This document shows positions 1 to 64,000 of a stretch of 64,000 bases of DNA, piece after piece. Below the pieces are notes generated by a model. The model saw only the letters and a program-made list of their open reading frames with translations, ran no database searches and was not told where the DNA came from. Every line of letters begins with the position of its first letter. Position 1 is the stretch's first letter. Made by a program: the position numbers and the translations under genes. Source of the DNA: an uncultured archaeon (lineage in GTDB: Archaea > Thermoproteota > Nitrososphaeria > Nitrososphaerales > Gagatemarchaeaceae); contig CAWFOU010000007.1 in the NCBI GenBank assembly GCA_963817525.1, forward strand, positions 640,001-704,000, read 5' to 3'.

Positions 1-38
1 CCTCAAGGGGGACTTTGGGCCCGACTCTATAGCCTCGC

Positions 39-674
39 TCAGCCGCGACTTCTTCTCGGAGGCGCGGGCTCGCTGAACTGCACCCCCTTTCGGAAGGCGA
101 TCTTGGAGGCCGCCCTCTGGTCCTTGGTGGCTCCGACGGCCCCACGCTTACCCCCCGACGTCCCTGACTCGTCGACGATCTCCACGGAGGCGGACGGAGG
201 CAGCCTTTCGCGCAGAAGCTGGGCCAGCCTCAAGGATGTCTTCGGTTCGCCGCCGCCGATTTTGACGGACACTGAGGAGTGAGACACCCCCTCCACCAGC
301 GAGACCAAAGAGTTCACCGACCTCTCCACAGAGTTTGAGGCGATGGCGCCGAGCTCTCTTCCACCATAGAACATCGCGACCCCTATCGTGGAGCCTGGGT
401 CGATTCCAATCAGGATGTCCCTCCTTGACTCGTCTAACAGCCTCGAGAGGACCTGACCCTCCATTGTCATCGGGTCCTGACTCAGGTCCTCTATCGCCAC
501 CACGTTCTCCCCAAATGCAGAGGCCTCCACCCTGCTTGTAATCACCAAGTCCCTGGCCGGGTCCACCGCCTGCCCAGGCGTGACGCTGACGAACCCAAGG
601 TGCGTCTTCTTGAGGCGGGAGACGATGTCGTAGTAGGAGTTCCCGTCGTCGGTCGCGACCTTAATAATCCTCAT
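39..674 (-). CDS. Hypothetical protein with RNase H-like (RuvC/YqgF/DUF460-type) domain
   Basis: Motif ILIGIDPGSTIGVA and later IVDESGTS resemble RuvC/YqgF-fold catalytic motifs; ATG at 674 preferred to the ORF-track start. Confidence 0.5.
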   Translation of the reverse strand: MRIIKVATDDGNSYYDIVSRLKKTHLGFVSVTPGQAVDPARDLVITSRVEASAFGENVVAIEDLSQDPMTMEGQVLSRLLDESRRDILIGIDPGSTIGVAMFYGGRELGAIASNSVERSVNSLVSLVEGVSHSSVSVKIGGGEPKTSLRLAQLLRERLPPSASVEIVDESGTSGGKRGAVGATKDQRAASKIAFRKGVQFSEPAPPRRSRG

Positions 675-710
675 GACAAGTTCGTCGATTCGAAAAGGCC
701 TCACGAGTTT

Positions 711-1295
711 ATGAGCATTCCCACAAAGGAACAGGCGGGCAGATTCCTCGCCCCTCTCAAGGGGAACCTCGCGATCGTCTTGTTACACGAGATCCAAGTG
801 AAGGCGCGGCTGAGCAGTTTCCTTCTGCGATGCGCCGGCCTGCAGTCCTTGGACACGACGATTCTAGACGCGGATGCCTTCTATTGCACTAACATGGAGC
901 GGTTCGCCGGCGACGCCCAATCGGTGGACGGCAAGGTGCTGCTCCTGCCCGAAAGGGACTTCGAGGTGAGCTCGCTGTTGCCCCTGCTGTCCTCGGGCAG
1001 GCGACTGCTCCTCATCGACGACCTGAACTCCCTCTACTCCCTGGCCTCGGACGGCCGCAGGTGGCAGCAGCTAACGATAATGATGAGGCTGCTCTCCCAC
1101 AACGCGAAGATGAACGGCTCATGGACCTTAGCCACGGCGTACAGGACAGAGCTCGAGAGCGGGCAGACCGGGACGAACCAGAGGTCACTGACGGCTCTCG
1201 GCGACCTCGTCATCGACACTCGCTCGGAGGCGGGTTCGTTCAAGCTCAAACCGAACACGAAGGGCCTCTGGCAGGGCGGCGAGTTCGACCTCTGA
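711..1295 (+). CDS. RecA/RadA-superfamily-like protein, probably inactive
   Basis: Walker-B-like LLLIDDLNSLY and a RecA-like C-terminal strand pattern; no clear Walker A; ATG at 711. Confidence 0.4.
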   Translation: MSIPTKEQAGRFLAPLKGNLAIVLLHEIQVKARLSSFLLRCAGLQSLDTTILDADAFYCTNMERFAGDAQSVDGKVLLLPERDFEVSSLLPLLSSGRRLLLIDDLNSLYSLASDGRRWQQLTIMMRLLSHNAKMNGSWTLATAYRTELESGQTGTNQRSLTALGDLVIDTRSEAGSFKLKPNTKGLWQGGEFDL

Positions 1296-1299
1296 GCGT

Positions 1300-1764
1300 C
1301 TACTTGGAGAAGAACACGTACATCTCGATGTAGACCGCGATGGCCATCATTATCAGCCCGAGCGTCAGATAGAAGGGGACCATCCTAGGCTTGACCGTCT
1401 GCCTCCCGCTCAGGTAGGAGAGGTAGAAGCCGCCGAACCCGAGGAACGCGGCCATGCAGTAGATGACCATCTCTGGAATCGACTCTCCGTTGGCGGAGGG
1501 GTAGATGATGTACGACTGGGGAACCGGCGCGGCCAGGGCGCTTACGATGCCCGCGGACATGACGACGATGCCGAAGATGTACAGGACTTCGACGAGGTTG
1601 TTCCTTACGGTGGTCGAGACGCCGCTGCGCCCGACGACCTTCCCAACCCGCTCCTCTACTCCCGAGACGCGAGACTCTAGCCACTGTCTAATCACGCCGA
1701 AACCCTCTCTAGCCCGCCGCCCAGCATTTCCATTGCCCTTAACTCTTTTCCAAGGCAGGATCAT
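1300..1764 (-). CDS. 3-TM membrane protein resembling oligosaccharyltransferase accessory subunit OSTC/DC2 (OST3/OST6 family TM region)
   Basis: TM1 ...SAGIVSALAAPVP, loop YPSANGESIPE, TM2 FLGFGGF, TM3 ending FFSK parallel the recalled OSTC pattern. Confidence 0.45.
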   Translation of the reverse strand: MILPWKRVKGNGNAGRRAREGFGVIRQWLESRVSGVEERVGKVVGRSGVSTTVRNNLVEVLYIFGIVVMSAGIVSALAAPVPQSYIIYPSANGESIPEMVIYCMAAFLGFGGFYLSYLSGRQTVKPRMVPFYLTLGLIMMAIAVYIEMYVFFSK

Positions 1765-3904
1765 GCCGCCCCTTGCCTTTTCTTTGCAAATCTTGCATCG
1801 CGTAAACGTTCACCTTACGGGGGCAGCGGTCGTTGACGCACAGTCTCCATGGGCGCCTCCCCATCCTGACGTAGACCACGGGCCAGCCGCAGCTGGCGCA
1901 GGGGTTCGAGGCCGCCTTGATGGTCCCGCGCTGAGGAAGAGGCGCTGACGCCCTGCACCCCTTCGGGTAGTTCGAGCAGCCCACGAACCTCTTCCCTGAC
2001 GCACGGGAGCGGACCACCCACAGCTTCCCTTCCTTGCATGCCGGGCAGCTCCCCAAGACCATCTGCCCTGGGGCCGTCTCGGGGACCGAACTTCCCATCC
2101 TCCCAGCGATCTCGGACTCGTGCGACCTGACCTCGGCGAGCTGGGCCAAGAGCGTCGACAGCGTGCCCTCAAAGGACTCCCATTCCGGCTCGCCCGACTC
2201 CGCGACCCTCTCGAGCTGGGCTTCTATCTCCCGCGTCAGGCGGGTGGAGATTATCTGCGGGCAGTGTTCGCGCATCACCTCGACCAGAGCGAATCCCAGC
2301 TCGGTGGGCGTGAGCGTCTCCCCGACGACGTACCCCCTGCCCAGGAGCGTCGAGATGGTGTCAGCGCGAGTCGCCTTGGTGCCGATCTCCTCCCTCTCCA
2401 TCCTCTCCAAGAGCGTGGCCTGGTTGTATCGGGCAGGGCGAGCCCTCAGGTGTTCTTCTACCACGACCTCCTTCACGTCGACTCGGTCGCCCTCCCGGAG
2501 CGCGGCGGCAACGACCGGGGGCACTTCGCCGGTCCGCCCCTCTACCAGTCGCGTCCACCCGGGTACCAGTATTCTGACCTCCTCCTCCTCGAACTTGTGC
2601 GCGCCGACGGAGACCTCTACGGTGCTCACCTGCCGGACGGCGTCCTCCCCGAAGCAAGAGAGGAATCGCCGCAGGATCAAGTCGAACACGCTCCTCTCCT
2701 CGGGCGCCAGCGGCCTCCTGCCGGGCTCGCCCGTCGGGTAGATTGCGGGGTGAGCGGGGTCGACTCCCGGCCCCTCGGAGGGGCGGAGATTCCCGTGCGA
2801 GACGACCTCCACGAGGCCCGCGTATCCCGGAATCGCCGCTATCCTCGAGAGGAGCCTCTCAAAATCGAGCCTCGGCAGCCTTTGGCTCCCCGTGCGCGGG
2901 TAAGAGATCATCGCACCGAGGTAAAGCCTCTCGGCGACCTGCAGGGTCTTGCTCGGCGCGTAGCCGAGCACGCGGTAGGCCTCTTTCTGGAGGTCTGCTA
3001 GGTTGAACGGCGGAGGAGGCTGTTGGCTGAACGTCCTTCGTGCGACGCCGGATACGAGCCCCTCGCGCCCTTCGCAGGCTGCTTTGACCTCCCCGGCGGC
3101 GTGCCTAGTCGGCACTGTTGGCGTCGAGGAATACTTGGCTTTGAAGGCCATTTCGCCCTTGCCGAATGTCCCCTCCACCGTCCAATAGGGAGTGGGCACG
3201 AACGTCCCGACGTCAATCTCCTTCTCGACGACGAAGTTCAGCGTAGGCCCTTGCACGCGGCCGATGCTCACGGTCCTATACCCGTGGCCCTTCCTCATGG
3301 ACTCGGAGAGGGCCCGCGAGAGGTTGACGCCCCAGAGGAAATCGATGGCGTGCCTCAGCCTCCCAGCCCTGGCGAGCCCGTCGGCGGGGCGCAGCCTTTC
3401 ATCCTGAAAGGCGCCCACGACCTCCTCCTTTGTCAGCGCCGAGAACCTGGCCCGCAGCGCCGAGGCCTCCTTCCCACCAGCCGCGTATCTCAGCACGTTG
3501 AAGCCTATTGTCTCTCCCTCGATGTCGAAGTCGCACGCGTTGATGAAGGCGGTTGCTCCTTCGGAGAGGCTTCGGATCGCTCGAATACGACTAGAGACCT
3601 GCTTCCCCCTCCTGTCGCGGGAGGATTCGAGAGGGAACCACTCCAGGTCGAGCACCGGGTAGACCCTCCTGTCCTTCACGGTGTCAGACATCCCGTAGAG
3701 GTGCCCAGTGGCGGCGCAGACGACGTACCTCCTCCCGTGCGCGTCCCCGAGCCGGAAGGCCTGGACGCCTCCTACCTTGAATGCCTCCAGTGCCCCCGAG
3801 GAGAGGGCCTCTGCGACCCTCCTCGCCGCGTCGGGCTTTTCGCAGACCACTAGGGTGTAGCCCGAGAGCCTGGGCGGCCTCTGCTGGGTGGGATGGACGC
3901 TCAT
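1739..3904 (-). CDS. topA: DNA topoisomerase I (type IA)
   Basis: TOPRIM CEKP...D-x-D-x-EGE, GRVQGP, active-site ISYPRT, GTKATR, C-terminal Zn ribbons. Confidence 0.95.
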   Translation of the reverse strand: MSVHPTQQRPPRLSGYTLVVCEKPDAARRVAEALSSGALEAFKVGGVQAFRLGDAHGRRYVVCAATGHLYGMSDTVKDRRVYPVLDLEWFPLESSRDRRGKQVSSRIRAIRSLSEGATAFINACDFDIEGETIGFNVLRYAAGGKEASALRARFSALTKEEVVGAFQDERLRPADGLARAGRLRHAIDFLWGVNLSRALSESMRKGHGYRTVSIGRVQGPTLNFVVEKEIDVGTFVPTPYWTVEGTFGKGEMAFKAKYSSTPTVPTRHAAGEVKAACEGREGLVSGVARRTFSQQPPPPFNLADLQKEAYRVLGYAPSKTLQVAERLYLGAMISYPRTGSQRLPRLDFERLLSRIAAIPGYAGLVEVVSHGNLRPSEGPGVDPAHPAIYPTGEPGRRPLAPEERSVFDLILRRFLSCFGEDAVRQVSTVEVSVGAHKFEEEEVRILVPGWTRLVEGRTGEVPPVVAAALREGDRVDVKEVVVEEHLRARPARYNQATLLERMEREEIGTKATRADTISTLLGRGYVVGETLTPTELGFALVEVMREHCPQIISTRLTREIEAQLERVAESGEPEWESFEGTLSTLLAQLAEVRSHESEIAGRMGSSVPETAPGQMVLGSCPACKEGKLWVVRSRASGKRFVGCSNYPKGCRASAPLPQRGTIKAASNPCASCGWPVVYVRMGRRPWRLCVNDRCPRKVNVYAMQDLQRKGKGRHDPALEKS

Positions 3905-3941
3905 TGTAATCCTTTTAAGAGGAACGGCGGAACTTCCACGC

Positions 3942-4118
3942 GTGACCTATGAACTCGTATGTTCCAAATGCGGGTACGCAATCTACTCTGGATTCGATCT
4001 GAGGTCCCCCAACGACATCCTGAAGCCTTCGGGATACAGGTGCAAGAAGTGCGGCGCGAAGCTGTCTCCCGACAACTTCAAGGTCGAAGTCATGAAACTC
4101 GAAGGAAGATTCACCTAG
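3942..4118 (+). CDS. Small Zn-ribbon protein
   Basis: CSKC...CKKC; GTG at 3942 downstream of a TTTTAA box. Confidence 0.6.
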   Translation: MTYELVCSKCGYAIYSGFDLRSPNDILKPSGYRCKKCGAKLSPDNFKVEVMKLEGRFT

Positions 4119-4896
4119 CGCGGTATCCAAGGCTTCTCATGTAGACGCACTGCTCAGGGTCCACCGCGAAGCTCGACATCCCGTAATCTCGGGTGGAGCG
4201 CCTATCCAGCCCCCGCACCAGGACAATCGGGACCGACTCATTGGCCTCGCCCATCACGATCTGCGCCCCAGAACATAGGTCGTCGGCTATCGCTTGGCTG
4301 GTGACCTTCAGGACGTTGCCGAAGAGGTCGGGCTTGCCTCGAAGGTCTACGATGGCCTCGACGCCCGCAGACGCAAGCGCGACCCCGACCGTCCCCTTCC
4401 TGGTGGGCATCAGCCTGCTGTCGGAGACGACGACCCCTATCTCGACGCCCCTGCGGAACCTCATCTCGTCCACCAGCCAGGTCGCGGACTCCAGGGGGTT
4501 GCGGGGGTAGAGCACGACCTTGCCGTGCTCGACGTTCGACTTGTCGATGCCTGCATTGGGGGTCAGGAGCCCCTCCTTCACGGCGAGCATGAACCCGCTG
4601 ACCCCCCCTATGACGTCGTCCGACTCCCTGATAACGAGCTCGCACAGCTCCGGCGGGATGTTGAGCCTGTTCGACTCCGACCTCGCGTGGTCAGACGGGA
4701 CGACCGTCCCGAGGTCTACCACCCGGCCCTCCGACACGGCGATGAACTTGCTCGAGACTACGAGGACGTCGCCGTCATGGAGCTCCGCGCCGACCACGTC
4801 GTCCACGAGCTCCCCCAGGTTGAAGTGAGGGCCCTTCCTCGGCGTCCTTATCGGCACAAAGGTGATCGTCACTTCAATCAAACTCCTCTTAAACAA
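4111..4896 (-). CDS. cofE: Coenzyme F420-0:L-glutamate ligase
   Basis: VSSKFIAVSEGR, PNAGIDKSN, D-x-RG-x-x-DLFG, GEANESVP motifs; true start may be the GTG near 4872. Confidence 0.9.
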   Translation of the reverse strand: MFKRSLIEVTITFVPIRTPRKGPHFNLGELVDDVVGAELHDGDVLVVSSKFIAVSEGRVVDLGTVVPSDHARSESNRLNIPPELCELVIRESDDVIGGVSGFMLAVKEGLLTPNAGIDKSNVEHGKVVLYPRNPLESATWLVDEMRFRRGVEIGVVVSDSRLMPTRKGTVGVALASAGVEAIVDLRGKPDLFGNVLKVTSQAIADDLCSGAQIVMGEANESVPIVLVRGLDRRSTRDYGMSSFAVDPEQCVYMRSLGYRAR

Positions 4897-4929
4897 GGAC
4901 GCGAGGGCCTCCTATTATACGAAGCGCGC

Positions 4930-6054
4930 ATGGCGACGACCAAAGCTAACAAACGCACCCCGCTCTATGACTTCCACCGCACCCATGGCAAGATGGTAGA
5001 ATTCGCCGGCTACGACATGCCAATCTGGTACACCAGCACGATGGAAGAGCACATGGCCGTGAGGAACCGCGCTGGGATTTTCGACGTCTCCCACATGGGC
5101 AGGGTGAACGTGACTGGCCCTGATGCGGCTGGCTTCGTGGAGAACCTCCTCCCCACGGGGATCGGAAAGCAGCCCAACGGCAAGTCCGTCTACACACTGC
5201 TACTGAACGACGACGCGGGGATAATCGACGACCTCATAGTCCTAAAGATTGAGGAAGGGAGGTATCTCCTGGTCATCAACGCGGCGAGCAGGGCGAAGGA
5301 CCTGAAGCACATGGCGGATAGCGGCAACGGCCTCAACTTCAAGCTCGACGACATCACGGAGGCCACAACCATGATCGCGGTGCAGGGGCCGCTCGCGGTC
5401 GAGGCCCTTCAGCCCTTGACCCCGCTCCCCCTCGCCGGAATGAAGAGATTCACGCACTCCGCGTCCACGGTGAAAGGGATACCGACCGTGATCACACGCA
5501 CGGGATACACGGGCGAGGACGGGTTCGAGTTGATCGTTCGCGACGCAGGCCCAGGAGCGGTCGGCGTGTGGGAGGCCCTGATGAAGGGCGCCACGCCGTG
5601 CGCGCTCGGCGCCAGAGACTCACTGAGGCTGGAGGCAGGCCTTCCTCTCTACGGCTCCGACATGGACGAGTCGACGAACCCTCTAGAGGCGGACTTGGGC
5701 TGGGTCGTCTCCAAGGACAAGCAGTCGTACGTCGGCTGGGAGAGGCTGGCTTCTCTGCTCCAGACCGGGGCCGCGAAGGTCAGGCGTGGCATAGTGATGG
5801 ACGAAAGGATCCCTCGCCACGGCTTCGAGGTCACCGACGCCGCCGGGACGGACATCGGCGTGGTCACGAGCGGGACGTTCTCCCCCGTGCTGAAGCGGGG
5901 GATTGCCATGGGATACGTCAAGACGCCCTCGCCGGATGTGGGCGAGGCGGTCAAGGTCGTGGTAAGGGACGCCCCGAGCAGCGGGAAGATAGCAAAGTTC
6001 CCGTTCTACGACGACTCGCTCTACGGATGGAAGAGGAAGCAGCACCAGCAATAG
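4930..6054 (+). CDS. gcvT: Glycine cleavage system T protein (aminomethyltransferase)
   Basis: KRTPLYDFH, FDVSHMG, RTGYTGEDGFE, LGARDSLRLEAG; ATG at 4930. Confidence 0.95.
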   Translation: MATTKANKRTPLYDFHRTHGKMVEFAGYDMPIWYTSTMEEHMAVRNRAGIFDVSHMGRVNVTGPDAAGFVENLLPTGIGKQPNGKSVYTLLLNDDAGIIDDLIVLKIEEGRYLLVINAASRAKDLKHMADSGNGLNFKLDDITEATTMIAVQGPLAVEALQPLTPLPLAGMKRFTHSASTVKGIPTVITRTGYTGEDGFELIVRDAGPGAVGVWEALMKGATPCALGARDSLRLEAGLPLYGSDMDESTNPLEADLGWVVSKDKQSYVGWERLASLLQTGAAKVRRGIVMDERIPRHGFEVTDAAGTDIGVVTSGTFSPVLKRGIAMGYVKTPSPDVGEAVKVVVRDAPSSGKIAKFPFYDDSLYGWKRKQHQQ

Positions 6055-6084
6055 TAAATAGATTGCCTAGATGACCCCGAGTGT

Positions 6085-6495
6085 TTGAGCAATCTCTCGC
6101 CATACAAGGTCCCTGATGAGCTGTTCTATACCAAGGAGCACGAGTGGGCAAGGGTCACGGGCGGGACTGCGCGGGTCGGGATAACCGACTACGCCGCGAA
6201 GACCCTGAACGACATAGTCTACCTCACCCTGCCGTTGGTGGGTAAGGAGATTAAGCAGCTCACCTCTTTCGGGACCGTCGAGTCGATCAAGGCCGTCTCA
6301 GAGCTGTACGCGCCGCTCTCTGGCACGGTGACGGGGACCAACCAAGAGCTCACCAACCACCCTGAACTGATCAACCAGTCGCCATACGACGCAGGATGGA
6401 TCATCGAGCTCAAGCACTCCAAGCTAGAGGAGGAGGAGAAGACCCTGCTGTCGCCCCGACAATACCAAGAGTTCCTAAAGTCTCTAGAGGCCTAA
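6085..6495 (+). CDS. gcvH: Glycine cleavage system H protein
   Basis: YTKEHEW, GITDYA, lipoyl-lysine motif ESIKAVSELYAP, NQSPY. Confidence 0.95.
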   Translation: MSNLSPYKVPDELFYTKEHEWARVTGGTARVGITDYAAKTLNDIVYLTLPLVGKEIKQLTSFGTVESIKAVSELYAPLSGTVTGTNQELTNHPELINQSPYDAGWIIELKHSKLEEEEKTLLSPRQYQEFLKSLEA

Positions 6496-6592
6496 CAACA
6501 AGGCTACCTCCGCGGCTAGGGGCGCCCACGCGCAAAAATCAGCGACCTCATCGAAAAACTCTTAAATGGTCCGAAGTCGCTGACGCCCAAGT

Positions 6593-8881
6593 TTGAGCGG
6601 CATTTTCAGCAACTTGCTACAGAGTGCTCTGCGCCGCCCTACTGTGACACGGCGCAGCATGATGGCAGGGATGCTGCTAGTATCCGTCTTTGTTATCGCG
6701 ATGCTGATGAGGATGTTCCCCGCCCAGTACGGGCTGTACCTGAACGAGTTCGACCCGTACTACGACTACAAGGCCGCGAACTTCATCGTCACGTCGTTCG
6801 ACGCGAGCTGGGCTGCCGGCCAGGGCGGGTTCCCAGGGCTGTTGCACTATTTCTCCTGGATCGACTACACCACCTGGTTCCCCGAAGGCAGGAACGTCGC
6901 TGCCACCTCCCAGGACGGCCTCCAGTTCGCTGGAGCTCTCTCTTACCTCTTCTTCAGGAACATCTTCGGGCTGCCGTACAGCCTCTATGACTACCTCATC
7001 TTCTTCCCGGTCTTCGTCGGCTCGCTGACGGCCGTCGTCTTCTATTTCCTCGTGAAGCGCATCGCCGGCGAGGCGGGCGGCCTCTTCGCCGCGCTCATGA
7101 TAGCCGTCTCGCCTCCTCTCATCGAGAGGGGCAACCTCGGGTGGTTCAAGTCCGAGCCCCTGTGCATCTTCCTCTTCGCCATCGCAGCTTACGTCTTCCT
7201 GACCCTCCTGGACAGCCCCATGAGCAACAAGCAGAGGATCTTCCGCGCCCTCTTCGCGGGCCTGGTCGCAGGCTACGCCAACACGGCTTGGGGAGGCGGG
7301 CTGTACTTCACCGTCGCGTTCGCGTTCTTCTTCGTCGTGATGCCCTTCCTCAACTTCGACGTCCCCAACCTGTCGCTGGTGGCGCTGCTGTTCATGGCGG
7401 GGGACATCTTCGGGAGCGCGATCCTGCCCGGGACGTCCCACGGGACGGGGATTGTCACGAACCCCGCCGGCTTCGCGCTCATCGGGGGGACCCTCTTCTT
7501 GGTGGTGGGACAATGGATGAAGACGTGGGTAAAGCCGGCGGAATACAGGTGGACGATGCTGAAGGTGATGCTGGGCTTCGCGCTGGTCGCCCTCACGGTG
7601 CTGAGCTTCGGGCTGCTGTCCTCGCTTAGCCGCAGATATCTGTCGACCATCCTCCCTTGGACGAAGAGCTCCGACCCCCTGGTGGAGTCGGTCGCAGAGC
7701 AGGTCTTCCCACTAGGGTCGGACTACTTCTCATCGTACCTGGTACTCCTCTTCCTCGGGGTCTTCGGGGCCTATGTCGCATTCAAGCGGAAGAGCCCCGC
7801 GATAGGGTTCGCCCTCGTCATCGGCCTTTCGAGCCTCTACATCTCGGCGGCATTCTCGCGTCTGCTGGTATACTCTTCCATCGCCCTCGCAATCCTCGGG
7901 GGCATCGGGTTCGCGGAGGTGCTGTTCTCGCTATTGAAGCCCAGCGGGCCCACCCTCGTGAAGAGGAAGCCGACCTACTCCACGCAGAGCGAGATGCGGG
8001 CCGTCTATTCGATTGCGCTCATCGGCTTGCTCGCCTTCCCCGCGGCGATATTCTGGATACCCAATCCTGTCCCGTGCACAGGCTCGAACGTGCTCTGCGA
8101 CCAGAGCCCGGCCGACTACGGCGTTACCATCACCAACGGAGGGACGGTCTTCTCGCACTCGGAGATTCCTGACTGGTTCCAGGCCCTGGACTGGATAAAG
8201 ACGAACACCCCGTCGAACGCGGTGATCGTCTCTTGGTGGGACTATGGGTACTGGGTCAACGTGATGGGGAACAGGACCGTGGTCGCTGACAACGCGACGC
8301 TGAACGAGACCAGGATAGCAGAAATCGGCGAGATGTTCTTCCAGAACGTGACGGCGGGCGCACAGACGGCGCTGAGCCTCGGCCACGGTCGACCCACATA
8401 CGTCCTGATGTTCCTGACGGGGAGCGAGATCAGCATATCGGGCACGAGCTACTACGTCCTGCAGATACCCTCAGGGAACGGGTTCACCCCAGGAGGCGGG
8501 GACGAGAGCAAGAAGCAGTGGTTCATACTCATACCCGGATTGAACGAGTCTTCATACCTCTGGCCGAGCCCCGACGACTTCAACCTGACTCCGAACGGGC
8601 TCAACACGGTATTCGGGCAGATGCTGCCATTCCACTTTGCGGGATACTATGACATCTACAACTCATCTTCTAGCGTCACCCAAACCTACTCGCTAGATTC
8701 GAGTACCGGAGCGCCTCCAATCCAGCTCTTCGACGCCCCGTATTACTTCCAACTGAACGGAGCCGGGTCACCGTTCCAAATCGTGTTTCATTCGTCCAGC
8801 CTTGATTCCCCGCTGGCGTGCGGGTCCAACATCAGTTGCTTCAACACTGTGCTGATCTACAAGGTCAACCCTGACGCTTAG
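6593..8881 (+). CDS. aglB: Oligosaccharyltransferase AglB/STT3
   Basis: EFDPYY, many TM helices, SVAE, WWDYG, DNAT motifs. Confidence 0.95.
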   Translation: MSGIFSNLLQSALRRPTVTRRSMMAGMLLVSVFVIAMLMRMFPAQYGLYLNEFDPYYDYKAANFIVTSFDASWAAGQGGFPGLLHYFSWIDYTTWFPEGRNVAATSQDGLQFAGALSYLFFRNIFGLPYSLYDYLIFFPVFVGSLTAVVFYFLVKRIAGEAGGLFAALMIAVSPPLIERGNLGWFKSEPLCIFLFAIAAYVFLTLLDSPMSNKQRIFRALFAGLVAGYANTAWGGGLYFTVAFAFFFVVMPFLNFDVPNLSLVALLFMAGDIFGSAILPGTSHGTGIVTNPAGFALIGGTLFLVVGQWMKTWVKPAEYRWTMLKVMLGFALVALTVLSFGLLSSLSRRYLSTILPWTKSSDPLVESVAEQVFPLGSDYFSSYLVLLFLGVFGAYVAFKRKSPAIGFALVIGLSSLYISAAFSRLLVYSSIALAILGGIGFAEVLFSLLKPSGPTLVKRKPTYSTQSEMRAVYSIALIGLLAFPAAIFWIPNPVPCTGSNVLCDQSPADYGVTITNGGTVFSHSEIPDWFQALDWIKTNTPSNAVIVSWWDYGYWVNVMGNRTVVADNATLNETRIAEIGEMFFQNVTAGAQTALSLGHGRPTYVLMFLTGSEISISGTSYYVLQIPSGNGFTPGGGDESKKQWFILIPGLNESSYLWPSPDDFNLTPNGLNTVFGQMLPFHFAGYYDIYNSSSSVTQTYSLDSSTGAPPIQLFDAPYYFQLNGAGSPFQIVFHSSSLDSPLACGSNISCFNTVLIYKVNPDA

Positions 8882-9060
8882 GCCTGTGAATCTTGGGCCG
8901 GAGCCTTCTGGTAAGCTAGCGGGCTCCTGTATCTGGCGTACTTGTCGTCAGGAGAGTATTTCGCTGGGGCCGCCAGCTTCGTGGCCTCGCCGCAACTCGG
9001 ACACTTCGCCTCCATCGTGTACTTCGAGCACTTTGGGCACTTGAAGAGCAGATTCTTCAT
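8878..9060 (-). CDS. nop10: H/ACA RNP protein Nop10
   Basis: CxxC..YT..CPxCG..PAKYSPDDKYARYR. Confidence 0.95.
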   Translation of the reverse strand: MKNLLFKCPKCSKYTMEAKCPSCGEATKLAAPAKYSPDDKYARYRSPLAYQKAPAQDSQA

Positions 9061-9063
9061 TCC

Positions 9064-9864
9064 CTAGGCTCCGCCGCCGTACTTTCTAGACATCTCTCTC
9101 TTGCTGGTGAAGCTGCCGTGCTTCCCTATGGCCTCCTCCATCTTCTGGAGGACCGCCCCCATGACCTTGTCCGCCTGCTTGTAGTCGTCCGCCGTCACCC
9201 TCACCCTATAGCGAGGCGCCCCCACATAGGTCATCCTGATCTCGGCCGCGGAGGACGCGCCCAGCCCTGCGGCCAGCGCCTTTTTGATCTGCAGAATCCC
9301 GTCGGCCGCGTTCGAGCTCATCTCCACTATGGTCCCGACCTCGTATTTCGGCGAGGCTATCTTCTCTCTAGCGATGGTGACCATCTCGTTGACCACGTCC
9401 GCAGGGAAGCTCAAGGCGGCGAAGGTCTTCTCGCCCCTCTTCGCGGCGTCCTCAAGCGCCTCGTAGAGCGTGCCGTACTCCTGCTGTAGCTTGACGACCA
9501 CGTCGGAGAACTGCCTGTCGTCCATACCCAGTTTCTTCTGCACCATCGACAGTATGGTCATCGCCTTCTCCTTCTGCTTCCACTCGATCAGCTTGTTCCG
9601 CCTCTCCTCGTTTGTGACCTGCCTGAGCGAAAGGTCGACCTCCCTCCTCGACTTTTCTGCCCTCACCACCTTGAGCACTAGCTTCTGCCCCACCTTCGCG
9701 ACCCTCTCTATGTTCCTGACCCAGCCAGTGGAAATCTCCGAGATGTGGAGGAAACCGTTCATGCCGTTGTATTCGTCGAGGTCGACATAGATGCCGTGGG
9801 ACGTGATCTCCCTCACCGTACACAGCACGATGTCCCCTCTCTCCGGTAGCTCGCCTGTCTCCAT
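9064..9864 (-). CDS. eif2a: Translation initiation factor 2 alpha
   Basis: S1 domain LDEY...LHISEISTGWVRNI, YVGAPRYR. Confidence 0.95.
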   Translation of the reverse strand: METGELPERGDIVLCTVREITSHGIYVDLDEYNGMNGFLHISEISTGWVRNIERVAKVGQKLVLKVVRAEKSRREVDLSLRQVTNEERRNKLIEWKQKEKAMTILSMVQKKLGMDDRQFSDVVVKLQQEYGTLYEALEDAAKRGEKTFAALSFPADVVNEMVTIAREKIASPKYEVGTIVEMSSNAADGILQIKKALAAGLGASSAAEIRMTYVGAPRYRVRVTADDYKQADKVMGAVLQKMEEAIGKHGSFTSKREMSRKYGGGA

Positions 9865-9907
9865 GTGGTAATCTACTCCCGCTGACCTTTGACGAGAAGG
9901 CCTGTTA

Positions 9908-10105
9908 TTAATCCAGTCTCTTAATCACCGGGGCGTCGACCTCTACCTTTCCCCCGGTCTTGCTGGCGAGCTTCCTTCCGCAGCCCCTGCACGTCACGTC
10001 CCTCGTGGACGCGGAGAACATAGACCTCTCCTCGCCGCAGTCAGGACACTTCACCAGGAGGAAGCTGCTCCTGGGCTTTGGTATGAACTCTCGCTCTCTC
10101 TTCAT
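9908..10105 (-). CDS. rps27e: 30S ribosomal protein S27e
   Basis: PKPRSSFLLVKCPDC...CRGC...TGGK. Confidence 0.95.
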   Translation of the reverse strand: MKREREFIPKPRSSFLLVKCPDCGEERSMFSASTRDVTCRGCGRKLASKTGGKVEVDAPVIKRLD

Positions 10106-10106
10106 G

Positions 10107-10385
10107 CTATTGCACTATCTCCGCCTTTCTTAGGCGTATCCCCTTCCGCATCTTTTCCTTGTTGCACTCCTTGCATTTGATTTTCAAGGTCGCCTTCTTG
10201 GTCGTCTTGGCTGTCCTGATGAGCTCGGGGAACTTCTGGCCTCCGTAGCCGCGCTTCCTGCCGGCCTGACGCCTGGCTCCCCACGAAGACGCCCGCTCCT
10301 TCCCCTTCTTGTAGAGCGACACCGAGTGTAGGGTGTGCTTCTTGCACGAAGGGCAGAACGTGTTTAATTCTTTTGGAATCTTCAT
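10107..10385 (-). CDS. rpl44e: 50S ribosomal protein L44e
   Basis: TFCPSCKKHT, GYGGQKFP, AKTTKK, CKEC. Confidence 0.95.
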   Translation of the reverse strand: MKIPKELNTFCPSCKKHTLHSVSLYKKGKERASSWGARRQAGRKRGYGGQKFPELIRTAKTTKKATLKIKCKECNKEKMRKGIRLRKAEIVQ

Positions 10386-10453
10386 CCTTTCGCCGGCTTA
10401 CAAAACCTTCGAATATTCCCTCTTTAAAAGCATCGCTAATCTTACCGAGCCAG

Positions 10454-11134
10454 CTAGTCCGAATCTGGAGTCCTTGGTTTTGATTCGGCAGGACTCCACC
10501 AATTGTCGAGATTCGGTTTGAGGCTTGCCATGAGGTCTGCTGGAGGCTCGAACTTCAGCTGATAGACCTTGCCCTCTGGTCCCCGCTGCGACGAGAGAAC
10601 GGAGTACACGTTAGCGGCGAAACGCATCACGGCTTCCGGTTCAGTTCTCCATTTTGCCTCGACTAGCGACACCTCCGACCGCTTGTGGAAAATCGGAGGG
10701 ATATCAAAGAAAGTTCCCAGGACCGCCCTCGCCCGAATGTCATCGTTGCTCAGGATTCCTATGGTGAAGTATTTTGGTTGACCGTCTTTCGCTGCACCGT
10801 TTCCCAAATTCATCACAATATGTACGCAAGCCAGAATCCCTTGCTCTTGGTCAAACTTCCTGATCATGACGTAGCCAGACGGTTTGTCGTCCTGCCCTTC
10901 GGTCGCCGGAAGGAACCAGATGCGCATCCTGTCCTTGGACGCGTCCCATTCGCCCCGTGCGAGGAGATTAAGGTCTAAGTCTACCGGCGAGAATGGGACG
11001 GACGCAACCAACGAATAGACACGCGGCCTCTCTCCACGGAGGTAGCCTTCCAACTGGACCCTCAACTCTGACGACCTCCCCAAAAGGCGGAAGGAGAACT
11101 TAAGCGCCCATTCGGCAAAGAGATCTCGCGACAA
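10454..11134 (-). CDS. Hypothetical protein
   Basis: 226-aa ORF filling the gap between rpl44e and PCNA; no recognised motif. Confidence 0.5.
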   Translation of the reverse strand: MSRDLFAEWALKFSFRLLGRSSELRVQLEGYLRGERPRVYSLVASVPFSPVDLDLNLLARGEWDASKDRMRIWFLPATEGQDDKPSGYVMIRKFDQEQGILACVHIVMNLGNGAAKDGQPKYFTIGILSNDDIRARAVLGTFFDIPPIFHKRSEVSLVEAKWRTEPEAVMRFAANVYSVLSSQRGPEGKVYQLKFEPPADLMASLKPNLDNWWSPAESKPRTPDSD

Positions 11135-11194
11135 ACCGAGAGCATCTTTATTATCGGTCCTAATGCAACCGAGGGAAGGCGAGCACCACCAAGC

Positions 11195-11950
11195 ATGTTT
11201 TTCGCGAAGACTGCAGGCTCACAAGAGTGGAAGGCTGTTGCAGCGGCGATAAAGACGCTCGTGGAGGAGGCGACCTTCGAGGTCTCTAGCGAGGGCCTAG
11301 TCTTCAGGGCAATGGACCCTTCTCACATCGCACTCGTGGATCTCAATTGGCCAAACTCTGCGTTCGAGAAATTCGAGTGCGACAAGCCGACCAAATTCAC
11401 GCTAAGGGTGGAAGACTTTGTGAAGCTGATCGCGAGGACTGATGCCAAGGACAGCGTGGAGATAGCCTCCAGCGAAGATGACGCGCTCACGCTCAGGCTG
11501 ATGAACGGATACAAGCGCGAGTTCAAGGTCCACCTGATTGAGACGACACCGGGCACCGCTCCCCTCCCAAAATTGGACCTCGACGTCAAGCTGACCATGA
11601 GCAAGAGCGTGTTCGAGAAGGTCCTTGGGGACATCTCGGTTGTGGCAGACCAAGTCATGATATCCTCACTAAAGGAGGGGGTCTCTTTCTCCGGAAAGAG
11701 CGACGTGGGAGCAGCCACCATACAGCTAGACAAGGGCGGCGCGGATGTACTTGACCTGCAGGTGAAGCTGGAAGCGAAGGCAAGCTACAACATCGATTAT
11801 CTTTTAGGGATCGCAAAGGCAGTAGGCTCAGCATCAGATACGGTAGTGATAGAGTACTCATCTAAGAAGCCTTGCAGGCTCCAATTTCGCCTCAATGAGC
11901 AAGGTGCGCAGATTTTCTACTTCCTCGCACCTCGCATCCAAGAGAATTAG
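11195..11950 (+). CDS. pcn: DNA polymerase sliding clamp PCNA
   Basis: AMDPSHIALVD motif and C-terminal YFLAPRI. Confidence 0.95.
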   Translation: MFFAKTAGSQEWKAVAAAIKTLVEEATFEVSSEGLVFRAMDPSHIALVDLNWPNSAFEKFECDKPTKFTLRVEDFVKLIARTDAKDSVEIASSEDDALTLRLMNGYKREFKVHLIETTPGTAPLPKLDLDVKLTMSKSVFEKVLGDISVVADQVMISSLKEGVSFSGKSDVGAATIQLDKGGADVLDLQVKLEAKASYNIDYLLGIAKAVGSASDTVVIEYSSKKPCRLQFRLNEQGAQIFYFLAPRIQEN

Positions 11951-12157
11951 TCCCGTTTCCTAAAATAAGCTCAAATCTTGTCTTGCCATACTCTTCCTTT
12001 ACAATTTAGCTTCTTTAATGTATTGTAGATGTAGCCGAGTTTTTTCGCAATAACTTGGGTCGACTTGTTCGAGCCCCAAAAAGGTCCACCGTCGAGGATA
12101 AGAGAACTAGTCTGCCCCTCACTATTCTTATAATCGACGGCCCGTCGAAGCAACCTC

Positions 12158-13243
12158 TTGTCCGTGAGCAGCCCCAAGCCCGAGACCGGCCCCTCCCATG
12201 CGGACGAGAAGAGCACCGCGTTCCTGAGGAGGACCTTCCGGGAGCACTACTTCAGGCACCACGACGACGTCGAGGTCCCCACCATGATCGAGAAAAGGGA
12301 GTTCGGATACATCCCGTTCGGGAAGGGGATGGTGAGGCACCTCTCCTACAAGTCCTCGGGCGAGCTGGCGGCCGACCTGGTGAAGCAGGCCCCGTCGTCG
12401 GCCTTCTGCTCCAACGGGGTCTACTCCGACCCGAGACTGCCGATGGACGAGAAGGGATGGAAGGGCGCCGAGCTGATCTTCGACATAGACTCGAGCTCGA
12501 TCCCCACGCCCTGCAGGAGCAAGCACAGCTTCTGGACGTGCAAGAGCTGCGGCAAGGTCACCCGGTCGGCAGAGAGGCCGGCGCGCTGCCCGAGGTGCGA
12601 GGGGACCAACACGACACAGCTTCACTGGAGCTGCGCGGAGTGCCTGGAGGCCACCAAGGAACACGCCTCCCGGCTGATAGGCTTCCTGACCGACGACTTC
12701 GGGGTCCCGAGCGCGAGCATCAGCGTGTACTTCTCAGGGAACAGGGGGTATCACCTCCACGTGCAGGACGAGAGGTTCGAGGGGCTGGACTCCCCAGCCC
12801 GCGCGGAGATTGCGAACTACATCAGGGGCACCGGCCTGTCTCTCCCGCAAGTGTCCGACTACTTGCCCGCCGTGGGCTGGGCGGGGAGGATAGCCGCCGG
12901 CGGCGACAAGGACCGCCCGAAGCTGGCGCATGTGGTCGACTCGTTCGGCTCCAATATCGACGAGTCCGTCACAACCGATATACACCGGATTTTCCGCATG
13001 CCTGGGACGTTGCACGGCAACTCCGGGTTGCTGAAGATGAGGGTCCACGACCTGCGCGCGTTCAGGCCGGACTACGACCCAGTGGTTCTCGGAGACGACG
13101 AGGTCACCCTTTCAGTGCAGGGCGCGCCCGCGTTCAGCCTAAAGGGGAGGACGTTCGGGCCGTACTCGTCCGAGGAGCCCGAGCTCCCTACGTACGCCGC
13201 CGTCTACCTGATGACCAAGGGGCTAGGGAAGGTCCTCGAGTAG
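12158..13243 (+). CDS. priS: DNA primase small (catalytic) subunit
   Basis: KREFG, ELIFDID, FSGNRGYH, IDESVTTDIHRIFRMPGTLH; contains a CxxC...CPRC Zn insertion. Confidence 0.95.
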   Translation: MSVSSPKPETGPSHADEKSTAFLRRTFREHYFRHHDDVEVPTMIEKREFGYIPFGKGMVRHLSYKSSGELAADLVKQAPSSAFCSNGVYSDPRLPMDEKGWKGAELIFDIDSSSIPTPCRSKHSFWTCKSCGKVTRSAERPARCPRCEGTNTTQLHWSCAECLEATKEHASRLIGFLTDDFGVPSASISVYFSGNRGYHLHVQDERFEGLDSPARAEIANYIRGTGLSLPQVSDYLPAVGWAGRIAAGGDKDRPKLAHVVDSFGSNIDESVTTDIHRIFRMPGTLHGNSGLLKMRVHDLRAFRPDYDPVVLGDDEVTLSVQGAPAFSLKGRTFGPYSSEEPELPTYAAVYLMTKGLGKVLE

Positions 13244-13825
13244 ATGGAGAACATACCAACCGTGGAGAGGCTGAGGCAGGTCCTGCAGTCCGAGGAGGCC
13301 TCTGAGGAGCTCACCGTGATCCCTCCGGACACCTACGTACGACTGAGCAGCTACGCCCAGAAACTCCGTGCGACCATAGGGTCGGGCAACGACGACATCC
13401 CAGGGCGCATCGCAAGGAAGCAGCTCTGGCTGATCGAGGTGATGACGAGGCGGCTCCTCCAGCTTCGCCTGAGCAAGGCGCGGAGGAAGACCCCCCAGGA
13501 GGGGCAGCCCGCGCGCCCCTCAAAGAACCTCCTGCCCGAGGAGGCCTACATAGACGACGTGCTGCAGCAGTCCGTAAGGAAGGAGGAGAGGTTCCTAAAG
13601 GCGGTCGTGGACGGGCAGCCATCCTTCTTCACGCTCGTGCAGAGGGGGGAGACGCAGAGGATGACCACGGTGAGGATCTCGAAGCGCGTCGGCGAGATAA
13701 TAGGTGCAGATCTGAAGAGATACGGGCCCTTCGAGGTGAACGACGTGGCGAGGATCCCGATGGGGAACGCCCAGGCGATGGTCGCGGGTAGCCAGGCAGT
13801 GCCTATCTCAGGCGACGAGCTCTAA
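13244..13825 (+). CDS. GINS complex subunit (Gins51/Gins15 type)
   Basis: Follows priS directly; helical A domain then B domain IIGADLKRYGPFEVNDVARIP. Confidence 0.85.
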   Translation: MENIPTVERLRQVLQSEEASEELTVIPPDTYVRLSSYAQKLRATIGSGNDDIPGRIARKQLWLIEVMTRRLLQLRLSKARRKTPQEGQPARPSKNLLPEEAYIDDVLQQSVRKEERFLKAVVDGQPSFFTLVQRGETQRMTTVRISKRVGEIIGADLKRYGPFEVNDVARIPMGNAQAMVAGSQAVPISGDEL

Positions 13826-15078
13826 GAGTCTAATGGGCGCTTAAATCCAGTACGCAACTTCAAACCCGGACACCAATGATACGAGCCTACTCATTTCGCT
13901 TTTACCCAACTTCAAAGCAATCTCAGAGGCTCGAAGAGACGCTTGAACTGTGCCGATTACTCTACAACGCCGCGCTAGAGCAACGCAGGTATGCCCGCGG
14001 CCTAGGGCAACCAATCTCCTACCACATCCAGCAAAACCAACTCCCCGAATTGCAGGAGGTACTGGAGGGGTTCAAGCAGGTTTACTCGCAAGTCTTGCAA
14101 AACGTGTTACGGAGGGTCGATTTTGCCTTCAAGAACTTCTTTGACAGGTGTTCGAGGAGAAAGAAAGGCGAGCGAATCAATGCCGGATATCCTAGATTCA
14201 AACCCTCCTGGAGATACAACTCGTTCACGTATCCGCAAGATGGCTTCAAGATACTGCCCTCCGGCCATATCTTGCTCTCGAAAATCGGAAAGCTGAGGGT
14301 CTTCATGCACAGGAGGATTGCGGGGGAAATCAAGACCCTCACTCTGAAGCGCGATCAAGTCGGAGACTGGTTTGTGGTAATCACTACTAGGCTTGCGGAA
14401 GTCCCACCAATTCAACCAACGTCTGCGCTAGGAGTCGACGTCGGCTTGAAAAGCCTGGTCACGTTGAGCTCCGGCGAACAAACAGAAGCACCGAAGTTCT
14501 TGAGAGTATCTGAACTGAAGTTGACTCGGGCCCAGAGAGCTTTCAGCCGCAAGCTTCCCGGATCTAACAATAGAAAGAAGGCCCGTCTCAAACTGGCCAA
14601 GATTCACAGGAAGATTGCACGACAAAGGGGCGACTTTCTGCACAAGCTTTCGAGGAATCTTGTCCGCAAGACCGACCTGCTGATTTTCGAAAACCTCCAC
14701 ATACCGAACATGACCAAGAACCAAAAGCTGGCGAAGTCAATACATGACGCTTCTTGGGGAACTTTGATTCGATACGCTTCTTACAAGGCTTCGAGCGCCG
14801 GTAGGAAAGTCGAGCAGATAGACCCGAGAGGCACAACGCAACGATGTTCAGGATGCAGAAGTAGCGTCAAGAAATCTCTGTCGGAGAGGGTTCATCGGTG
14901 TCCAATTTGTGGGCTCATCTTGGACAGGGACTTGAATGCGGCGCTTAACATCCTGGACGTAGGGAGGGGCACTCCCGAACTCAAGCCTGAGGAGACTCGG
15001 CCACCGCTTCCGATTTCCGGGAGCGAGCATCGAGTCGAGGAGGCAGGAAGCCCACGACTATTCGTGGGAGGATGTCAC
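13826..15078 (+). mobile_element. Non-autonomous IS1341-like element (tnpB only)
   Basis: Right end GAAGCCCACGACTATTCGTGGGAGGATGTCAC (hairpin plus TCAC); no tnpA; left end inferred just after the GINS stop. Confidence 0.65.
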
Positions 15079-15084
15079 GAGTAG
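13876..15084 (+). CDS. tnpB: RNA-guided endonuclease TnpB (IS200/IS605 family)
   Basis: AYSFRFYPT, CRLLYN, RuvC GVDVG / FENL / DRDLNAALNI, Zn finger CSGC...CPIC. Confidence 0.95.
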   Translation: MIRAYSFRFYPTSKQSQRLEETLELCRLLYNAALEQRRYARGLGQPISYHIQQNQLPELQEVLEGFKQVYSQVLQNVLRRVDFAFKNFFDRCSRRKKGERINAGYPRFKPSWRYNSFTYPQDGFKILPSGHILLSKIGKLRVFMHRRIAGEIKTLTLKRDQVGDWFVVITTRLAEVPPIQPTSALGVDVGLKSLVTLSSGEQTEAPKFLRVSELKLTRAQRAFSRKLPGSNNRKKARLKLAKIHRKIARQRGDFLHKLSRNLVRKTDLLIFENLHIPNMTKNQKLAKSIHDASWGTLIRYASYKASSAGRKVEQIDPRGTTQRCSGCRSSVKKSLSERVHRCPICGLILDRDLNAALNILDVGRGTPELKPEETRPPLPISGSEHRVEEAGSPRLFVGGCHE

Positions 15085-15422
15085 CTACGCCAGGTGTGAT
15101 TGCACTTGAGGCAGCGGTAGAACTGGGTCGGTGGCTCGTCCCCGCTCCTGGTCTGCAAGAACCACCAGTTGGCCTCGTCGTGCCCGCACTTTGGGCACTC
15201 TATCTTGGTCGTGGGGAGCGTCGACAGCTTGCTCTCCTTCTCTCCCACGACTTTTATCGTCGGCACCTCCGAGTACTCCTCTTCGTTGGCCTGGGTGACC
15301 GTCTTGCCCGCCTTGTCAGAATAGCCGCAATTGTCACAGAGGAGGGTGATCGTAGCCCCGCCCTTCTCCGCCTTTACTTGCTTGAGCTTTAGTCGAGTAC
15401 CACACTTGGGACAGAACTTCAC
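15075..15422 (-). CDS. tfs: Transcription factor S (TFS/RpoM family)
   Basis: MKFCPKCG...QTRSGDEPPTQFYRC..C.HTW. Confidence 0.95.
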   Translation of the reverse strand: MKFCPKCGTRLKLKQVKAEKGGATITLLCDNCGYSDKAGKTVTQANEEEYSEVPTIKVVGEKESKLSTLPTTKIECPKCGHDEANWWFLQTRSGDEPPTQFYRCLKCNHTWRSYS

Positions 15423-15706
15423 TCCGACCCACCACTGATGGCCTTGGTCACAGCGTCTAGCAGCTCGTGCGAGTTAGCCTGGGCCCTCTCGAGGCTCGCA
15501 ATCAGGGCCTTTTCGGGCTTTATCCGCTGGGCACGGACCTTCACTACTAGCTTCTTTATCAGAGGATGGGGAGGCAGGACGCCTGCGAACGTCACGTTCT
15601 TCTCGTCCAGCAGCTCGTGATGCACGATCTCTGCGAGCGAATAGTCTTCTCCCGTCACCTCGACGGTGAACTCTCTGTCCTCTTTCCGGGAGACTTGGAC
15701 CTGCAT
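15419..15706 (-). CDS. rpoL: RNA polymerase subunit L (Rpo11)
   Basis: GEDYSL...VTFAG..PHPL; position upstream of tfs. Confidence 0.85.
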   Translation of the reverse strand: MQVQVSRKEDREFTVEVTGEDYSLAEIVHHELLDEKNVTFAGVLPPHPLIKKLVVKVRAQRIKPEKALIASLERAQANSHELLDAVTKAISGGSE

Positions 15707-15761
15707 CTGTTTTCGGAACCGGGCCGCTTCGGGTCGTTAATAAGGTATTATGCGTCTGAAG

Positions 15762-15953
15762 CTACCTAGTCTCCGCCTGGCTGCCGCCATTCGCCTTTCC
15801 TCTTCTCCTTGCCCTGCCTTCGGTGGCCTCAAGATGCTGCCTCTTTGCGCCCTCCAGGCAACGCCAGCAAATCAATCTCCCCTTGTGATAGTCCGCGGCG
15901 GGTCTCTTGAAGCAGAAGGTGCACATCTGGACAACCTTGACGGGGGGCGGCAA
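15762..15953 (-). CDS. Small CxxC-CxxC hypothetical protein
   Basis: CTFC...CWRC; TTAATTA box upstream. Confidence 0.35.
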   Translation of the reverse strand: MPPPVKVVQMCTFCFKRPAADYHKGRLICWRCLEGAKRQHLEATEGRARRRGKANGGSQAETR

Positions 15954-16040
15954 TGGTCCGCCTAGATCAAGAGAAAATTCTAATTAAACGACCATGTCCA
16001 GACACCGACCAGGCAGAACCTGCGTCTTGAGGGCAAGCCT

Positions 16041-16634
16041 TTACGGCTGGATGTTCGGGGTGCCAAAGTCGTCCGCGAACTTCCGCTCCTCGACGCTGCC
16101 GCACTGCTCGCACCGGGTCCTCCCCTCGTCTCCCCGGGGCAGTGGCGCGCCGCATACGCTGCAGAGCGCGGCTATCACTCCCAGGTGGGTCTCGTCGATG
16201 GACAGCTGGTTCATCCCGTTCAGCGTGCTGGCGACCCTCGCCCTCACGACGTCCGCCAGCTTGACGTAGGTGCGCCTCTCCCCCCTCCCTCCGCGCTCTC
16301 CGCGCGTGAAAATCGTGCCCGGGAAGCTGGCGTGGCTCTCGACCCCGTTGATGTACGAGACCTTCACTCCTGCGGTGCTCGTCATCGCGGCCTCCACCTG
16401 GCCGATCACGACGTCTCCCACCTTCAAGGTCTTCGCGACCACCGCGGGGCGCACCGCGACCTCTCTCTTCGAAAGGTCCTTCTCGACCCGTCCAGGGTGC
16501 GTGGCCCTCACCGAGTCCCCTTGCTCATACGCGTTCTTTCCCGGAAGGAACTCTTCAGGGGAAGCTAGAAAGTCTCCCGGAAGCACGACGGCTGCCGAGG
16601 CGGCCTTCTTCGCATCTGCTTCTTGCTTGCTCAT
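16041..16634 (-). CDS. csl4: Exosome subunit Csl4
   Basis: VLPGD...EEFLPG, S1 domain, LGVIAALCSVCG...CEQCG..EERKFA. Confidence 0.93.
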   Translation of the reverse strand: MSKQEADAKKAASAAVVLPGDFLASPEEFLPGKNAYEQGDSVRATHPGRVEKDLSKREVAVRPAVVAKTLKVGDVVIGQVEAAMTSTAGVKVSYINGVESHASFPGTIFTRGERGGRGERRTYVKLADVVRARVASTLNGMNQLSIDETHLGVIAALCSVCGAPLPRGDEGRTRCEQCGSVEERKFADDFGTPNIQP

Positions 16635-16643
16635 CTCTATACA

Positions 16644-17684
16644 CTAACCCGCTCGCCGCGGAATCTGGCCCACTGTGAGCTCGATCCACTTCGGCCTGTG
16701 CAAAAAGTCGTTCATCCCCCTCCCCTCGAGCAGCCCCACGAGCGCGTCCGCCTGAGGGATCGAGAGGACCGGCTTGCTGAAGGTGAAGCCGTCTATGGAG
16801 ATCCTCGGACAGGCGGTCTGGACGAAGGCCTCGATGTGCATGTACTGAGCGAGCCTGTCAGGCGTGATGTCCCGCATCGCGAGCTGGACCACCTTCTTCC
16901 CGTTGGCCTGAAGCCTGCTGGTGATCCATTTCGAGCGCCCTACCATCATCTGGCCCTCCTTCAGGCCGGTGACCACGCCGAAGACCTTCGCGTCGAGGGC
17001 CTTGTAGACGGCGAGTACCGCTCTCTTCTGCCTCTCCTCGGCCTCCTCCTTCATGTCGCGCATCTCCTCGAGGTACGGGTCGAGGAGGTAGGTCGGCTTC
17101 CCCGTCGCCAGCGCGACGCCCACGGCATGGAACTCGCTCTGTCCCAAGTAGCAGAACGCGTCGACCTGCTCTGTGTTCTCGAACACCGTCGAAAAGTCGC
17201 ACCCGAACGTCTGGCTCCCGAGGAGGAGGTTGTTCTTCCTGCCGAGGTGGACCTCGAACCCGGCCTCCTCGAGCTGCCTCTTCACGGGCCCGAGCTGGTC
17301 AAGGTGCTGGCTGAACGTGGCTAGCCCTATCCGCTTGTACTTTGAGAGCAGGGGAATCGACCTCTGGACGACCGCGTCGAACCTGATGTCGTCCTTTGCG
17401 TCCACCAGGTAAGTGTAGTCGCCGACCTCCAAGACGGAGGCGTTGTGCCCGATGTGCAAGGCGAGGCTGGCGCCGAGCCTCTCGACCTCGTTGTCCACGG
17501 TGTCGCATATCCCAAAGCAGCTGTCTCCGACCAGCACGCACTGGACGCCGTACTTGAGCTCGACGACCCGCATCAGCTCCATGGTCTGCCTCAGGAGGCC
17601 GCCGGGGGCGTTCAGGATTATCCTGGTCGGGTGCTTCTCCTCGATGAGGTTGAAGACCCGCTCTGTGTCGATCTTTACGGTCAA
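16644..17684 (-). CDS. dph2: Diphthamide synthesis radical-SAM enzyme Dph2
   Basis: CFGICD, GCD, TACPRI Fe-S cysteines. Confidence 0.93.
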   Translation of the reverse strand: MTVKIDTERVFNLIEEKHPTRIILNAPGGLLRQTMELMRVVELKYGVQCVLVGDSCFGICDTVDNEVERLGASLALHIGHNASVLEVGDYTYLVDAKDDIRFDAVVQRSIPLLSKYKRIGLATFSQHLDQLGPVKRQLEEAGFEVHLGRKNNLLLGSQTFGCDFSTVFENTEQVDAFCYLGQSEFHAVGVALATGKPTYLLDPYLEEMRDMKEEAEERQKRAVLAVYKALDAKVFGVVTGLKEGQMMVGRSKWITSRLQANGKKVVQLAMRDITPDRLAQYMHIEAFVQTACPRISIDGFTFSKPVLSIPQADALVGLLEGRGMNDFLHRPKWIELTVGQIPRRAG

Positions 17685-18196
17685 GCAGGAACAGCCGCTT
17701 CTGTCTTCTTTAGCTGCGTGACGACTATCTTGTATGTGAACGGGAGCTTCGTGGTCGCCGCCTTCAGGGCCGCCTTGGCCTTCTCGAGGTTCTCCGCCTT
17801 GATCAGGATGTCCAGTATTACGCTGCCGATGTCGACTCGCGCCGCGACCCCTATAGGCTTCCCGAACGCCTTGCGCATCCCCTCCTGCAGCCTGTCCGCT
17901 CCTGCGGTGGCGATCATCTTGTTCTCGCGCATCACCACAAATGGGTACGAGACCACCCGAAGGTAGAACGCCTCCTCGCCGACGAGGGCGAGCTTCTTGC
18001 TCGCCGCGACCCTCGCCGCCTCTAGCGCGTTGCTCCTTATCTGGAGCCGGTTCAAGGAGACCAGCTCAAGCTTGTAATCGTAATCGGCGCTGAACTTGCC
18101 TGTGGTGAACCTCGCGACCTTGGGGTTGGGGGTGCCAGGTGCGAACTTCTTGTTGTAAAACATTGACTTCGCTTCGCGATAATTTGCTCCGTGGAC
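17681..18196 (-). CDS. rpl10e: 50S ribosomal protein L10e (uL16)
   Basis: IRSNALEAAR, RENKMIATAGADRLQEGMRKAFGKP; homology-like HGANYR continues upstream of the ATG at 18163 to a GTC at 18196. Confidence 0.9.
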   Translation of the reverse strand, partial: VHGANYREAKSMFYNKKFAPGTPNPKVARFTTGKFSADYDYKLELVSLNRLQIRSNALEAARVAASKKLALVGEEAFYLRVVSYPFVVMRENKMIATAGADRLQEGMRKAFGKPIGVAARVDIGSVILDILIKAENLEKAKAALKAATTKLPFTYKIVVTQLKKTEAAVPA

Positions 18197-18445
18197 CCCC
18201 CTTCACCTCTTCAAGACGGCCACCTTGGCGACCCCTAATTAATGTTGACTAATCCGCTCTGGCAGCCATGCTAGTGGCTTCCTAAATCCACCCAGCGAAG
18301 TACCCTGTTTTATCAACGGCCGCAATTCTACGCATTGTCGATTGCGTCCAAACTCAAAAGAATTGCCCTGTCTACCCGCGAGTTATGGGTGCCTCGTAGT
18401 TTGGGCAGGCCCTTCTATTCCAATAGTTCCACTCGGAGATAGTCC

Positions 18446-18517
18446 GTTCGGACGGCTCTGGTGCGTCTTAGGGAGATAGGCCCTCGAGAACTTATGGTGG
18501 TGCATCTCGGGAGATGG
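18446..18517. repeat. 72-bp repeat, copy 1 (inverted relative to 19226-19297)
   Basis: Reverse complement matches 19226-19297 at 66 of 72 positions by manual alignment. Confidence 0.9.
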
Positions 18518-18606
18518 CATCTCAGCGCTGGTAGTGGCCCCCATCGGCACCGTTCGGACAAAGATGTATTAGTTACTAACTGACCCTGATAGAATCGTGC
18601 CGCCTT

Positions 18607-19209
18607 ATGCCATCGAGAACAGCGGTCGGAACAGTGGCAATCGTCCTCGGCATCGTGATCGTAATTGCAGCAACAGGCGCCATCTTCTATGTCAACGAAT
18701 CAGCTACCAATCCAGTCCAAATACACACACTGTCAACGACTTCCATCACCTCAGTCAGGACAATAGTTTCCAGTCAGTCCGCGACATCAAGTTCAGCCGC
18801 GACCTCCGCAGATTCTGAAACGTGCTACCAAGGCTCAGTGCCCACGAACACCTCGGCGTCTGGCAGCCAATCGGCATACAGCAGAACCGTCTTCAATGTC
18901 ACACAGGAATTCAATTCGTGGAGTTGGATGTCCTTGTCCACCTTCAAGGTCGGGTCGTATACCTTCGTCACTACAAACCCCGCAACGACCCAGGGCGTCA
19001 CCACGTTGGAGCCTCAACTATTCTTCAATGTGACGAACAGTCAAGGCCAGATGCAAACAACCAGTTTTACGAATCTGGGCGGCTGGAACGGCCAAGTGTG
19101 GCCTCCTGACATGGGGCTTCAGGCAGCGCTCTTCGGAGGGGATGCGACCATACAGTGGCTCTTTCTTTGCAACAGTCAGAATGTCTTCTTGGAGGTAACA
19201 ACGCAGTAG
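18607..19209 (+). CDS. Membrane-anchored/secreted Ser/Thr-rich protein
   Basis: N-terminal hydrophobic helix, S/T linker, N-glycosylation sequons. Confidence 0.7.
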   Translation: MPSRTAVGTVAIVLGIVIVIAATGAIFYVNESATNPVQIHTLSTTSITSVRTIVSSQSATSSSAATSADSETCYQGSVPTNTSASGSQSAYSRTVFNVTQEFNSWSWMSLSTFKVGSYTFVTTNPATTQGVTTLEPQLFFNVTNSQGQMQTTSFTNLGGWNGQVWPPDMGLQAALFGGDATIQWLFLCNSQNVFLEVTTQ

Positions 19210-19225
19210 GTTAACAGAATCTTTT

Positions 19226-19297
19226 CCATCTCCCGAGTTGCACCAGCATAAGTTCTCGAGGGCCTATCTCCCGAAGACGCACTAGAGCCGTTCGGAC
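19226..19297. repeat. 72-bp repeat, copy 2
   Basis: Inverted copy of 18446-18517. Confidence 0.9.
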
Positions 19298-19345
19298 AAA
19301 ACTATTAGTTTAGGCGGGCTATCCAATCACTATCGAGGCCCTAGC

Positions 19346-20095
19346 ATGGCGCAGACTGTCAATGGCAACAAGAGTCTTGTTTACGTAGCTTCGGCAATAC
19401 TCGCCGCTGGAATTCTTGTTTCTGCCGGACTTATTCTCGTCCCTACATCGCACTCCACGACGACCGTGACGTCCACTTCCACGACGACCTCGACGACGAC
19501 TCTAACGACGTACCCCGGGCTCCTCGCCTATTGTGCCTCCGCGAACTCCTACACACAACATGAGAACGTGGATATGGTGGTCGGGACCAGCCCTCCGGCG
19601 ATCCTCTGCCTTCAGCTCTACGATATCAACTCGACCTCCCCTATCGTAGTCGACACTGCCAGTCTAGTTTCGGTCCAGGGTTCCGAGCAGGGATTCGTCG
19701 GCGGAGGGAATTTCACGGTCATCGCGAGTCAGGACCAACTCACACTGGGGGGACCCTCGAACCTCAATGAAGGCACGATTGTCGCGTACGCCATCACGGC
19801 CAGACCAGGCGCGAACGGCACCTACTCGCTGCAGATTGGCGGTTGGCATCTCATAGGCATAGATGAGGAGCTGTGCCCGTTCTACGGTCAAGTCATCGCG
19901 GGGACGGGGCAGCCCAACTATTTTCGCGGCTTGGATGGCGGTGGCTCCCCCTGCACAGTCATCAATACTCTGCCAAATGGCTCAGTGAAGCTAAGCCCGG
20001 CAGAGGAGTCTGAGATTCCAGGAGTAGCAAACGGCTATGTCATGAACAGCACCCTCTACTTCAAAGCCATCGACGTCGTCGATTCAACACAATGA
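19346..20095 (+). CDS. Membrane-anchored surface protein (paralog of the next gene)
   Basis: Anchor plus Thr linker; shares PAI.CLQLY, GGGNFT, QLTLGGPSN..EGT.VAYAITA.PGA.G with 20096..20899. Confidence 0.75.
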   Translation: MAQTVNGNKSLVYVASAILAAGILVSAGLILVPTSHSTTTVTSTSTTTSTTTLTTYPGLLAYCASANSYTQHENVDMVVGTSPPAILCLQLYDINSTSPIVVDTASLVSVQGSEQGFVGGGNFTVIASQDQLTLGGPSNLNEGTIVAYAITARPGANGTYSLQIGGWHLIGIDEELCPFYGQVIAGTGQPNYFRGLDGGGSPCTVINTLPNGSVKLSPAEESEIPGVANGYVMNSTLYFKAIDVVDSTQ

Positions 20096-20899
20096 ATGTG
20101 TGAGAGCACTATGCCATTACAGGTGAATCGTAGGAGAAGCATCGGTTACGTCATCGCAGCGATGGTTGTCGCCGGAATCCTCGTGTCAACAACGCTCATC
20201 CTCGTCCCTCGGTCGCTCTCCACGACCACCACAGTGTATGCGACCGCGACAGAGACGACCACATTGACCGCTACACAGACGATGACGCTCGCAAACGTGT
20301 CAACCCGAAGCGCGGGAATCAACGCCTCAAACAGCGCAGCGCTCCTCGCAGCTTGCGCGTCCACGCACTCTACATCAACGGGCTACGTGGTTATCGGGCC
20401 TAGCTCTCCCGCGATTGTCTGTCTCCAGCTCTACGAATTCAACTCGAACTCGTCCATCGACCTGAACACCACGGGTCTCCTTTCAGTCGGAGGTTCAGAG
20501 GAGGAGTTCGGGCCGAGCATCGGCGGAGGCAACTTCACCATTCAGACGAGCCAGGGTCAGCTGACACTGGGAGGCCCCTCCAACGCCGATGAAGGCACGA
20601 CTGTCGCGTACGCCATCACGGCCAAGCCAGGGGCGAGCGGGCAGTACGCCTTGTTAATAGACGGCTGGAATGTCCCGGGCGAGGGAGGTGCGCCGGAGGA
20701 ATGTCCAAGCTGGGGAGTGCTCTTCGCAGGGAATGGTGAGCCCGACTACGCTATGAACGGGCCGATAGGCTCGTGCATAACTATTGTTTCATCAGCTCCG
20801 CCGAGTACACCGCAGCCTTTCTCAATCCCGGGAGTCAACTACGTCACGAGCAACACTCTCTACTTCAATGTAGTCGCCGTCATTGATTCAGTCCAATGA
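20096..20899 (+). CDS. Membrane-anchored surface protein (tandem paralog)
   Basis: Same motifs as the preceding gene. Confidence 0.75.
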   Translation: MCESTMPLQVNRRRSIGYVIAAMVVAGILVSTTLILVPRSLSTTTTVYATATETTTLTATQTMTLANVSTRSAGINASNSAALLAACASTHSTSTGYVVIGPSSPAIVCLQLYEFNSNSSIDLNTTGLLSVGGSEEEFGPSIGGGNFTIQTSQGQLTLGGPSNADEGTTVAYAITAKPGASGQYALLIDGWNVPGEGGAPEECPSWGVLFAGNGEPDYAMNGPIGSCITIVSSAPPSTPQPFSIPGVNYVTSNTLYFNVVAVIDSVQ

Positions 20900-20957
20900 A
20901 ACCCTAGGAATGAACAGCGACTGAAAGTGCGCGGCGGGATTTTTCGCCGGAAGAATC

Positions 20958-22199
20958 TCAGGCCAAGTCAAATTCGCGTGTTTGTCGCTGCCCACCATCA
21001 TGAGGAGCCATCATCGGGTGCCTCCTTAACGGAAACTCATCAGGGGGCCAAATAACCGATGCGTAGAAACACCCTTTGCAGTATGCTTGCGCGTTGAAAA
21101 ACTCGAAGGCTCTTTGAGCTTCACGAAGCTTCTGGCCAACCAAGTAGGGCTGAATCTCCCTGAGAACGCGCAAGGCCCTGATCCCTGCGACGCCCTTCCT
21201 CCACAGCGGCTGCCAGCCGAGCGGCCTCTCCTTTGGCTTCTCCGGCCTCGGAAGCCCACATAAATCGGCAAATTGGAAGACCGGCTGCGGATCAGTCATC
21301 CTGAGATCCAAATCAACCGTAGTGGTGTCAAACTTCTTCAGGTAATGGGAGCCGATGCGAACCTCGCCCTGCACCAAGCCTCCTACCCATGCTCGATCAT
21401 CGTCCGATTGGATAACAACCTCGGGAACTTTCCACTGATTCATTAGGTCTGAGCTATTGCGAACTTCTGGCCATACACGTAATGCATCATTCCGGTCCCT
21501 CCTGACGAGGGAATGGAGAAGCGGGTGTTCGAGGTAATTCTGCGGTGTAGTCGTCTCGTCGGCGGCCATTCGTAATCCACCTCGTTTCTTGGTTCTCCAC
21601 GGAAATTCACCGCGCGACCAGATGTCGAGATTCCCGAAGCACCCTGAATGGCTCCCATATGGAGAGAAGAAAGACAACGCCTTTTCCGCTTCTTTCAGCT
21701 TCTCGCCAAGCAAGAAAGGCTGTAGCTCCTGCAGAACTCTGAAGGCCCGCAGGCCCGAGACGTTCTTGTGCCAGTTGGGCTTCCAATCATGATTCTTGAC
21801 TGGTTTTGACGGGTGCGACAGCCCGACGTAGTCAGAAAACTTGAAGACGGGCTCAGGGTCGGTCATCGAAACGTCGATGTTGAGGCAGGTCACATCGTAT
21901 CGCGTGTAGAATCTGGCTTGGATGCATCCTTCCGCTTGGGTCAGCCCTGCGACCCAGCGTCTACCTGTGGTCGTGGGGATAATCACTTGCGGAATGTTGC
22001 GCTGCATGATTTCTCGCATCTGTGGCCGCCTGGACCACTCGTGCGGCGACTCAATCGCGAAGCGTTTCATGTGATAACGGACCGTCCCGGGAGTCCGATA
22101 TCCCAGCCTGTCCGCTGCCTCCGCCAGGCCCTTGCTCGTCCTCACGACCTCTTCGAAATACGGTAGCCACTGCGGGCTCCCAAAGGGCGGCCGGGGCAT
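20958..22199 (-). CDS. HTH plus tandem LAGLIDADG-like domain protein
   Basis: N-terminal HTH (LAEAADRLGY..PGTVRYHM); two internal repeats WVAGLTQAEGCI / WVGGLVQGEVRI, each followed by MTDP.PVF.F and L.E.QP.L.G.K. Confidence 0.7.
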   Translation of the reverse strand: MPRPPFGSPQWLPYFEEVVRTSKGLAEAADRLGYRTPGTVRYHMKRFAIESPHEWSRRPQMREIMQRNIPQVIIPTTTGRRWVAGLTQAEGCIQARFYTRYDVTCLNIDVSMTDPEPVFKFSDYVGLSHPSKPVKNHDWKPNWHKNVSGLRAFRVLQELQPFLLGEKLKEAEKALSFFSPYGSHSGCFGNLDIWSRGEFPWRTKKRGGLRMAADETTTPQNYLEHPLLHSLVRRDRNDALRVWPEVRNSSDLMNQWKVPEVVIQSDDDRAWVGGLVQGEVRIGSHYLKKFDTTTVDLDLRMTDPQPVFQFADLCGLPRPEKPKERPLGWQPLWRKGVAGIRALRVLREIQPYLVGQKLREAQRAFEFFNAQAYCKGCFYASVIWPPDEFPLRRHPMMAPHDGGQRQTREFDLA

Positions 22200-22639
22200 C
22201 AGCTAGCGCCTCCCAGCCTCGTTATGGCCGAGCCCAACTCATCGATCGAATACGCCACGCCGTCGGCGTGGGCCAGGACTTCGCGGAGCACCCTTGCGAG
22301 CGTGACGGGTTCCTCGTGGGGCGCCTCGGCGAGCGCGACGCAGCGGATCCCCGGGTGCGAGCCCTTCAGGCGTTTGAACTTCACGTCGATGAACGCGGCG
22401 TTCCTCTCCATCCAGCCCAGAGCGACCCCCCTCCTTCCGATGGTCTTCCAGCATTCTAGGACCGTCCTGCGGTCGCTCAGGAAAAAGTCCACCACGATCA
22501 GCCTGCCCCCGTTGGCGAAGACCGCGTGGGTGAGGTGGGTAAGGCCCAGCTCGAGGAGGAGGTCGCGGACCTGCCTTTCCTGCTCCGTGAGGGGTATCAG
22601 GGCGTGCGCTCGGGTCATCCATTTTGAAGACGGGTTCAT
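22199..22639 (-). CDS. Vsr/DUF559-like PD-(D/E)XK nuclease
   Basis: LTEQE...IVVDFFL...VLEC pattern; TGATG overlap with the next gene. Confidence 0.6.
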   Translation of the reverse strand: MNPSSKWMTRAHALIPLTEQERQVRDLLLELGLTHLTHAVFANGGRLIVVDFFLSDRRTVLECWKTIGRRGVALGWMERNAAFIDVKFKRLKGSHPGIRCVALAEAPHEEPVTLARVLREVLAHADGVAYSIDELGSAITRLGGAS

Positions 22640-22779
22640 TGGAATAGTAGGATTATGGGCTATTTAATCACCACAAGGGTTTTATCTTGCTTAGTTATCT
22701 AATAGAGGCGATATTCTAGCTAATTTGGTCTTTATGCCCGAGAACGCTTATCTTCCCAAGGCTCCAAGCAGTTCGCGGG

Positions 22780-25579
22780 TTGAGTCCGAGGCTCGCGGAG
22801 CCCGCCCCACTTGCAAAGACCGAGTTCCTTACTGTTGATCAGAGAGGCTCTTGGAGCCCCGCCCAAGTCGCCGACAGAATCTACGACAGTTCGCGCACCT
22901 ACAGGAAAGAGCATTGCGCCATCTTCATCGACCCAGACTCGGTCGATGACTTTCTCCACGCCTCAGGTCTACAAGTGGACTTTCTAGACCCAGACGAAAA
23001 CTCGCACTGGACGGGAGTGCAAAGACCAGTCCACCCGAAGCTGAAGCCCATTCTGGTTGGAGACTATGATGAGTGGTTTCGCTGGTTCATGAAGTGGCAG
23101 AGGTTCAACGCTTTCCACATCATCGTCCTCATCAACCCAATCCGGAGGATGATTGATGACGACAGGAGGGGGTACTATGACGGCCTCCTCACGCGCCTGC
23201 TCAACAAGCAAGGCGTCCACAGAATCATCATTGTCGAAGAGGAGCGCTTCCAGCCGACGCTCAGAAGATGGATGGGCGGCGCCGTCCCCGGTGAGGAGGA
23301 CCAAGAGCTCAAGGCGAAGTTCGGGCAGAAGCAGTTCAGGGATGCGATATGCTCCATTCTCTATGGCACGCTCCTCTCCAACAGAAACCTCTCTGCTGCT
23401 GCCGCGAGTACCTTGTTCTCGAAGGTGAACCCAGCCTGGGAGCCGGCGCTCCAGGACCTGAAGCGCAAGGCTTTCCAGGTCGCAAGGACGCACCGCTGGT
23501 TCTACTCACTGGGGGACTATGGGAAGGAGATAGTCGAGGGCCTCGAGACGCCGGCGGTTCGGAAAACACTCGAGGATCCGCAGCAGTCGATTCCACCCCT
23601 GTTCAAGAGGAGAGGCAAGAGGTGCCCCTCGGAGCTCAACCAGGAATGGCTCGAGGGCCTCACGCAGTCCCTCCTTGACTCCCAAGGCTGGTTCACGGTC
23701 GCGGGCCTCTACCAGCACGTCGACGCCCAGACGCAGAGGGTGATCCAGACGTCAGGTTATCGCCCCCAGATTTTCAACGATCACTTTGACGACGAGCTGC
23801 CTAGCGAGATGCATGTCTGGGCGCCGAGTCGCCCACTCCTGCGTGGCATCGCCGAGAGGCTCGCGCAGGAGGGGAAGCTGCAGAAGGCCACCTGGGTAAG
23901 GGAGATCGGGCGGCCCACCACCGTCTATCACCTGCCAGGACAGCTGCCGTTCGACGCCAAGAACCGGTGCGGGCAGTGCGCTTTCTACGTCCCCTTGAGG
24001 CGCCAGTGCAGAATCTGGTGGCTCCTCGACAAGTCCTACGGCTCCAGATACGAAAGGTGGGGGAGGGATGGGGCTCGCCCGCTCTCGGGCTTCGAGATTC
24101 ACAAGATGAGGAACTCCTGGCGCATAGGCCCACATTCGTCCGCGTGCTCGAAGTTCGTCGACAAGAAGAAGGACTACAGCCGGCTCTCACTCCCCGAGCT
24201 CTGCGACGTGTGCCAAGAACGGCTTCCCGAGACGCCGCCAAAGTGGTCGATGGTGGTCTGCGGCACCTGCAGGACCCGATACTTCAGGCTCAGGCAAGGC
24301 AAGGTGAAGGTGCTCACGAGCTACGAGCACGAGTTCGAGAAGCGCTACCACGAGCTGGCGGGCGTAGACCGAGCATCGGACATTAAGCGCCTGATTGAGG
24401 AAAGGCAGGGCTCTGCGGGAAGCATCGTGGAGCAGGCCATATTCGACGAGCGCCGCCACGCGGGCGTCGACGACCCAGACTCTGCCCCCAAGACGGTGAT
24501 GCTGTTCCCCGGCGACAGGATGCTCGCGAGGGACGGGAGGCTCTACGTCTTCAAGAGGCGCAATGTGGAGTCGCTCCCCCTCGCGGGCAGCACAATAATC
24601 GACCACGGCGGCGTGGTGAACGAGGAGCAGAGGGGCGCCCTAGAGAGCGCCGGGACGACCGTGAGGTCAATCTCGAAGTCACCGGGTCTCAACAGCACCG
24701 GAGGGCCTCCGCCAAAGAGGTACGACATCGCCCCCGCCGTGGATAAGGTGGTCGGCGAGTACCCGGAGTTCCTGCGCCGGATGTCCCTCGCGATGGTCCA
24801 GAGCTCGATTCACGCCACGGAGCGCGTCGGCTCCCTCGCCCACATGTCGGAGGACGACGTGCAGACCTTCACCAGAAAGCAAAGGATGTACGCGCGACGT
24901 CTCGAGCGCGCGCCTCCAACCAGGTTCTTGGTCTATGAGGCCCTATCCATGAAGGAGTACTGGAACTGCTACTACCTGGTGCTCAAGGGCGCGTTTCAGA
25001 GGTTCGGCCCGCGCAAGAAGGCCCGGTTCGTGAGGGAGTTCGTCACAAACCCCGCGGGGAGGGCAAGGGGCTACACCGCGGTTGACGCGGCGATAAACTA
25101 CCTTCACCAGAGGAGATTCTTCAAGGCGAGGGCGGTCAACGTCCAGCTCGGCCTCGATTTCAACCCGGGAGAGGGATTCCTCCACAGGAAGAGGTGGAAC
25201 CCCGAAGGCCTCGGGCTGATCTTTGACCTCATCGACCCCTTCAAGTTCGCCGACAGAGAGAAGCTGCTCGGGGCCATCCTGGACGTCAGCGTGAACTGGA
25301 GGGACTTTTACGGCGCGACCGACAGGTCCGGGGCGCGGTTCTACTACCCAAAAGCCGGAGGCCATCGGTGTCCTCGAAGCGGTTGGCGAGGCGGCAGACA
25401 ATATGCCTGTGAATTACCAAGGAGAGAAAATTACGCTCGTAGAGGCTTACCGAAACGCCGTCTTGAGGCTAATCCAGAACCTGCAAGGCGGCACGCCAGC
25501 CTCATTCACACCCTTCGTCTTCCAAGGGTCAAATTCAGCGCTCAAGAGGAATGGAACGCCCCAGGCGGAGGCGCAATGA
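22780..25579 (+). CDS. Large Cas1-fusion protein (unknown N-terminal region, wHTH, Zn modules, Cas1), with a +1 frameshift at 25350-25353
   Basis: Cas1-like beta domain from about 24490, E in LVYEA, DAAINY, GEGFLH, LIFDLIDPF; the Cas1-like tail (VNYQGEKITL...FTPFVF, TGA 25577-25579) lies in the +1 frame. The unshifted ORF runs to 25737. Confidence 0.75.
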
Positions 25580-25759
25580 ACCCAAGCACGGCGATGCCCT
25601 GCAACTTCATTTTAGCGAAACATAGTGGAGCTCTTGGAGTTGGATTGGAGAGTACACCTTTCCGCGCCTTGTATGAATCGTTACAGAGAAATTTTCGGGG
25701 GGGGGGAAATAGTGGAAAATCCCATCAATGGATATAGTTAGCCCTTTATTCTCGGAGGT

Positions 25760-27649
25760 ATGGCGCCCGCGTCTCCTCTAGCCTCTATGCTGCATATCCA
25801 TGGAGAAAAAGTAAACCGGGTCTCAAAGGCAGTCCTACTATTGGCCCTACTGGCCGTCGCAGCGGTGTTTCTGATTTCCCCCGCTTCGGTAAACGCGGAG
25901 AGCGTGGGGACATGGAACCAGACCACCAGCTTCCCTGTTGCTGGTACCTCCTGCACCGCATACGCCGGGTACGCTTACTGCGTCGATGGCCAATATTCCT
26001 ACTACGGCCAGCTCACATCGTCAGGCATCGCTTCCTGGACGGCCACCACCAGCTATCCGGACACTGTAGACGCGGACCAGACGTGCGCCGCATCAGCAGG
26101 ATACATCTATTGCGTTGGGGGGACACCCACCTCAGGCGGCTCCGCTCCCAGCGATTACGCGTATTATGCTACCGCTACTGCATCTGGGATAGGGGCCTGG
26201 ATCGAGACCTCTGACTATCCGACCTTCATAACCGGTGTCTCATGCGTGATCTCGGCAGGATACATCTACTGCGCGGGAGGCGAGACGGGCGATGGCACCT
26301 TACAAACAGGCTTCGCCGCGTACGCGCCGGTCTCCTCGTCAGGCATCGGGACGTGGACGACCACCACTACGTATCCCCACCAAGTAGTTTCCCCCAACTG
26401 CGTGACTTCGAGTAGATACATCTACTGCGCCGGCGGGATGGGGGTCGTAGACGTCGGCCCCGAAAATACGACCGCTTACGCCGCCCTCTCCTCCTCGGGA
26501 ATAGGTCCTTGGACCGAGGGCCCACTCTATCCGTCGACGATCAGCGGATATGGGGAGTCGCCTTATTCCTGTGTCGCGTCGGACGGCTACATGTACTGCA
26601 TCGGCGCATACAGTTCCTATGAGAGCTCACCTGAGGTCAACTACGCCTCGCTCTCCTCGTCCGGAATCGGGGCATGGACGGCCACGACCGCCTATCCAGG
26701 CACTTCGTCGAGTGGTGACACATGCACTTCATCGGGCGGCTACATCTATTGCGTGGGAGGCGACGGAAGCACCTCTTCAAGTGCCACAGTCTATTACGCT
26801 CAGATAACCGCACCCCCATCTTCGCAGCTGACTGTGACAAGCCAGGACACCAGCGGCAACACGATAAGCGGCTACTACACAGTGCTCAATCAGAGCAACG
26901 CTATTGTGGCCTCAGGATTCACGCCGTACACATTCACTCTGAACGACGGCCAAACCTATACGGTGCAAGTCGACAACTATGGCTCCTGCACGTTCTCGCA
27001 TTGGCTCGACACGGGAAGCACGACGTCAAGCAGGACGGTGTCCATCACCAGCAACACCCAGTACACGGCCGTGTACAGCTGCGCTTCGAGCAGCGGCGGC
27101 CCGTCGAGCGTGACCGTGGACACGGTCAACCAGGATGGCGGCGCGATCACCGGCTACAACATCGCGCTCTATGGGTCGGGTGGTAATTTCATCTCTAGCG
27201 GGTTCTCGCCGGCGAGCTTCAGCACGACCGCGGGCGAGGGGTACGAGCTTGTGGCGGACAGCTACGGGAGCTGCACCTTCAGCCAGTGGTCAAACGGCGC
27301 GAGCGACCCGATGTCCTTCACCGCGACGAGCTCGGCGCAGACTTTCACTGCGGTCTACAACTGCACCAGCACGAACGAGTCCACCATCAACGTCTCCACG
27401 GTGAACTCGTCCGGCACTCCGATCAGCGGATACTACATCACCCTCTGGCAGGATGGCGCTCAGCTTGGGAGCTGCTTCTCCGCCTGCTCGTTCACCGTGG
27501 ACGGCGGACAGTCTTACCAGGTCTTGGCCGACTCCTATGGCTCCGAGACGTTCAGCCACTGGCAGAACGACGGTTCAACGGGCTACGAGACGGTCATGGT
27601 CCCGATCAGCAGCACGACGATCGACCTGACAGCGGTCTACAGTCCATAG
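25760..27649 (+). CDS. Secreted Kelch-like beta-propeller protein with three C-terminal Ig-like repeats
   Basis: Signal peptide; repeats of C...GYIYC.GG...SSSGIG.WT.TT.YP; repeats of ISGY...YGSCTFS.W. Confidence 0.8.
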   Translation: MAPASPLASMLHIHGEKVNRVSKAVLLLALLAVAAVFLISPASVNAESVGTWNQTTSFPVAGTSCTAYAGYAYCVDGQYSYYGQLTSSGIASWTATTSYPDTVDADQTCAASAGYIYCVGGTPTSGGSAPSDYAYYATATASGIGAWIETSDYPTFITGVSCVISAGYIYCAGGETGDGTLQTGFAAYAPVSSSGIGTWTTTTTYPHQVVSPNCVTSSRYIYCAGGMGVVDVGPENTTAYAALSSSGIGPWTEGPLYPSTISGYGESPYSCVASDGYMYCIGAYSSYESSPEVNYASLSSSGIGAWTATTAYPGTSSSGDTCTSSGGYIYCVGGDGSTSSSATVYYAQITAPPSSQLTVTSQDTSGNTISGYYTVLNQSNAIVASGFTPYTFTLNDGQTYTVQVDNYGSCTFSHWLDTGSTTSSRTVSITSNTQYTAVYSCASSSGGPSSVTVDTVNQDGGAITGYNIALYGSGGNFISSGFSPASFSTTAGEGYELVADSYGSCTFSQWSNGASDPMSFTATSSAQTFTAVYNCTSTNESTINVSTVNSSGTPISGYYITLWQDGAQLGSCFSACSFTVDGGQSYQVLADSYGSETFSHWQNDGSTGYETVMVPISSTTIDLTAVYSP

Positions 27650-27770
27650 CGGAAGAAGAAGCAGCCGCACGCGGAGGTGGTCCCCCGGCGGGCCAATGAA
27701 CCCAGCCAATCTTTAGTTAGCGCCGCAATTCCGACAGCCGTAAATATTCTCCAGGAGATCATCATACGAC

Positions 27771-28121
27771 TTGGACAGCCGACGGAGCTGGGCAATAATT
27801 GGAGCAAACCTAGACAAACTCGTGGCCGTGATGCTGACCGTTCAGAAGGGAGCTTCGGTCGATGTCTTTTGCGATCCGACGGGAGCGAATCTATCCGTCG
27901 GCAGACCGTCCGGCGCGGCGAACATCAAACTCTGCGCAGTTAACGCCCCCGACCTCGAGGGTGGCTACGGTGTGAAATCACGTGGTGACGGATTCACGAA
28001 TGACGACGGGGAGGAGATTTCAAAGGAACAATTGCCAGCCTACTTGGTGCGGTACATCACAGGGGCGAAGGATGGAGGCGCGGAATGGGGCTGGGAGTTC
28101 AAGTTGAGCGGCGACGGGTGA
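27771..28121 (+). CDS. Hypothetical protein
   Basis: 116-aa ORF preceded by a TAAATA box; no motif recognised. Confidence 0.4.
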   Translation: MDSRRSWAIIGANLDKLVAVMLTVQKGASVDVFCDPTGANLSVGRPSGAANIKLCAVNAPDLEGGYGVKSRGDGFTNDDGEEISKEQLPAYLVRYITGAKDGGAEWGWEFKLSGDG

Positions 28122-28315
28122 TGGTGCAGCTATCTGCTGCATATTTGGCCCGAAACGACGCCAGTTAACAACACGTACAGTTACCGTGTCGGACGAATGG
28201 GGCAGGCTGTCGTGCTTCACTTCACCATGACCAACTGATCAAATGCCCCGGCGGAGGCGCAACTAACCCGAAGGCCATCAAGCCTTAATTAGCGTCAAGC
28301 CTCAGAAAGTGGTTC

Positions 28316-29503
28316 TTGCCGTTCCTAGTCCCTCCGGAGAGCATCGAGTCCGAGTCCCTCATCCTGGTGCTCGCGTTTGGGCAGCCCTCGTTGCTCGAGG
28401 CGCAGTGCGTGTTCGGGGAGAGCGCCAGGGTCTCTATGCGCTGCGACGACATTGCGATAGCCGACTTGAACGGCGGCCGGTTCAAAAAGTACACCGAGCT
28501 CGCGGGGGTGCACAAGATCGCCCTCCCCCTACCCCCCGTCGACTCCTCCGGCTTCGCCGAGGCGATCACCTTCCCCGAGAGGAACTTCAACTTCTCCCTG
28601 AGCCTCTACTGCTCAGCCGGCGACCAGGAGGCGAAATATGAGGAGCTCTCCGAGGAGCTCCTCTTGCGGATACGCGAGTTCGGCCACAAGAAGGCGAACC
28701 TCCTCCGCTCGCGCTCGGGGCCCGAGCTATTTTCGGAGCGGGTGGTGTCTAGGTCCGCGATGGATTTTGTGGTCTTCCCCCTCGGGGCGGTGTCCCAGTG
28801 GGGAGTCACGGTCTACGTGCCGGAGACAGAGCAGTTCAAGGAGCGGTCGACGGAGAGGCCGTACGTCACCTCCGGGATCTCGCTCTCCTCCCGCCTGGCG
28901 CGCCTACTGGTCAACATCTCCGGGGTCTCCAAGGGCCAAGTCCTGCTGGACCCGTTCTGCGGCTCTGGGACCATCCTCGGCGAGGCGCTGCTGAAGGGGG
29001 CCGACTGCATCGGGGTCGACAGGAACCACGGAAGCGTCGAGCGGACCAAGGAGAACCTGGCGTGGGTCCTCTCACAGAGCAAACGAGGCGGACATGTCCC
29101 CTCCTACTCCGTGGTCACCGGCGACGCCATGAACCTGAGAAGGTCGCTCGGCGACCGGACGGTGGACGCCATAGTCTCAGAGCCTATCCTGATGCCGAGA
29201 CTCTCCTCTCCCCCCACCCTCGAGAAGGCGCGCCGCCTCATCAAGCACGCCTCCATCATCTACTCGGAGGCCCTTTACGAGATGAGCGAGGTCTTGCGAC
29301 GCGGCGGAAGGATGGTCCTCGTCACGCCCTCGCTTAGGACGGTGGAGGGGAAGGACGTCGCCCTGTCTTTCGAGGACCTCAGGGAGGTCGGGCTGAGGCC
29401 AATCCAGCCGCCAGGCGGCCCCTCCTACGAGTATCCTCTGAAGGTGTCGCACCAGAGCACGAGGTGGGTCAGGAGGGCGGTGTATGCCCTGGAGCGCGCC
29501 TAG
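28316..29503 (+). CDS. SAM-dependent RNA methyltransferase (Trm11/TrmG10-like)
   Basis: RP...SLSSRLARLLVN, LLDPFCGSGT, DAIVSEP. Confidence 0.8.
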   Translation: MPFLVPPESIESESLILVLAFGQPSLLEAQCVFGESARVSMRCDDIAIADLNGGRFKKYTELAGVHKIALPLPPVDSSGFAEAITFPERNFNFSLSLYCSAGDQEAKYEELSEELLLRIREFGHKKANLLRSRSGPELFSERVVSRSAMDFVVFPLGAVSQWGVTVYVPETEQFKERSTERPYVTSGISLSSRLARLLVNISGVSKGQVLLDPFCGSGTILGEALLKGADCIGVDRNHGSVERTKENLAWVLSQSKRGGHVPSYSVVTGDAMNLRRSLGDRTVDAIVSEPILMPRLSSPPTLEKARRLIKHASIIYSEALYEMSEVLRRGGRMVLVTPSLRTVEGKDVALSFEDLREVGLRPIQPPGGPSYEYPLKVSHQSTRWVRRAVYALERA

Positions 29504-30221
29504 CCGCTCCCCTCTCGACCGCGAGCTCCGCCCTCCGCATAAGCGAGATGAGCAGCCCGAGCTCCTTGGAGCTCACGTCCGACTTTAGGGCGACCCGGCG
29601 CGCCACCTGGACCATCCTGTCGGCCCTGTGCTTCTGCATGCCCGACGCCATCGCGAGCTGGTACGCGTACCTCGAGAACGCCTCGCGCCTCTCCCTTGAC
29701 GCCCGAGAGGGCGGCTGTCGGGGGCGGCCCGCTGCGGCCCGCGCCGACGACGCAAGATATAGGAGGATTGCGACCGAGTGGCTGACGTTGAGCGTCTTGT
29801 ATCCCGTCCTGGTGTCCACCGTGGTCACGAGGTCGCAGAGGGCCAGCTCTTCGTTCGTGAGGCCCGTGGTGTCCCTCCCGAAGACGATCGACGCGCGCCC
29901 CGCGACCATGACACGCGCCACAGCCTCCTCTGGCCTGACCACCGTCCTGCTGACGTTCGCGCCCCTCCTCGCCCTGACCGCGGTCGTGGCGAGCAGGACG
30001 TCGTGGGTCCTCCTCACCTTCGCGAGCGTCACGACCTCTGCGCGTTCGAGGACGTCGGAGCCGTGCGAGGCGTAGACCGAGGCGGCCCTCATGTCGCACT
30101 TCGGGCCCACCAGGTACAGCCTCTCCACGCCGAAGTTCTTCATCAGCCGCGCTGTGTACCCCAGGTTGACCGGGTACTCGGCCCCCACCACGGTGACGCT
30201 CAGGAGGTCGCCGAGCTTCAA
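29469..30221 (-). CDS. trmJ: SPOUT tRNA methyltransferase (TrmJ/LasT family)
   Basis: NLGYTARLMKNFG, FGRDTTGLTNEEL, YKTLNVSHSV; TTG start overlaps the rsmA stop. Confidence 0.85.
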   Translation of the reverse strand: MKLGDLLSVTVVGAEYPVNLGYTARLMKNFGVERLYLVGPKCDMRAASVYASHGSDVLERAEVVTLAKVRRTHDVLLATTAVRARRGANVSRTVVRPEEAVARVMVAGRASIVFGRDTTGLTNEELALCDLVTTVDTRTGYKTLNVSHSVAILLYLASSARAAAGRPRQPPSRASRERREAFSRYAYQLAMASGMQKHRADRMVQVARRVALKSDVSSKELGLLISLMRRAELAVERGAARRAPGHTPPS

Positions 30222-31024
30222 GCGACGACCCCTTTGCTCCGGGCCCGCTCCGAGCGCGCGAGCACGCCGATCATCGCGAGGACGGAGTCTGGGCGCAACG
30301 AGTTCACCCTGCACTGGAGGGGCAGGTTCTCGGTCGGCTCGGGAGCAGATGCAGGCGCCTCCAGCCCTAGGCTCTTGAGGGCGGCCCTCACGGTCCGCCG
30401 CTTCTGCGAGAATATCTTCTTTATCATCGCAACCTGTGCTGGACTCAGGGTCCTCCTCCACTTCATCGTCACCAGGCAGGAGTTCACGCGCGGCGGGGGG
30501 TCGAAGGACAGCCTGCTCACGCCGGAGACTATCTCCACCTGCGCCGAGGCTTGGGAGATAACCGACACTGCTCTGTATTCCGCGCTGGAGGGGGGCGCGG
30601 TGATTTTCACGGCAAAGTCCCGCTGAAGCATGACCACTGCCCTGTCGTATCTCCTGCGGGAGAGCCACTCGACGAAGCGGCTAGACTCAGAATACGGCAG
30701 GCTGGAGAGCAGCACGTCGAACTCCGGGGACGACCTGAAAGCGTCCTCGTTGTGGAGCTTGAGGGAGCCTCCCAGCTCCCTCCGGAGTTCCTCGTAGCAT
30801 TCCCTGTCGACCTCGTAGCCCTCGAAGCTGGAAGCTAGGCGCGCCAGCTCCTTGGTGAGCGCGCCCCTTCCCGTGCCTATCTCCAGGACCCTCTCGCCGG
30901 GTCGGATGGCCGCCAGGTCGACCATCGAGCGCACCACGGAGGTGTCGGCGAGGAAGTGCTGCCCTAGCGACTGCCGCCGGGAGCGCCCCCGACGGTCACT
31001 TCTTGACGAATAGTCAGGATTCAG
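30218..31024 (-). CDS. rsmA: 16S rRNA adenine dimethyltransferase RsmA/KsgA
   Basis: LEIGTGRGALT, SLPY, MLQRDFA, FDPPPRVNS; the conserved LGQHFL lies upstream of the ORF-track GTG (30937), and the only in-frame start candidate there is CTG at 31024. Confidence 0.85.
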   Translation of the reverse strand: MNPDYSSRSDRRGRSRRQSLGQHFLADTSVVRSMVDLAAIRPGERVLEIGTGRGALTKELARLASSFEGYEVDRECYEELRRELGGSLKLHNEDAFRSSPEFDVLLSSLPYSESSRFVEWLSRRRYDRAVVMLQRDFAVKITAPPSSAEYRAVSVISQASAQVEIVSGVSRLSFDPPPRVNSCLVTMKWRRTLSPAQVAMIKKIFSQKRRTVRAALKSLGLEAPASAPEPTENLPLQCRVNSLRPDSVLAMIGVLARSERARSKGVVA

Positions 31025-31178
31025 TTAATCTATTCACCAGCTTGGTTACCCTGAACCTCATCACGGGCGAGGAAGGCCCTGCTCACAGGGGCGACGAAGA
31101 CCATTTGAACGACTTGAGACCAATCCAGACGGTCGGGCTGAAATCACCTTAAAGCATTCGTAATATCTCAACCGAAGG

Positions 31179-31592
31179 ATGCCGCGCCTACCTGACGGGG
31201 TTGAAGGGTTCGCCAAATTGTTCGGGACCAACCCCGATTCTCTCAGGCCAAACGGGCGCCGGCCGAAACACACCGTTGAAATCGTGCTTGTCACCTCCAC
31301 CGGAGATGCAGAAGACTACCTGCTATGCTATTGGTGCGGCGAGACGTTTCTCGTCCTTGGTGAGGGTGAGCTGTCCGGGCTCGACAGCATCAAGAGACAC
31401 GCTCTGAAGGCACATCGAGGAACAATCGAGCCGTTCGCCTCGGAGCCCCACAGCCTGCAGGATGGAACTATCGACCGCTTGATAGAAAGGCACAGGGCAA
31501 TCAGAATGGAGGCTGTCGAGCACTTAGTATGTGATAGCGCCCATCCGGAGTATATCCAAACGCCTAAATCTCACAAGACCGAATTAGCATAA
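31179..31592 (+). CDS. Hypothetical protein with a C2H2-like Zn finger
   Basis: CYWC...HALKAH. Confidence 0.5.
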   Translation: MPRLPDGVEGFAKLFGTNPDSLRPNGRRPKHTVEIVLVTSTGDAEDYLLCYWCGETFLVLGEGELSGLDSIKRHALKAHRGTIEPFASEPHSLQDGTIDRLIERHRAIRMEAVEHLVCDSAHPEYIQTPKSHKTELA

Positions 31593-31733
31593 AACTACCA
31601 AGTCCGCGCGTCTCTGACCGAGACCGGTATTGCGTTCGAACCAGGCACAAGAACGATTGTAGGAAGATCAAGAAGCTTATGCCAAACCCAAACCGATGAC
31701 TGCGGAAGTTCGTCTTCCCGTCTGAGATTCAGG

Positions 31734-31892
31734 TCAAGACTTCTTCGGCTTCTCTAACCAGCCTAAGTCCTTCAGAAAGTAGACGGCGCACGCTCTCATA
31801 ACGTCCGCCTTGGAGGCGAACATGCCCGCTTCTACGGCGTCCCCTAGAAGTTCATCGAGCTGTTTCGTTATCGTAACCCTGATTTCTGGCAT
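31734..31892 (-). CDS. Ribbon-helix-helix regulator (52 aa, absent from the ORF track)
   Basis: Manual translation: MPEIRVTITKQLDELLGDAVEAGMFASKADVMRACAVYFLKDLGW. Confidence 0.75.
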   Translation of the reverse strand: MPEIRVTITKQLDELLGDAVEAGMFASKADVMRACAVYFLKDLGWLEKPKKS

Positions 31893-31999
31893 ATCCGCGC
31901 TTTAGCCTTACCAGGCGGATACGAGCGATATTTGCGTTCTGCACGAGTAAGATACGCGTAGAGCGTATATTACGCGGCTTTATTAGGAGCATCAGATTC

Positions 32000-33532
32000 G
32001 TGATTTTGTGTTTTACATTGAGAAACGGCGTCCTTGCAGTCTTGGCCGTTATCCTTCTGCTCTCGCCCTTCGTTGCGAACGCCTCCACTCAGTATGGGTC
32101 TGCCTTTCCCCTCTACCAGGGCGGGGCCGCGCCGGTGGGCGTGGCCGTCAGCAGCGCCGGGACTGTCTATTGGGCCAACTACAACCAAGGGAAGTTGTAT
32201 TCTATGCTGAAAGGCGCCTCTTCTCCCACGGTACTTCTTAGCGGTCTCAACACTCCTTCGGGCGTTGCTGTCGACTCTTCGGGGAATGTCTACTACAGCG
32301 AGGCCCTGAGCGACAGGGTGAGCGAGCTTGTAGGAGGTAGCACGACCCCCCAATTGCTCTTCAGCGCCGCCAATAACATCAATTTCATCTCCGTAGACCA
32401 GTCTGGGAACATCTACTTCGTCCTCGGTGGGGGCTGCAACGGTCAGGGCTTCACAAACAGCATCATGGAGTACGTCCGCTCAAGTGGACAATCGGTGACT
32501 ATTCTTGCTCCAGTTGGGTCGGTTGGTAACAATCCATCGTACGGCCAAGTCTTCGTGAACTCTGCAGGCCTGTACTTCACAACATGCACTGGAAATGTGG
32601 AACTGCTACCAGCGGGGTCGTCGACTCCGCAAATCCTCGTCACGGGCCTGCAGGCTGGTCCGTCTGTTTCGCCCGACGGCGTGGTGGCTGATTCGCAAGG
32701 CAACGTCTTCTATACCGACTACTGGAAGGCGGTCGATGAACTCCCGGCGGGATCCACTTCCTCAGTGACAATCGCCACCGCAGGAGGTACGCACTATGGC
32801 ATCGCCATCGATGGGCAGGATAACGTCTACTATTCCGACAACCTTGGAGGCACGATTTGGGAGATACCCGCGACTTCGAGCTCTGTCAATAACGATAAGG
32901 TCACAGTAAGCGTGTCTCCCACTTCACTGTCCGGTTCGGGGACCTTCACCGTATCTGGGAGTGTCGTGGCAGCCTCAGGGTCGGTCTCCAATACCGCGGT
33001 CGTAATCACGGTGAAGAATCCCAGTGGGGCAGTAGTCAGCACTGGTCAAGCCACAGTGGGGGGAACTGGTAGCAGCGGGACCTATACGACGACATTCGTC
33101 GCGGGAGGCACTTCTTCATGGCCCGGAGGTACGTACACTGTCACGGCAACATACGGAACAATCCTCGGGGGAACGCCGGCGTCTGCGTCTTCCTCTTTCT
33201 TGTACTTGACCAACATGATTAGTACGTCCATTCTCACGGTCTCAACCTCTCCATCTCAAACTATTGTGGACGGCTACACTGGTGTGCAGATTAATTACAC
33301 AAACACATACTCGCAATCGCTCTCCGCGTTCGTGTGGGTCGTGGTCCACAATGCGGCCGGCCAGACGGTCGGCATATTCGTTGGGTCAGCTATAATGAAC
33401 TCTGGCGCAGCCCTTGCCGTGTTTGTCCCAACGTTCAACCTTCCAGCGGGCAGTTACGCCGCGACCGTCTTTGCAACGACGACGTCGAGTGTGGCAATCT
33501 CGCAGACCTCAACAGTATCGCTCTCCTTATGA
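32000..33532 (+). CDS. Secreted NHL/Vgb-like beta-propeller protein with C-terminal Ig-like domains
   Basis: Signal peptide; repeats P.GVAVDS.GNVYY. Confidence 0.8.
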   Translation: MILCFTLRNGVLAVLAVILLLSPFVANASTQYGSAFPLYQGGAAPVGVAVSSAGTVYWANYNQGKLYSMLKGASSPTVLLSGLNTPSGVAVDSSGNVYYSEALSDRVSELVGGSTTPQLLFSAANNINFISVDQSGNIYFVLGGGCNGQGFTNSIMEYVRSSGQSVTILAPVGSVGNNPSYGQVFVNSAGLYFTTCTGNVELLPAGSSTPQILVTGLQAGPSVSPDGVVADSQGNVFYTDYWKAVDELPAGSTSSVTIATAGGTHYGIAIDGQDNVYYSDNLGGTIWEIPATSSSVNNDKVTVSVSPTSLSGSGTFTVSGSVVAASGSVSNTAVVITVKNPSGAVVSTGQATVGGTGSSGTYTTTFVAGGTSSWPGGTYTVTATYGTILGGTPASASSSFLYLTNMISTSILTVSTSPSQTIVDGYTGVQINYTNTYSQSLSAFVWVVVHNAAGQTVGIFVGSAIMNSGAALAVFVPTFNLPAGSYAATVFATTTSSVAISQTSTVSLSL

Positions 33533-33614
33533 TGAACAGCCTTCGAGAGTTACAGGTGAGCCAGGTGCAGCTTTGGCTGGTGGACATTTTCGGCGGCTAC
33601 TTGGTATTGTCTGG

Positions 33615-34316
33615 CTACCGCGCACCGACGCGGCCCTCTCTGGAATACTTTCTGATAGATTGAGCCTTCTTCTCGGCAAAGGCCCCGCGCAATTCTTTGA
33701 GGTCGGCCCAGCGCACAAGCTCGAGGATCGCGGCTCGGTCAGGGCTATGCTTCAACTTCGCGTTGATTTCCTCGTACCTCTTGTCGAAGCCATAGGACGA
33801 CCAGAGATAGTGAAAACCATCGACCTCAACATCCCTCAAGGCCATGTAGGCCCGATACCAAATCTGTTCCATCGTCGGCTTGTCTTCCCTCCTCTGAGGG
33901 GTCAGAAGCGCTCTCCTCTGAGCCGATTTTCTTCTCCCCTCCGTCTTCTGGTAAATCTCCTCAACTGACTTCTGGTTTGATTCGTCCCACGGTGTTGGGA
34001 GGAATTCTTCCGAATCGGTTGGTGAGTCGTCATTCGTGACCATCCTCACTCCAGGGGGTGGGCGCCTATCGACCATGCTGGTATGGTGTTTAGCCAAGTT
34101 GTGGAAGTTGCTGACCTGATAAAAATCTGGATACTCCCCCCAATCCGGCTTTGATATCATTCCGCGTTTGGTGAAGTATGAGAGAATCCTCTCAGTCGTC
34201 CTGTGGTCGGCTCTGAGGGCTGCGCTGATCTCATACCGAGATGCTATCTGCCTGCCTATCATGAAAGCGCAGAACCTGCGCTGATACTCCAAGTCGGGTC
34301 CTCGAGCCAATGGCAA
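33615..34316 (-). CDS. Hypothetical protein with an N-terminal wHTH
   Basis: SRYEISAALRADHRTTERILSYF..RGMI. Confidence 0.5.
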   Translation of the reverse strand: MPLARGPDLEYQRRFCAFMIGRQIASRYEISAALRADHRTTERILSYFTKRGMISKPDWGEYPDFYQVSNFHNLAKHHTSMVDRRPPPGVRMVTNDDSPTDSEEFLPTPWDESNQKSVEEIYQKTEGRRKSAQRRALLTPQRREDKPTMEQIWYRAYMALRDVEVDGFHYLWSSYGFDKRYEEINAKLKHSPDRAAILELVRWADLKELRGAFAEKKAQSIRKYSREGRVGAR

Positions 34317-34359
34317 CCATTTGCGAGCACACCCCTTATTTGACTATCGGTGAAAGACG

Positions 34360-34599
34360 CTGCCAAACAAATGCTTAACCAAGGAAATAGGGTTCCGAGT
34401 CTCAGCTCCTTTCGCGGACCTCCTCGCAAAGGTGGCACGCGATAGGGGAGAAGACGTCTCCGATTTCGTAAGGAGGTCAGTTCGGAAGGAGCTGGCGCAG
34501 TTCGGCTATCTTTCGACCTCAGAACGGAAATCTCTCGGGCTTGAACGCTCGATGGGAACTCGTTCAGACTCAGACCAAGGAGTTGGAACGGCTCCATGA
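34360..34599 (+). CDS. Ribbon-helix-helix (CopG-like) protein, CTG start
   Basis: Manual translation: KEIGFRVSAPFADLLAKVARDRGEDVSDFVRRSVRKELA; GGTGA upstream; ATGA overlap with the next ORF. Confidence 0.7.
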   Translation: MPNKCLTKEIGFRVSAPFADLLAKVARDRGEDVSDFVRRSVRKELAQFGYLSTSERKSLGLERSMGTRSDSDQGVGTAP

Positions 34600-34811
34600 C
34601 CCGAACATCCGCCTCCGCCCCGCAAAAGACCGAACCTTGCGCGCTCATGGTCACGGCGGCCTGCAAGGCCCGAGAAGGAGCCACTGAACCAAGTGCGGGC
34701 TTCCTCGTAATCGTGGACTCGAAACCCGGCTTGGTTTGTCAAGACTGCAGGGCCATACTACTGAGGCGCCACGGGCATTCAGAGAGGGTCGACGAAGGAC
34801 TAGTGAAGTGA
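34596..34811 (+). CDS. Small Cys-containing hypothetical protein
   Basis: Coupled to the RHH gene; CQDC. Confidence 0.45.
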   Translation: MTRTSASAPQKTEPCALMVTAACKAREGATEPSAGFLVIVDSKPGLVCQDCRAILLRRHGHSERVDEGLVK

Positions 34812-34820
34812 CCGCCCACG

Positions 34821-36458
34821 TTGGAAGAGACTTCCGAGGTTGAGCTCGTGAGGACGGGTAAGGAGTTCCTTCTGATTTTTGAGAATCAGGTCCTTTTCCG
34901 CTTCGAGTCGGTCGACTATTCATCGGACAGGGGCACCCTCCTGAGCTACTTCTCGAAGGAAGGCCTCGCATATCCGACGGCACAGGACCCGGTCCTCGAG
35001 CAGCTTCAAAAATGGTGGTACGGCAAAGAGACGACGGCTCGGACGCTCAACAAGGAAGAGGCCGCGGAAGGGCTCAAGGTCCAGTACCACATTCTCACGA
35101 TGGAGGACTCCGACGAGGTCTATTTCTACGACGAGGAGCGCGGAGTCTACCGTCTGGGGGGAGAGGTCAAGGTCAAGGCCTGGCTCGAAGCGAACTCCTA
35201 CGGCTGCGACACGCGGATAGTCAACGAGACGACCGACAAGCTCAAGCGTCAAACCTACGTGCGGCGAGAGACCTTCGACGCGGACAAGTCAACTCTCAAC
35301 CTCTCAAACTGCCTCTTCAACGTGCGGACAGGCGAGCACTTCGCACACAGCCCCGAGTATCGCTCGATAACACAGCTTCCGGTGAGGTATTTCCCCGGAG
35401 CCGACTGTCCGCGAATCAAGCAGTTTCTGAGCGAGGTCTTGAACGTGGAGGACGTCCAGCTCGTTCAAGAATGGTTCGGCTATTTCCTGTGGCGAGACTA
35501 CCCGATCCAGAAGGCGCTCCTCCTCGTCGGTGATGGGGCGAACGGCAAGAGCACCCTCATCAACCTCATCAAGGCCTTTCTCGGTACTGCGAACGTCTCC
35601 GCGCGGGGCCTGCAGGAGCTCGAGCGGGACCGATTCGCAAAGGCGAGCCTCTTCGGCAAGATGGCGAACCTTCACGCGGACCTCCCCGACACGGCGCTCA
35701 AGAGCACCGGCACCTTCAAGATGCTCACGGGCGGAGACCTGATAACATCGGAATACAAATTCCGAAATTCCTTCGAGTTCGCCAACTATGCGAAGCTGGT
35801 CTTTAGCGCGAACGTCGTCCCTGAGGTCACAGAGGACACCCTCGCCTACTTCCGAAGATGGGATATCGTCAACTTCCCCAACACCTTCACAGGGGACAAG
35901 GCTAACCCGAAGCTGCTGGAGTCGCTGACGACAGAAGAGGAGCTTTCGGGCCTGTTGAATTGGGCTCTCGAGGGACTTCGACGGCTCCAAAACAACGGCT
36001 GGACGTTCACCAACTCGAAGGGGGTCGACGAGGTAAAGGAGGAATACATCCGCAAGTCCGCGCCTGGACGCGCCTTCTTGATGGATTGCGTCCTCATTGG
36101 CTCCGCCGGGGAAGTCATCAAACAGGAGCTGTACCAGGCCTTCTGCCAATACTGTCGACTGAGGAACCTTCCCATAATGACTTCAGACACATTTTTCAAG
36201 AAGATTCCCCAGTACGTCACGGTCTCCGAGGCGCGAAAGGCCTGCGAATACATCGAAGGCCACGATAGATGCGGCAAGAGCCGGCACATGGTCTTCCAAG
36301 GGCTGAAACTCCTCTCTCAGGCAGACTGGGCCAAGCCCGGGGAGAATAAAATAGGAAAAACCCCTGACAGGCCTGACACCCCTGACGGCAACCCTGTCAA
36401 CCCTGTCAAGGGTCTAGACCATTTTAATAGAAACGGAGGGACGGCGAATGAGCAATAA
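34821..36458 (+). CDS. D5/P4-family SF3 helicase (primase-associated C-terminal type)
   Basis: D5_N-like LNLSNCLFN...HSPEY..ITQLPV, Walker A GDGANGKST, FKMLTGGD, LVFSAN, YFRRW. Confidence 0.88.
   Translation: MEETSEVELVRTGKEFLLIFENQVLFRFESVDYSSDRGTLLSYFSKEGLAYPTAQDPVLEQLQKWWYGKETTARTLNKEEAAEGLKVQYHILTMEDSDEVYFYDEERGVYRLGGEVKVKAWLEANSYGCDTRIVNETTDKLKRQTYVRRETFDADKSTLNLSNCLFNVRTGEHFAHSPEYRSITQLPVRYFPGADCPRIKQFLSEVLNVEDVQLVQEWFGYFLWRDYPIQKALLLVGDGANGKSTLINLIKAFLGTANVSARGLQELERDRFAKASLFGKMANLHADLPDTALKSTGTFKMLTGGDLITSEYKFRNSFEFANYAKLVFSANVVPEVTEDTLAYFRRWDIVNFPNTFTGDKANPKLLESLTTEEELSGLLNWALEGLRRLQNNGWTFTNSKGVDEVKEEYIRKSAPGRAFLMDCVLIGSAGEVIKQELYQAFCQYCRLRNLPIMTSDTFFKKIPQYVTVSEARKACEYIEGHDRCGKSRHMVFQGLKLLSQADWAKPGENKIGKTPDRPDTPDGNPVNPVKGLDHFNRNGGTANEQ
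36361..36410. repeat. Iteron-like repeats (CCTGAC x3, then CCCTGTCAA x2)
   Basis: Directly visible at the 3' end of the helicase gene. Confidence 0.6.
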
Positions 36459-36518
36459 CTCGACCCCGGCGGGGTGCTACCGGAAGTCGGCTCGGGGGTG
36501 CCTACGGCTTGAAATGCC

Positions 36519-37757
36519 CTAACCGCGGGAGCGAGTTCCAGCGCCACTTGAGGCGGGCCCGCGTCTCGGCGGCTTGAAGTCCTTCGCGGTGAGATTCAGC
36601 AACGAGGGATCGACCTTTACTCCCTCACCGATGAGGCGCCGGCCCTCAGGAGTAGTAAGAGCCGCAAGTATCTCGGTTACTCGGCCCTGAAGCTTCATGT
36701 TCTCCTCTCCGAGCTGGAGGACCTGCTTCCTGAGCTCCTCCGTCTTATCCTCGACCTTCACCTGCCTCGTCGCAATCTCGCTCTGGACTTGGTACTTCTC
36801 CTCGACCTCGAGCCAGTTCTGCCGTTTGAGATACTCGGGCACAATCTTCTCCTCAAAATCGGGTTTGTCGTAGACATCAACGACCCCTCCCCTCGCGTGG
36901 GCCTGGAGGATGTTCACTTCGTCCGCCGGCATCCCCGGTATGCTGCCGTTGGAGTGCATCAACGTGGTCTGGTGGAACTTTCGCAAGCAGTGTGCGGCGT
37001 GAAGCCTGTTAGCCTCTTCCAGCGGTAGGATTCGCCTCCACGTCTTGTGCAGCCAGGCAGATGCTTCGTTGCTGCTGAGTCTATCCTTCCCATAGTCATC
37101 GAGGACCAAGGGTGAGTCTGGACCGACCACCTCCCCTCTCCTCTTCCTTTGCGCGAGATACTCGCGGAACCAGGCCAAGCTCTCTTTCGAGCAGCAAGTC
37201 TTGTATGAGCCGGTCTTCCCCTTCCGGACGTGGACAATCCCATACTCCTCTCTGTCCTCTATGTCCTTGAGGGTCGCCGTGTTGAAAAGCTGGACCCGGA
37301 CTCCGCTGGAGGAGAGCAAGGTTACGATGAACTTCCCCCTTACGTTCGAGTCGTGGAAAAGCCTCCTGAGCTGACCCTTCGTTGGCGGGATGTCCGTTGA
37401 AGCCTCGGGCCTTGGAATCGCCGAGTAGACCGACTTCCACGGTATGCCCTGCACGTCGTTGTAGTCCAGGAATGACCTCACTGCGGTGATGGCAGCCTGG
37501 ATGGACCGTGGGGCCATCTCCTCGCCCTCCTTCTGTTCGGTAATCCACTTGATGAGCCCAGCCTTCACCTTCTTCGGGTTCTTCCGGGCGAACTGCAGGA
37601 ACTCGTCGGGGGACTGGTCGCCCAGCACCTTTTTGAACGCATAGCGGTAGTTCTCCGCGGTTATCGGGCTCCTTCGGCTGGCCAGGAATCCATCGTAACT
37701 CACCGTATCTCCACCTTCGTCTTCTTCCATCGATTCGAGCCTCAGTACGGTCGCCAT
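36519..37757 (-). CDS. Tyrosine recombinase/integrase
   Basis: SGVR, GKTG, HCLRK, AH..G....Y; adjacent to the element end. Confidence 0.88.
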   Translation of the reverse strand: MATVLRLESMEEDEGGDTVSYDGFLASRRSPITAENYRYAFKKVLGDQSPDEFLQFARKNPKKVKAGLIKWITEQKEGEEMAPRSIQAAITAVRSFLDYNDVQGIPWKSVYSAIPRPEASTDIPPTKGQLRRLFHDSNVRGKFIVTLLSSSGVRVQLFNTATLKDIEDREEYGIVHVRKGKTGSYKTCCSKESLAWFREYLAQRKRRGEVVGPDSPLVLDDYGKDRLSSNEASAWLHKTWRRILPLEEANRLHAAHCLRKFHQTTLMHSNGSIPGMPADEVNILQAHARGGVVDVYDKPDFEEKIVPEYLKRQNWLEVEEKYQVQSEIATRQVKVEDKTEELRKQVLQLGEENMKLQGRVTEILAALTTPEGRRLIGEGVKVDPSLLNLTAKDFKPPRRGPASSGAGTRSRG

Positions 37758-37801
37758 AGCCCGCCTATAGAAGGAATCGGTAAATAAGATTAACTGATGG
37801 G

Positions 37802-38359
37802 CTATCTTTTGACGAAGATGTTAACCCTGGAGGCACCTGTCAACTCTTCCGCTATCCGCTTGGCCACCAGCTTCGCGGGTTCCCGCAGGCCCACGCGGTT
37901 CTGGATGTCGTCGAAGGAGGTGAAGGGCTGCTTCTCCCTCATATCGATGATTGTCTTCATGAACGTCTTCCCGATCCCGGGAATCAGCTCGAGCCCATGG
38001 AGGCGCGGGGTGAGGGGCTGCAGCTCGTTGAAGTACGCCACGTATCTGGCCTCGTTGTTCTTCACGATGACCTCGCAGACAGCGAGGAGTTGGGACTTCG
38101 CCTCTGAGGTCAGGTCCTCGTAGGCGAGCTTTCCGAACACGCTGAGGATCTTCGCCCGCCCCTCCCTGCCTATCCTGAGCTTCTCCCCCGTCTCAAAGTC
38201 TTGGTTCTCGGCGGCGAGCAGCTCGAGGAGCGTGAGCCTCTCCTCGCCCAGCGCCTGCACGATGGGACCCTCCCTTCCCTTGATTATGGCCGACCTTCCC
38301 CTGGGGATAAAGTCCAGGACGTAGGCGAATTCCTCATACCTCTTCTCGGATGGAAGCAT
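37802..38359 (-). CDS. DUF655 family RNA-binding protein
   Basis: EEFAYVLDF, PLTPRLHGLELIPGIGK, PFTSFDDI. Confidence 0.9.
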   Translation of the reverse strand: MLPSEKRYEEFAYVLDFIPRGRSAIIKGREGPIVQALGEERLTLLELLAAENQDFETGEKLRIGREGRAKILSVFGKLAYEDLTSEAKSQLLAVCEVIVKNNEARYVAYFNELQPLTPRLHGLELIPGIGKTFMKTIIDMREKQPFTSFDDIQNRVGLREPAKLVAKRIAEELTGASRVNIFVKR

Positions 38360-38476
38360 TTTCCGCTATGACAACCCCTTTGGCTCATTCTTCGAGTGTT
38401 ACGGGAAAAGCGGCACAGCAAGAAACATAGCTAAGCAACATGCGCTCTTCAGGGGTCTAAAGCGCCCCCTTGCTAT

Positions 38477-38818
38477 TTAATCTTTGGACTTTAGTATCTT
38501 GAGTATCTTTTCCAGCGTCTCGGTCGGAAGGAGCTTCCTCCATCCCGCCGTGAAAGTCCTGAGCTCCTCGATGGACCTCGGCATGATGTTGACCACCTCG
38601 GTGGCCTCGATCTCGCTCAGGCCACAGTCGGTCTCTAGCTGCTTCTTCAGCTTCTTCGCCGCTTCCGGCGTGCTCTTCGCGAACTTCGAAGTGTAGTCGA
38701 GCGTCCTCTTCTGGATTTGGTCGGCCTTCTCCACGTCGATCTTCTCCAGGATCTGGTGCGCCTCGCTCAGCGTGAGCGTCTTCTTCTGCCCCGAGGGCGC
38801 GATGGGCTCTGCCGACAA
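38477..38818 (-). CDS. rpoF: RNA polymerase subunit F (Rpo4)
   Basis: QKRTLDY..KF, VNIMPRSIEELR; position after rpl21e. Confidence 0.9.
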   Translation of the reverse strand: MSAEPIAPSGQKKTLTLSEAHQILEKIDVEKADQIQKRTLDYTSKFAKSTPEAAKKLKKQLETDCGLSEIEATEVVNIMPRSIEELRTFTAGWRKLLPTETLEKILKILKSKD

Positions 38819-38819
38819 G

Positions 38820-39110
38820 CTACTTCTCGGCCTCTCCCAGCGGGACGATGTGCTCCTTCCTCGAGATCACCGTCTTCACCTTATCCCCAACGTTCACGTC
38901 TATGATCACCGACCTTCGCCCGGTCTCCTTCACCACGCCCACGAGGCCGTTGAACCTCCTGTGGGGCATGCCCTTGACTTGGGTCGAGTCGATTTTGATC
39001 ACGACATTCTGCCCTGGTGTGTAATCGGTGAGGATGTGGCTGAGACCGGTCGAGTCTCTCTTCCTGAGGAGAGAACGCGTTCTCCGCCGGTATCCATGTG
39101 ACCTCGCCAT
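38820..39110 (-). CDS. rpl21e: 50S ribosomal protein L21e
   Basis: SHGYRRRTRSLL, GMPHRRFNG. Confidence 0.95.
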   Translation of the reverse strand: MARSHGYRRRTRSLLRKRDSTGLSHILTDYTPGQNVVIKIDSTQVKGMPHRRFNGLVGVVKETGRRSVIIDVNVGDKVKTVISRKEHIVPLGEAEK

Positions 39111-39194
39111 AGAAGAACCGTTGCCGCCCCTCCGACCTCATTTAAAAGCTAATCCATGGGTGGGCCGTGTTTCCAGTAGGTTTCAGGGGCGGTT

Positions 39195-40298
39195 TCAACT
39201 GACCGCCGCCTGCCTAGGCCACACGCCCATTATGTCGAACCTCTCGCACCTGAGAGGCGTCCCCATCGACTCTGAGAATGACGGGGAGACGGCCTCGCCC
39301 GAGACCAGCCTCTTCACCGGGAGGCCTCCGTCCAGCTTGATCTCGGCAGTAATCTTCTTCCCGCGAGCGCTGGCCTTCACGAAGTAGACCTTCTTGTCGA
39401 CCAGCCTCCCCTTGTTGTTCCTGTATTGCACAGTGGCGTTCCTCATCCCCCTCTGGAGCCTCTTGACGTCTTCCGCCGAGGCAGGCCGGTCCGAGCTTAT
39501 CACGGCCAGGGTCTTGAAGACGAACGCGGGGTGCTCCACCTTCTTGACGACGACGCGGATGCCCGACACCGACATCCCGCCCTCTCCCGTCCTGAGCCTA
39601 AGAGCCTTGGGAGGGTGCCGCGTCCGGGGGTTCTTCGACTCGATCACAATCGGCCGGCCCGGCGGGAAGACCGCGCTGTCGGAATCCTCGCTCCCGAACC
39701 ACGTGAACTTGAACTTCTTGGAGCCTAGGAGGGCCCCGAGCTTCTTGGAGACCAGCCCCTCGACGCTGGGAGAGGCCGAGTACCCGGTGCCCTGGCACTT
39801 CTCGCAGCCTCTGCCGTTGCAGTCCGCGCAAAAAAGCCGCCGCTGCGCGACCCCGCGCGGCTTCGTGTACCTGCCGTAGAGGAAGAGGGGCCTCGAAGTG
39901 ACTGCGACGCTCCCATCCCCCATGTCGACCAGGACGGTGGCGTCGGGGCGGAGCCTGTCGACCTTCCTTCCGCGCATCTGCTTCACGACCGCCTTCGCGA
40001 GCCGGCCGGCCAGTTCCGACTTTATCGTCTCGCCCCCTCTTATCTTGAGCTCTGACCTGAGCGTGTCCTCGCGCTCCTGGATTCCGTGCGGGAGCATCAG
40101 CCCGACCGAGAACGTCCTGAACTCGAACCTGCCCAGGCGGGAGACTATCCTCTCGGCGACCTCCCCGAGGTCTCCCGACATCCCCTCGCAGATGAAGCAG
40201 CCTTCCTCGTCTCCCGCGAGCGCGATGCCGGACTGTCTCGCCCCCTGCCTGTCGCGGCAGAACCCGCAAAGACGAAACTCTAGGAGCTTCTCAGCCAC
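39195..40298 (-). CDS. pus10: tRNA pseudouridine(54/55) synthase Pus10
   Basis: GRYTKPRGVAQ, GSED.D, GRP.VIE.KNP, GGLPVKRLVSG..V.PS. Confidence 0.85.
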   Translation of the reverse strand: MAEKLLEFRLCGFCRDRQGARQSGIALAGDEEGCFICEGMSGDLGEVAERIVSRLGRFEFRTFSVGLMLPHGIQEREDTLRSELKIRGGETIKSELAGRLAKAVVKQMRGRKVDRLRPDATVLVDMGDGSVAVTSRPLFLYGRYTKPRGVAQRRLFCADCNGRGCEKCQGTGYSASPSVEGLVSKKLGALLGSKKFKFTWFGSEDSDSAVFPPGRPIVIESKNPRTRHPPKALRLRTGEGGMSVSGIRVVVKKVEHPAFVFKTLAVISSDRPASAEDVKRLQRGMRNATVQYRNNKGRLVDKKVYFVKASARGKKITAEIKLDGGLPVKRLVSGEAVSPSFSESMGTPLRCERFDIMGVWPRQAAVS

Positions 40299-41628
40299 CC
40301 GGAACCTGGCCTCCAGCTCTCCTAAGGAACTGCCTCATCTCCCGGCCCTTGCCAGACTTCATCATGCTCTTCGTCTGCCTATACCTGGCGATGAGCTCCC
40401 TCACGTCCTTCTCGGTCCTGCCTGAGCCCTGGGCTATCCGCTTGACCCGCGGCGCGTTCAGCTTCTCCGGCGCCGCCTTCTCCTCAGCGGTCATCGCCTG
40501 GATGATGGGCTTCCACGCCTTCATGTTCTTCTCGGCCTTCTCCAGGTCCTCGCTCTTCATGTTCCCCGAGACGCCGGGTATCAAGTCGAGTATCTTCTTC
40601 AGCGAACCCATCTTGTTCACCTGCTCGAACTGGAACAGGAAGTCGTCCATCGTGAGCCTGCCGGTCACCATGCGCTGGACCCTCTTCTCGTCCATCTCGC
40701 CGTCGACCTGCTTCGCCATATCGAGGAGCGCCTTGAGGTCGCCCATCCCCAGGAGCCTGCCTACGAAGCGGGTCGCCGAGAACTCCTCGAGGTCGTCGAC
40801 CCTCTCCCCCGTCCCGATGAAGAACACCTTGGCTCCCGTCGCGCCTACGGCTGCGAGGGCGCCTCCCCCCTTCGCAGCGCCGTCGAGCTTCGTGACCACG
40901 ATCCCTCCCACGGGAGACGCCTTGTGGAAGGCCGCCGCCTGGTTGAACGCCTGCTGCCCGATCGTCCCGTCGACCACCAGGAGGTTGATGTCGGGCTTGA
41001 CCTTGGAGTAGATCTTGCTCATCTCGTCGAGCAGGCTCTGCTCCTCCTTGTGCCTCCCCGCCGTGTCGATGATTATGAGGTTCTTGCCGGCCTGCTCGAA
41101 GAAGCGCTTGCCCGCCTCCGCCACCTTCACCGAGTCCTTCTCCTTCTCGTCGGCGTAGATGTCGACTCCCACCACCCCTGCGATGGTCCTCAGCTGGGTC
41201 ACCGCTCCCGGCCTGAAGGTGTCCGCCGCGACCACCCCCACCTTGAAGCTCCTCTTCGCGTAGAACCTCGCCAGCTTCCCCACGGTGGTTGTCTTCCCGG
41301 AGCCCTGGATGCCGAGCATCACGACGACGCTGAGCTTGGTCCTGTCGAGCTTGAGCTCCTGGTCACCGCCGAGCAGCTTGTCGAGCTCGTCGTAGAGGAT
41401 CTTCACGATTTGGTTCTTCCTGGCCAATCCCGGGGGAGGCTTCTCTTCCATCGCCCTCCTCTGGACGCTCTCGGTGACGCTCAGGACGAGCTTCACGTTG
41501 ACGTCCGCCTGTATGAGGGCTCGCTGGAGGTCGCGGACGAACTCCTTGATCGCGGCCTCGTCGACTATGTCATTGCCCAGGAGCTTCTTGACGGCGTTCT
41601 GCAGGCCGCTCCTCAACGAATCGAGCAT
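40291..41628 (-). CDS. srp54: Signal recognition particle protein SRP54
   Basis: GIQGSGKTTT, DTFRPGA, DTAGRH, TKLDG, M domain. Confidence 0.95.
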   Translation of the reverse strand: MLDSLRSGLQNAVKKLLGNDIVDEAAIKEFVRDLQRALIQADVNVKLVLSVTESVQRRAMEEKPPPGLARKNQIVKILYDELDKLLGGDQELKLDRTKLSVVVMLGIQGSGKTTTVGKLARFYAKRSFKVGVVAADTFRPGAVTQLRTIAGVVGVDIYADEKEKDSVKVAEAGKRFFEQAGKNLIIIDTAGRHKEEQSLLDEMSKIYSKVKPDINLLVVDGTIGQQAFNQAAAFHKASPVGGIVVTKLDGAAKGGGALAAVGATGAKVFFIGTGERVDDLEEFSATRFVGRLLGMGDLKALLDMAKQVDGEMDEKRVQRMVTGRLTMDDFLFQFEQVNKMGSLKKILDLIPGVSGNMKSEDLEKAEKNMKAWKPIIQAMTAEEKAAPEKLNAPRVKRIAQGSGRTEKDVRELIARYRQTKSMMKSGKGREMRQFLRRAGGQVPGG

Positions 41629-41794
41629 AGGCTGTCCGTCTGCCGCGACCACGGGTTGCTTAAAAGATTGAGAACGTGATCTTTCGACTAGGACCTTCTC
41701 AGACTGCTTGTACGACGACGTCTCATATTGCTCGAGGTTCGTGATTTAGGCCATTCGTTGAGGCCCCACAACGGATTTATCGTCGCGGCCGATC

Positions 41795-43738
41795 ATGCCC
41801 GATGAGCTGCAAATGAAGCAAGAAAGGAGACTCGCCGCGATCATGTTTACTGACATGGTCGGATACACCACCCTAGCGCAGCGCAACGAGTCCCTGTCTC
41901 TGCAGCTCGTAGAAGAGCAACGGGGCCTCGTAAGGCCCGTCCTGAAGCGCCACGGCGGCAGGGAGGTAAAGACGATCGGCGACGCATTTCTCGTGGAGTT
42001 CGTCAGCGCGCTAGAGGCGCTGAGGTGCGCGACGGAGATTCAGGAAGCCATCGCCAGAAGGAACGGGTCTTCGAATCGGGGTGTGACTATGATTCAGGTA
42101 AGGATAGGGATACATGTCGGTGAGGTGATCGAGGATGGCGGCGACGTGCTGGGCGACGCTGTCAACATTGCTGCGCGCATCGAACCTCTCGCCGACCCGG
42201 GAGGGATAAGCGTCAGCAAGCAGGTCGTGGACGCGATAGGCAACAAGCTGGACGTGACGGTCGTTAAGATGTCGCATGTCGACCTGAAGAACGTCAAGAC
42301 CCCGATAGAGATATACAAGGTCCTTCCTCCGCGGAGCCCTGAAGGGGCGAAGCAGATGTCCGCAAGCCTGAGGAAGAGGGTCGCGGTCCTTCCATTCGAC
42401 AATTTCAGCCCCAACTCAGGGGATGAGTACTTCGCCGACGGACTCACGGAAGAGCTCATAGGGACGCTCTCGAAGATAAGGGAGCTCAGCGTCATCTCGA
42501 GGACCTCTGTGATGCAGTACAAAGGACGCCCGAAGCAGATGTCTGAGATAGGGAAGGAGCTCAATGCAGGCACGATCCTCGAAGGGAGCGTGAGGAAGGC
42601 CGGCGACAGGGCAAGGGTCAGCATCCAGATGATTGACGCTACCCAAGACAAGCATGTCTGGGCGGAGAGCTACGACAGAGAATTGCGGGACATCTTCGCC
42701 GTGCAGAGCGACATCGCTGAGAAGGTCGCGCAGGCCCTCAAGGTGGAGCTTCTCGCTGAGGAGAGGGATGTGATAGGGGAGGCACCGACCAAGAGCCCTG
42801 AGGCGAACCTCCTTTTCCTGAAGGGGATCCACGAGGCGGACAATGGGTCCCCTTCGGACGTGATGAGGGGCATCGAGTACTTCGAGCTCGCTGTGAAGCG
42901 TGACCCAGAGTTCGCCCTATGCTACGCAATCCTCTCCGCCCACTATGTCGGGATAGCGGGTGAGGCGATGGCCGCGGGGGAGGCTTTCACGAAAGCGAGG
43001 AGGAACCTTGAGCGTGCCCTAGAGCTCAAGCCCAAGCTCGCCGAGGCTCACAACGCAAAGGGATGGTTCGCCTTCCAACACGACTGGGATTGGGACGAGG
43101 CGGAGAGAAGTTTCGAAATGGCACTCGAGCTAAACCCCAGTCTTGCGTACGCCCACGACTGGTATGGGAGGATGCTCTCGTCTCTCGGGCGGTTCGACGA
43201 TGCCATCTCCCAGATGCGACAGGCGTACGAGCTCGACCCGGCGTCCCCGTGGATAATGGTGCGCTTCGCACTGGTGAACTGGATGGCAGGGAAGAACGAT
43301 GACGCGAGGATGATGTTCAGCAAGGCCCTCGAAGAAAATCCCAGGTTCGCTCGAGCAAGGCTGGGGCTTGGGTTCGTAAGCGCCATCGAGGGGAAGAAGG
43401 ACGATGCGATAGGCCACGCGGACGAGGCCGTCGGGATAGCGAGCGAGGCTTACTTCGTGGCCCAGCGTGCCCTGGTGCACGCGTGGGTGGGCTCGGGAAA
43501 GGCAAGAGAGATTCTGGAAGACCTCCACGCCGGGAGGTACAAGGGATATGCCGCCCCAGGCTGGCTTGCGCACATCCACTACGCTCTTGGGGACAAGGAC
43601 GAGGGGTATGAACTGGCCCGACGGTCTCATGACGAGCGCGACCCAACGATACCCTGGTCGAACAAGTGGCCGATACTCGTTCGGGCGAGAGAGGATCCGA
43701 GATACATGGCACTCTTGCACGAGATGAGGCTTCCTTGA
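41795..43738 (+). CDS. Class III adenylate/guanylate cyclase with TolB-like and TPR domains
   Basis: RRLAAIMFTDMVGYT, KTIGDA, GDAVNIAAR, VAVLPFDN, YFADGLTEELI, TPR repeats. Confidence 0.9.
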   Translation: MPDELQMKQERRLAAIMFTDMVGYTTLAQRNESLSLQLVEEQRGLVRPVLKRHGGREVKTIGDAFLVEFVSALEALRCATEIQEAIARRNGSSNRGVTMIQVRIGIHVGEVIEDGGDVLGDAVNIAARIEPLADPGGISVSKQVVDAIGNKLDVTVVKMSHVDLKNVKTPIEIYKVLPPRSPEGAKQMSASLRKRVAVLPFDNFSPNSGDEYFADGLTEELIGTLSKIRELSVISRTSVMQYKGRPKQMSEIGKELNAGTILEGSVRKAGDRARVSIQMIDATQDKHVWAESYDRELRDIFAVQSDIAEKVAQALKVELLAEERDVIGEAPTKSPEANLLFLKGIHEADNGSPSDVMRGIEYFELAVKRDPEFALCYAILSAHYVGIAGEAMAAGEAFTKARRNLERALELKPKLAEAHNAKGWFAFQHDWDWDEAERSFEMALELNPSLAYAHDWYGRMLSSLGRFDDAISQMRQAYELDPASPWIMVRFALVNWMAGKNDDARMMFSKALEENPRFARARLGLGFVSAIEGKKDDAIGHADEAVGIASEAYFVAQRALVHAWVGSGKAREILEDLHAGRYKGYAAPGWLAHIHYALGDKDEGYELARRSHDERDPTIPWSNKWPILVRAREDPRYMALLHEMRLP

Positions 43739-43769
43739 TGCCTGCGGCGATTCCAATGGTCTGCCATAG

Positions 43770-44456
43770 TTGAAGGTCGGGGTCCTCTTCTCAGGTGGGA
43801 AGGACAGCACCTACGCAGCATACCTCGCGAGGCGCAACGGCGACGAGTTGTGCTGCCTGATTACCCTCTCCCCCCTGAGGTCTGACTCGTACATGTTCCA
43901 CTACCCGAACGTACGGTGGACGGCCCTTCAGGCCGAGGCGATGCACCTCCCCCAAGTCACCCTGGAGACGGAGGGGGTGAAGGAGGAGGAGCTCGCCGAC
44001 CTCAGCAAGGCGATAGAGCTCGCGAAGCGTGACCATTCGATCGAGGGGGTTTACACGGGGGCCCTCGCAAGCGTGTATCAAAAGTCCAGGGTGGAGAGGA
44101 TATGCGACGAGCTCGACGTGAAAGCGGTCTCGCCCCTCTGGCACATCGATCCCATAGCCCACCTGAGGAACATAGTCGCGAGCGGGTTCGAGGTGATCAT
44201 GACTGGCGTGGCGGCGCTCGGGCTCGACGAAAGCTGGCTGGGGAGGGCGCTGGACGAGGGCGCGATACGTGACCTGGCGAGGCTCCAAGAGAGGTACGGC
44301 GTCAACCCGGGGCTGGAGGGAGGGGAGGGCGAGACGTTCGTCTTGGACTGCCCCCTCTTCGCTCAAAGGGTAGCCGTGGCCTCCTCGAAGAAGCACTGGC
44401 ATGGGGACGCAGGATACCTCGAGATACTAGACGCGCGGCTGGCCGTGAAGGGCTAG
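43770..44456 (+). CDS. dph6: Diphthine--ammonia ligase (Dph6)
   Basis: FSGGKDS, SYMFH, GEGETFVLD.P.F. Confidence 0.9.
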   Translation: MKVGVLFSGGKDSTYAAYLARRNGDELCCLITLSPLRSDSYMFHYPNVRWTALQAEAMHLPQVTLETEGVKEEELADLSKAIELAKRDHSIEGVYTGALASVYQKSRVERICDELDVKAVSPLWHIDPIAHLRNIVASGFEVIMTGVAALGLDESWLGRALDEGAIRDLARLQERYGVNPGLEGGEGETFVLDCPLFAQRVAVASSKKHWHGDAGYLEILDARLAVKG

Positions 44457-44598
44457 CGGCGTTCGAGACTAGCTCTATCGGTATTGGATCTCGTCAGTGG
44501 ACGTTCCTCAGACGGCTCTTCCGTTGACCTCATCTAGAGCTAGCCTTCGCTCGGCGACATCCCCGACTAATAACGATATGACCTTGTGCGAGACTAGG

Positions 44599-45000
44599 CT
44601 AGCCCGTGCCCTTAATCCGCATTACCTTGCTCCTCCCCATGACCGCCCAGACCTCCACCTCGACCCCGGGCTGCATCTTCCCCTGGAATTCCGGCTCGGT
44701 CGGCGTCGTGCTCTCAGTGACCTCGAAGGACTGCAGGTCCATGAGCTGGACGCTGGTCGGCGTCGCGGAGATCACCTGCGCGGCCCTCTTGTCGATCATG
44801 GGCACCTCGATGTGGGTGTCGACCGTCCCGATGACGGTCTTCTTGGAGCCGGTGAATATCGCAATACCCGTGAGCCTGACCTTCGCGCTCCCGTGCTTCC
44901 CCGGCTTGCTCTTCTCTACCTCGACCACCTTGCAGGGCTCTCCGTCGATGACGATGTAGCTGCCCTCCTTCAAGCTGCCAAGGTCGGCTGGTCTGCTCAA
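44599..45000 (-). CDS. eif5a: Translation factor aIF-5A
   Basis: Hypusine motif SKPGKHGSAK. Confidence 0.95.
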   Translation of the reverse strand: MSRPADLGSLKEGSYIVIDGEPCKVVEVEKSKPGKHGSAKVRLTGIAIFTGSKKTVIGTVDTHIEVPMIDKRAAQVISATPTSVQLMDLQSFEVTESTTPTEPEFQGKMQPGVEVEVWAVMGRSKVMRIKGTG

Positions 45001-45251
45001 GCGCTCTGCGCACGACTTTTCGCGACTCGGTAATTAAGCCTTGAACCCCCCATTGAGTGCAAAACAGGGGCCGTCCGCCTCCGATTGAGCGCGACGCTCG
45101 CCCCTTCGAGCTATAGACTACCTAATCACACATTATTTATTACACGAGTCTTGGGGTGGGAAGCGTATTGCGAGGACGCAAGGAAAGTACTGCCAGAGGG
45201 GATGGCCGCGCCGACCCCGCCGGACGCCGCAGGCGCAGCGCATAGCCTGCC

Positions 45252-45779
45252 GTGACTAGTGACAGTGAAAGCCAGTTTTTGAACGAAAAGATCCACGTGC
45301 TAGACTCGACTGCCTTTTACGCGGGCATCCCTTTCCAGGGCGAAGGCAAGTACTTCACCACCTACCAGGTGCTCGACGAAGTGCGGGGAAGGGGCATAGG
45401 CGCCCAACTGATCCACTCGAGGGTGCAGGTGACGGAGCCCTCCAAGGAATCGGTGCAGAAGGTCAAGGAGGCCTCCACGAGGACGGGAGACCAAAAGTCC
45501 CTCTCGGAGGCGGACACCTCCATCCTCGCCGTCACGCTCGACCTCGTGAACTCCAGACGCGGCGAAGAGGTGGTCCTTGTGACCGACGACTTTGCGGTCA
45601 GGAACGTCGCCGAGGTGATAGGGATCAACCTCTCGGAGACCTCGATACGTGGCGAGTGGAAGAGGATAACATGGGTGACCTACTGCAAGGGGTGCGGCAA
45701 GGAGTACCTCGACCCGAAGCGCTCGGTGTGCGAGGTCTGCGGGACGAAGCTGTCCAGGAAGCCCAGGCCCTCCAACTGA
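45252..45779 (+). CDS. nob1: Nob1 PIN endonuclease
   Basis: VLDSTAF, LSEAD, TDDFAVRN, CKGC...CEVCG. Confidence 0.88.
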   Translation: MTSDSESQFLNEKIHVLDSTAFYAGIPFQGEGKYFTTYQVLDEVRGRGIGAQLIHSRVQVTEPSKESVQKVKEASTRTGDQKSLSEADTSILAVTLDLVNSRRGEEVVLVTDDFAVRNVAEVIGINLSETSIRGEWKRITWVTYCKGCGKEYLDPKRSVCEVCGTKLSRKPRPSN

Positions 45780-45826
45780 CCGACTCGCTCTTTTAATAAC
45801 GGGAGATTTTCTGGCCCAATTCTGTT

Positions 45827-45898
45827 GGGCTGGTAGTTCAGCGGTAGAATGCCTGCCTCGCACGCAGGAGGTCAGGGGTTCAAATCCCCTCCAGTCCA
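45827..45898 (+). tRNA. tRNA-Ala(CGC)
   Basis: Acceptor GGGCTGG/CCAGTCC with G3:U70, anticodon arm CCTGC-CTCGCAC-GCAGG, GGTTCAAATCC. Confidence 0.95.
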
Positions 45899-45933
45899 CA
45901 TATTCTCTCTGCTGGCAGTTGTATTGGCGCTAA

Positions 45934-46806
45934 TCATCGAATCTTGCAGATCTCGGGCATCTGTCTCTTGTGCTCCGAGGCCTTGTATTTCGCGAGGATG
46001 GCGTCGAGCTTCGGACGGCTAAGCTTCAACCTCGTAGCCACCGCCGATGTGGTGAGCCCCTCTTCGAGCTTGAGCTTGAACACCTGGTCGACGACGTCGT
46101 AGGTGCTGCCTATCTCGTCCTCGGCTATGTGCCCGGGCCAGAGCCTCGGGCTGCTGCGCTTCGCCACAATCCGCCTGTTTATTCCCAGCGCCTCCCCGAG
46201 CCTCCTCACCTCCGTCTTGTAGAGGTCGGCGATCGGGAGGATGTCGACCCCGCCGTCGCCGTACTTTGTGAAGTATCCGAGGAGGAGCTCCGATCGGTCC
46301 CCCGTGCCGACGACCAACCTGTTCGTCATGTTGGCATGGTAGTAGAGGAGGGACATCCTGATCCGCGCTCTGAGGTTCCCCTCGGCGAGCCGGTTGGACT
46401 CTAACGACTTCATGTACGCCTTGTGGATTGGGGCGACGTCGATCTCCTTCACCTCGATGCAGAGCTCGCTCGCGACGAGCTTCGCATCCCTGACGTCCTC
46501 GTCGGGGGTGGCCCTGAGGTCTGGCATTATCAGCCCCATGACCCGCCGGCTGCCAAGGGCCTCCACGCAAAGGTAGGCGGTGACGGCGGAGTCTATCCCC
46601 CCGCTGATGCCAAGGACCGCCCCCTCGGCCTGACTCTCCTCCACCTTCTTCTTGATGAAGGAGACGATCCTGCGCTTGACGGAGGAGTGGTCGAGCTCTG
46701 TGGCTAGCAAGGAGTCGTTCTCTGGCTGACGAAGTTGAAATAGTTTCTCTTTTTTTGGCTGGTTCTGTGGAGCCTCACAGGCCCGCGCCCGCTCCAAAGC
46801 CACCAT
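45934..46806 (-). CDS. nadE: NH3-dependent NAD+ synthetase
   Basis: GISGGIDS, GNLRARIRM, GYFTKYGDG; true start probably the TTG near 46710. Confidence 0.93.
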   Translation of the reverse strand: MVALERARACEAPQNQPKKEKLFQLRQPENDSLLATELDHSSVKRRIVSFIKKKVEESQAEGAVLGISGGIDSAVTAYLCVEALGSRRVMGLIMPDLRATPDEDVRDAKLVASELCIEVKEIDVAPIHKAYMKSLESNRLAEGNLRARIRMSLLYYHANMTNRLVVGTGDRSELLLGYFTKYGDGGVDILPIADLYKTEVRRLGEALGINRRIVAKRSSPRLWPGHIAEDEIGSTYDVVDQVFKLKLEEGLTTSAVATRLKLSRPKLDAILAKYKASEHKRQMPEICKIR

Positions 46807-46866
46807 CAGCAGAGCAATCTACCCAAAACGTCAAATGACTCCGACCCACTCTACACCAAGTGCCTC

Positions 46867-47514
46867 ATGAAGCCTCGCAACCATGCTTCCGCGGGTGCAA
46901 CCAGCTATCTGGCGGTGGCCTTGGTCGTAGCAGTCGCGGCCGTGGCCGCAATTGGGGTGTTCGAGCTTTCTCCGACCTCTTCGGCTAACACTTCATCCGC
47001 GACAAGCGTATCCAATATTGCCGCGGGGCCGTCATCGTCGGCTCAGAACACGACGGCTACTTCGTCTCCAGCTGACAATGACTTCAACAACAACCACCTG
47101 TCCGACTCTTGCGGGAACGCGGTGTTCCCGGTGCTCGGACAGCAAGAGAACGGGTCAATCTTCCTCAAGATCCTGACCGACCAAGGCTCGCTTGTCACAA
47201 ACGGCTCGGTCCTAGTCACCCATTCGGTATCGGCAAACAGGACGACCTATTGTCTCCGCCTGGAACCAAACGCGAACGGGTTCGTCGAGCTTGCGAACGA
47301 CGGTCTCCCTCAGGCTGGCATTTACAACCTGACTTTTGCGGCGGGATACGACCAGGGACCGGGGACTTGGGCTTCTGTATATCTCTTCTCTGTCCAGCCG
47401 AACACGTCAATCTACGTCACCGTCTCGGTCCCTTCTAGGGATGCGCTGATAGTCACCTCGACGACAGGGAACAGCACCGTCGCCACAGTGACCACGACCG
47501 CGGTACCACAATGA
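46867..47514 (+). CDS. Membrane-anchored/secreted hypothetical protein
   Basis: N-terminal TM helix, S/T linker, sequons. Confidence 0.65.
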   Translation: MKPRNHASAGATSYLAVALVVAVAAVAAIGVFELSPTSSANTSSATSVSNIAAGPSSSAQNTTATSSPADNDFNNNHLSDSCGNAVFPVLGQQENGSIFLKILTDQGSLVTNGSVLVTHSVSANRTTYCLRLEPNANGFVELANDGLPQAGIYNLTFAAGYDQGPGTWASVYLFSVQPNTSIYVTVSVPSRDALIVTSTTGNSTVATVTTTAVPQ

Positions 47515-47632
47515 CGACGACGTTCGACCCCAAGAGTGATCTGACGCCCTAAAACTCCCTCTAATCCAGCCTCAATCTATCGGCGGATTCAGGCCTGAAA
47601 TAGTTTTTCTATGGGGAGACGACACACGGGAC

Positions 47633-48853
47633 ATGGCGAAGAGGGACCTCAGAGACCGGCTCTTCTGGCTGGCGAACGAGGCCGAGATCAAGGATGCCAA
47701 GACCACCGACATCTACTTCCTCAACACCAAGGAAATTCTGACGAAGAACCACATAGACTCGGAGGTCGTGATGGAGGTCTTCGCGCGAGACCTCCCTGAG
47801 GAAGGCACGTGGGGAGTCCTTACTGGCGTCTACGAGGTCGCGAAGCTCCTTGAGGGGCTGCCCGTCGACGTCTGGGCCTTCGACGAGGGGTCGATCTTCG
47901 TGGCCGACGGGAGGGGCGCCCTGTACGAGCCCGTGATGACCATCTCGGGGAGGTACAGGGACTTTGTCGAGTACGAGAACCCGATCCTTGGCCTTCTAGC
48001 GTCCTCGTCGAGCGTCTCCACGAAGGCGTCGAGATTCAGGGTCGCCGCAGGAGACAGGCAGGTCATTAGCTTCGGGACGAGGAGAGTGCACCCCGCGCTC
48101 GCCCCGCTCATCGAAAGGTGCTGCTACATCGCGGGCTTCGACGGGGTGTCCAACGTCCTCGGCGGCAGACTGCTGGGCGTGGAGCCGTCCGGCACCATGC
48201 CGCACGCGCTGGTACAGGTAGTCGGGGACCAGGAGAAGGCGTGGAGGCTCTTCGACGATACCATGCCAAAAGCCGTGAAGCGGACCGCCCTCGTCGACAC
48301 CTTCTGGGACGAGAAGACCGAGGCCATCAAGGCCTTCGAGACGCTCGGGAAGAACCTGTGGGGGGTCAGGATCGACACGCCGTCCTCCAGGAGGGGGAAC
48401 TTCAGGCAGATCATCGAGGAGGTAAGGTGGGAGCTGAAGATCAGGGGCGGCGGCGACGTCAAGATATTCGTCTCGGGTAGGCTGAGCGAGGAGGACGTGG
48501 TCCAGCTCAAGGACATCGTCGACGGGTTCGGGGTGGGGACGGCCGTCGCATACCCGCCGAGCATCGACTTTAGCGCCAAGATAGTGGAGGTCCGCGAGAA
48601 GGGCAAGACCTACCTCAGGGGCAAGAGGGGAGGGCTCGGCGGCAGGAAGGACGTCCACAGGTCGAAGGGTTTCAGGGACACTGTCGCCTTCCACGGCTCG
48701 GCTCCCCCCAAGGGGTCGAAGCAGATGCTGAAGCAGATAATCGACAAGGGCGAGCTGACGGCCGGCTTTCAGAGCATCGACTCGATTCGCGAGAGGGTCG
48801 CGAGGGAGCTCCGCGAGGTCACCCAGGCCCAGCCCTCGCTCGTCTGGGGTTAG
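47633..48853 (+). CDS. pncB: Nicotinate phosphoribosyltransferase
   Basis: TDIYF, SFGTRRVHP, GTMPHA, LVDTF, VRIDTP, FGVGT. Confidence 0.92.
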   Translation: MAKRDLRDRLFWLANEAEIKDAKTTDIYFLNTKEILTKNHIDSEVVMEVFARDLPEEGTWGVLTGVYEVAKLLEGLPVDVWAFDEGSIFVADGRGALYEPVMTISGRYRDFVEYENPILGLLASSSSVSTKASRFRVAAGDRQVISFGTRRVHPALAPLIERCCYIAGFDGVSNVLGGRLLGVEPSGTMPHALVQVVGDQEKAWRLFDDTMPKAVKRTALVDTFWDEKTEAIKAFETLGKNLWGVRIDTPSSRRGNFRQIIEEVRWELKIRGGGDVKIFVSGRLSEEDVVQLKDIVDGFGVGTAVAYPPSIDFSAKIVEVREKGKTYLRGKRGGLGGRKDVHRSKGFRDTVAFHGSAPPKGSKQMLKQIIDKGELTAGFQSIDSIRERVARELREVTQAQPSLVWG

Positions 48854-48857
48854 GCTC

Positions 48858-48940
48858 GGGGAGATGGTCGACGCGTGGCAGTTTCGTCTTCATCCTGACT
48901 CGCGTCAGTCGAGGTTGCCCGTCGAAGCACGCCACGCGTC
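48858..48940 (-). ncRNA. Candidate structured ncRNA (integration target)
   Basis: Closing stem GACGCGTGGC/GCCACGCGTC encloses two hairpins whose loops read GCAA and GCGA (GNRA) only on the minus strand. Confidence 0.5.
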
Positions 48941-48952
48941 CCTTGCCCTACG

Positions 48953-50185
48953 ATGTTAAAACGCTATTCAAGCTATCGGGACGGTGAAGACGGGACGCTA
49001 TACAACTACGACTACTGGCTGAAGAACGCCTGGGAGATGCTCGACCGCTCGCCCAAGGTCAGCCAGCAGGACAAGGAGCGGGTTAGGGCGTTCGTCGAGA
49101 ACCTCAGAGTGAGGGCCCTGGGGACGGGGAGGCTCGCCAAGCACGTCCAGAAGCTCAAGGTGATGCTCGAGATCCTCGACGTCCCGCTTGACAGGGCGAC
49201 CAGGGCGGACGTCGAGAGGCTGGTCCTCGCGCTAGAGGAGAGGCACCTCCGCCCGGTCACCCTGATAGACTACCTCTTCATCATCAAGCGGTTCTTCAAG
49301 TTCGTGAAGTACGGGAACGTGGACAGGGAGACCCCCTACCCGGCGGAGGTGGCCTGGATCAAGAGGAGGATGAAGCCCAGCGAGGGCAGGACGGCCGAGT
49401 TCCTCACGCCCTCGGAGGTGAAGGCCATGATAGCAGCCGCCGAGAAGACGCGCGACAAGGCGATGATAGCCGTCGGGTTCGAGGGCGGGTTCAGGACGGG
49501 CGAGCTCCTGGGCCTCGAGATCCGCGACCTCTCGTTCGACGAGATGGGGGTGAAGGCGAAGGTGAGGGGAAAGACGGGAGAGCGGATCGTGAGGCTGATA
49601 TCGAGCGCGCCCCTCCTGACCGCATACCTCGAGACCCACCCGGAGTCGTCGGACCCCAGCGCGCCGCTGTGGCTCACGGAGGTGGGGAACTGGAAGAACA
49701 AGAGGGTCTCGTGGAGGGGGTGGAACGGCTCGCTCCAGTACATCGCGAAGAAGGCGGGCATCAGGGGAAAGCGCATCCACAGCTACCTCCTGCGGCACGG
49801 CTCGGCCACCGACGCGGCGAAGTATCTCTCCGACGCGGAGATGAAGGTGAGGTACGGCTGGACGATGGACTCGGGGATGCCGGCGGTCTACGTCCACCTG
49901 AGCTCCCAAGACCTGGACCCAAAGCTCGCGAGGATGTACTCAGGGAGGCCCCTGGAGCCGCAGAGGCCCGAGTTCGCCCCCGACGCCTGCCCAAGGTGCT
50001 CAGAGAAGAACACCCCAGGGATGAAGTTCTGCGGGAGGTGCGGTACGCCGCTGAATCGTGCTGAATTGGCCAAATCCTCGATCGAGACGCAGGAGATGAA
50101 GAACGACCTCCAAGACATCAAGAGGCTGCTCAGCGGATACCTCTCTCCAGGCTCACAAAACCCAACCGGAGGTAATGACAACTGA
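48953..50185 (+). CDS. Tyrosine recombinase/integrase with C-terminal Zn ribbon
   Basis: GFRTGE, GKTG.R, YLLRH, YGW...M..VYVH, CPRC...CGRCG. Confidence 0.92.
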   Translation: MLKRYSSYRDGEDGTLYNYDYWLKNAWEMLDRSPKVSQQDKERVRAFVENLRVRALGTGRLAKHVQKLKVMLEILDVPLDRATRADVERLVLALEERHLRPVTLIDYLFIIKRFFKFVKYGNVDRETPYPAEVAWIKRRMKPSEGRTAEFLTPSEVKAMIAAAEKTRDKAMIAVGFEGGFRTGELLGLEIRDLSFDEMGVKAKVRGKTGERIVRLISSAPLLTAYLETHPESSDPSAPLWLTEVGNWKNKRVSWRGWNGSLQYIAKKAGIRGKRIHSYLLRHGSATDAAKYLSDAEMKVRYGWTMDSGMPAVYVHLSSQDLDPKLARMYSGRPLEPQRPEFAPDACPRCSEKNTPGMKFCGRCGTPLNRAELAKSSIETQEMKNDLQDIKRLLSGYLSPGSQNPTGGNDN

Positions 50186-50596
50186 TTCGGGACAGTGAAG
50201 CGATGACCAAGGCCACCATGTGCTTCTCTGCCCGCCGCAGGTGCCTACCAACAGCATGAAACACACTCAACCGATGTGCCTCTCGAGCCTCTCGACAAGC
50301 GCCAGAACCCTCTCCAGATCAGAGCGCTTGACGCGAATGTAGGGCTCTTCCACGTCTGATGGGCCCCGGTTTTCGCCGGCATGCGAGTTGAAAACGGCGG
50401 CGTCTTTGACCTTGGAAAGGGAGACAAGTCCGACGTCCGGATCCAGATTACTTGAGGCCTTCATGGATGTCTGGGCACACGCGACTTTTAACGACGGTGA
50501 GCAAGGACGAGATGCTGGCGATGGTAGGGGCTTTCGCAGCCGCGCTACCCAGTTGGTACAACGAAATCATGGCTGCCGCGGCCACTTGATCCGTTC

Positions 50597-51385
50597 TCAA
50601 GATGCGCGGAAGTACGCGAAGACAAGCGCGCCCCATTCGTCCTCCGCCAGAACCGTGTATGTCCCAGGGTGGAAGCTTGTGAACGTATCTCCCTGATAGT
50701 ACCCAGAGACGGTCAAGGGATTCAAATTATAGGTCGCTGTGGCATTCCCTGTCGGGCATGGACTCACGCCGACGCAGCCGTATGAGGCGCCCCCGTCGCT
50801 CGTCGGTTGGAAGAGAAACCCAGTCGGGTTCCCGTACCCGAAGTACACCGGGCAGTTGGGCGTGGCTAAGGGGTCGACAAGGTCCAGCTGCCTTGCAGCT
50901 GTGACGTTTGATGACGTATAGTATCCCTCGGCCATGGCGAAACGTACGGTGTCGCTCCCGCAGACTGCCACGTTGGTCCCGTTAATAGGGACCGCCCAGT
51001 CGTTCGCGGACGTAACATTGGCAGTGGACGAAGAAGGATTGTAGACGTCGGCGAACAAGCTCACGTTCACCCCTGTCGCGGATGACGATGAGGCGTTCAG
51101 ATAGAGTCGGAGTTCAAGGCCGTTCGTGGGATTAGTAGCTGTCGTCGCTGTCAACGTTGAGGTCGCTGTTGTGGTTGACGTCGTAATCAAAGTCGTGGTC
51201 AAGGTTGAGGTCGACGTGCTGGTCGACACGACCGTCTCGGTCGCGGTAAGCGTCGTGGTCGATGGATGTGTGAAGGGAGGCTGGCCGATGACGACCACGG
51301 CAAGAGCGGCGGCAAGTATCACAGCGATCAAAGACAGGCCCACTATCGCTCCTGCGATTGCAGGGCTGCGCCGCCGAGACGACAT
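50597..51385 (-). CDS. Membrane-anchored Thr-rich surface protein
   Basis: N-terminal TM helix, Thr stalk, C-terminal PGTYTVLAEDEWG. Confidence 0.7.
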   Translation of the reverse strand: MSSRRRSPAIAGAIVGLSLIAVILAAALAVVVIGQPPFTHPSTTTLTATETVVSTSTSTSTLTTTLITTSTTTATSTLTATTATNPTNGLELRLYLNASSSSATGVNVSLFADVYNPSSSTANVTSANDWAVPINGTNVAVCGSDTVRFAMAEGYYTSSNVTAARQLDLVDPLATPNCPVYFGYGNPTGFLFQPTSDGGASYGCVGVSPCPTGNATATYNLNPLTVSGYYQGDTFTSFHPGTYTVLAEDEWGALVFAYFRAS

Positions 51386-51469
51386 GGCTGTCTAGGCGAA
51401 AAGACCAAGGCTCGTTTTAAATCGTTTGGAAGAATCGTCGGGTTCAGCTTCATTGGCAGGGTTGTAGGC

Positions 51470-51630
51470 TGAGCTGGATTAATTGGGCTGGTCGGAGCCC
51501 GTCGTCCCCGACCATGTTCCCCTGGACCTTGGGCCTGAACCCGCAGAAGGTGATGAGGGAGATTGAGGCCTTCGCCCTGATGTCGGCACGTCGAGGATTC
51601 TCCTGAGCTCCTGCCGGGTGCGAGGCACCT
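51470..51630 (-). pseudogene. Fragment of an integrase related to 51916..53205
   Basis: QELRRILD (frameshift) ADIRAKASISLITFCGFRPKVQGNMVGDDGLR aligns with [41 protein letters not shown]. Confidence 0.7.
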
Positions 51631-51915
51631 CTTTTCTCGTACGTGTAGTCCAAGGCGCCGTAGATTCTGATGCTCTTGGGGGTCTCGATCGAGAGCGAGT
51701 TGTCGATTGTAGTGATGAGACGACAGCTAAAGACGGTCAGACAAATCCGTCAAGCTCACTGCCAAGGTCCGGGTTAGCTTGCATCGACCGAAACGCGGAC
51801 TTTTTAGCGTCGTCCCCCCGGTAGGATTCTCCTAAAATAATTAGTTGCATCCCTTCCGGCCCACTTAAACTCTTAAGAGAATCCCTTATTAGAAACCGAG
51901 TTCCCAAGGGAAAAC

Positions 51916-53205
51916 ATGCCCGCTGGGAGCAAGTACAACCACCTTCTCGAAGATCAGGACGTCCGCAGATGGTTTGAGAACCTCGAAGCGAAGTCGATCA
52001 TAACCGCCACGGTCTATCTTCGGACGATGGGACTCTACTGCGTGCTCGAAGGGACGACCCCAAAGAAGATACTCGCGGAAGCCAAGTCCAAGAGATTCCG
52101 CGACGAGTTCACGGACTTTATCCGGCGGATGGAGAAAGACGGGAAGGCTGGCTCCTACATAGAGCGGTTCAAGAAGGTCATCCTCTCCTGGACCTTCTAC
52201 AACAACCTCGACGTGAAGCTGAAAGTGAACATCAAGGGCACGTCAGAGACGCCAACAATCGCCAACGAAAGGATCCCGAGCAAGGACGAGCTTTCGAGGA
52301 TTCTCCGGATGGCCTCGCTTCGAGGAAGGGTCTCCGTTGCGATGATGGCGTTCAGCGGTCTGAGGCCGGAGAGTCTCGGCGACTACCTAGGAACGGACGG
52401 CATCAGACTCGCGGACTTCACGGAGGCGAAGATATCTGGCGCTAGGGTTGAATTCGAGAAGGTTCCGGCGATCCTGCTCGTCAGGAGAACCCTGAGCAAG
52501 GCAAGACATCCATACTTCTCGTTCGTGGGGACCGAGGCAATAACCTACATCCAGGAGTACATTCAGGAAAGGACCAAGTCCGGCGAGAAGCTGACCCCTG
52601 AGAGCCCTCTGCTGGCGTTCGACCCGAGAGGCGTAAGGAAGAACGCTTTCCTGAGAACCATCCTTGTGACTCGGGACATCAAGGAGGCGATAACGAAGGC
52701 AGGATTCACTTGGAGGCCCTACGTCCTGAGGGCCTACTGCGACACCAACATGATAGTGGCCGAGTCCAAGGGCCTGATTTCTCATCCATACCTCCAGTTC
52801 CTCATGGGGCACAAAGGGGACATTGAGGCCAGGTACTCCACCAACAAGGGCAGGCTCCCGCCTACGATGATCGAGGAGATGAGGGCAGTTTACAAGAAGT
52901 GCGAGCCCCTGCTCTCCACCAAGGCAGAGTCCGCCAGCGAGGAGCAGATCAAGAAGACACTGAGGGAGCAGTTTCTCGTTGTGGCGGGATTCAAGAAGGA
53001 AGAGGTCGAGAAGATGAACCTCGAAGAGATGACCGACGAGGAGCTCCAGAACGCCGTGAGACAGAGGCTGGTCGGCATGATGACCGGCAACGGTTCGAGG
53101 CAGAAGGTCATCCCGATTCAAGAGGTAAGGTCATTCATCGGGCAGGGATACGAGTACGTGGCGTCGCTCCCTGACGGCGGGGCGATAGTGAAGGTGCCGT
53201 TCTGA
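51916..53205 (+). CDS. Tyrosine recombinase/integrase (second family)
   Basis: SGLRPES, YVLRAY, LMGH..DIEARY. Confidence 0.88.
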
Positions 53206-53216
53206 GGGCGAGAGGC

Positions 53217-53687
53217 ATGCAGAGGCACGACTTCTACGATGTTCTCGGTGTTGCGAGGACGGCATCGAGCGGAACAATCAAGGAAGCCTACCGGAGGCTG
53301 GCCATCAGGTATCACCCCGACAGGAACAAGTCTCCCGACGCGGAGGAGAAGTTCAAGGAGGTCTCTCAGGCCTATTTCGTCCTGTCAGACGCCGAGAAGA
53401 GAGCCCTTTACGATGCTCTAGGCCCTGACAAATACGACGACCCTAAGGAAGTCTTCCGCTACTACGTCGAGCGTGAGGCGACTGCGCGCGAACTGAAGCG
53501 GGAGTACGAGGAGTCCAGGTCAAGAGAGCAGACCGGCATCATAGAATCGATGGGAGTGATCCTCTTCGGCCTCCTCGTGATAGACTTCGTGATTCCTACG
53601 TGGGTCTTTGGCCCATGGTTCTATGTGTTCAACGCCTTCCTTCTCCTTGCCCTCGTCAGCGGAGTCTACAGCTGGTCCAGGGCTTGA
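53217..53687 (+). CDS. J-domain protein with C-terminal TM helices
   Basis: [21 protein letters not shown]. Confidence 0.88.
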
Positions 53688-53712
53688 TTCAACAAAAGGA
53701 GACTCGCTTGTG

Positions 53713-54243
53713 ATGGCCCTTGAATTTCTGAAGAGACGCTTCCGCGTGCAGAGGCTGGGAGACCTGACCCTGAACTGGATAAAGGTCCTCGCCTACCTGG
53801 AGAGCTCGAAGAGCGGAAGCAGGGAACCGTCTGCCGAGAAGCTGGCAGACGAGTTGGGCCTGGGGTCTGAGAACGTCATAACGGTCTACGCCTACCCCGC
53901 CCTTCGCAGGAAGGGATACGTCAGGCTGCTCGCCAGCAACCTGCCGGAGAGGGACGCCAACTCCTACGAGCTGACCCCGAAGGGCAGGAAGGCGCTCGGG
54001 TACTTCCTCAACACGTTCGGGTTCGCGGAGATGGGGACAATGGTAGTCGTGAGCCTGATTGTGGGGGCTGTGATTGGGCTGATGTCCCTCGCATACCTCC
54101 AGAACCCTCCCTTCTTCCCCCTTGCCCTGGGCTTGGTCATCTTCGCTGCCGTCATCGAAGCCTTCTTCTTCGCGTTCTCCGTGTGGGCGGCAAGGCAGAG
54201 GAGGAGAGAGGTGCTCCAAATCATGCTTCAAAAGCCCGAGTGA
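53713..54243 (+). CDS. wHTH protein with two C-terminal TM helices
   Basis: LADELGL...LRRKGYV...YELTPKGR, then hydrophobic helices. Confidence 0.65.
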   Translation: MALEFLKRRFRVQRLGDLTLNWIKVLAYLESSKSGSREPSAEKLADELGLGSENVITVYAYPALRRKGYVRLLASNLPERDANSYELTPKGRKALGYFLNTFGFAEMGTMVVVSLIVGAVIGLMSLAYLQNPPFFPLALGLVIFAAVIEAFFFAFSVWAARQRRREVLQIMLQKPE

Positions 54244-54472
54244 CTTTGAGAGAATCGTAAGGAATAGCGGCGCAGAAACTGAGCTTCTCGGCTCACTCCC
54301 GGCGTCTATCATCTTACCACGCCATACTATGTGCCATGCAGAATGTCGTGGACGTTCATCCGCTAAAGAGGACGGCAGCGAAGATCCTGCCTGACGACTC
54401 GATTCTGCGCAGGGTGCTGCTGTCGGAGCCCGATTCGTTGGAGGCGGGGGAATACGTCGCCAAGCTGGGCAC

Positions 54473-56413
54473 ATGGCTCGTGATTCTGAGGGAGGAGAGG
54501 ACGACGGATTGAACTTCTGGAAGTCCAAGCAAAGACGCGAGGACGAAGAGGAGGAAGCGGAGGCGTGGAGGCGGCAGCAGGAGTTCGAGGAGCAAGAGAT
54601 GAAGAGGGTGGAAGAGAGGGAGAAGCGTTGGAGGGAACTGCAGGAGAAGTACCACGTAGGCCGGGATGAGATAGAATACCAGTCGACGTCAGGCCTCGAC
54701 CATTGGAACCCCCGTCACCACGAGGAGCAGAAGCCGACTCCAGGGCACGTTGGGATAATCAGGATCGTCCAAAGGAACTCCGGCGAACAGTCCCAGTCCG
54801 AGCCTTACCGTAACGAGGAGTTCAGGTTCAAGTGGATAAACGAGGTCAAGAGGGTCGAGAGCAAGGAGAACGCGAACGTCTTCACGAGCGGGGCGTCGGG
54901 GGCCGGGAAGAGCAGCCTGGTCCGGCTCCTCCTCCGAGAATTCGAGGGACGACAGAAGGTCATCTTCTCGTTCAAGGTGAACGACACGCACCTCAGGATC
55001 GGCTATCCTGTCGCCGACGTAAGCGAGCTCGTCCCCAACCCGTTCGCGGATGTCGAGGCCTTCGTGAGCGCCTTTGCGATCGCGTTTCCGGTCAGCACCA
55101 TCGGGGTGACGGCCAGCCAGATCCCTTCTCTCGTCCAAGAACTTGCGTACGGGTGCACCTCCTGGAAGGGCTTCAACCGAAAAGTCGAGCGCAGGATAGG
55201 CGAGACCAAGGACAGAGTGCAACTCTCCGCGCTCTTCTTCATTCAGGGGCAGGCCAAATCCGTTCAGCTTGAAGAGAGTGGGAAGAGGCCCGATGCAATC
55301 AATCAGGCCATCCACACGGGCATGGACATCGTGCTCGACTTCTCTAGGTTATCGGACCCCGCGAAGGCGTTCTACGCCGAGCTGCTCCTCAGAGGGATAT
55401 GGAACGAGATGCAAGGGCAGACGACGGAAGCGAGGAAGAAGATTATCCTCTACGTGGACGAGGCCCACCGCCTCACCCGGGGCACCTTCGAGAAGTACCA
55501 CTCGGTCCTCGTCGAGATGGCGAGGGAGATAAGGGCGAGGGGAGCGCTCTGGACCTCGACCCAGAACTACACCGACATCGAGGACAGGATCAGGAACCAG
55601 TTCGCCACCCAGTTCGTCTTCAACACCTCGTCCAAGTCCGACCTCGAGGCGCTGAAGGCAATCGACCCGATGCTCTCCTGGGCCGTATCGGGGCTCTTGA
55701 AGCACCACTTCGTGGACGCGAAATCCAAGAGTGTTCACAAAGAGATCGAGATCCACACGTTCGTTCCGGAAAGCGAGAAGGATGTCCGACCCACCCCATT
55801 GGGCGAACTTCTAGCTGGAGTACTTCCACAGGAAGCCGGGACCGTAGACTACGACAATACGGTCAAGGAAGCGCTGGCCAAGGAAGGCGTCGTCTGGGTC
55901 TCTGCCCTTGCAAGCCAGTTCAGCAAGGACGGGAGAGTCGACAAGGACTCCGCGAAGCTGAAGGTCAGAGACGCCCTGGAGAAGCTGGTGGACGCTGATG
56001 ACCTTCAGAGGATGAGGTACGACGGAGCCGAAGCTGGCGGGACCATCGTCCTGTACTTCGCGAAAGGCGGGGATGAGAAGGTCAGCAACCTTCACAAGTA
56101 CATGGTGAGGCAGCTCGTCGATAGGCTGCGGGAGAATAACCAGGAGGTCCTCAACGTGGCAGACTCGGGGCAGAGTCTTCCCGATGTCGAGACGGAGAGC
56201 GCGTACTTCGAGATCGAGACAGGCTTGAAGACGAGGACGAGCGACCTTGAGGAGCGCATCTCGAGACTCAGTTCTACCAAGCCGTTCTTCGTCGTTGTTC
56301 CAAATTCCGACTTGGCGGGGAGCGACAGATACAGCTCTCTGAGAAGTCCCAGGGTTACGGTGACAACCCTTGCGCGGTTCCTGAAGGGACAGGCAGTGAC
56401 GCCCCAGCGGTGA
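54473..56413 (+). CDS. HerA/FtsK/VirB4-superfamily ATPase with a C-terminal PD-(D/E)XK-like domain
   Basis: Walker A GASGAGKS, Walker B LYVDEAH, STQ; C-terminal LH....PDV...FEIETG. Confidence 0.75.
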   Translation: MARDSEGGEDDGLNFWKSKQRREDEEEEAEAWRRQQEFEEQEMKRVEEREKRWRELQEKYHVGRDEIEYQSTSGLDHWNPRHHEEQKPTPGHVGIIRIVQRNSGEQSQSEPYRNEEFRFKWINEVKRVESKENANVFTSGASGAGKSSLVRLLLREFEGRQKVIFSFKVNDTHLRIGYPVADVSELVPNPFADVEAFVSAFAIAFPVSTIGVTASQIPSLVQELAYGCTSWKGFNRKVERRIGETKDRVQLSALFFIQGQAKSVQLEESGKRPDAINQAIHTGMDIVLDFSRLSDPAKAFYAELLLRGIWNEMQGQTTEARKKIILYVDEAHRLTRGTFEKYHSVLVEMAREIRARGALWTSTQNYTDIEDRIRNQFATQFVFNTSSKSDLEALKAIDPMLSWAVSGLLKHHFVDAKSKSVHKEIEIHTFVPESEKDVRPTPLGELLAGVLPQEAGTVDYDNTVKEALAKEGVVWVSALASQFSKDGRVDKDSAKLKVRDALEKLVDADDLQRMRYDGAEAGGTIVLYFAKGGDEKVSNLHKYMVRQLVDRLRENNQEVLNVADSGQSLPDVETESAYFEIETGLKTRTSDLEERISRLSSTKPFFVVVPNSDLAGSDRYSSLRSPRVTVTTLARFLKGQAVTPQR

Positions 56414-56428
56414 CGTGGGGGCCGCTTA

Positions 56429-56638
56429 TTGCTCGCCCATAGCATGCAACACCCTTCAGGCTCGTCCTTCGCTCCGCGGCGAATTCACCCCCCGCGATGC
56501 CTTCGGCACCGCTCGCTGCGCTCGCTTCGCTTCCCCCCTCTTCGCCGCTCCGCTCGGACTTCGCCTTCACCCCGCTTCGAAGCGGGGCCGCTCATTGTCG
56601 CTTCGCTTGATTCGCGGGGGTGTTGCATGCTATGGGCT
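56429..56638. other. Large fold-back structure resembling a single-strand origin
   Basis: About 20-bp perfect inverted repeat GCCCATAGCATGCAACACCC / GGGTGTTGCATGCTATGGGC encloses many CGCT(C/T)CGC micro-hairpins. Confidence 0.55.
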
Positions 56639-56818
56639 CGCGAGGAGGGAGAGGAAAGGGGGAAGAATTGGGCTATCCCGGCGGAAAGAGACGGTTCTCG
56701 AGGCGTACCCCTTCTACGGGTACTACATGCGTCACCGGAGAGGAAAGTAATCAACCTGGTTCTAGTTTCGTAAAATATAAACATAAGAATCGTTCTTTGC
56801 GAATTCGGTATCATCCGC

Positions 56819-57094
56819 TTGTGGCATGGGATTAGGAGGAGGACGTGGAGAGACATTATCGCTTCGGTCCTTGAGTGCCTTGTCAAGGCGCCTTCGACCC
56901 AAAACAAGATAATGACCTCGACAAATCTGAACCGAGACACCGCAAGAGACTATCTTCAAGGGATGGTCTCCCTGAGGCTGGTCAGGACTCTCTCTGACTC
57001 CAAGGAGCACACGATCTACGCCATGACGGAGAAAGGGAGACGCTGGCTCAAACTGTACAAGAGCTTGCTGGCTGAGGAAGAATCGCAGGAATGA
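56819..57094 (+). CDS. Winged-helix transcriptional regulator
   Basis: RRTWRDIIASVL...IMTSTNLN...YL...YAMTEKG. Confidence 0.8.
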   Translation: MWHGIRRRTWRDIIASVLECLVKAPSTQNKIMTSTNLNRDTARDYLQGMVSLRLVRTLSDSKEHTIYAMTEKGRRWLKLYKSLLAEEESQE

Positions 57095-57181
57095 AGCAAG
57101 GACCTCCATCCGAATATCTTCGAAAGCCATTACTGGCGTACGATCACAGCGAAATTTTCTGAGACCATAATCTGTAAAGCG

Positions 57182-57208
57182 GGATTTGTAATCCCGGATT
57201 ACAAATCC
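57182..57208. promoter_or_regulatory. Perfect palindrome, probable operator
   Basis: GGATTTGTAATCC-C-GGATTACAAATCC upstream of TTTATTA and the gene at 57273. Confidence 0.55.
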
Positions 57209-57272
57209 GGGATGTTAGATTCTGCATGATTTATTACCCTCGGATTAGTGACATTAGCCGAGGAATCAGAAC

Positions 57273-58091
57273 TTGACCTCAAGAAAGGGCGCACTTGGCG
57301 TAGTGAGGCTTGTGTTCTTCGCGCTGCTTACGCTTCTGTTGCTCAATTCGGTCGGGATGTTGAACCGGTTACCAATGGCCTACGCCCAAACTTACACGTG
57401 CTCCGACCAGTACACAAGCCATAACACTGCTGCTCCTAACGGTGGTGTTGGGTACTACTACGAATGGGCCAGTAGCAGCAACAGTAACGAATACGGCGTC
57501 TATGGCGAGCTAAAGGCCACGTCATGGAATTATGATGGCGATACGTCCGGGCATGAAGTGCTTTGGGTAAACATGGCTCTCTCCGGGGGTTACTGGGCAC
57601 AGTCAGGGGTCGTCGCCGGCGTTTTGCCAGGAAACTCATATTCATCAACTCGGTATCCATATGTGGAGTGGAATGCACCGGGACAGTACTACGCATACAT
57701 TTTCACTAGTTATCCGATTTCTGGCACGGACACGATTTATGCAGAGGACTACGTAGAAAGCTATAGCGGCGGCAACTACTACTACGAAGTGTATGTATAT
57801 AGCACCAGTTACGCAACAGCATGGTATACGACAAAGAGTTTCGGGAGCACATATTATCTAGGTGACCCGACAACAGCAGGAGAGACCTATTACACTCAGA
57901 CTAGTGAGAACTGCGACCTATACGTCAATTACTCCTCGTCGCTTGCCTACTCCTCAAGTGTCAGTTCTAGCCCGTCTTGGACATCCTGGTCAAGTTCTAG
58001 CATCACCTATACCGATACAAATTACACCTATTTCCAGAATAGCGCAACATCGTGGAACTTCTGTTCAGATAACTATGTCAGTTATTGCTAG
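57273..58091 (+). CDS. Secreted protein, neprosin/G1 glutamic-peptidase-like
   Basis: Signal peptide, GVYG, WAQSG, later GE motif; rich in Tyr and Ser. Confidence 0.5.
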   Translation: MTSRKGALGVVRLVFFALLTLLLLNSVGMLNRLPMAYAQTYTCSDQYTSHNTAAPNGGVGYYYEWASSSNSNEYGVYGELKATSWNYDGDTSGHEVLWVNMALSGGYWAQSGVVAGVLPGNSYSSTRYPYVEWNAPGQYYAYIFTSYPISGTDTIYAEDYVESYSGGNYYYEVYVYSTSYATAWYTTKSFGSTYYLGDPTTAGETYYTQTSENCDLYVNYSSSLAYSSSVSSSPSWTSWSSSSITYTDTNYTYFQNSATSWNFCSDNYVSYC

Positions 58092-58104
58092 ATTGAAATG
58101 GAGA

Positions 58105-58848
58105 ATGTTCGAGAGATTGAAAAGCAGAATCGTAATCGCCCTAATCATAACGGCCTTGGCGCTGGGGTCTGGCGTTCTTGTCTCGACCTTTTCGGTTGAC
58201 AGCGCCATCAGCCAAAATGGCATTCCAAGTGCTACTTCAAATGTGAACCCCACTCCCTCGAGTGGTGCGATGCCGATGAAACTGGTCTTGCATACGCCAC
58301 AGTATGTGGAAGGCATCATTCATCAATCATTGATTTTACCGGATGTGACCGTTCTCGGTCCCTCGTACAGGATTCTGGGGGCCATGGTCGAAGGCCCAGT
58401 GAACTTGACTGCGACCAATCAATCACCATGGGAAGTACTCATCTACCTCTCGAACCAGCCTACTTCTTCCTTCGTGAATGGAACCACGACTGACCTTGAC
58501 GTCTTGAAAAGCGGAGGAGTCGTGATCGCCGAAGATGGAGTTCCGACTGGAATGGCGCTGAATAGTACTGCCGCTGCCCAAGCCGATCTGGCACCTCAAG
58601 TGCTTTGCACCGGCAAGGGGATGAATCCGACGCCTGCTGATTCGAGCTGCACGACTCAATCCTACACGGGGAATGGCTATATCGTGACCCAGAATGGGCT
58701 CGCAATTGTTGTGAACCCGGGGGGGCCGGGACTAGTGTGGGTTGACAATAGAAACCGCATGGGAGTGAGTATCGACGGCGATACACAAACCGTTCAACAA
58801 TTGCTGGACCTTGCGAGCACATTGACTGAACCTACGACGACACAGTGA
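58105..58848 (+). CDS. Secreted/membrane-anchored hypothetical protein
   Basis: ATG at 58105 followed by a hydrophobic helix. Confidence 0.6.
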   Translation: MFERLKSRIVIALIITALALGSGVLVSTFSVDSAISQNGIPSATSNVNPTPSSGAMPMKLVLHTPQYVEGIIHQSLILPDVTVLGPSYRILGAMVEGPVNLTATNQSPWEVLIYLSNQPTSSFVNGTTTDLDVLKSGGVVIAEDGVPTGMALNSTAAAQADLAPQVLCTGKGMNPTPADSSCTTQSYTGNGYIVTQNGLAIVVNPGGPGLVWVDNRNRMGVSIDGDTQTVQQLLDLASTLTEPTTTQ

Positions 58849-58920
58849 TATGAAACCGGTTTCAGTGTTGTACAACCAGGTCTATTAAGGTCGGAGCATC
58901 ATATTCAGTGAAGGCGCAAG

Positions 58921-59436
58921 ATGAATTCGCCACCAGTCCGTAACAAGCGGCTCTACGCAACCATCGTGGCAGCGATAGTCATCGCCGCGGTTGTAGCCTC
59001 TGCTACCATCATTGCCTCATCTGCACTCTATACCACGGTCACAAAAACTACGACCACCACTGTTTTCCTAGCGTCATCTTCCAGCGCCTGCGGACAACTC
59101 GCATCAACTCCGTTGTTCTTACTCATAGCGAACAGTTCGACAGGAAGGCGGATTAGTGGAGTACCAGTCGAAGTCGAGAAGACCACACCCACCGACTTGT
59201 GCAACCCAATCTCGACAACAACAGTCAACCTTGGCACCATGGAGACGAACGTGAATGGGTCGATTGAGCTCTGCTGCAGTGGTTCAACGTTCTTCTTCAC
59301 ATTCACATATATGGGTGCCCATTACCAATTCAACTCGACAGCAGAAGGGGCAGAGATTGCTCAATGCGTCTGGTTCAGCATACCATCGGCTACATCAACT
59401 ACTGAGTTTGCAGCTCCATTCGACCCTCAATGCTAA
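58921..59436 (+). CDS. Membrane-anchored hypothetical protein
   Basis: TM helix, Thr linker, paired cysteines. Confidence 0.6.
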   Translation: MNSPPVRNKRLYATIVAAIVIAAVVASATIIASSALYTTVTKTTTTTVFLASSSSACGQLASTPLFLLIANSSTGRRISGVPVEVEKTTPTDLCNPISTTTVNLGTMETNVNGSIELCCSGSTFFFTFTYMGAHYQFNSTAEGAEIAQCVWFSIPSATSTTEFAAPFDPQC

Positions 59437-60357
59437 GTGCCCCGATACAGACTGCAAAACGGCAAGGATAACGGCATTCAATCCACTCGATGCGTAAGAA
59501 GAGGACGGAGGACGCAGTGAGCTTTCCCCCGGGAGGTGCACCCACATGGGAGACGCCCTTCCGCTGCCGTCGGTTCTTCCCTCGTGGGTGCCTCGGCCAT
59601 ACCAAGCGAGGCAGGGCCTCCTCTTAACGCGGCCGAGAGCCGAAAGCGGGTGGAAGCGGGCCCGACGGTCCTCCTACCAGAACGAGTCCACGCCCGTGTT
59701 GATTCTTCGGTCATTTCCGTTAGGCTTGGACATGCTCAGATGAGACTGGCTTTGAGCATATAATTGTGCCAACGAGGTCTCTCGGGACGGGAACCCTTAG
59801 CACCCCATCTCAATCGGATTTTGCTAGGGTGTGAAGGAGAGAATTATTGCCCACGTCTCAAATAATTGCTTGCAGCCCTTCCGAGTTGAACCGAGCTGTT
59901 CTCACTTGGTCTAGAGTCAGGGGATTGTTTCCTCTGGTCCAAGCCGACATCTCCAAATCCAATGGTCCACAATGTGAATTTGAACTCAATTGCGTTTAAG
60001 AACCGGCGACCGCACTTAACTCTTCGCGTCCAAGACACCGACGGTGTCAAAGCGGGAAGTCGAATCTGCGACATACGCTATGGGCTCGCGTGGAGGGGGG
60101 AGGGAAAGGGGGAAGTATCGGGCTATTCCGAAAGAAACAAACCCGAAAAGGGATACACCCGTTGAAGGGGTATCTTTCCGCCTATGGTTTCGGTTGATCT
60201 TCTACAGAAGCGCGTTGCCGAGCTGAGCAATCTGGTCGCAGTCATTCACTGAAGCCCTGAAGAACGACGACTGCTTAGTAACATTCCCATGACTACAGCG
60301 GTGTATTTTAACCAAAGCGGTAACCTTTAATAGAAGAATCTTCTGCAAACGATTTTC

Positions 60358-61654
60358 ATGAAAGGCGGCCAGTCTCTTCGACATGCGTACGTCAGAAGCC
60401 CGTTGCTCTTTCTGCTGGTGATTTCTCCTGTTGCGATGCTCGCTACAGCTGGAGTCAGTGCTTCAGTCGCTGCATGTACAAATGCCACTGTCGACCGCGG
60501 CAGTTCTGGATACGAATGTACCTTTCACGCAACAGAGCGCCGTAAGTCTCACAGAGTCATCAACAGAATATTTGAGCGCAGTCAGTGGTTACAGCTCTAC
60601 ATTGCTCGGTATCGGCAACGAGTGGAATTTTGATTCCGCCACGTGCAGCGTTTCATTCGATAGCTTCGCCATGAACTATCTCCTGAAGGCTTCAAATGGA
60701 ACACAATTCGAACTCACGTTGGGGGTTAAACCACAGACCGATGATATATTCGGGGCCACAATGCGACCCGTGGTAAAGCATACTCTCCTCCCGATTAATC
60801 ACAGTTCTTCGAGCACGTATTCTACGACCTATTCTGGGTACGCCCTCGCAGCCAATGGCAATTATAACTCGGCAGTAAGCTACAGCACAGCTTATTGGTA
60901 TATCCCTCAAATTTCTGCTCCATCAGGAGGTTGTGGTTCTAGTATTTTTTCAAATCCTCCTAAATGCTGGCTCGACGTCTGGGTCGGATTGCAGAATAGC
61001 ACCTACGATGGGACTAACTACGTGCCGGCTCATGGAGAAGTATTTCAGACCGGAACGGAGGGAGATTGCTTCAGTTCATGCACTGGGAGCGGTGCCCCTG
61101 AATATTCAGGGTGGTCTGCATATCTTAATGCTGATTCGAGTGGGATTGTACAGAATCTTGTACAATCTTGCAACAGTGATTTTTCTGCCTCGGCCGGTGA
61201 TGAGATGTACGGAGTCGTAGGCACTGCGTACGAAATCAGTGGCGGATCTAGTAGCACCTTCGACACCGAGCTGAGAGACTTTAACAACGGCTCTATCTGC
61301 GACTTTTCGTATAATTCATCAACCTCTTGCGGACAGTCCGATTGTAAAATCGCAGGCACAGAATACTTCGCGGACTACTTTATCGAAACGCCTCAGGATG
61401 GGAGTGACAGCGGGACCCCATTCATGTTGCCGAAGTTTACCGAGATATCCGACGCTGGCGACCTGTTTTATGTAATGGGGATGCTATCCTCCTCTCAGGG
61501 TTCGTACCCCTATTACAATGACGGCTATTACTTGACGTCGGATATGGGCAACAGTGGAACGCATAACACGCATACTTCCGCGATGTCCGAAAACAGCGGG
61601 AGCACCTATGCTTATTTCAACGAAAAGTGGTTAAGCAGTGCAAACACCGGGTAG
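60358..61654 (+). CDS. Secreted G1 (eqolisin/A4) glutamic-peptidase-like protein, apparently frameshifted near 60480-60495
   Basis: YSGYA, W.IP, VWVGL, QTGT, AGD, FIETP in ORF 60431..61654; the signal peptide is in ORF 60358, a different frame. Confidence 0.6.
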
Positions 61655-61764
61655 TCGATTCCCTTAGGGAGTCATTGATATTCGCGCTCCGGCTTGGGAT
61701 GATCCTTGCTCGGATATTCCAAAAGACGTAATTTTAGTGGAGGCTCCCTTCTTAGTTAGGAGGA

Positions 61765-62394
61765 ATGAACGTGCGTTTTGCGAACGTTACAAGGAGCAAT
61801 CAGGGCGTTCTGGTTGGCGCCCTTGCGGGTCTCGTGATAATTGTTCTCTTGACCCTGCAAGTTGCAAACTCCGCCGGCGACCTTGGGATTAAGCCAAAGA
61901 CAGTCACTATCACACACGTCGAGACTCCGACCTCGTCTACCGAGCTGATTGTCGAATGGGTCAACGACAGCTTCTCTCAGCACATGCTCCTGCTCGGCTC
62001 GGGAAATGTTTCCGCGATCGTCTCGCAATACGCAGGAAACGCGAACGTCTCGTGGTTCGGAGAAGTGGGGCCATGCTTCGGCGGCACATACCCTCTTGCT
62101 GGCGACAACGGCAACTTTAGCCAACTCATGAACGCCTTCATCGTTAAGTACGCCCATACCTTGGTTATAGGGAAAGTCGCTCGGACGATAATGTCCCAGT
62201 CAAACGGATCAGTAGTCGTCGAATCCGCGTTCGGGTTTGCGACACGAGGTTCTTCCTACGGTATCAACAACGGCACAGTCTCCGCCCAAGACTTGTATAC
62301 ATACTCTGCGACGAATGGAGCTTGGTTGATTTCGCGAGAAGCCTGGGACTTTACTACATTCGATGTGATGTACCTCGGCTGCGTGGAGGGGTGA
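61765..62394 (+). CDS. Membrane-anchored protein, possibly SnoaL/NTF2-like
   Basis: TM helix; GNVSAIVSQY..NA.V.W.G and WLISREAWDF. Confidence 0.55.
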   Translation: MNVRFANVTRSNQGVLVGALAGLVIIVLLTLQVANSAGDLGIKPKTVTITHVETPTSSTELIVEWVNDSFSQHMLLLGSGNVSAIVSQYAGNANVSWFGEVGPCFGGTYPLAGDNGNFSQLMNAFIVKYAHTLVIGKVARTIMSQSNGSVVVESAFGFATRGSSYGINNGTVSAQDLYTYSATNGAWLISREAWDFTTFDVMYLGCVEG

Positions 62395-62735
62395 CATGAA
62401 ATCAAATACGACCCGAGTAACCGAAGAGGCTCTATTCAACGGCTTGCCAGCGCGGCGGTTCCACTAGCTCAGATTGTTCTAGGCACTATTCGAAGGCCGA
62501 AGGAGATTCGCTTAAGAAATTAATGGCATCCCTTCCGACCTTAACCCTTGACTCTCGATTATTCTCACAGACTTCCCACCCAAGGAACCCGGCAAAGTGT
62601 TTCGAACACGTAGCATAATAAGCACGCCACGCGTCTCCCTTCCGCGGCTCCAGGCTTCGTATATATCATCCGCTCGTCTTGGCGGCGACCTGAAATCGTT
62701 AATTAGCTCTCCCGGCCTGTTTTCCCCGGACGAAC

Positions 62736-63218
62736 TTGCTGGAAGACAACCCCGAGGAGCGGCAGAGGCAGCAACAGGAGCAGCCCCTCAGCTGGCAGCA
62801 GGCCCTCGCGAGCGACCCCGAGTACTACATGAACACAAAGAAGGGGCAGGAAGAGCTCGCGCAGATGATCCGGAAGGAGTCCGAGAGGCTCCTCGAGGAG
62901 ATTGGCAAGTCCGTAAAGCACCAGAAGGACATCATCTGGCTCTCAAAGTGGTGCATGTCCTGCAAGTCCTACAACGACCGCGGCGGCAAGTCCATGTGCA
63001 ACAGGTGGAACGCGCGGATCGTGAAGCCGTTCTATGGCAGGCCGATATGGGAGAAGATGGAGGTCAGGGGGAAAGACGAGAAGGAGCTGTTCGTCTCTGA
63101 CATCGACTGGGACAGGAAGTGGAGGGAGATCTCCGACAAGATAGTCGAGTGGGCGGTGGAGAAGGTGAACGGCGGCTACCCGTACTTCTGCTACTCCAAC
63201 CCGGACGAGAAGTCCTAG
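62736..63218 (+). CDS. Hypothetical protein (Cys-containing)
   Basis: Host-like codon usage, CMSC...C...C. Confidence 0.6.
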   Translation: MLEDNPEERQRQQQEQPLSWQQALASDPEYYMNTKKGQEELAQMIRKESERLLEEIGKSVKHQKDIIWLSKWCMSCKSYNDRGGKSMCNRWNARIVKPFYGRPIWEKMEVRGKDEKELFVSDIDWDRKWREISDKIVEWAVEKVNGGYPYFCYSNPDEKS

Positions 63219-63308
63219 TACTGCTACGTGATCCTTTCATTCCTCCAAGACGGAGAACTGAGGTCGCTGGTGGCGGAAGTGCAACCAAAAAGATGATTTT
63301 GAGACGAG

Positions 63309-63400
63309 GGCCCTGACCGGGATTTGAACCCGGGTCGGAAGGTGACTGCGGATTTCTCCTCCACAGCCTTCTATGCTAACCAGGCTGCACTATCAGGGCC
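63309..63400 (-). tRNA. tRNA-His(GTG) with a 17-nt canonical intron and encoded G-1
   Basis: GGCCCTGA...GAAGG-CTGTGG-[AGGAGAAATCCGCAGTC]-A-CCTTC...GGTTCAAATCCCGGTCAGGGCC. Confidence 0.9.
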
Positions 63401-63560
63401 ACTAGGTTGCGACGGGTCTTTCGGGCCATATTTAGCCTGTGGCGAAAAAAGACCTGCAAATTTCCTGGCCATTCAGAAATGGCGAGTCTGGAGCTGCGAA
63501 GAGTCTTGATGGTGCTGTTCGGACAAACCCTTAATCAATAGGGATGGATCAAATCCGTCC

Positions 63561-64000
63561 ATGAATCCAAGGAACCTGGCCTTGGGCGTCTTCGTCACAT
63601 TGACCATTGCCTTTGCCTCCTTGACCCTTGCAGAATACAACCAGATCAGCAAACTTAATTCGCTAATAGAAAGTCAAAGCAGAAGCACGTCGACGCAGAC
63701 TCTCACATTGACTGTCGTCTGTCCCTCGAACGCGACATGCGCGTCATTCAGCTACTCGCCAACCGGACAGCTCGTCGTCGAGTCGGTCGAAGCTCACATC
63801 AACGGGTCCCAAGTCAGCTTCTTCGTTACTGTCGAGAACTCAGGCGTATCCCCGGTTTACTTGGAAACCAGTACAGGAGGGATCTCCACGTCGCTCTCTT
63901 CGAACTCGACGGCATTGGAGCAGCAATCCAACGGCGAATTTTGCCCCGGGGGCACAGTAGGCTTCGTTGAGTTGGATCCAGGGCAAAATTTCACCTTTTC
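63561..64000 (+). CDS. Membrane-anchored/secreted protein (truncated by the window edge)
   Basis: MNPRNLALGVFVTLTIAFASL..., open to the end of the window. Confidence 0.6.
   Translation, partial: MNPRNLALGVFVTLTIAFASLTLAEYNQISKLNSLIESQSRSTSTQTLTLTVVCPSNATCASFSYSPTGQLVVESVEAHINGSQVSFFVTVENSGVSPVYLETSTGGISTSLSSNSTALEQQSNGEFCPGGTVGFVELDPGQNFTF

Follow-up and report, generated by a model that had tools for sequence, protein, structure and literature searches.

The closest described counterparts of the protein family reported here, Cas1L, are CRISPR Cas1 proteins and casposases. CRISPR Cas1 (PF01867; PDB 4n06, 7mi9, 8d3p) has the same two-domain fold over about 355-390 positions, with the catalytic E, H, D and D/E and a conserved N. 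Compared with it, Cas1L carries about 570 additional N-terminal residues, resides in a genome without Cas2, array or other cas genes, and belongs to a separate clade. Casposases (PDB 6opm; family 1 casposons of Thaumarchaeota) are, like Cas1L, stand-alone proteins with an intact active site. Members of the casposase clade lie near protein-primed PolB genes, whereas Cas1L falls outside that clade, in a genome without PolB; unlike casposons, it lacks terminal inverted repeats (TIRs) and target-site duplications (TSDs), and its chromosomal positions are fixed. Some casposons include nuclease genes, e.g. HNH, according to passages of PMC4046053 and PMC6563490. Cas1-solo group 1 of the Methanomicrobiales (Makarova 2013) is described in a passage of PMC4046053 as having no CRISPR link, no sign of horizontal transfer and no full set of catalytic residues. 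Group 1 and Cas1L are both found off CRISPR; as far as that description goes, Cas1L differs in retaining the catalytic residues and in its host lineage. A review passage reports, from Makarova et al. 2020 (CRISPR J), an unprecedented diversity of Cas1 homologues in Asgard archaea, with a possible link of some to new mobile elements, and mentions CRISPR-derived Asgard systems with odd Cas1 forms that are predicted to act in defence.

The window, i.e. the whole stretch of DNA analysed, spans 64,000 nucleotides of a 2.82 Mb archaeal assembly that is 95% complete. Three open reading frames (413, 146 and 985 aa) were recovered where the original prediction had placed them. The two genes on the minus strand share a single base (TGA/ATG), and the AT-rich gap of about 140 bp was confirmed as 22640-22779 (140 bp, GC 0.42 versus ~0.6 nearby). 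The features are as follows.

20958-22199, minus strand: 413-aa HTH-like and twin-repeat LAGLIDADG-like protein (ORF, repeat score, motifs)
22199-22639, minus strand: 146-aa PD-(D/E)xK-fold nuclease (AF2, Foldseek, alignment of 17 homologues)
22657-22730, no strand: conserved non-coding block in the divergent gap (17/17 aligned gaps)
22780-25737, plus strand: Cas1L ORF as annotated, 985 aa (ORF call)
22780-25353, plus strand: Cas1L residues 1-858, correct frame (ORF, motif positions, AF2 model of homologue P0003, Foldseek, PADLOC)
25347-25354, plus strand: site of a one-base insertion, run CCCAAAAG (tblastn with P0002 and DNA alignment, three orthologues)
25355-25579, plus strand: true C-terminal 74 residues of Cas1L (PEAIGVLEAVGEAADNMPVNYQGEKITLVEAYRNAVLRLIQNLQGGTPASFTPFVFQ...), shifted frame, stop at 25577-25579

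The genes around the modules are housekeeping and secreted-protein genes, none of them known for defence.

As judged from structure prediction, the C-terminal part of the large ORF adopts a genuine two-domain Cas1 fold, and its Cas1 identity far exceeds chance. The AlphaFold (AF2) model of homologue P0003, which is 81% identical, had a mean pLDDT of 81.8. In Foldseek it matched casposase 6opm and many Cas1 structures (best E 2e-8 to 5e-7, probability 1.00, 355-390 columns), with 6opm as the top match (E 2.3e-8). The NCBIfam cas1 match of the window protein is weak and in register (E=0.043, residues 711-824); PADLOC Cas1 models matched an intact homologue at E=3.5e-6 and the paralogue at 4.2e-9. 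Because the Cas1L sequence is strongly diverged, the Pfam search of the window protein and the search of the family profile against PDB Cas1 sequences gave no match. A precomputed PF01867 match exists for 9 of 82 homologues, and some are labelled Cas1 by their sources. All 71 aligned Cas1 domains carry E718, H800 and D814 (numbering of P0003), with D or E at position 817; in window numbering the catalytic domain has E720, N773, H802, D816 and D819.

Every motif quoted in the original prediction lies at the residue given there (LAQEGKL 361, CGQC 397, CDVC 475, CGTC 494, KTVMLF 571, E720, DAAINY 769, H802, D816/D819). The alpha/beta region, wHTH, CGQC cluster and CDVC/CGTC ribbon predicted ahead of Cas1 were likewise borne out by motif positions and the P0003 model. 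Domain limits follow the numbering of that model, about 2 residues below that of the window protein. An alpha/beta domain (~1-170) is followed by two winged-helix-like units (~173-382), a Cys4 cluster (C397/C400/C410/C456, window numbering), a Cys4 ribbon (C475/C478/C494/C497, window numbering) and a helical linker. The Cas1 beta domain starts at about residue 570, with the Cas1 catalytic domain after it. Family members have ~820-930 aa. The N-terminal region gave weak helicase-like leads, and Walker motifs are absent from its conserved residues.

The predicted 985-aa ORF stood as to start and position; its last 127 residues are out of frame. An extra base in the run CCCAAAAG (~25347-25354) causes loss of the frame after K858, as seen in the DNA alignment with three orthologues, and in tblastn the intact homologue P0002 aligns in two frames split at 25347-25354. 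The true C-terminus (PEAIGVLEAVGEAAD...FTPFVFQ) lies in the next frame and would bring the protein to ~932 aa; homologues P0002-P0018 and the contig C2 paralogue share it. The length of intact relatives is 886-928 aa. The extra base could reflect faulty sequencing or a recent loss-of-function mutation, and with its frame shifted the window copy may be inactive.

In a Cas1 tree with 19 canonical Cas1 and casposase representatives from the same class, Cas1L formed its own clade (SH-aLRT 99), outside both CRISPR Cas1 and casposases, and clustered with giant Cas1 fusions of Asgard archaea. These most distant relatives have 840-2080 aa; the named members of their cluster come from Helarchaeota, Promethearchaeota and Heimdallarchaeota MAGs. 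They share with Cas1L the winged helix, Cys cluster, Zn ribbon and Cas1 core, and the same side of the tree; the Nitrososphaerales family forms a clade of its own, with a different N-terminus. The Asgard-side relative P0212 matches Pfam DEAD/Helicase_C, whereas the window protein has no Pfam match, and no small PD-(D/E)xK partner fused into the Asgard proteins was detected. A genome-wide search of the source genome found no Cas2, CRISPR-like array, canonical Cas1 or protein-primed PolB, in agreement with the prediction of a CRISPR-independent Cas1 fusion. The source labels and PF01867 matches might suggest an orphan left behind by a CRISPR-Cas adaptation module that was lost. That reading is effectively refuted by the separate clade, the conserved fusion architecture and partner gene of its own, the purifying selection and the genome without cas2 or array.

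It is very probable that Cas1L is a small family of giant Cas1-family integrases, neither CRISPR-associated nor casposases, with Zn-binding Cys4 modules and a dedicated PD-(D/E)xK partner. On the same reading, its home is one lineage of soil Nitrososphaerales. A giant solo Cas1 with a nuclease points to a use of the Cas1 integrase, as a non-CRISPR variant, for which no description was found, the Asgard homologues of Makarova et al. 2020 being represented by the review passage.

The 146-aa partner had been predicted to be a DUF559/Vsr-like nuclease. The nuclease part of this assignment holds, since the fold is PD-(D/E)xK; the Vsr/DUF559 part does not, and the 50 best Foldseek matches include no Vsr structure. 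The AF2 model (mean pLDDT 90.3) matched the Can2 nuclease domain (E 1.7e-4) and also MUS81, R2 endonuclease, AF1548 and XisH; Pfam and PDB profile searches found nothing. The best size-matched fold is that of the XisH family (PDB 2inb, 2okf; TM 0.55-0.62, normalised to target), by PDB title 'FdxN element excision controlling factor', likewise a small PD-(D/E)xK-like protein alongside a DNA recombinase; identity is ~10%, and recombinase class and host differ. Cas4 (SSO0001, 4ic1) is among the weak fold matches (probability 0.63), but its Fe-S cysteines are missing from the 146-aa protein in an alignment judged by eye. Q20, E21, H38, D50, E62, C63 and E105 are kept in 17 aligned homologues; the classical lysine two residues past E62 is not, and on this sequence pattern the protein could be a non-catalytic subunit. 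In 24 of 29 loci the nuclease gene lies next to Cas1L in divergent orientation; the other 5 loci are 5'-truncated remnants. In known systems, Cas4 and TnsA, nucleases of PD-(D/E)xK fold, trim ends or cut the second strand for Cas1-Cas2 and for TnsB in Tn7, respectively. Cas4-Cas1 and TnsA-TnsB serve as working analogies for Cas1L and its nuclease, in proposed mode of action and not in sequence.

The 1-nt overlap couples translation of the third gene to that of the nuclease gene. Its 413-aa product has an N-terminal HTH-like region followed by two ~138-aa repeats, which open with the LAGLIDADG-like motifs WVAGLTQAEGC and WVGGLVQGEVR. The predicted twin repeat is clear (score 331 versus a shuffle maximum of 51); the LAGLIDADG nature stays at motif level. 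The HTH_18 match in Pfam is weak (E=0.036), and PDB profile matches at the motif (I-CvuI, I-HjeMI) are non-significant (E 0.7-1). The protein is thus best called internally duplicated and putatively LAGLIDADG-like. In the paralogous module on contig C2 the third gene matches Pfam LAGLIDADG_3 (E=2.6e-5), the L021-type gene is homing-endonuclease-like (E=0.021), and those of the L033, L026 and L008 types are so by motif. A Zn/HNH-like protein fills the slot in L015, L016 and L028, and in L034 a LAGLIDADG_3 and HTH gene (7.4e-11) adjoins a 1383-aa relative. The third slot is usually a homing-endonuclease-like gene, in several unrelated forms. The homing-type gene is absent or broken in many loci and so cannot be essential to the Cas1L-nuclease core pair.

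As for the module elsewhere, the predicted co-occurrence was recovered for Cas1L and nuclease (24/29 loci) and in a paralogous three-gene module on another contig of the source genome, but the window-type third gene is adjacent in only 8/29. In the window and in loci L007, L009, L010, L011 and L017, Cas1L occupies the same position between L10e/Dph2 genes and a methyltransferase gene. Cas1L and flank identities fall in step (76/85, 65/77, 49/49 and 42/43%), and dN/dS is 0.19-0.24 in close pairs for both Cas1L and nuclease genes, indicating purifying selection. Of 97 genomes of the host family, 20 have Cas1L (the 77 without a match include many incomplete ones); among 401 genomes sampled from the class, 399 lack it. 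Internal stops occur in 16 among the 58 host-family matches listed, and genomes carry several diverged paralogues and decayed fragments. Inheritance thus looks vertical, with patchy and often decayed copies, and the module appears functional but dispensable. The stable orthologous positions and vertical-like divergence would suit a host repair or recombination factor, a domesticated integrase acting at breaks or forks with the nuclease as structure-specific partner; the fold resemblance to MUS81 and archaeal AF1548-type endonucleases and the helicase-like N-terminal leads point the same way. This is nevertheless improbable, given the absence from most genomes, the frequent pseudogenisation and the lack of Walker motifs among conserved N-terminal residues.

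The original prediction also offered a PolB-less casposon-like element, which would consist of the three genes alone and be carried into new sites by Cas1L. Intact catalytic residues, multiple copies and decayed fragments per genome, the nuclease genes of casposons (PMC4046053 and PMC6563490, in the passages cited above) and TnpB-like genes near some loci can be brought forward for it. It is nonetheless very unlikely. No TIRs above shuffles were found in any of the 14 loci searched, no tRNA genes beside the modules, and no relatives in viral or mobile contigs. Within the genus, the site between L10e/Dph2 and the methyltransferase gene exists in a full, a remnant (G432) and an empty form (G415, 113 bp); this comparison revealed neither a TSD nor defined ends, and the short CCTTAATTA repeats at the boundary already occur twice in the empty site. 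There are no near-identical Cas1L copies within a genome (the two of the window genome are 28% identical), copies at orthologous sites diverge together with their flanks, and the family lies outside the casposase clade.

The module is probably neither an adaptive-immunity module nor a free transposon. We give an even chance to the reading that it is, as a whole, a cut-and-join module, selfish or semi-domesticated, that is bound to its site and has long resided there, and note that vertical-looking inheritance and purifying selection suit a host benefit (defence, repair) at least as well as selfishness. Innate defence or DNA surveillance, with the pair recognising and cutting or scrambling invading DNA without heritable record and being kept by the host, is a possible but rather unlikely alternative. 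It would fit the patchy accessory spread (20/97), moderate purifying selection (dN/dS ~0.2), the diverged paralogues, the nuclease partner together with a helicase gene adjoining the distant relative in L034, and the defence role predicted in the review passage for odd-Cas1 Asgard systems. PADLOC, however, matched only the Cas1 model itself, the neighbours include no known defence genes, a recurring homing-endonuclease-like gene is unusual as a defence component, and sensor/effector logic is not evident.

For the site-bound cut-and-join module a mechanism can be proposed tentatively, its steps together being put at even or slightly below. The winged-helix and Zn part of Cas1L would anchor on specific DNA, with the conserved palindromic gap block as the foremost candidate site. 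By analogy with Cas1 and casposases, the Cas1 domain would act by transesterification to link DNA 3'-OH ends with a target, and the PD-(D/E)xK partner, like Cas4 or TnsA, might cut or trim the other strand or the ends. The homing-type endonuclease would cleave alleles that are vacant or that compete with the module, leaving recombination repair to keep or restore the module at its chromosomal site.

The gap block is present in one copy per locus, with no second copy found, and gave no consensus RNA structure and no Rfam match. It is a candidate bidirectional promoter and protein-binding site, and may be a mere promoter with operator. Within it lie a TATA-like TATTTAA (22661-22667), the stretch ACAAGGGTTTTATC (22673-22686) and, at ~22706-22722, an imperfect palindrome of the AGCTnGAtTCnAGCT type. 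The block can be recognised in each of the 17 module gaps that were aligned, even those of paralogues whose proteins are only 27-37% identical.

The three ORFs of the module are present in the window exactly as originally predicted, and each of the motifs quoted for them was found at its claimed residue:

20958-22199, minus strand: ORF of the third gene, 413 aa
22199-22639, minus strand: ORF of the small nuclease gene, 146 aa
22780-25737, plus strand: annotated ORF of the giant Cas1-family protein (Cas1L), 985 aa

The two genes on the minus strand have a one-base overlap. The divergent gap ahead of the Cas1L gene is 140 bp long and has a G+C content of 0.42 (vs ~0.6 in the surroundings). In a tblastn search with the intact homologue P0002 (927 aa, 82% identical), the match follows the ORF as far as K858 and from there moves into the next frame. 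When the DNA was aligned with that of three orthologues, an extra single base appeared in the CCCAAAAG run at 25347-25354. This one-base insertion shifts the frame after K858, which leaves the 985-aa ORF with a false, out-of-frame tail of 127 residues. After frame repair Cas1L would have ~932 residues, with the stop at 25577-25579. The extra base is either a sequencing error or a recent mutation; the conserved downstream frame and a dN/dS of 0.2 against L007, a Cas1L locus of another genome, argue against an old pseudogene.

Pfam gave no match in the window Cas1L at E ≤ 1, PF01867 included, and the NCBIfam cas1 model TIGR00287 matched weakly, although in register (E = 0.043; 12.9 bits vs a cut-off of 71.7). 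PADLOC Cas1 models reached E-values of 3.5e-6 on an intact homologue and 4.2e-9 on the C2 paralogue, i.e., the Cas1L of a second, diverged module on another contig of the same genome; PF01867 scores exactly 22.3 bits on this paralogue, which is its cut-off. An AlphaFold (AF2) model of the intact homologue P0003 (926 aa, 81% identical) was built from a 40-sequence alignment and has a mean pLDDT of 81.8. With this model, Foldseek retrieved the casposase 6opm and more than 25 Cas1 entries at a probability of 1.00 over 355-390 columns, the strongest matches having E-values of 2e-8 to 5e-7. The model has both domains of the Cas1 fold, an N-terminal beta-sandwich and a C-terminal alpha-helical catalytic domain. 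The Cas1 fold claimed for the C-terminal part of Cas1L is thus borne out by Foldseek and by the PADLOC Cas1 models. Residues E720, H802, D816 and D819 of the window protein are the equivalents of E. coli E141, H208, D218 and D221; the glutamate, the histidine and the first aspartate are invariant in 71/71 aligned Cas1 domains, with D or E at the fourth position. The profile of the Cas1L family alignment (A1) found no Cas1 among the PDB sequences, and the homology is visible only via the fold and the PADLOC models.

The region ahead of the Cas1 part comprises, in the P0003 model (numbering ~2 residues below that of the window protein), an alpha/beta domain at ~1-170, two winged-helix-like units, a Cys4 cluster and a Cys4 ribbon. 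Foldseek matches of the N-terminal domain were weak and helicase-like (Lhr, Hel308 and Pol-theta, E 3e-3 to 8e-3), Atlas feature scores of 0.75-0.78, also helicase-like, lay under the trust level, and helicases in BFVD were matched only at E ≥ 0.01. No Walker motifs occur among the conserved N-terminal residues of the family. In an hhalign comparison of the family with the helicase-Cas1 fusion P0212, a relative, only the Zn ribbon and Cas1 align.

The 146-aa partner had been described as a Vsr-like/DUF559 nuclease. This identity was rejected: none of 17 members had a Pfam match at E ≤ 10, the PDB profile search gave no match, and the best 50 Foldseek matches include no Vsr entry. The AF2 model (mean pLDDT 90.3) shows a PD-(D/E)xK nuclease core, and Foldseek matched it to the Can2 nuclease domain (E 1.7e-4), MUS81, R2 endonuclease, AF1548, XisH and BstEII. 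Residues E21, D50 and E62 are conserved. The lysine of the (D/E)xK motif is missing in the family; W or T stands two positions after E62, and K65 is unconserved. From the modelled fold and the acidic metal ligands, the protein is a predicted member of the PD-(D/E)xK superfamily. A counterpart of this nuclease fused within the giant Cas1 proteins of Asgard archaea was also considered and rejected (hhalign probability <1%).

The 413-aa protein had been read as an HTH plus twin LAGLIDADG-like protein. It has an HTH-like start followed by two real repeats of ~138 aa (score 331 vs a shuffle maximum of 51), which are headed by the LAGLIDADG-like motifs WVAGLTQAEGC and WVGGLVQGEVR. No Pfam LAGLIDADG model matched, and in the PDB profile search I-CvuI and I-HjeMI aligned weakly at the motif (E 0.7-1). 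The motifs suggest a LAGLIDADG-like protein. The third gene of the C2 paralogue is of a different type, with a Pfam LAGLIDADG_3 match at 2.6e-5; when its product was compared with the 413-aa protein by hhalign, the HTH portion alone aligned. In other subfamilies the third slot holds other LAGLIDADG-like or Zn/HNH-like genes.

The Cas1L family is small, with 82 matches in 90% clusters and 157 at E ≤ 1e-3 among 1.84 billion representative proteins. A search limited to one genome per species gave 27 loci, 25 of which are titled as archaeal MAGs, mostly Nitrososphaerota, Nitrososphaerales or Thaumarchaeota; the other two carry bacterial record labels (L026, "bacterium"; L027, "Nitrospira sp."). 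Presence is patchy, at 2/401 sampled genomes of the class, 20/97 of the family and 10/22 of the genus, many genomes being incomplete. Internal stops were seen in 16 of 58 among the matches listed. The C2 paralogue is 28% identical to the window copy in Cas1L and 37% identical in the nuclease. Recurrence of the three-gene neighbourhood in relatives had been proposed as a check. It was seen for the pair of Cas1L and nuclease, the latter being the divergent neighbour in 24/29 loci (the remaining five retain only 3' remnants of the Cas1L gene), but the third gene of the window type adjoins the pair in only 8/29. A distant relative of 1383 aa is encoded in L034, flanked by a LAGLIDADG_3+HTH gene (7.4e-11) on one side and a gene for a DEAD-box helicase on the other. 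This low-GC stretch of a metagenome contig (530-11645) has four genes in one orientation, for a TnpB-like protein, a LAGLIDADG_3+HTH_3 protein, the giant Cas1 fusion and a 1052-aa DEAD/Helicase_C/MZB/metallophosphatase protein, and may represent a related yet distinct system.

The genome, whose assembly is 95% complete, contains no match to Cas2 (PF09827), no canonical Cas1 and no CRISPR-like array, a k-mer scan having returned only two Ser/Thr-rich coding repeats. These findings agree with the independence from CRISPR in the original prediction; because of the 95% completeness, the absence of cas2 and of an array is not absolute. The same prediction had suggested a PolB-less casposon-like element. 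Protein-primed PolB (PF03175, the sole PolB family searched) has 0 matches in the genome, and there is no PolB-sized ORF between the conserved flanks of the module. The best terminal inverted repeat at the module ends never exceeded the shuffle maximum in the 14 loci searched, the comparison of filled and empty sites shows no target-site duplication made by insertion, and no further copies of the gap motifs lie within ±10 kb of modules. A quick ML tree of 71 rows and 352 columns was built; it is unrooted, has class-level canonical references only and includes several long branches that were flagged. In this tree the 26 Cas1L family rows fall together on one side of a branch with an SH-aLRT of 99. 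The 19 canonical Cas1 rows of the same class stand apart from them and include a PolB-linked clade; in four genomes, genes of this clade are found within 8 kb of a protein-primed PolB. Most of the large Asgard-type fusions group with the family. Kept for the tree were 20 of the 40 A1 rows and six further representatives, and the 43 canonical Cas1 sequences were reduced to 19 at 65% identity; five partial domains (P0223, P0224, P0179, P0209, P0222) were excluded, as was L043, whose genome is flagged unpublished. A separate tally of 147/401 includes three flagged genomes, G231, G327 and G132, on which nothing else depends. With no protein-primed PolB in the genome, no inverted repeats in 14 loci and no duplication, and with Cas1L outside the casposase/PolB-linked clade, a casposon role of the module is not supported.

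Two further links were rejected. No tRNA adjoins the module in 15 loci or lies near it in the window, which speaks against tRNA-linked integration; a viral link is opposed by viral contigs, where 0/142 pattern matches encode a Cas1L relative, and by the BFVD fold search, which gave no match at E ≤ 0.001. Among Cas1-solo proteins, the available portion of PMC4046053 assigns inactive Methanomicrobiales proteins to group 1 and casposons to group 2; thaumarchaeal casposons are already described in the available text of PMC6563490, and a review passage, citing Makarova et al. 2020 (PMC7307682), points to very diverse Cas1 homologues among Asgard archaea. The accessible parts of PMC4046053, PMC6563490, PMC8813620, PMC8730458, PMC9755687, PMC9939771, PMC8464041 and PMC10690162 contain no account of the Cas1L family, and the literature searched, to the same extent, does not mention its nuclease partner or the LAGLIDADG link; an earlier description is possible. 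The aloposons of Asgard archaea are unrelated, "Cas1" occurring 0 times in the accessible part of the aloposon paper.

Modules occupy orthologous chromosomal sites. In six genomes, those of the window type have the L10e/Dph2 genes on one side and a methyltransferase gene on the other, and each other subfamily has its own fixed site. Identities of Cas1L and of the flanking methyltransferase track each other (76/85, 65/77, 49/49 and 42/43%), and dN/dS is 0.19-0.24 in close pairs for Cas1L and nuclease alike. Among genomes of the genus, the site of the window module is full (window), empty (G415, where 113 bp replaces window 18194-28278) or reduced to a LAGLIDADG-gene fragment (G432). The last is a 230-aa LAGLIDADG-like fragment (L079, G432:C3, 2686-3378) without a nuclease or Cas1L gene; a similar solo remnant is L018. 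Short CCTTAATTA repeats at the edges of the filled site are promoters and not duplications, because they also occur in the empty site. Window 18194-28278 is a variable island of ~10 kb between the L10e and methyltransferase genes, which contains the module and four genes for Ser/Thr-rich or repeat-rich proteins of secreted/membrane type:

18607-19209: Ser/Thr-rich or repeat-rich protein gene
19346-20095: Ser/Thr-rich or repeat-rich protein gene
20096-20899: Ser/Thr-rich or repeat-rich protein gene
25760-27649: Ser/Thr-rich or repeat-rich protein gene

Two diverged modules are convergent and 12-16 kb apart on the contig of L007/L008 and on that of L010/L029, each pair bracketing conserved housekeeping genes, and each of three contigs carries three modules within ~100 kb.

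A block in the divergent gap is recognisable in 17/17 aligned loci, even in paralogues at 27-37% protein identity. It occurs in one copy per locus and contains a TATA-like box, ACAAGGGTTTTATC and the imperfect palindrome AGCTnGAtTCnAGCT. It is read, from sequence, as a probable bidirectional promoter with a candidate protein-binding site. An RNA gene in the gap was rejected: a consensus RNA structure is lacking (-0.29 kcal/mol, 0 covarying pairs), and Rfam models gave nothing at E ≤ 1 across 20500-26500. Genome-wide, the 18-mer of the gap matched three unrelated places at ≤3 mismatches, including another promoter at window 41764, and these matches are read as chance. In L009 the gap between nuclease and Cas1L (9299-9988) measures 690 bp vs the usual ~140 bp; the conserved block lies on the nuclease side, and the gap has gained an additional ORF of ~163 aa. 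Elsewhere in the window, the gap at 11951-12055 includes a segment of 25 nt with 20/25 identity to the promoter block of L017-type modules (score 25 vs a maximum of 24 over 300 shuffles). The genes flanking this gap (11195-11950 and 12055-13305) are conserved, and L015, L016 and L028 have a paralogous module at the corresponding site. This segment may be left over from a module that was lost, or it may be a promoter element held in common.

There is good support for identifying Cas1L as a Cas1 fusion that belongs neither to CRISPR nor to casposons and has a dedicated partner of the PD-(D/E)xK type. For its function, we infer that a site-bound cut-and-join module would be the most economical model. 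Sequence specificity would come from the winged-helix and Zn part of Cas1L and strand transfer from its Cas1 domain, and the small nuclease might process ends or the second strand, for which Cas4 and TnsA are analogous nuclease partners. A homing-type endonuclease would keep the module at its own site, a proposed maintenance that TnpB/IS605-family elements resemble, as far as the available portion of PMC10690162 goes. A role of the Cas1L pair in defence is a real rival to the cut-and-join model, as is a role in repair.

Under the cut-and-join model, if the conserved palindromic block is the target, Cas1L would be a naturally site-specific Cas1 integrase; a protein-guided enzyme of this kind would be of interest to tool builders. 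The cis element and the partners are both clear, which makes the family readily accessible to biochemical assays. Two settings of Cas1 are known, namely the capture of CRISPR spacers and the transposition of casposons. Cas1L would add a third, in which the active site is kept, DNA-binding modules are fused to it, and a nuclease and a homing-type endonuclease are its partners; this would bear on the origin of the CRISPR adaptation machinery and on other uses of Cas1 chemistry. We hold only tentatively, with rather low confidence, that the modules represent a third and ancient use of Cas1, in site-bound insertion and maintenance, with its own DNA-reading domains, a PD-(D/E)xK nuclease and a homing endonuclease. 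The Cas1L core is common to Asgard archaea and Nitrososphaerota and so may be older than CRISPR adaptation or have arisen in parallel with it.

Two minor observations concern other parts of the window. A 402-aa ORF at 13876-15084 clusters with an ORF of L013 that is TnpB-like by eye, from a C-terminal Zn-ribbon motif; TnpB-like genes also adjoin the giant Cas1 of L034. The cumulative GC skew has its minimum at about 41000-42000 and rises afterwards, the spot being a divergent promoter between two genes.
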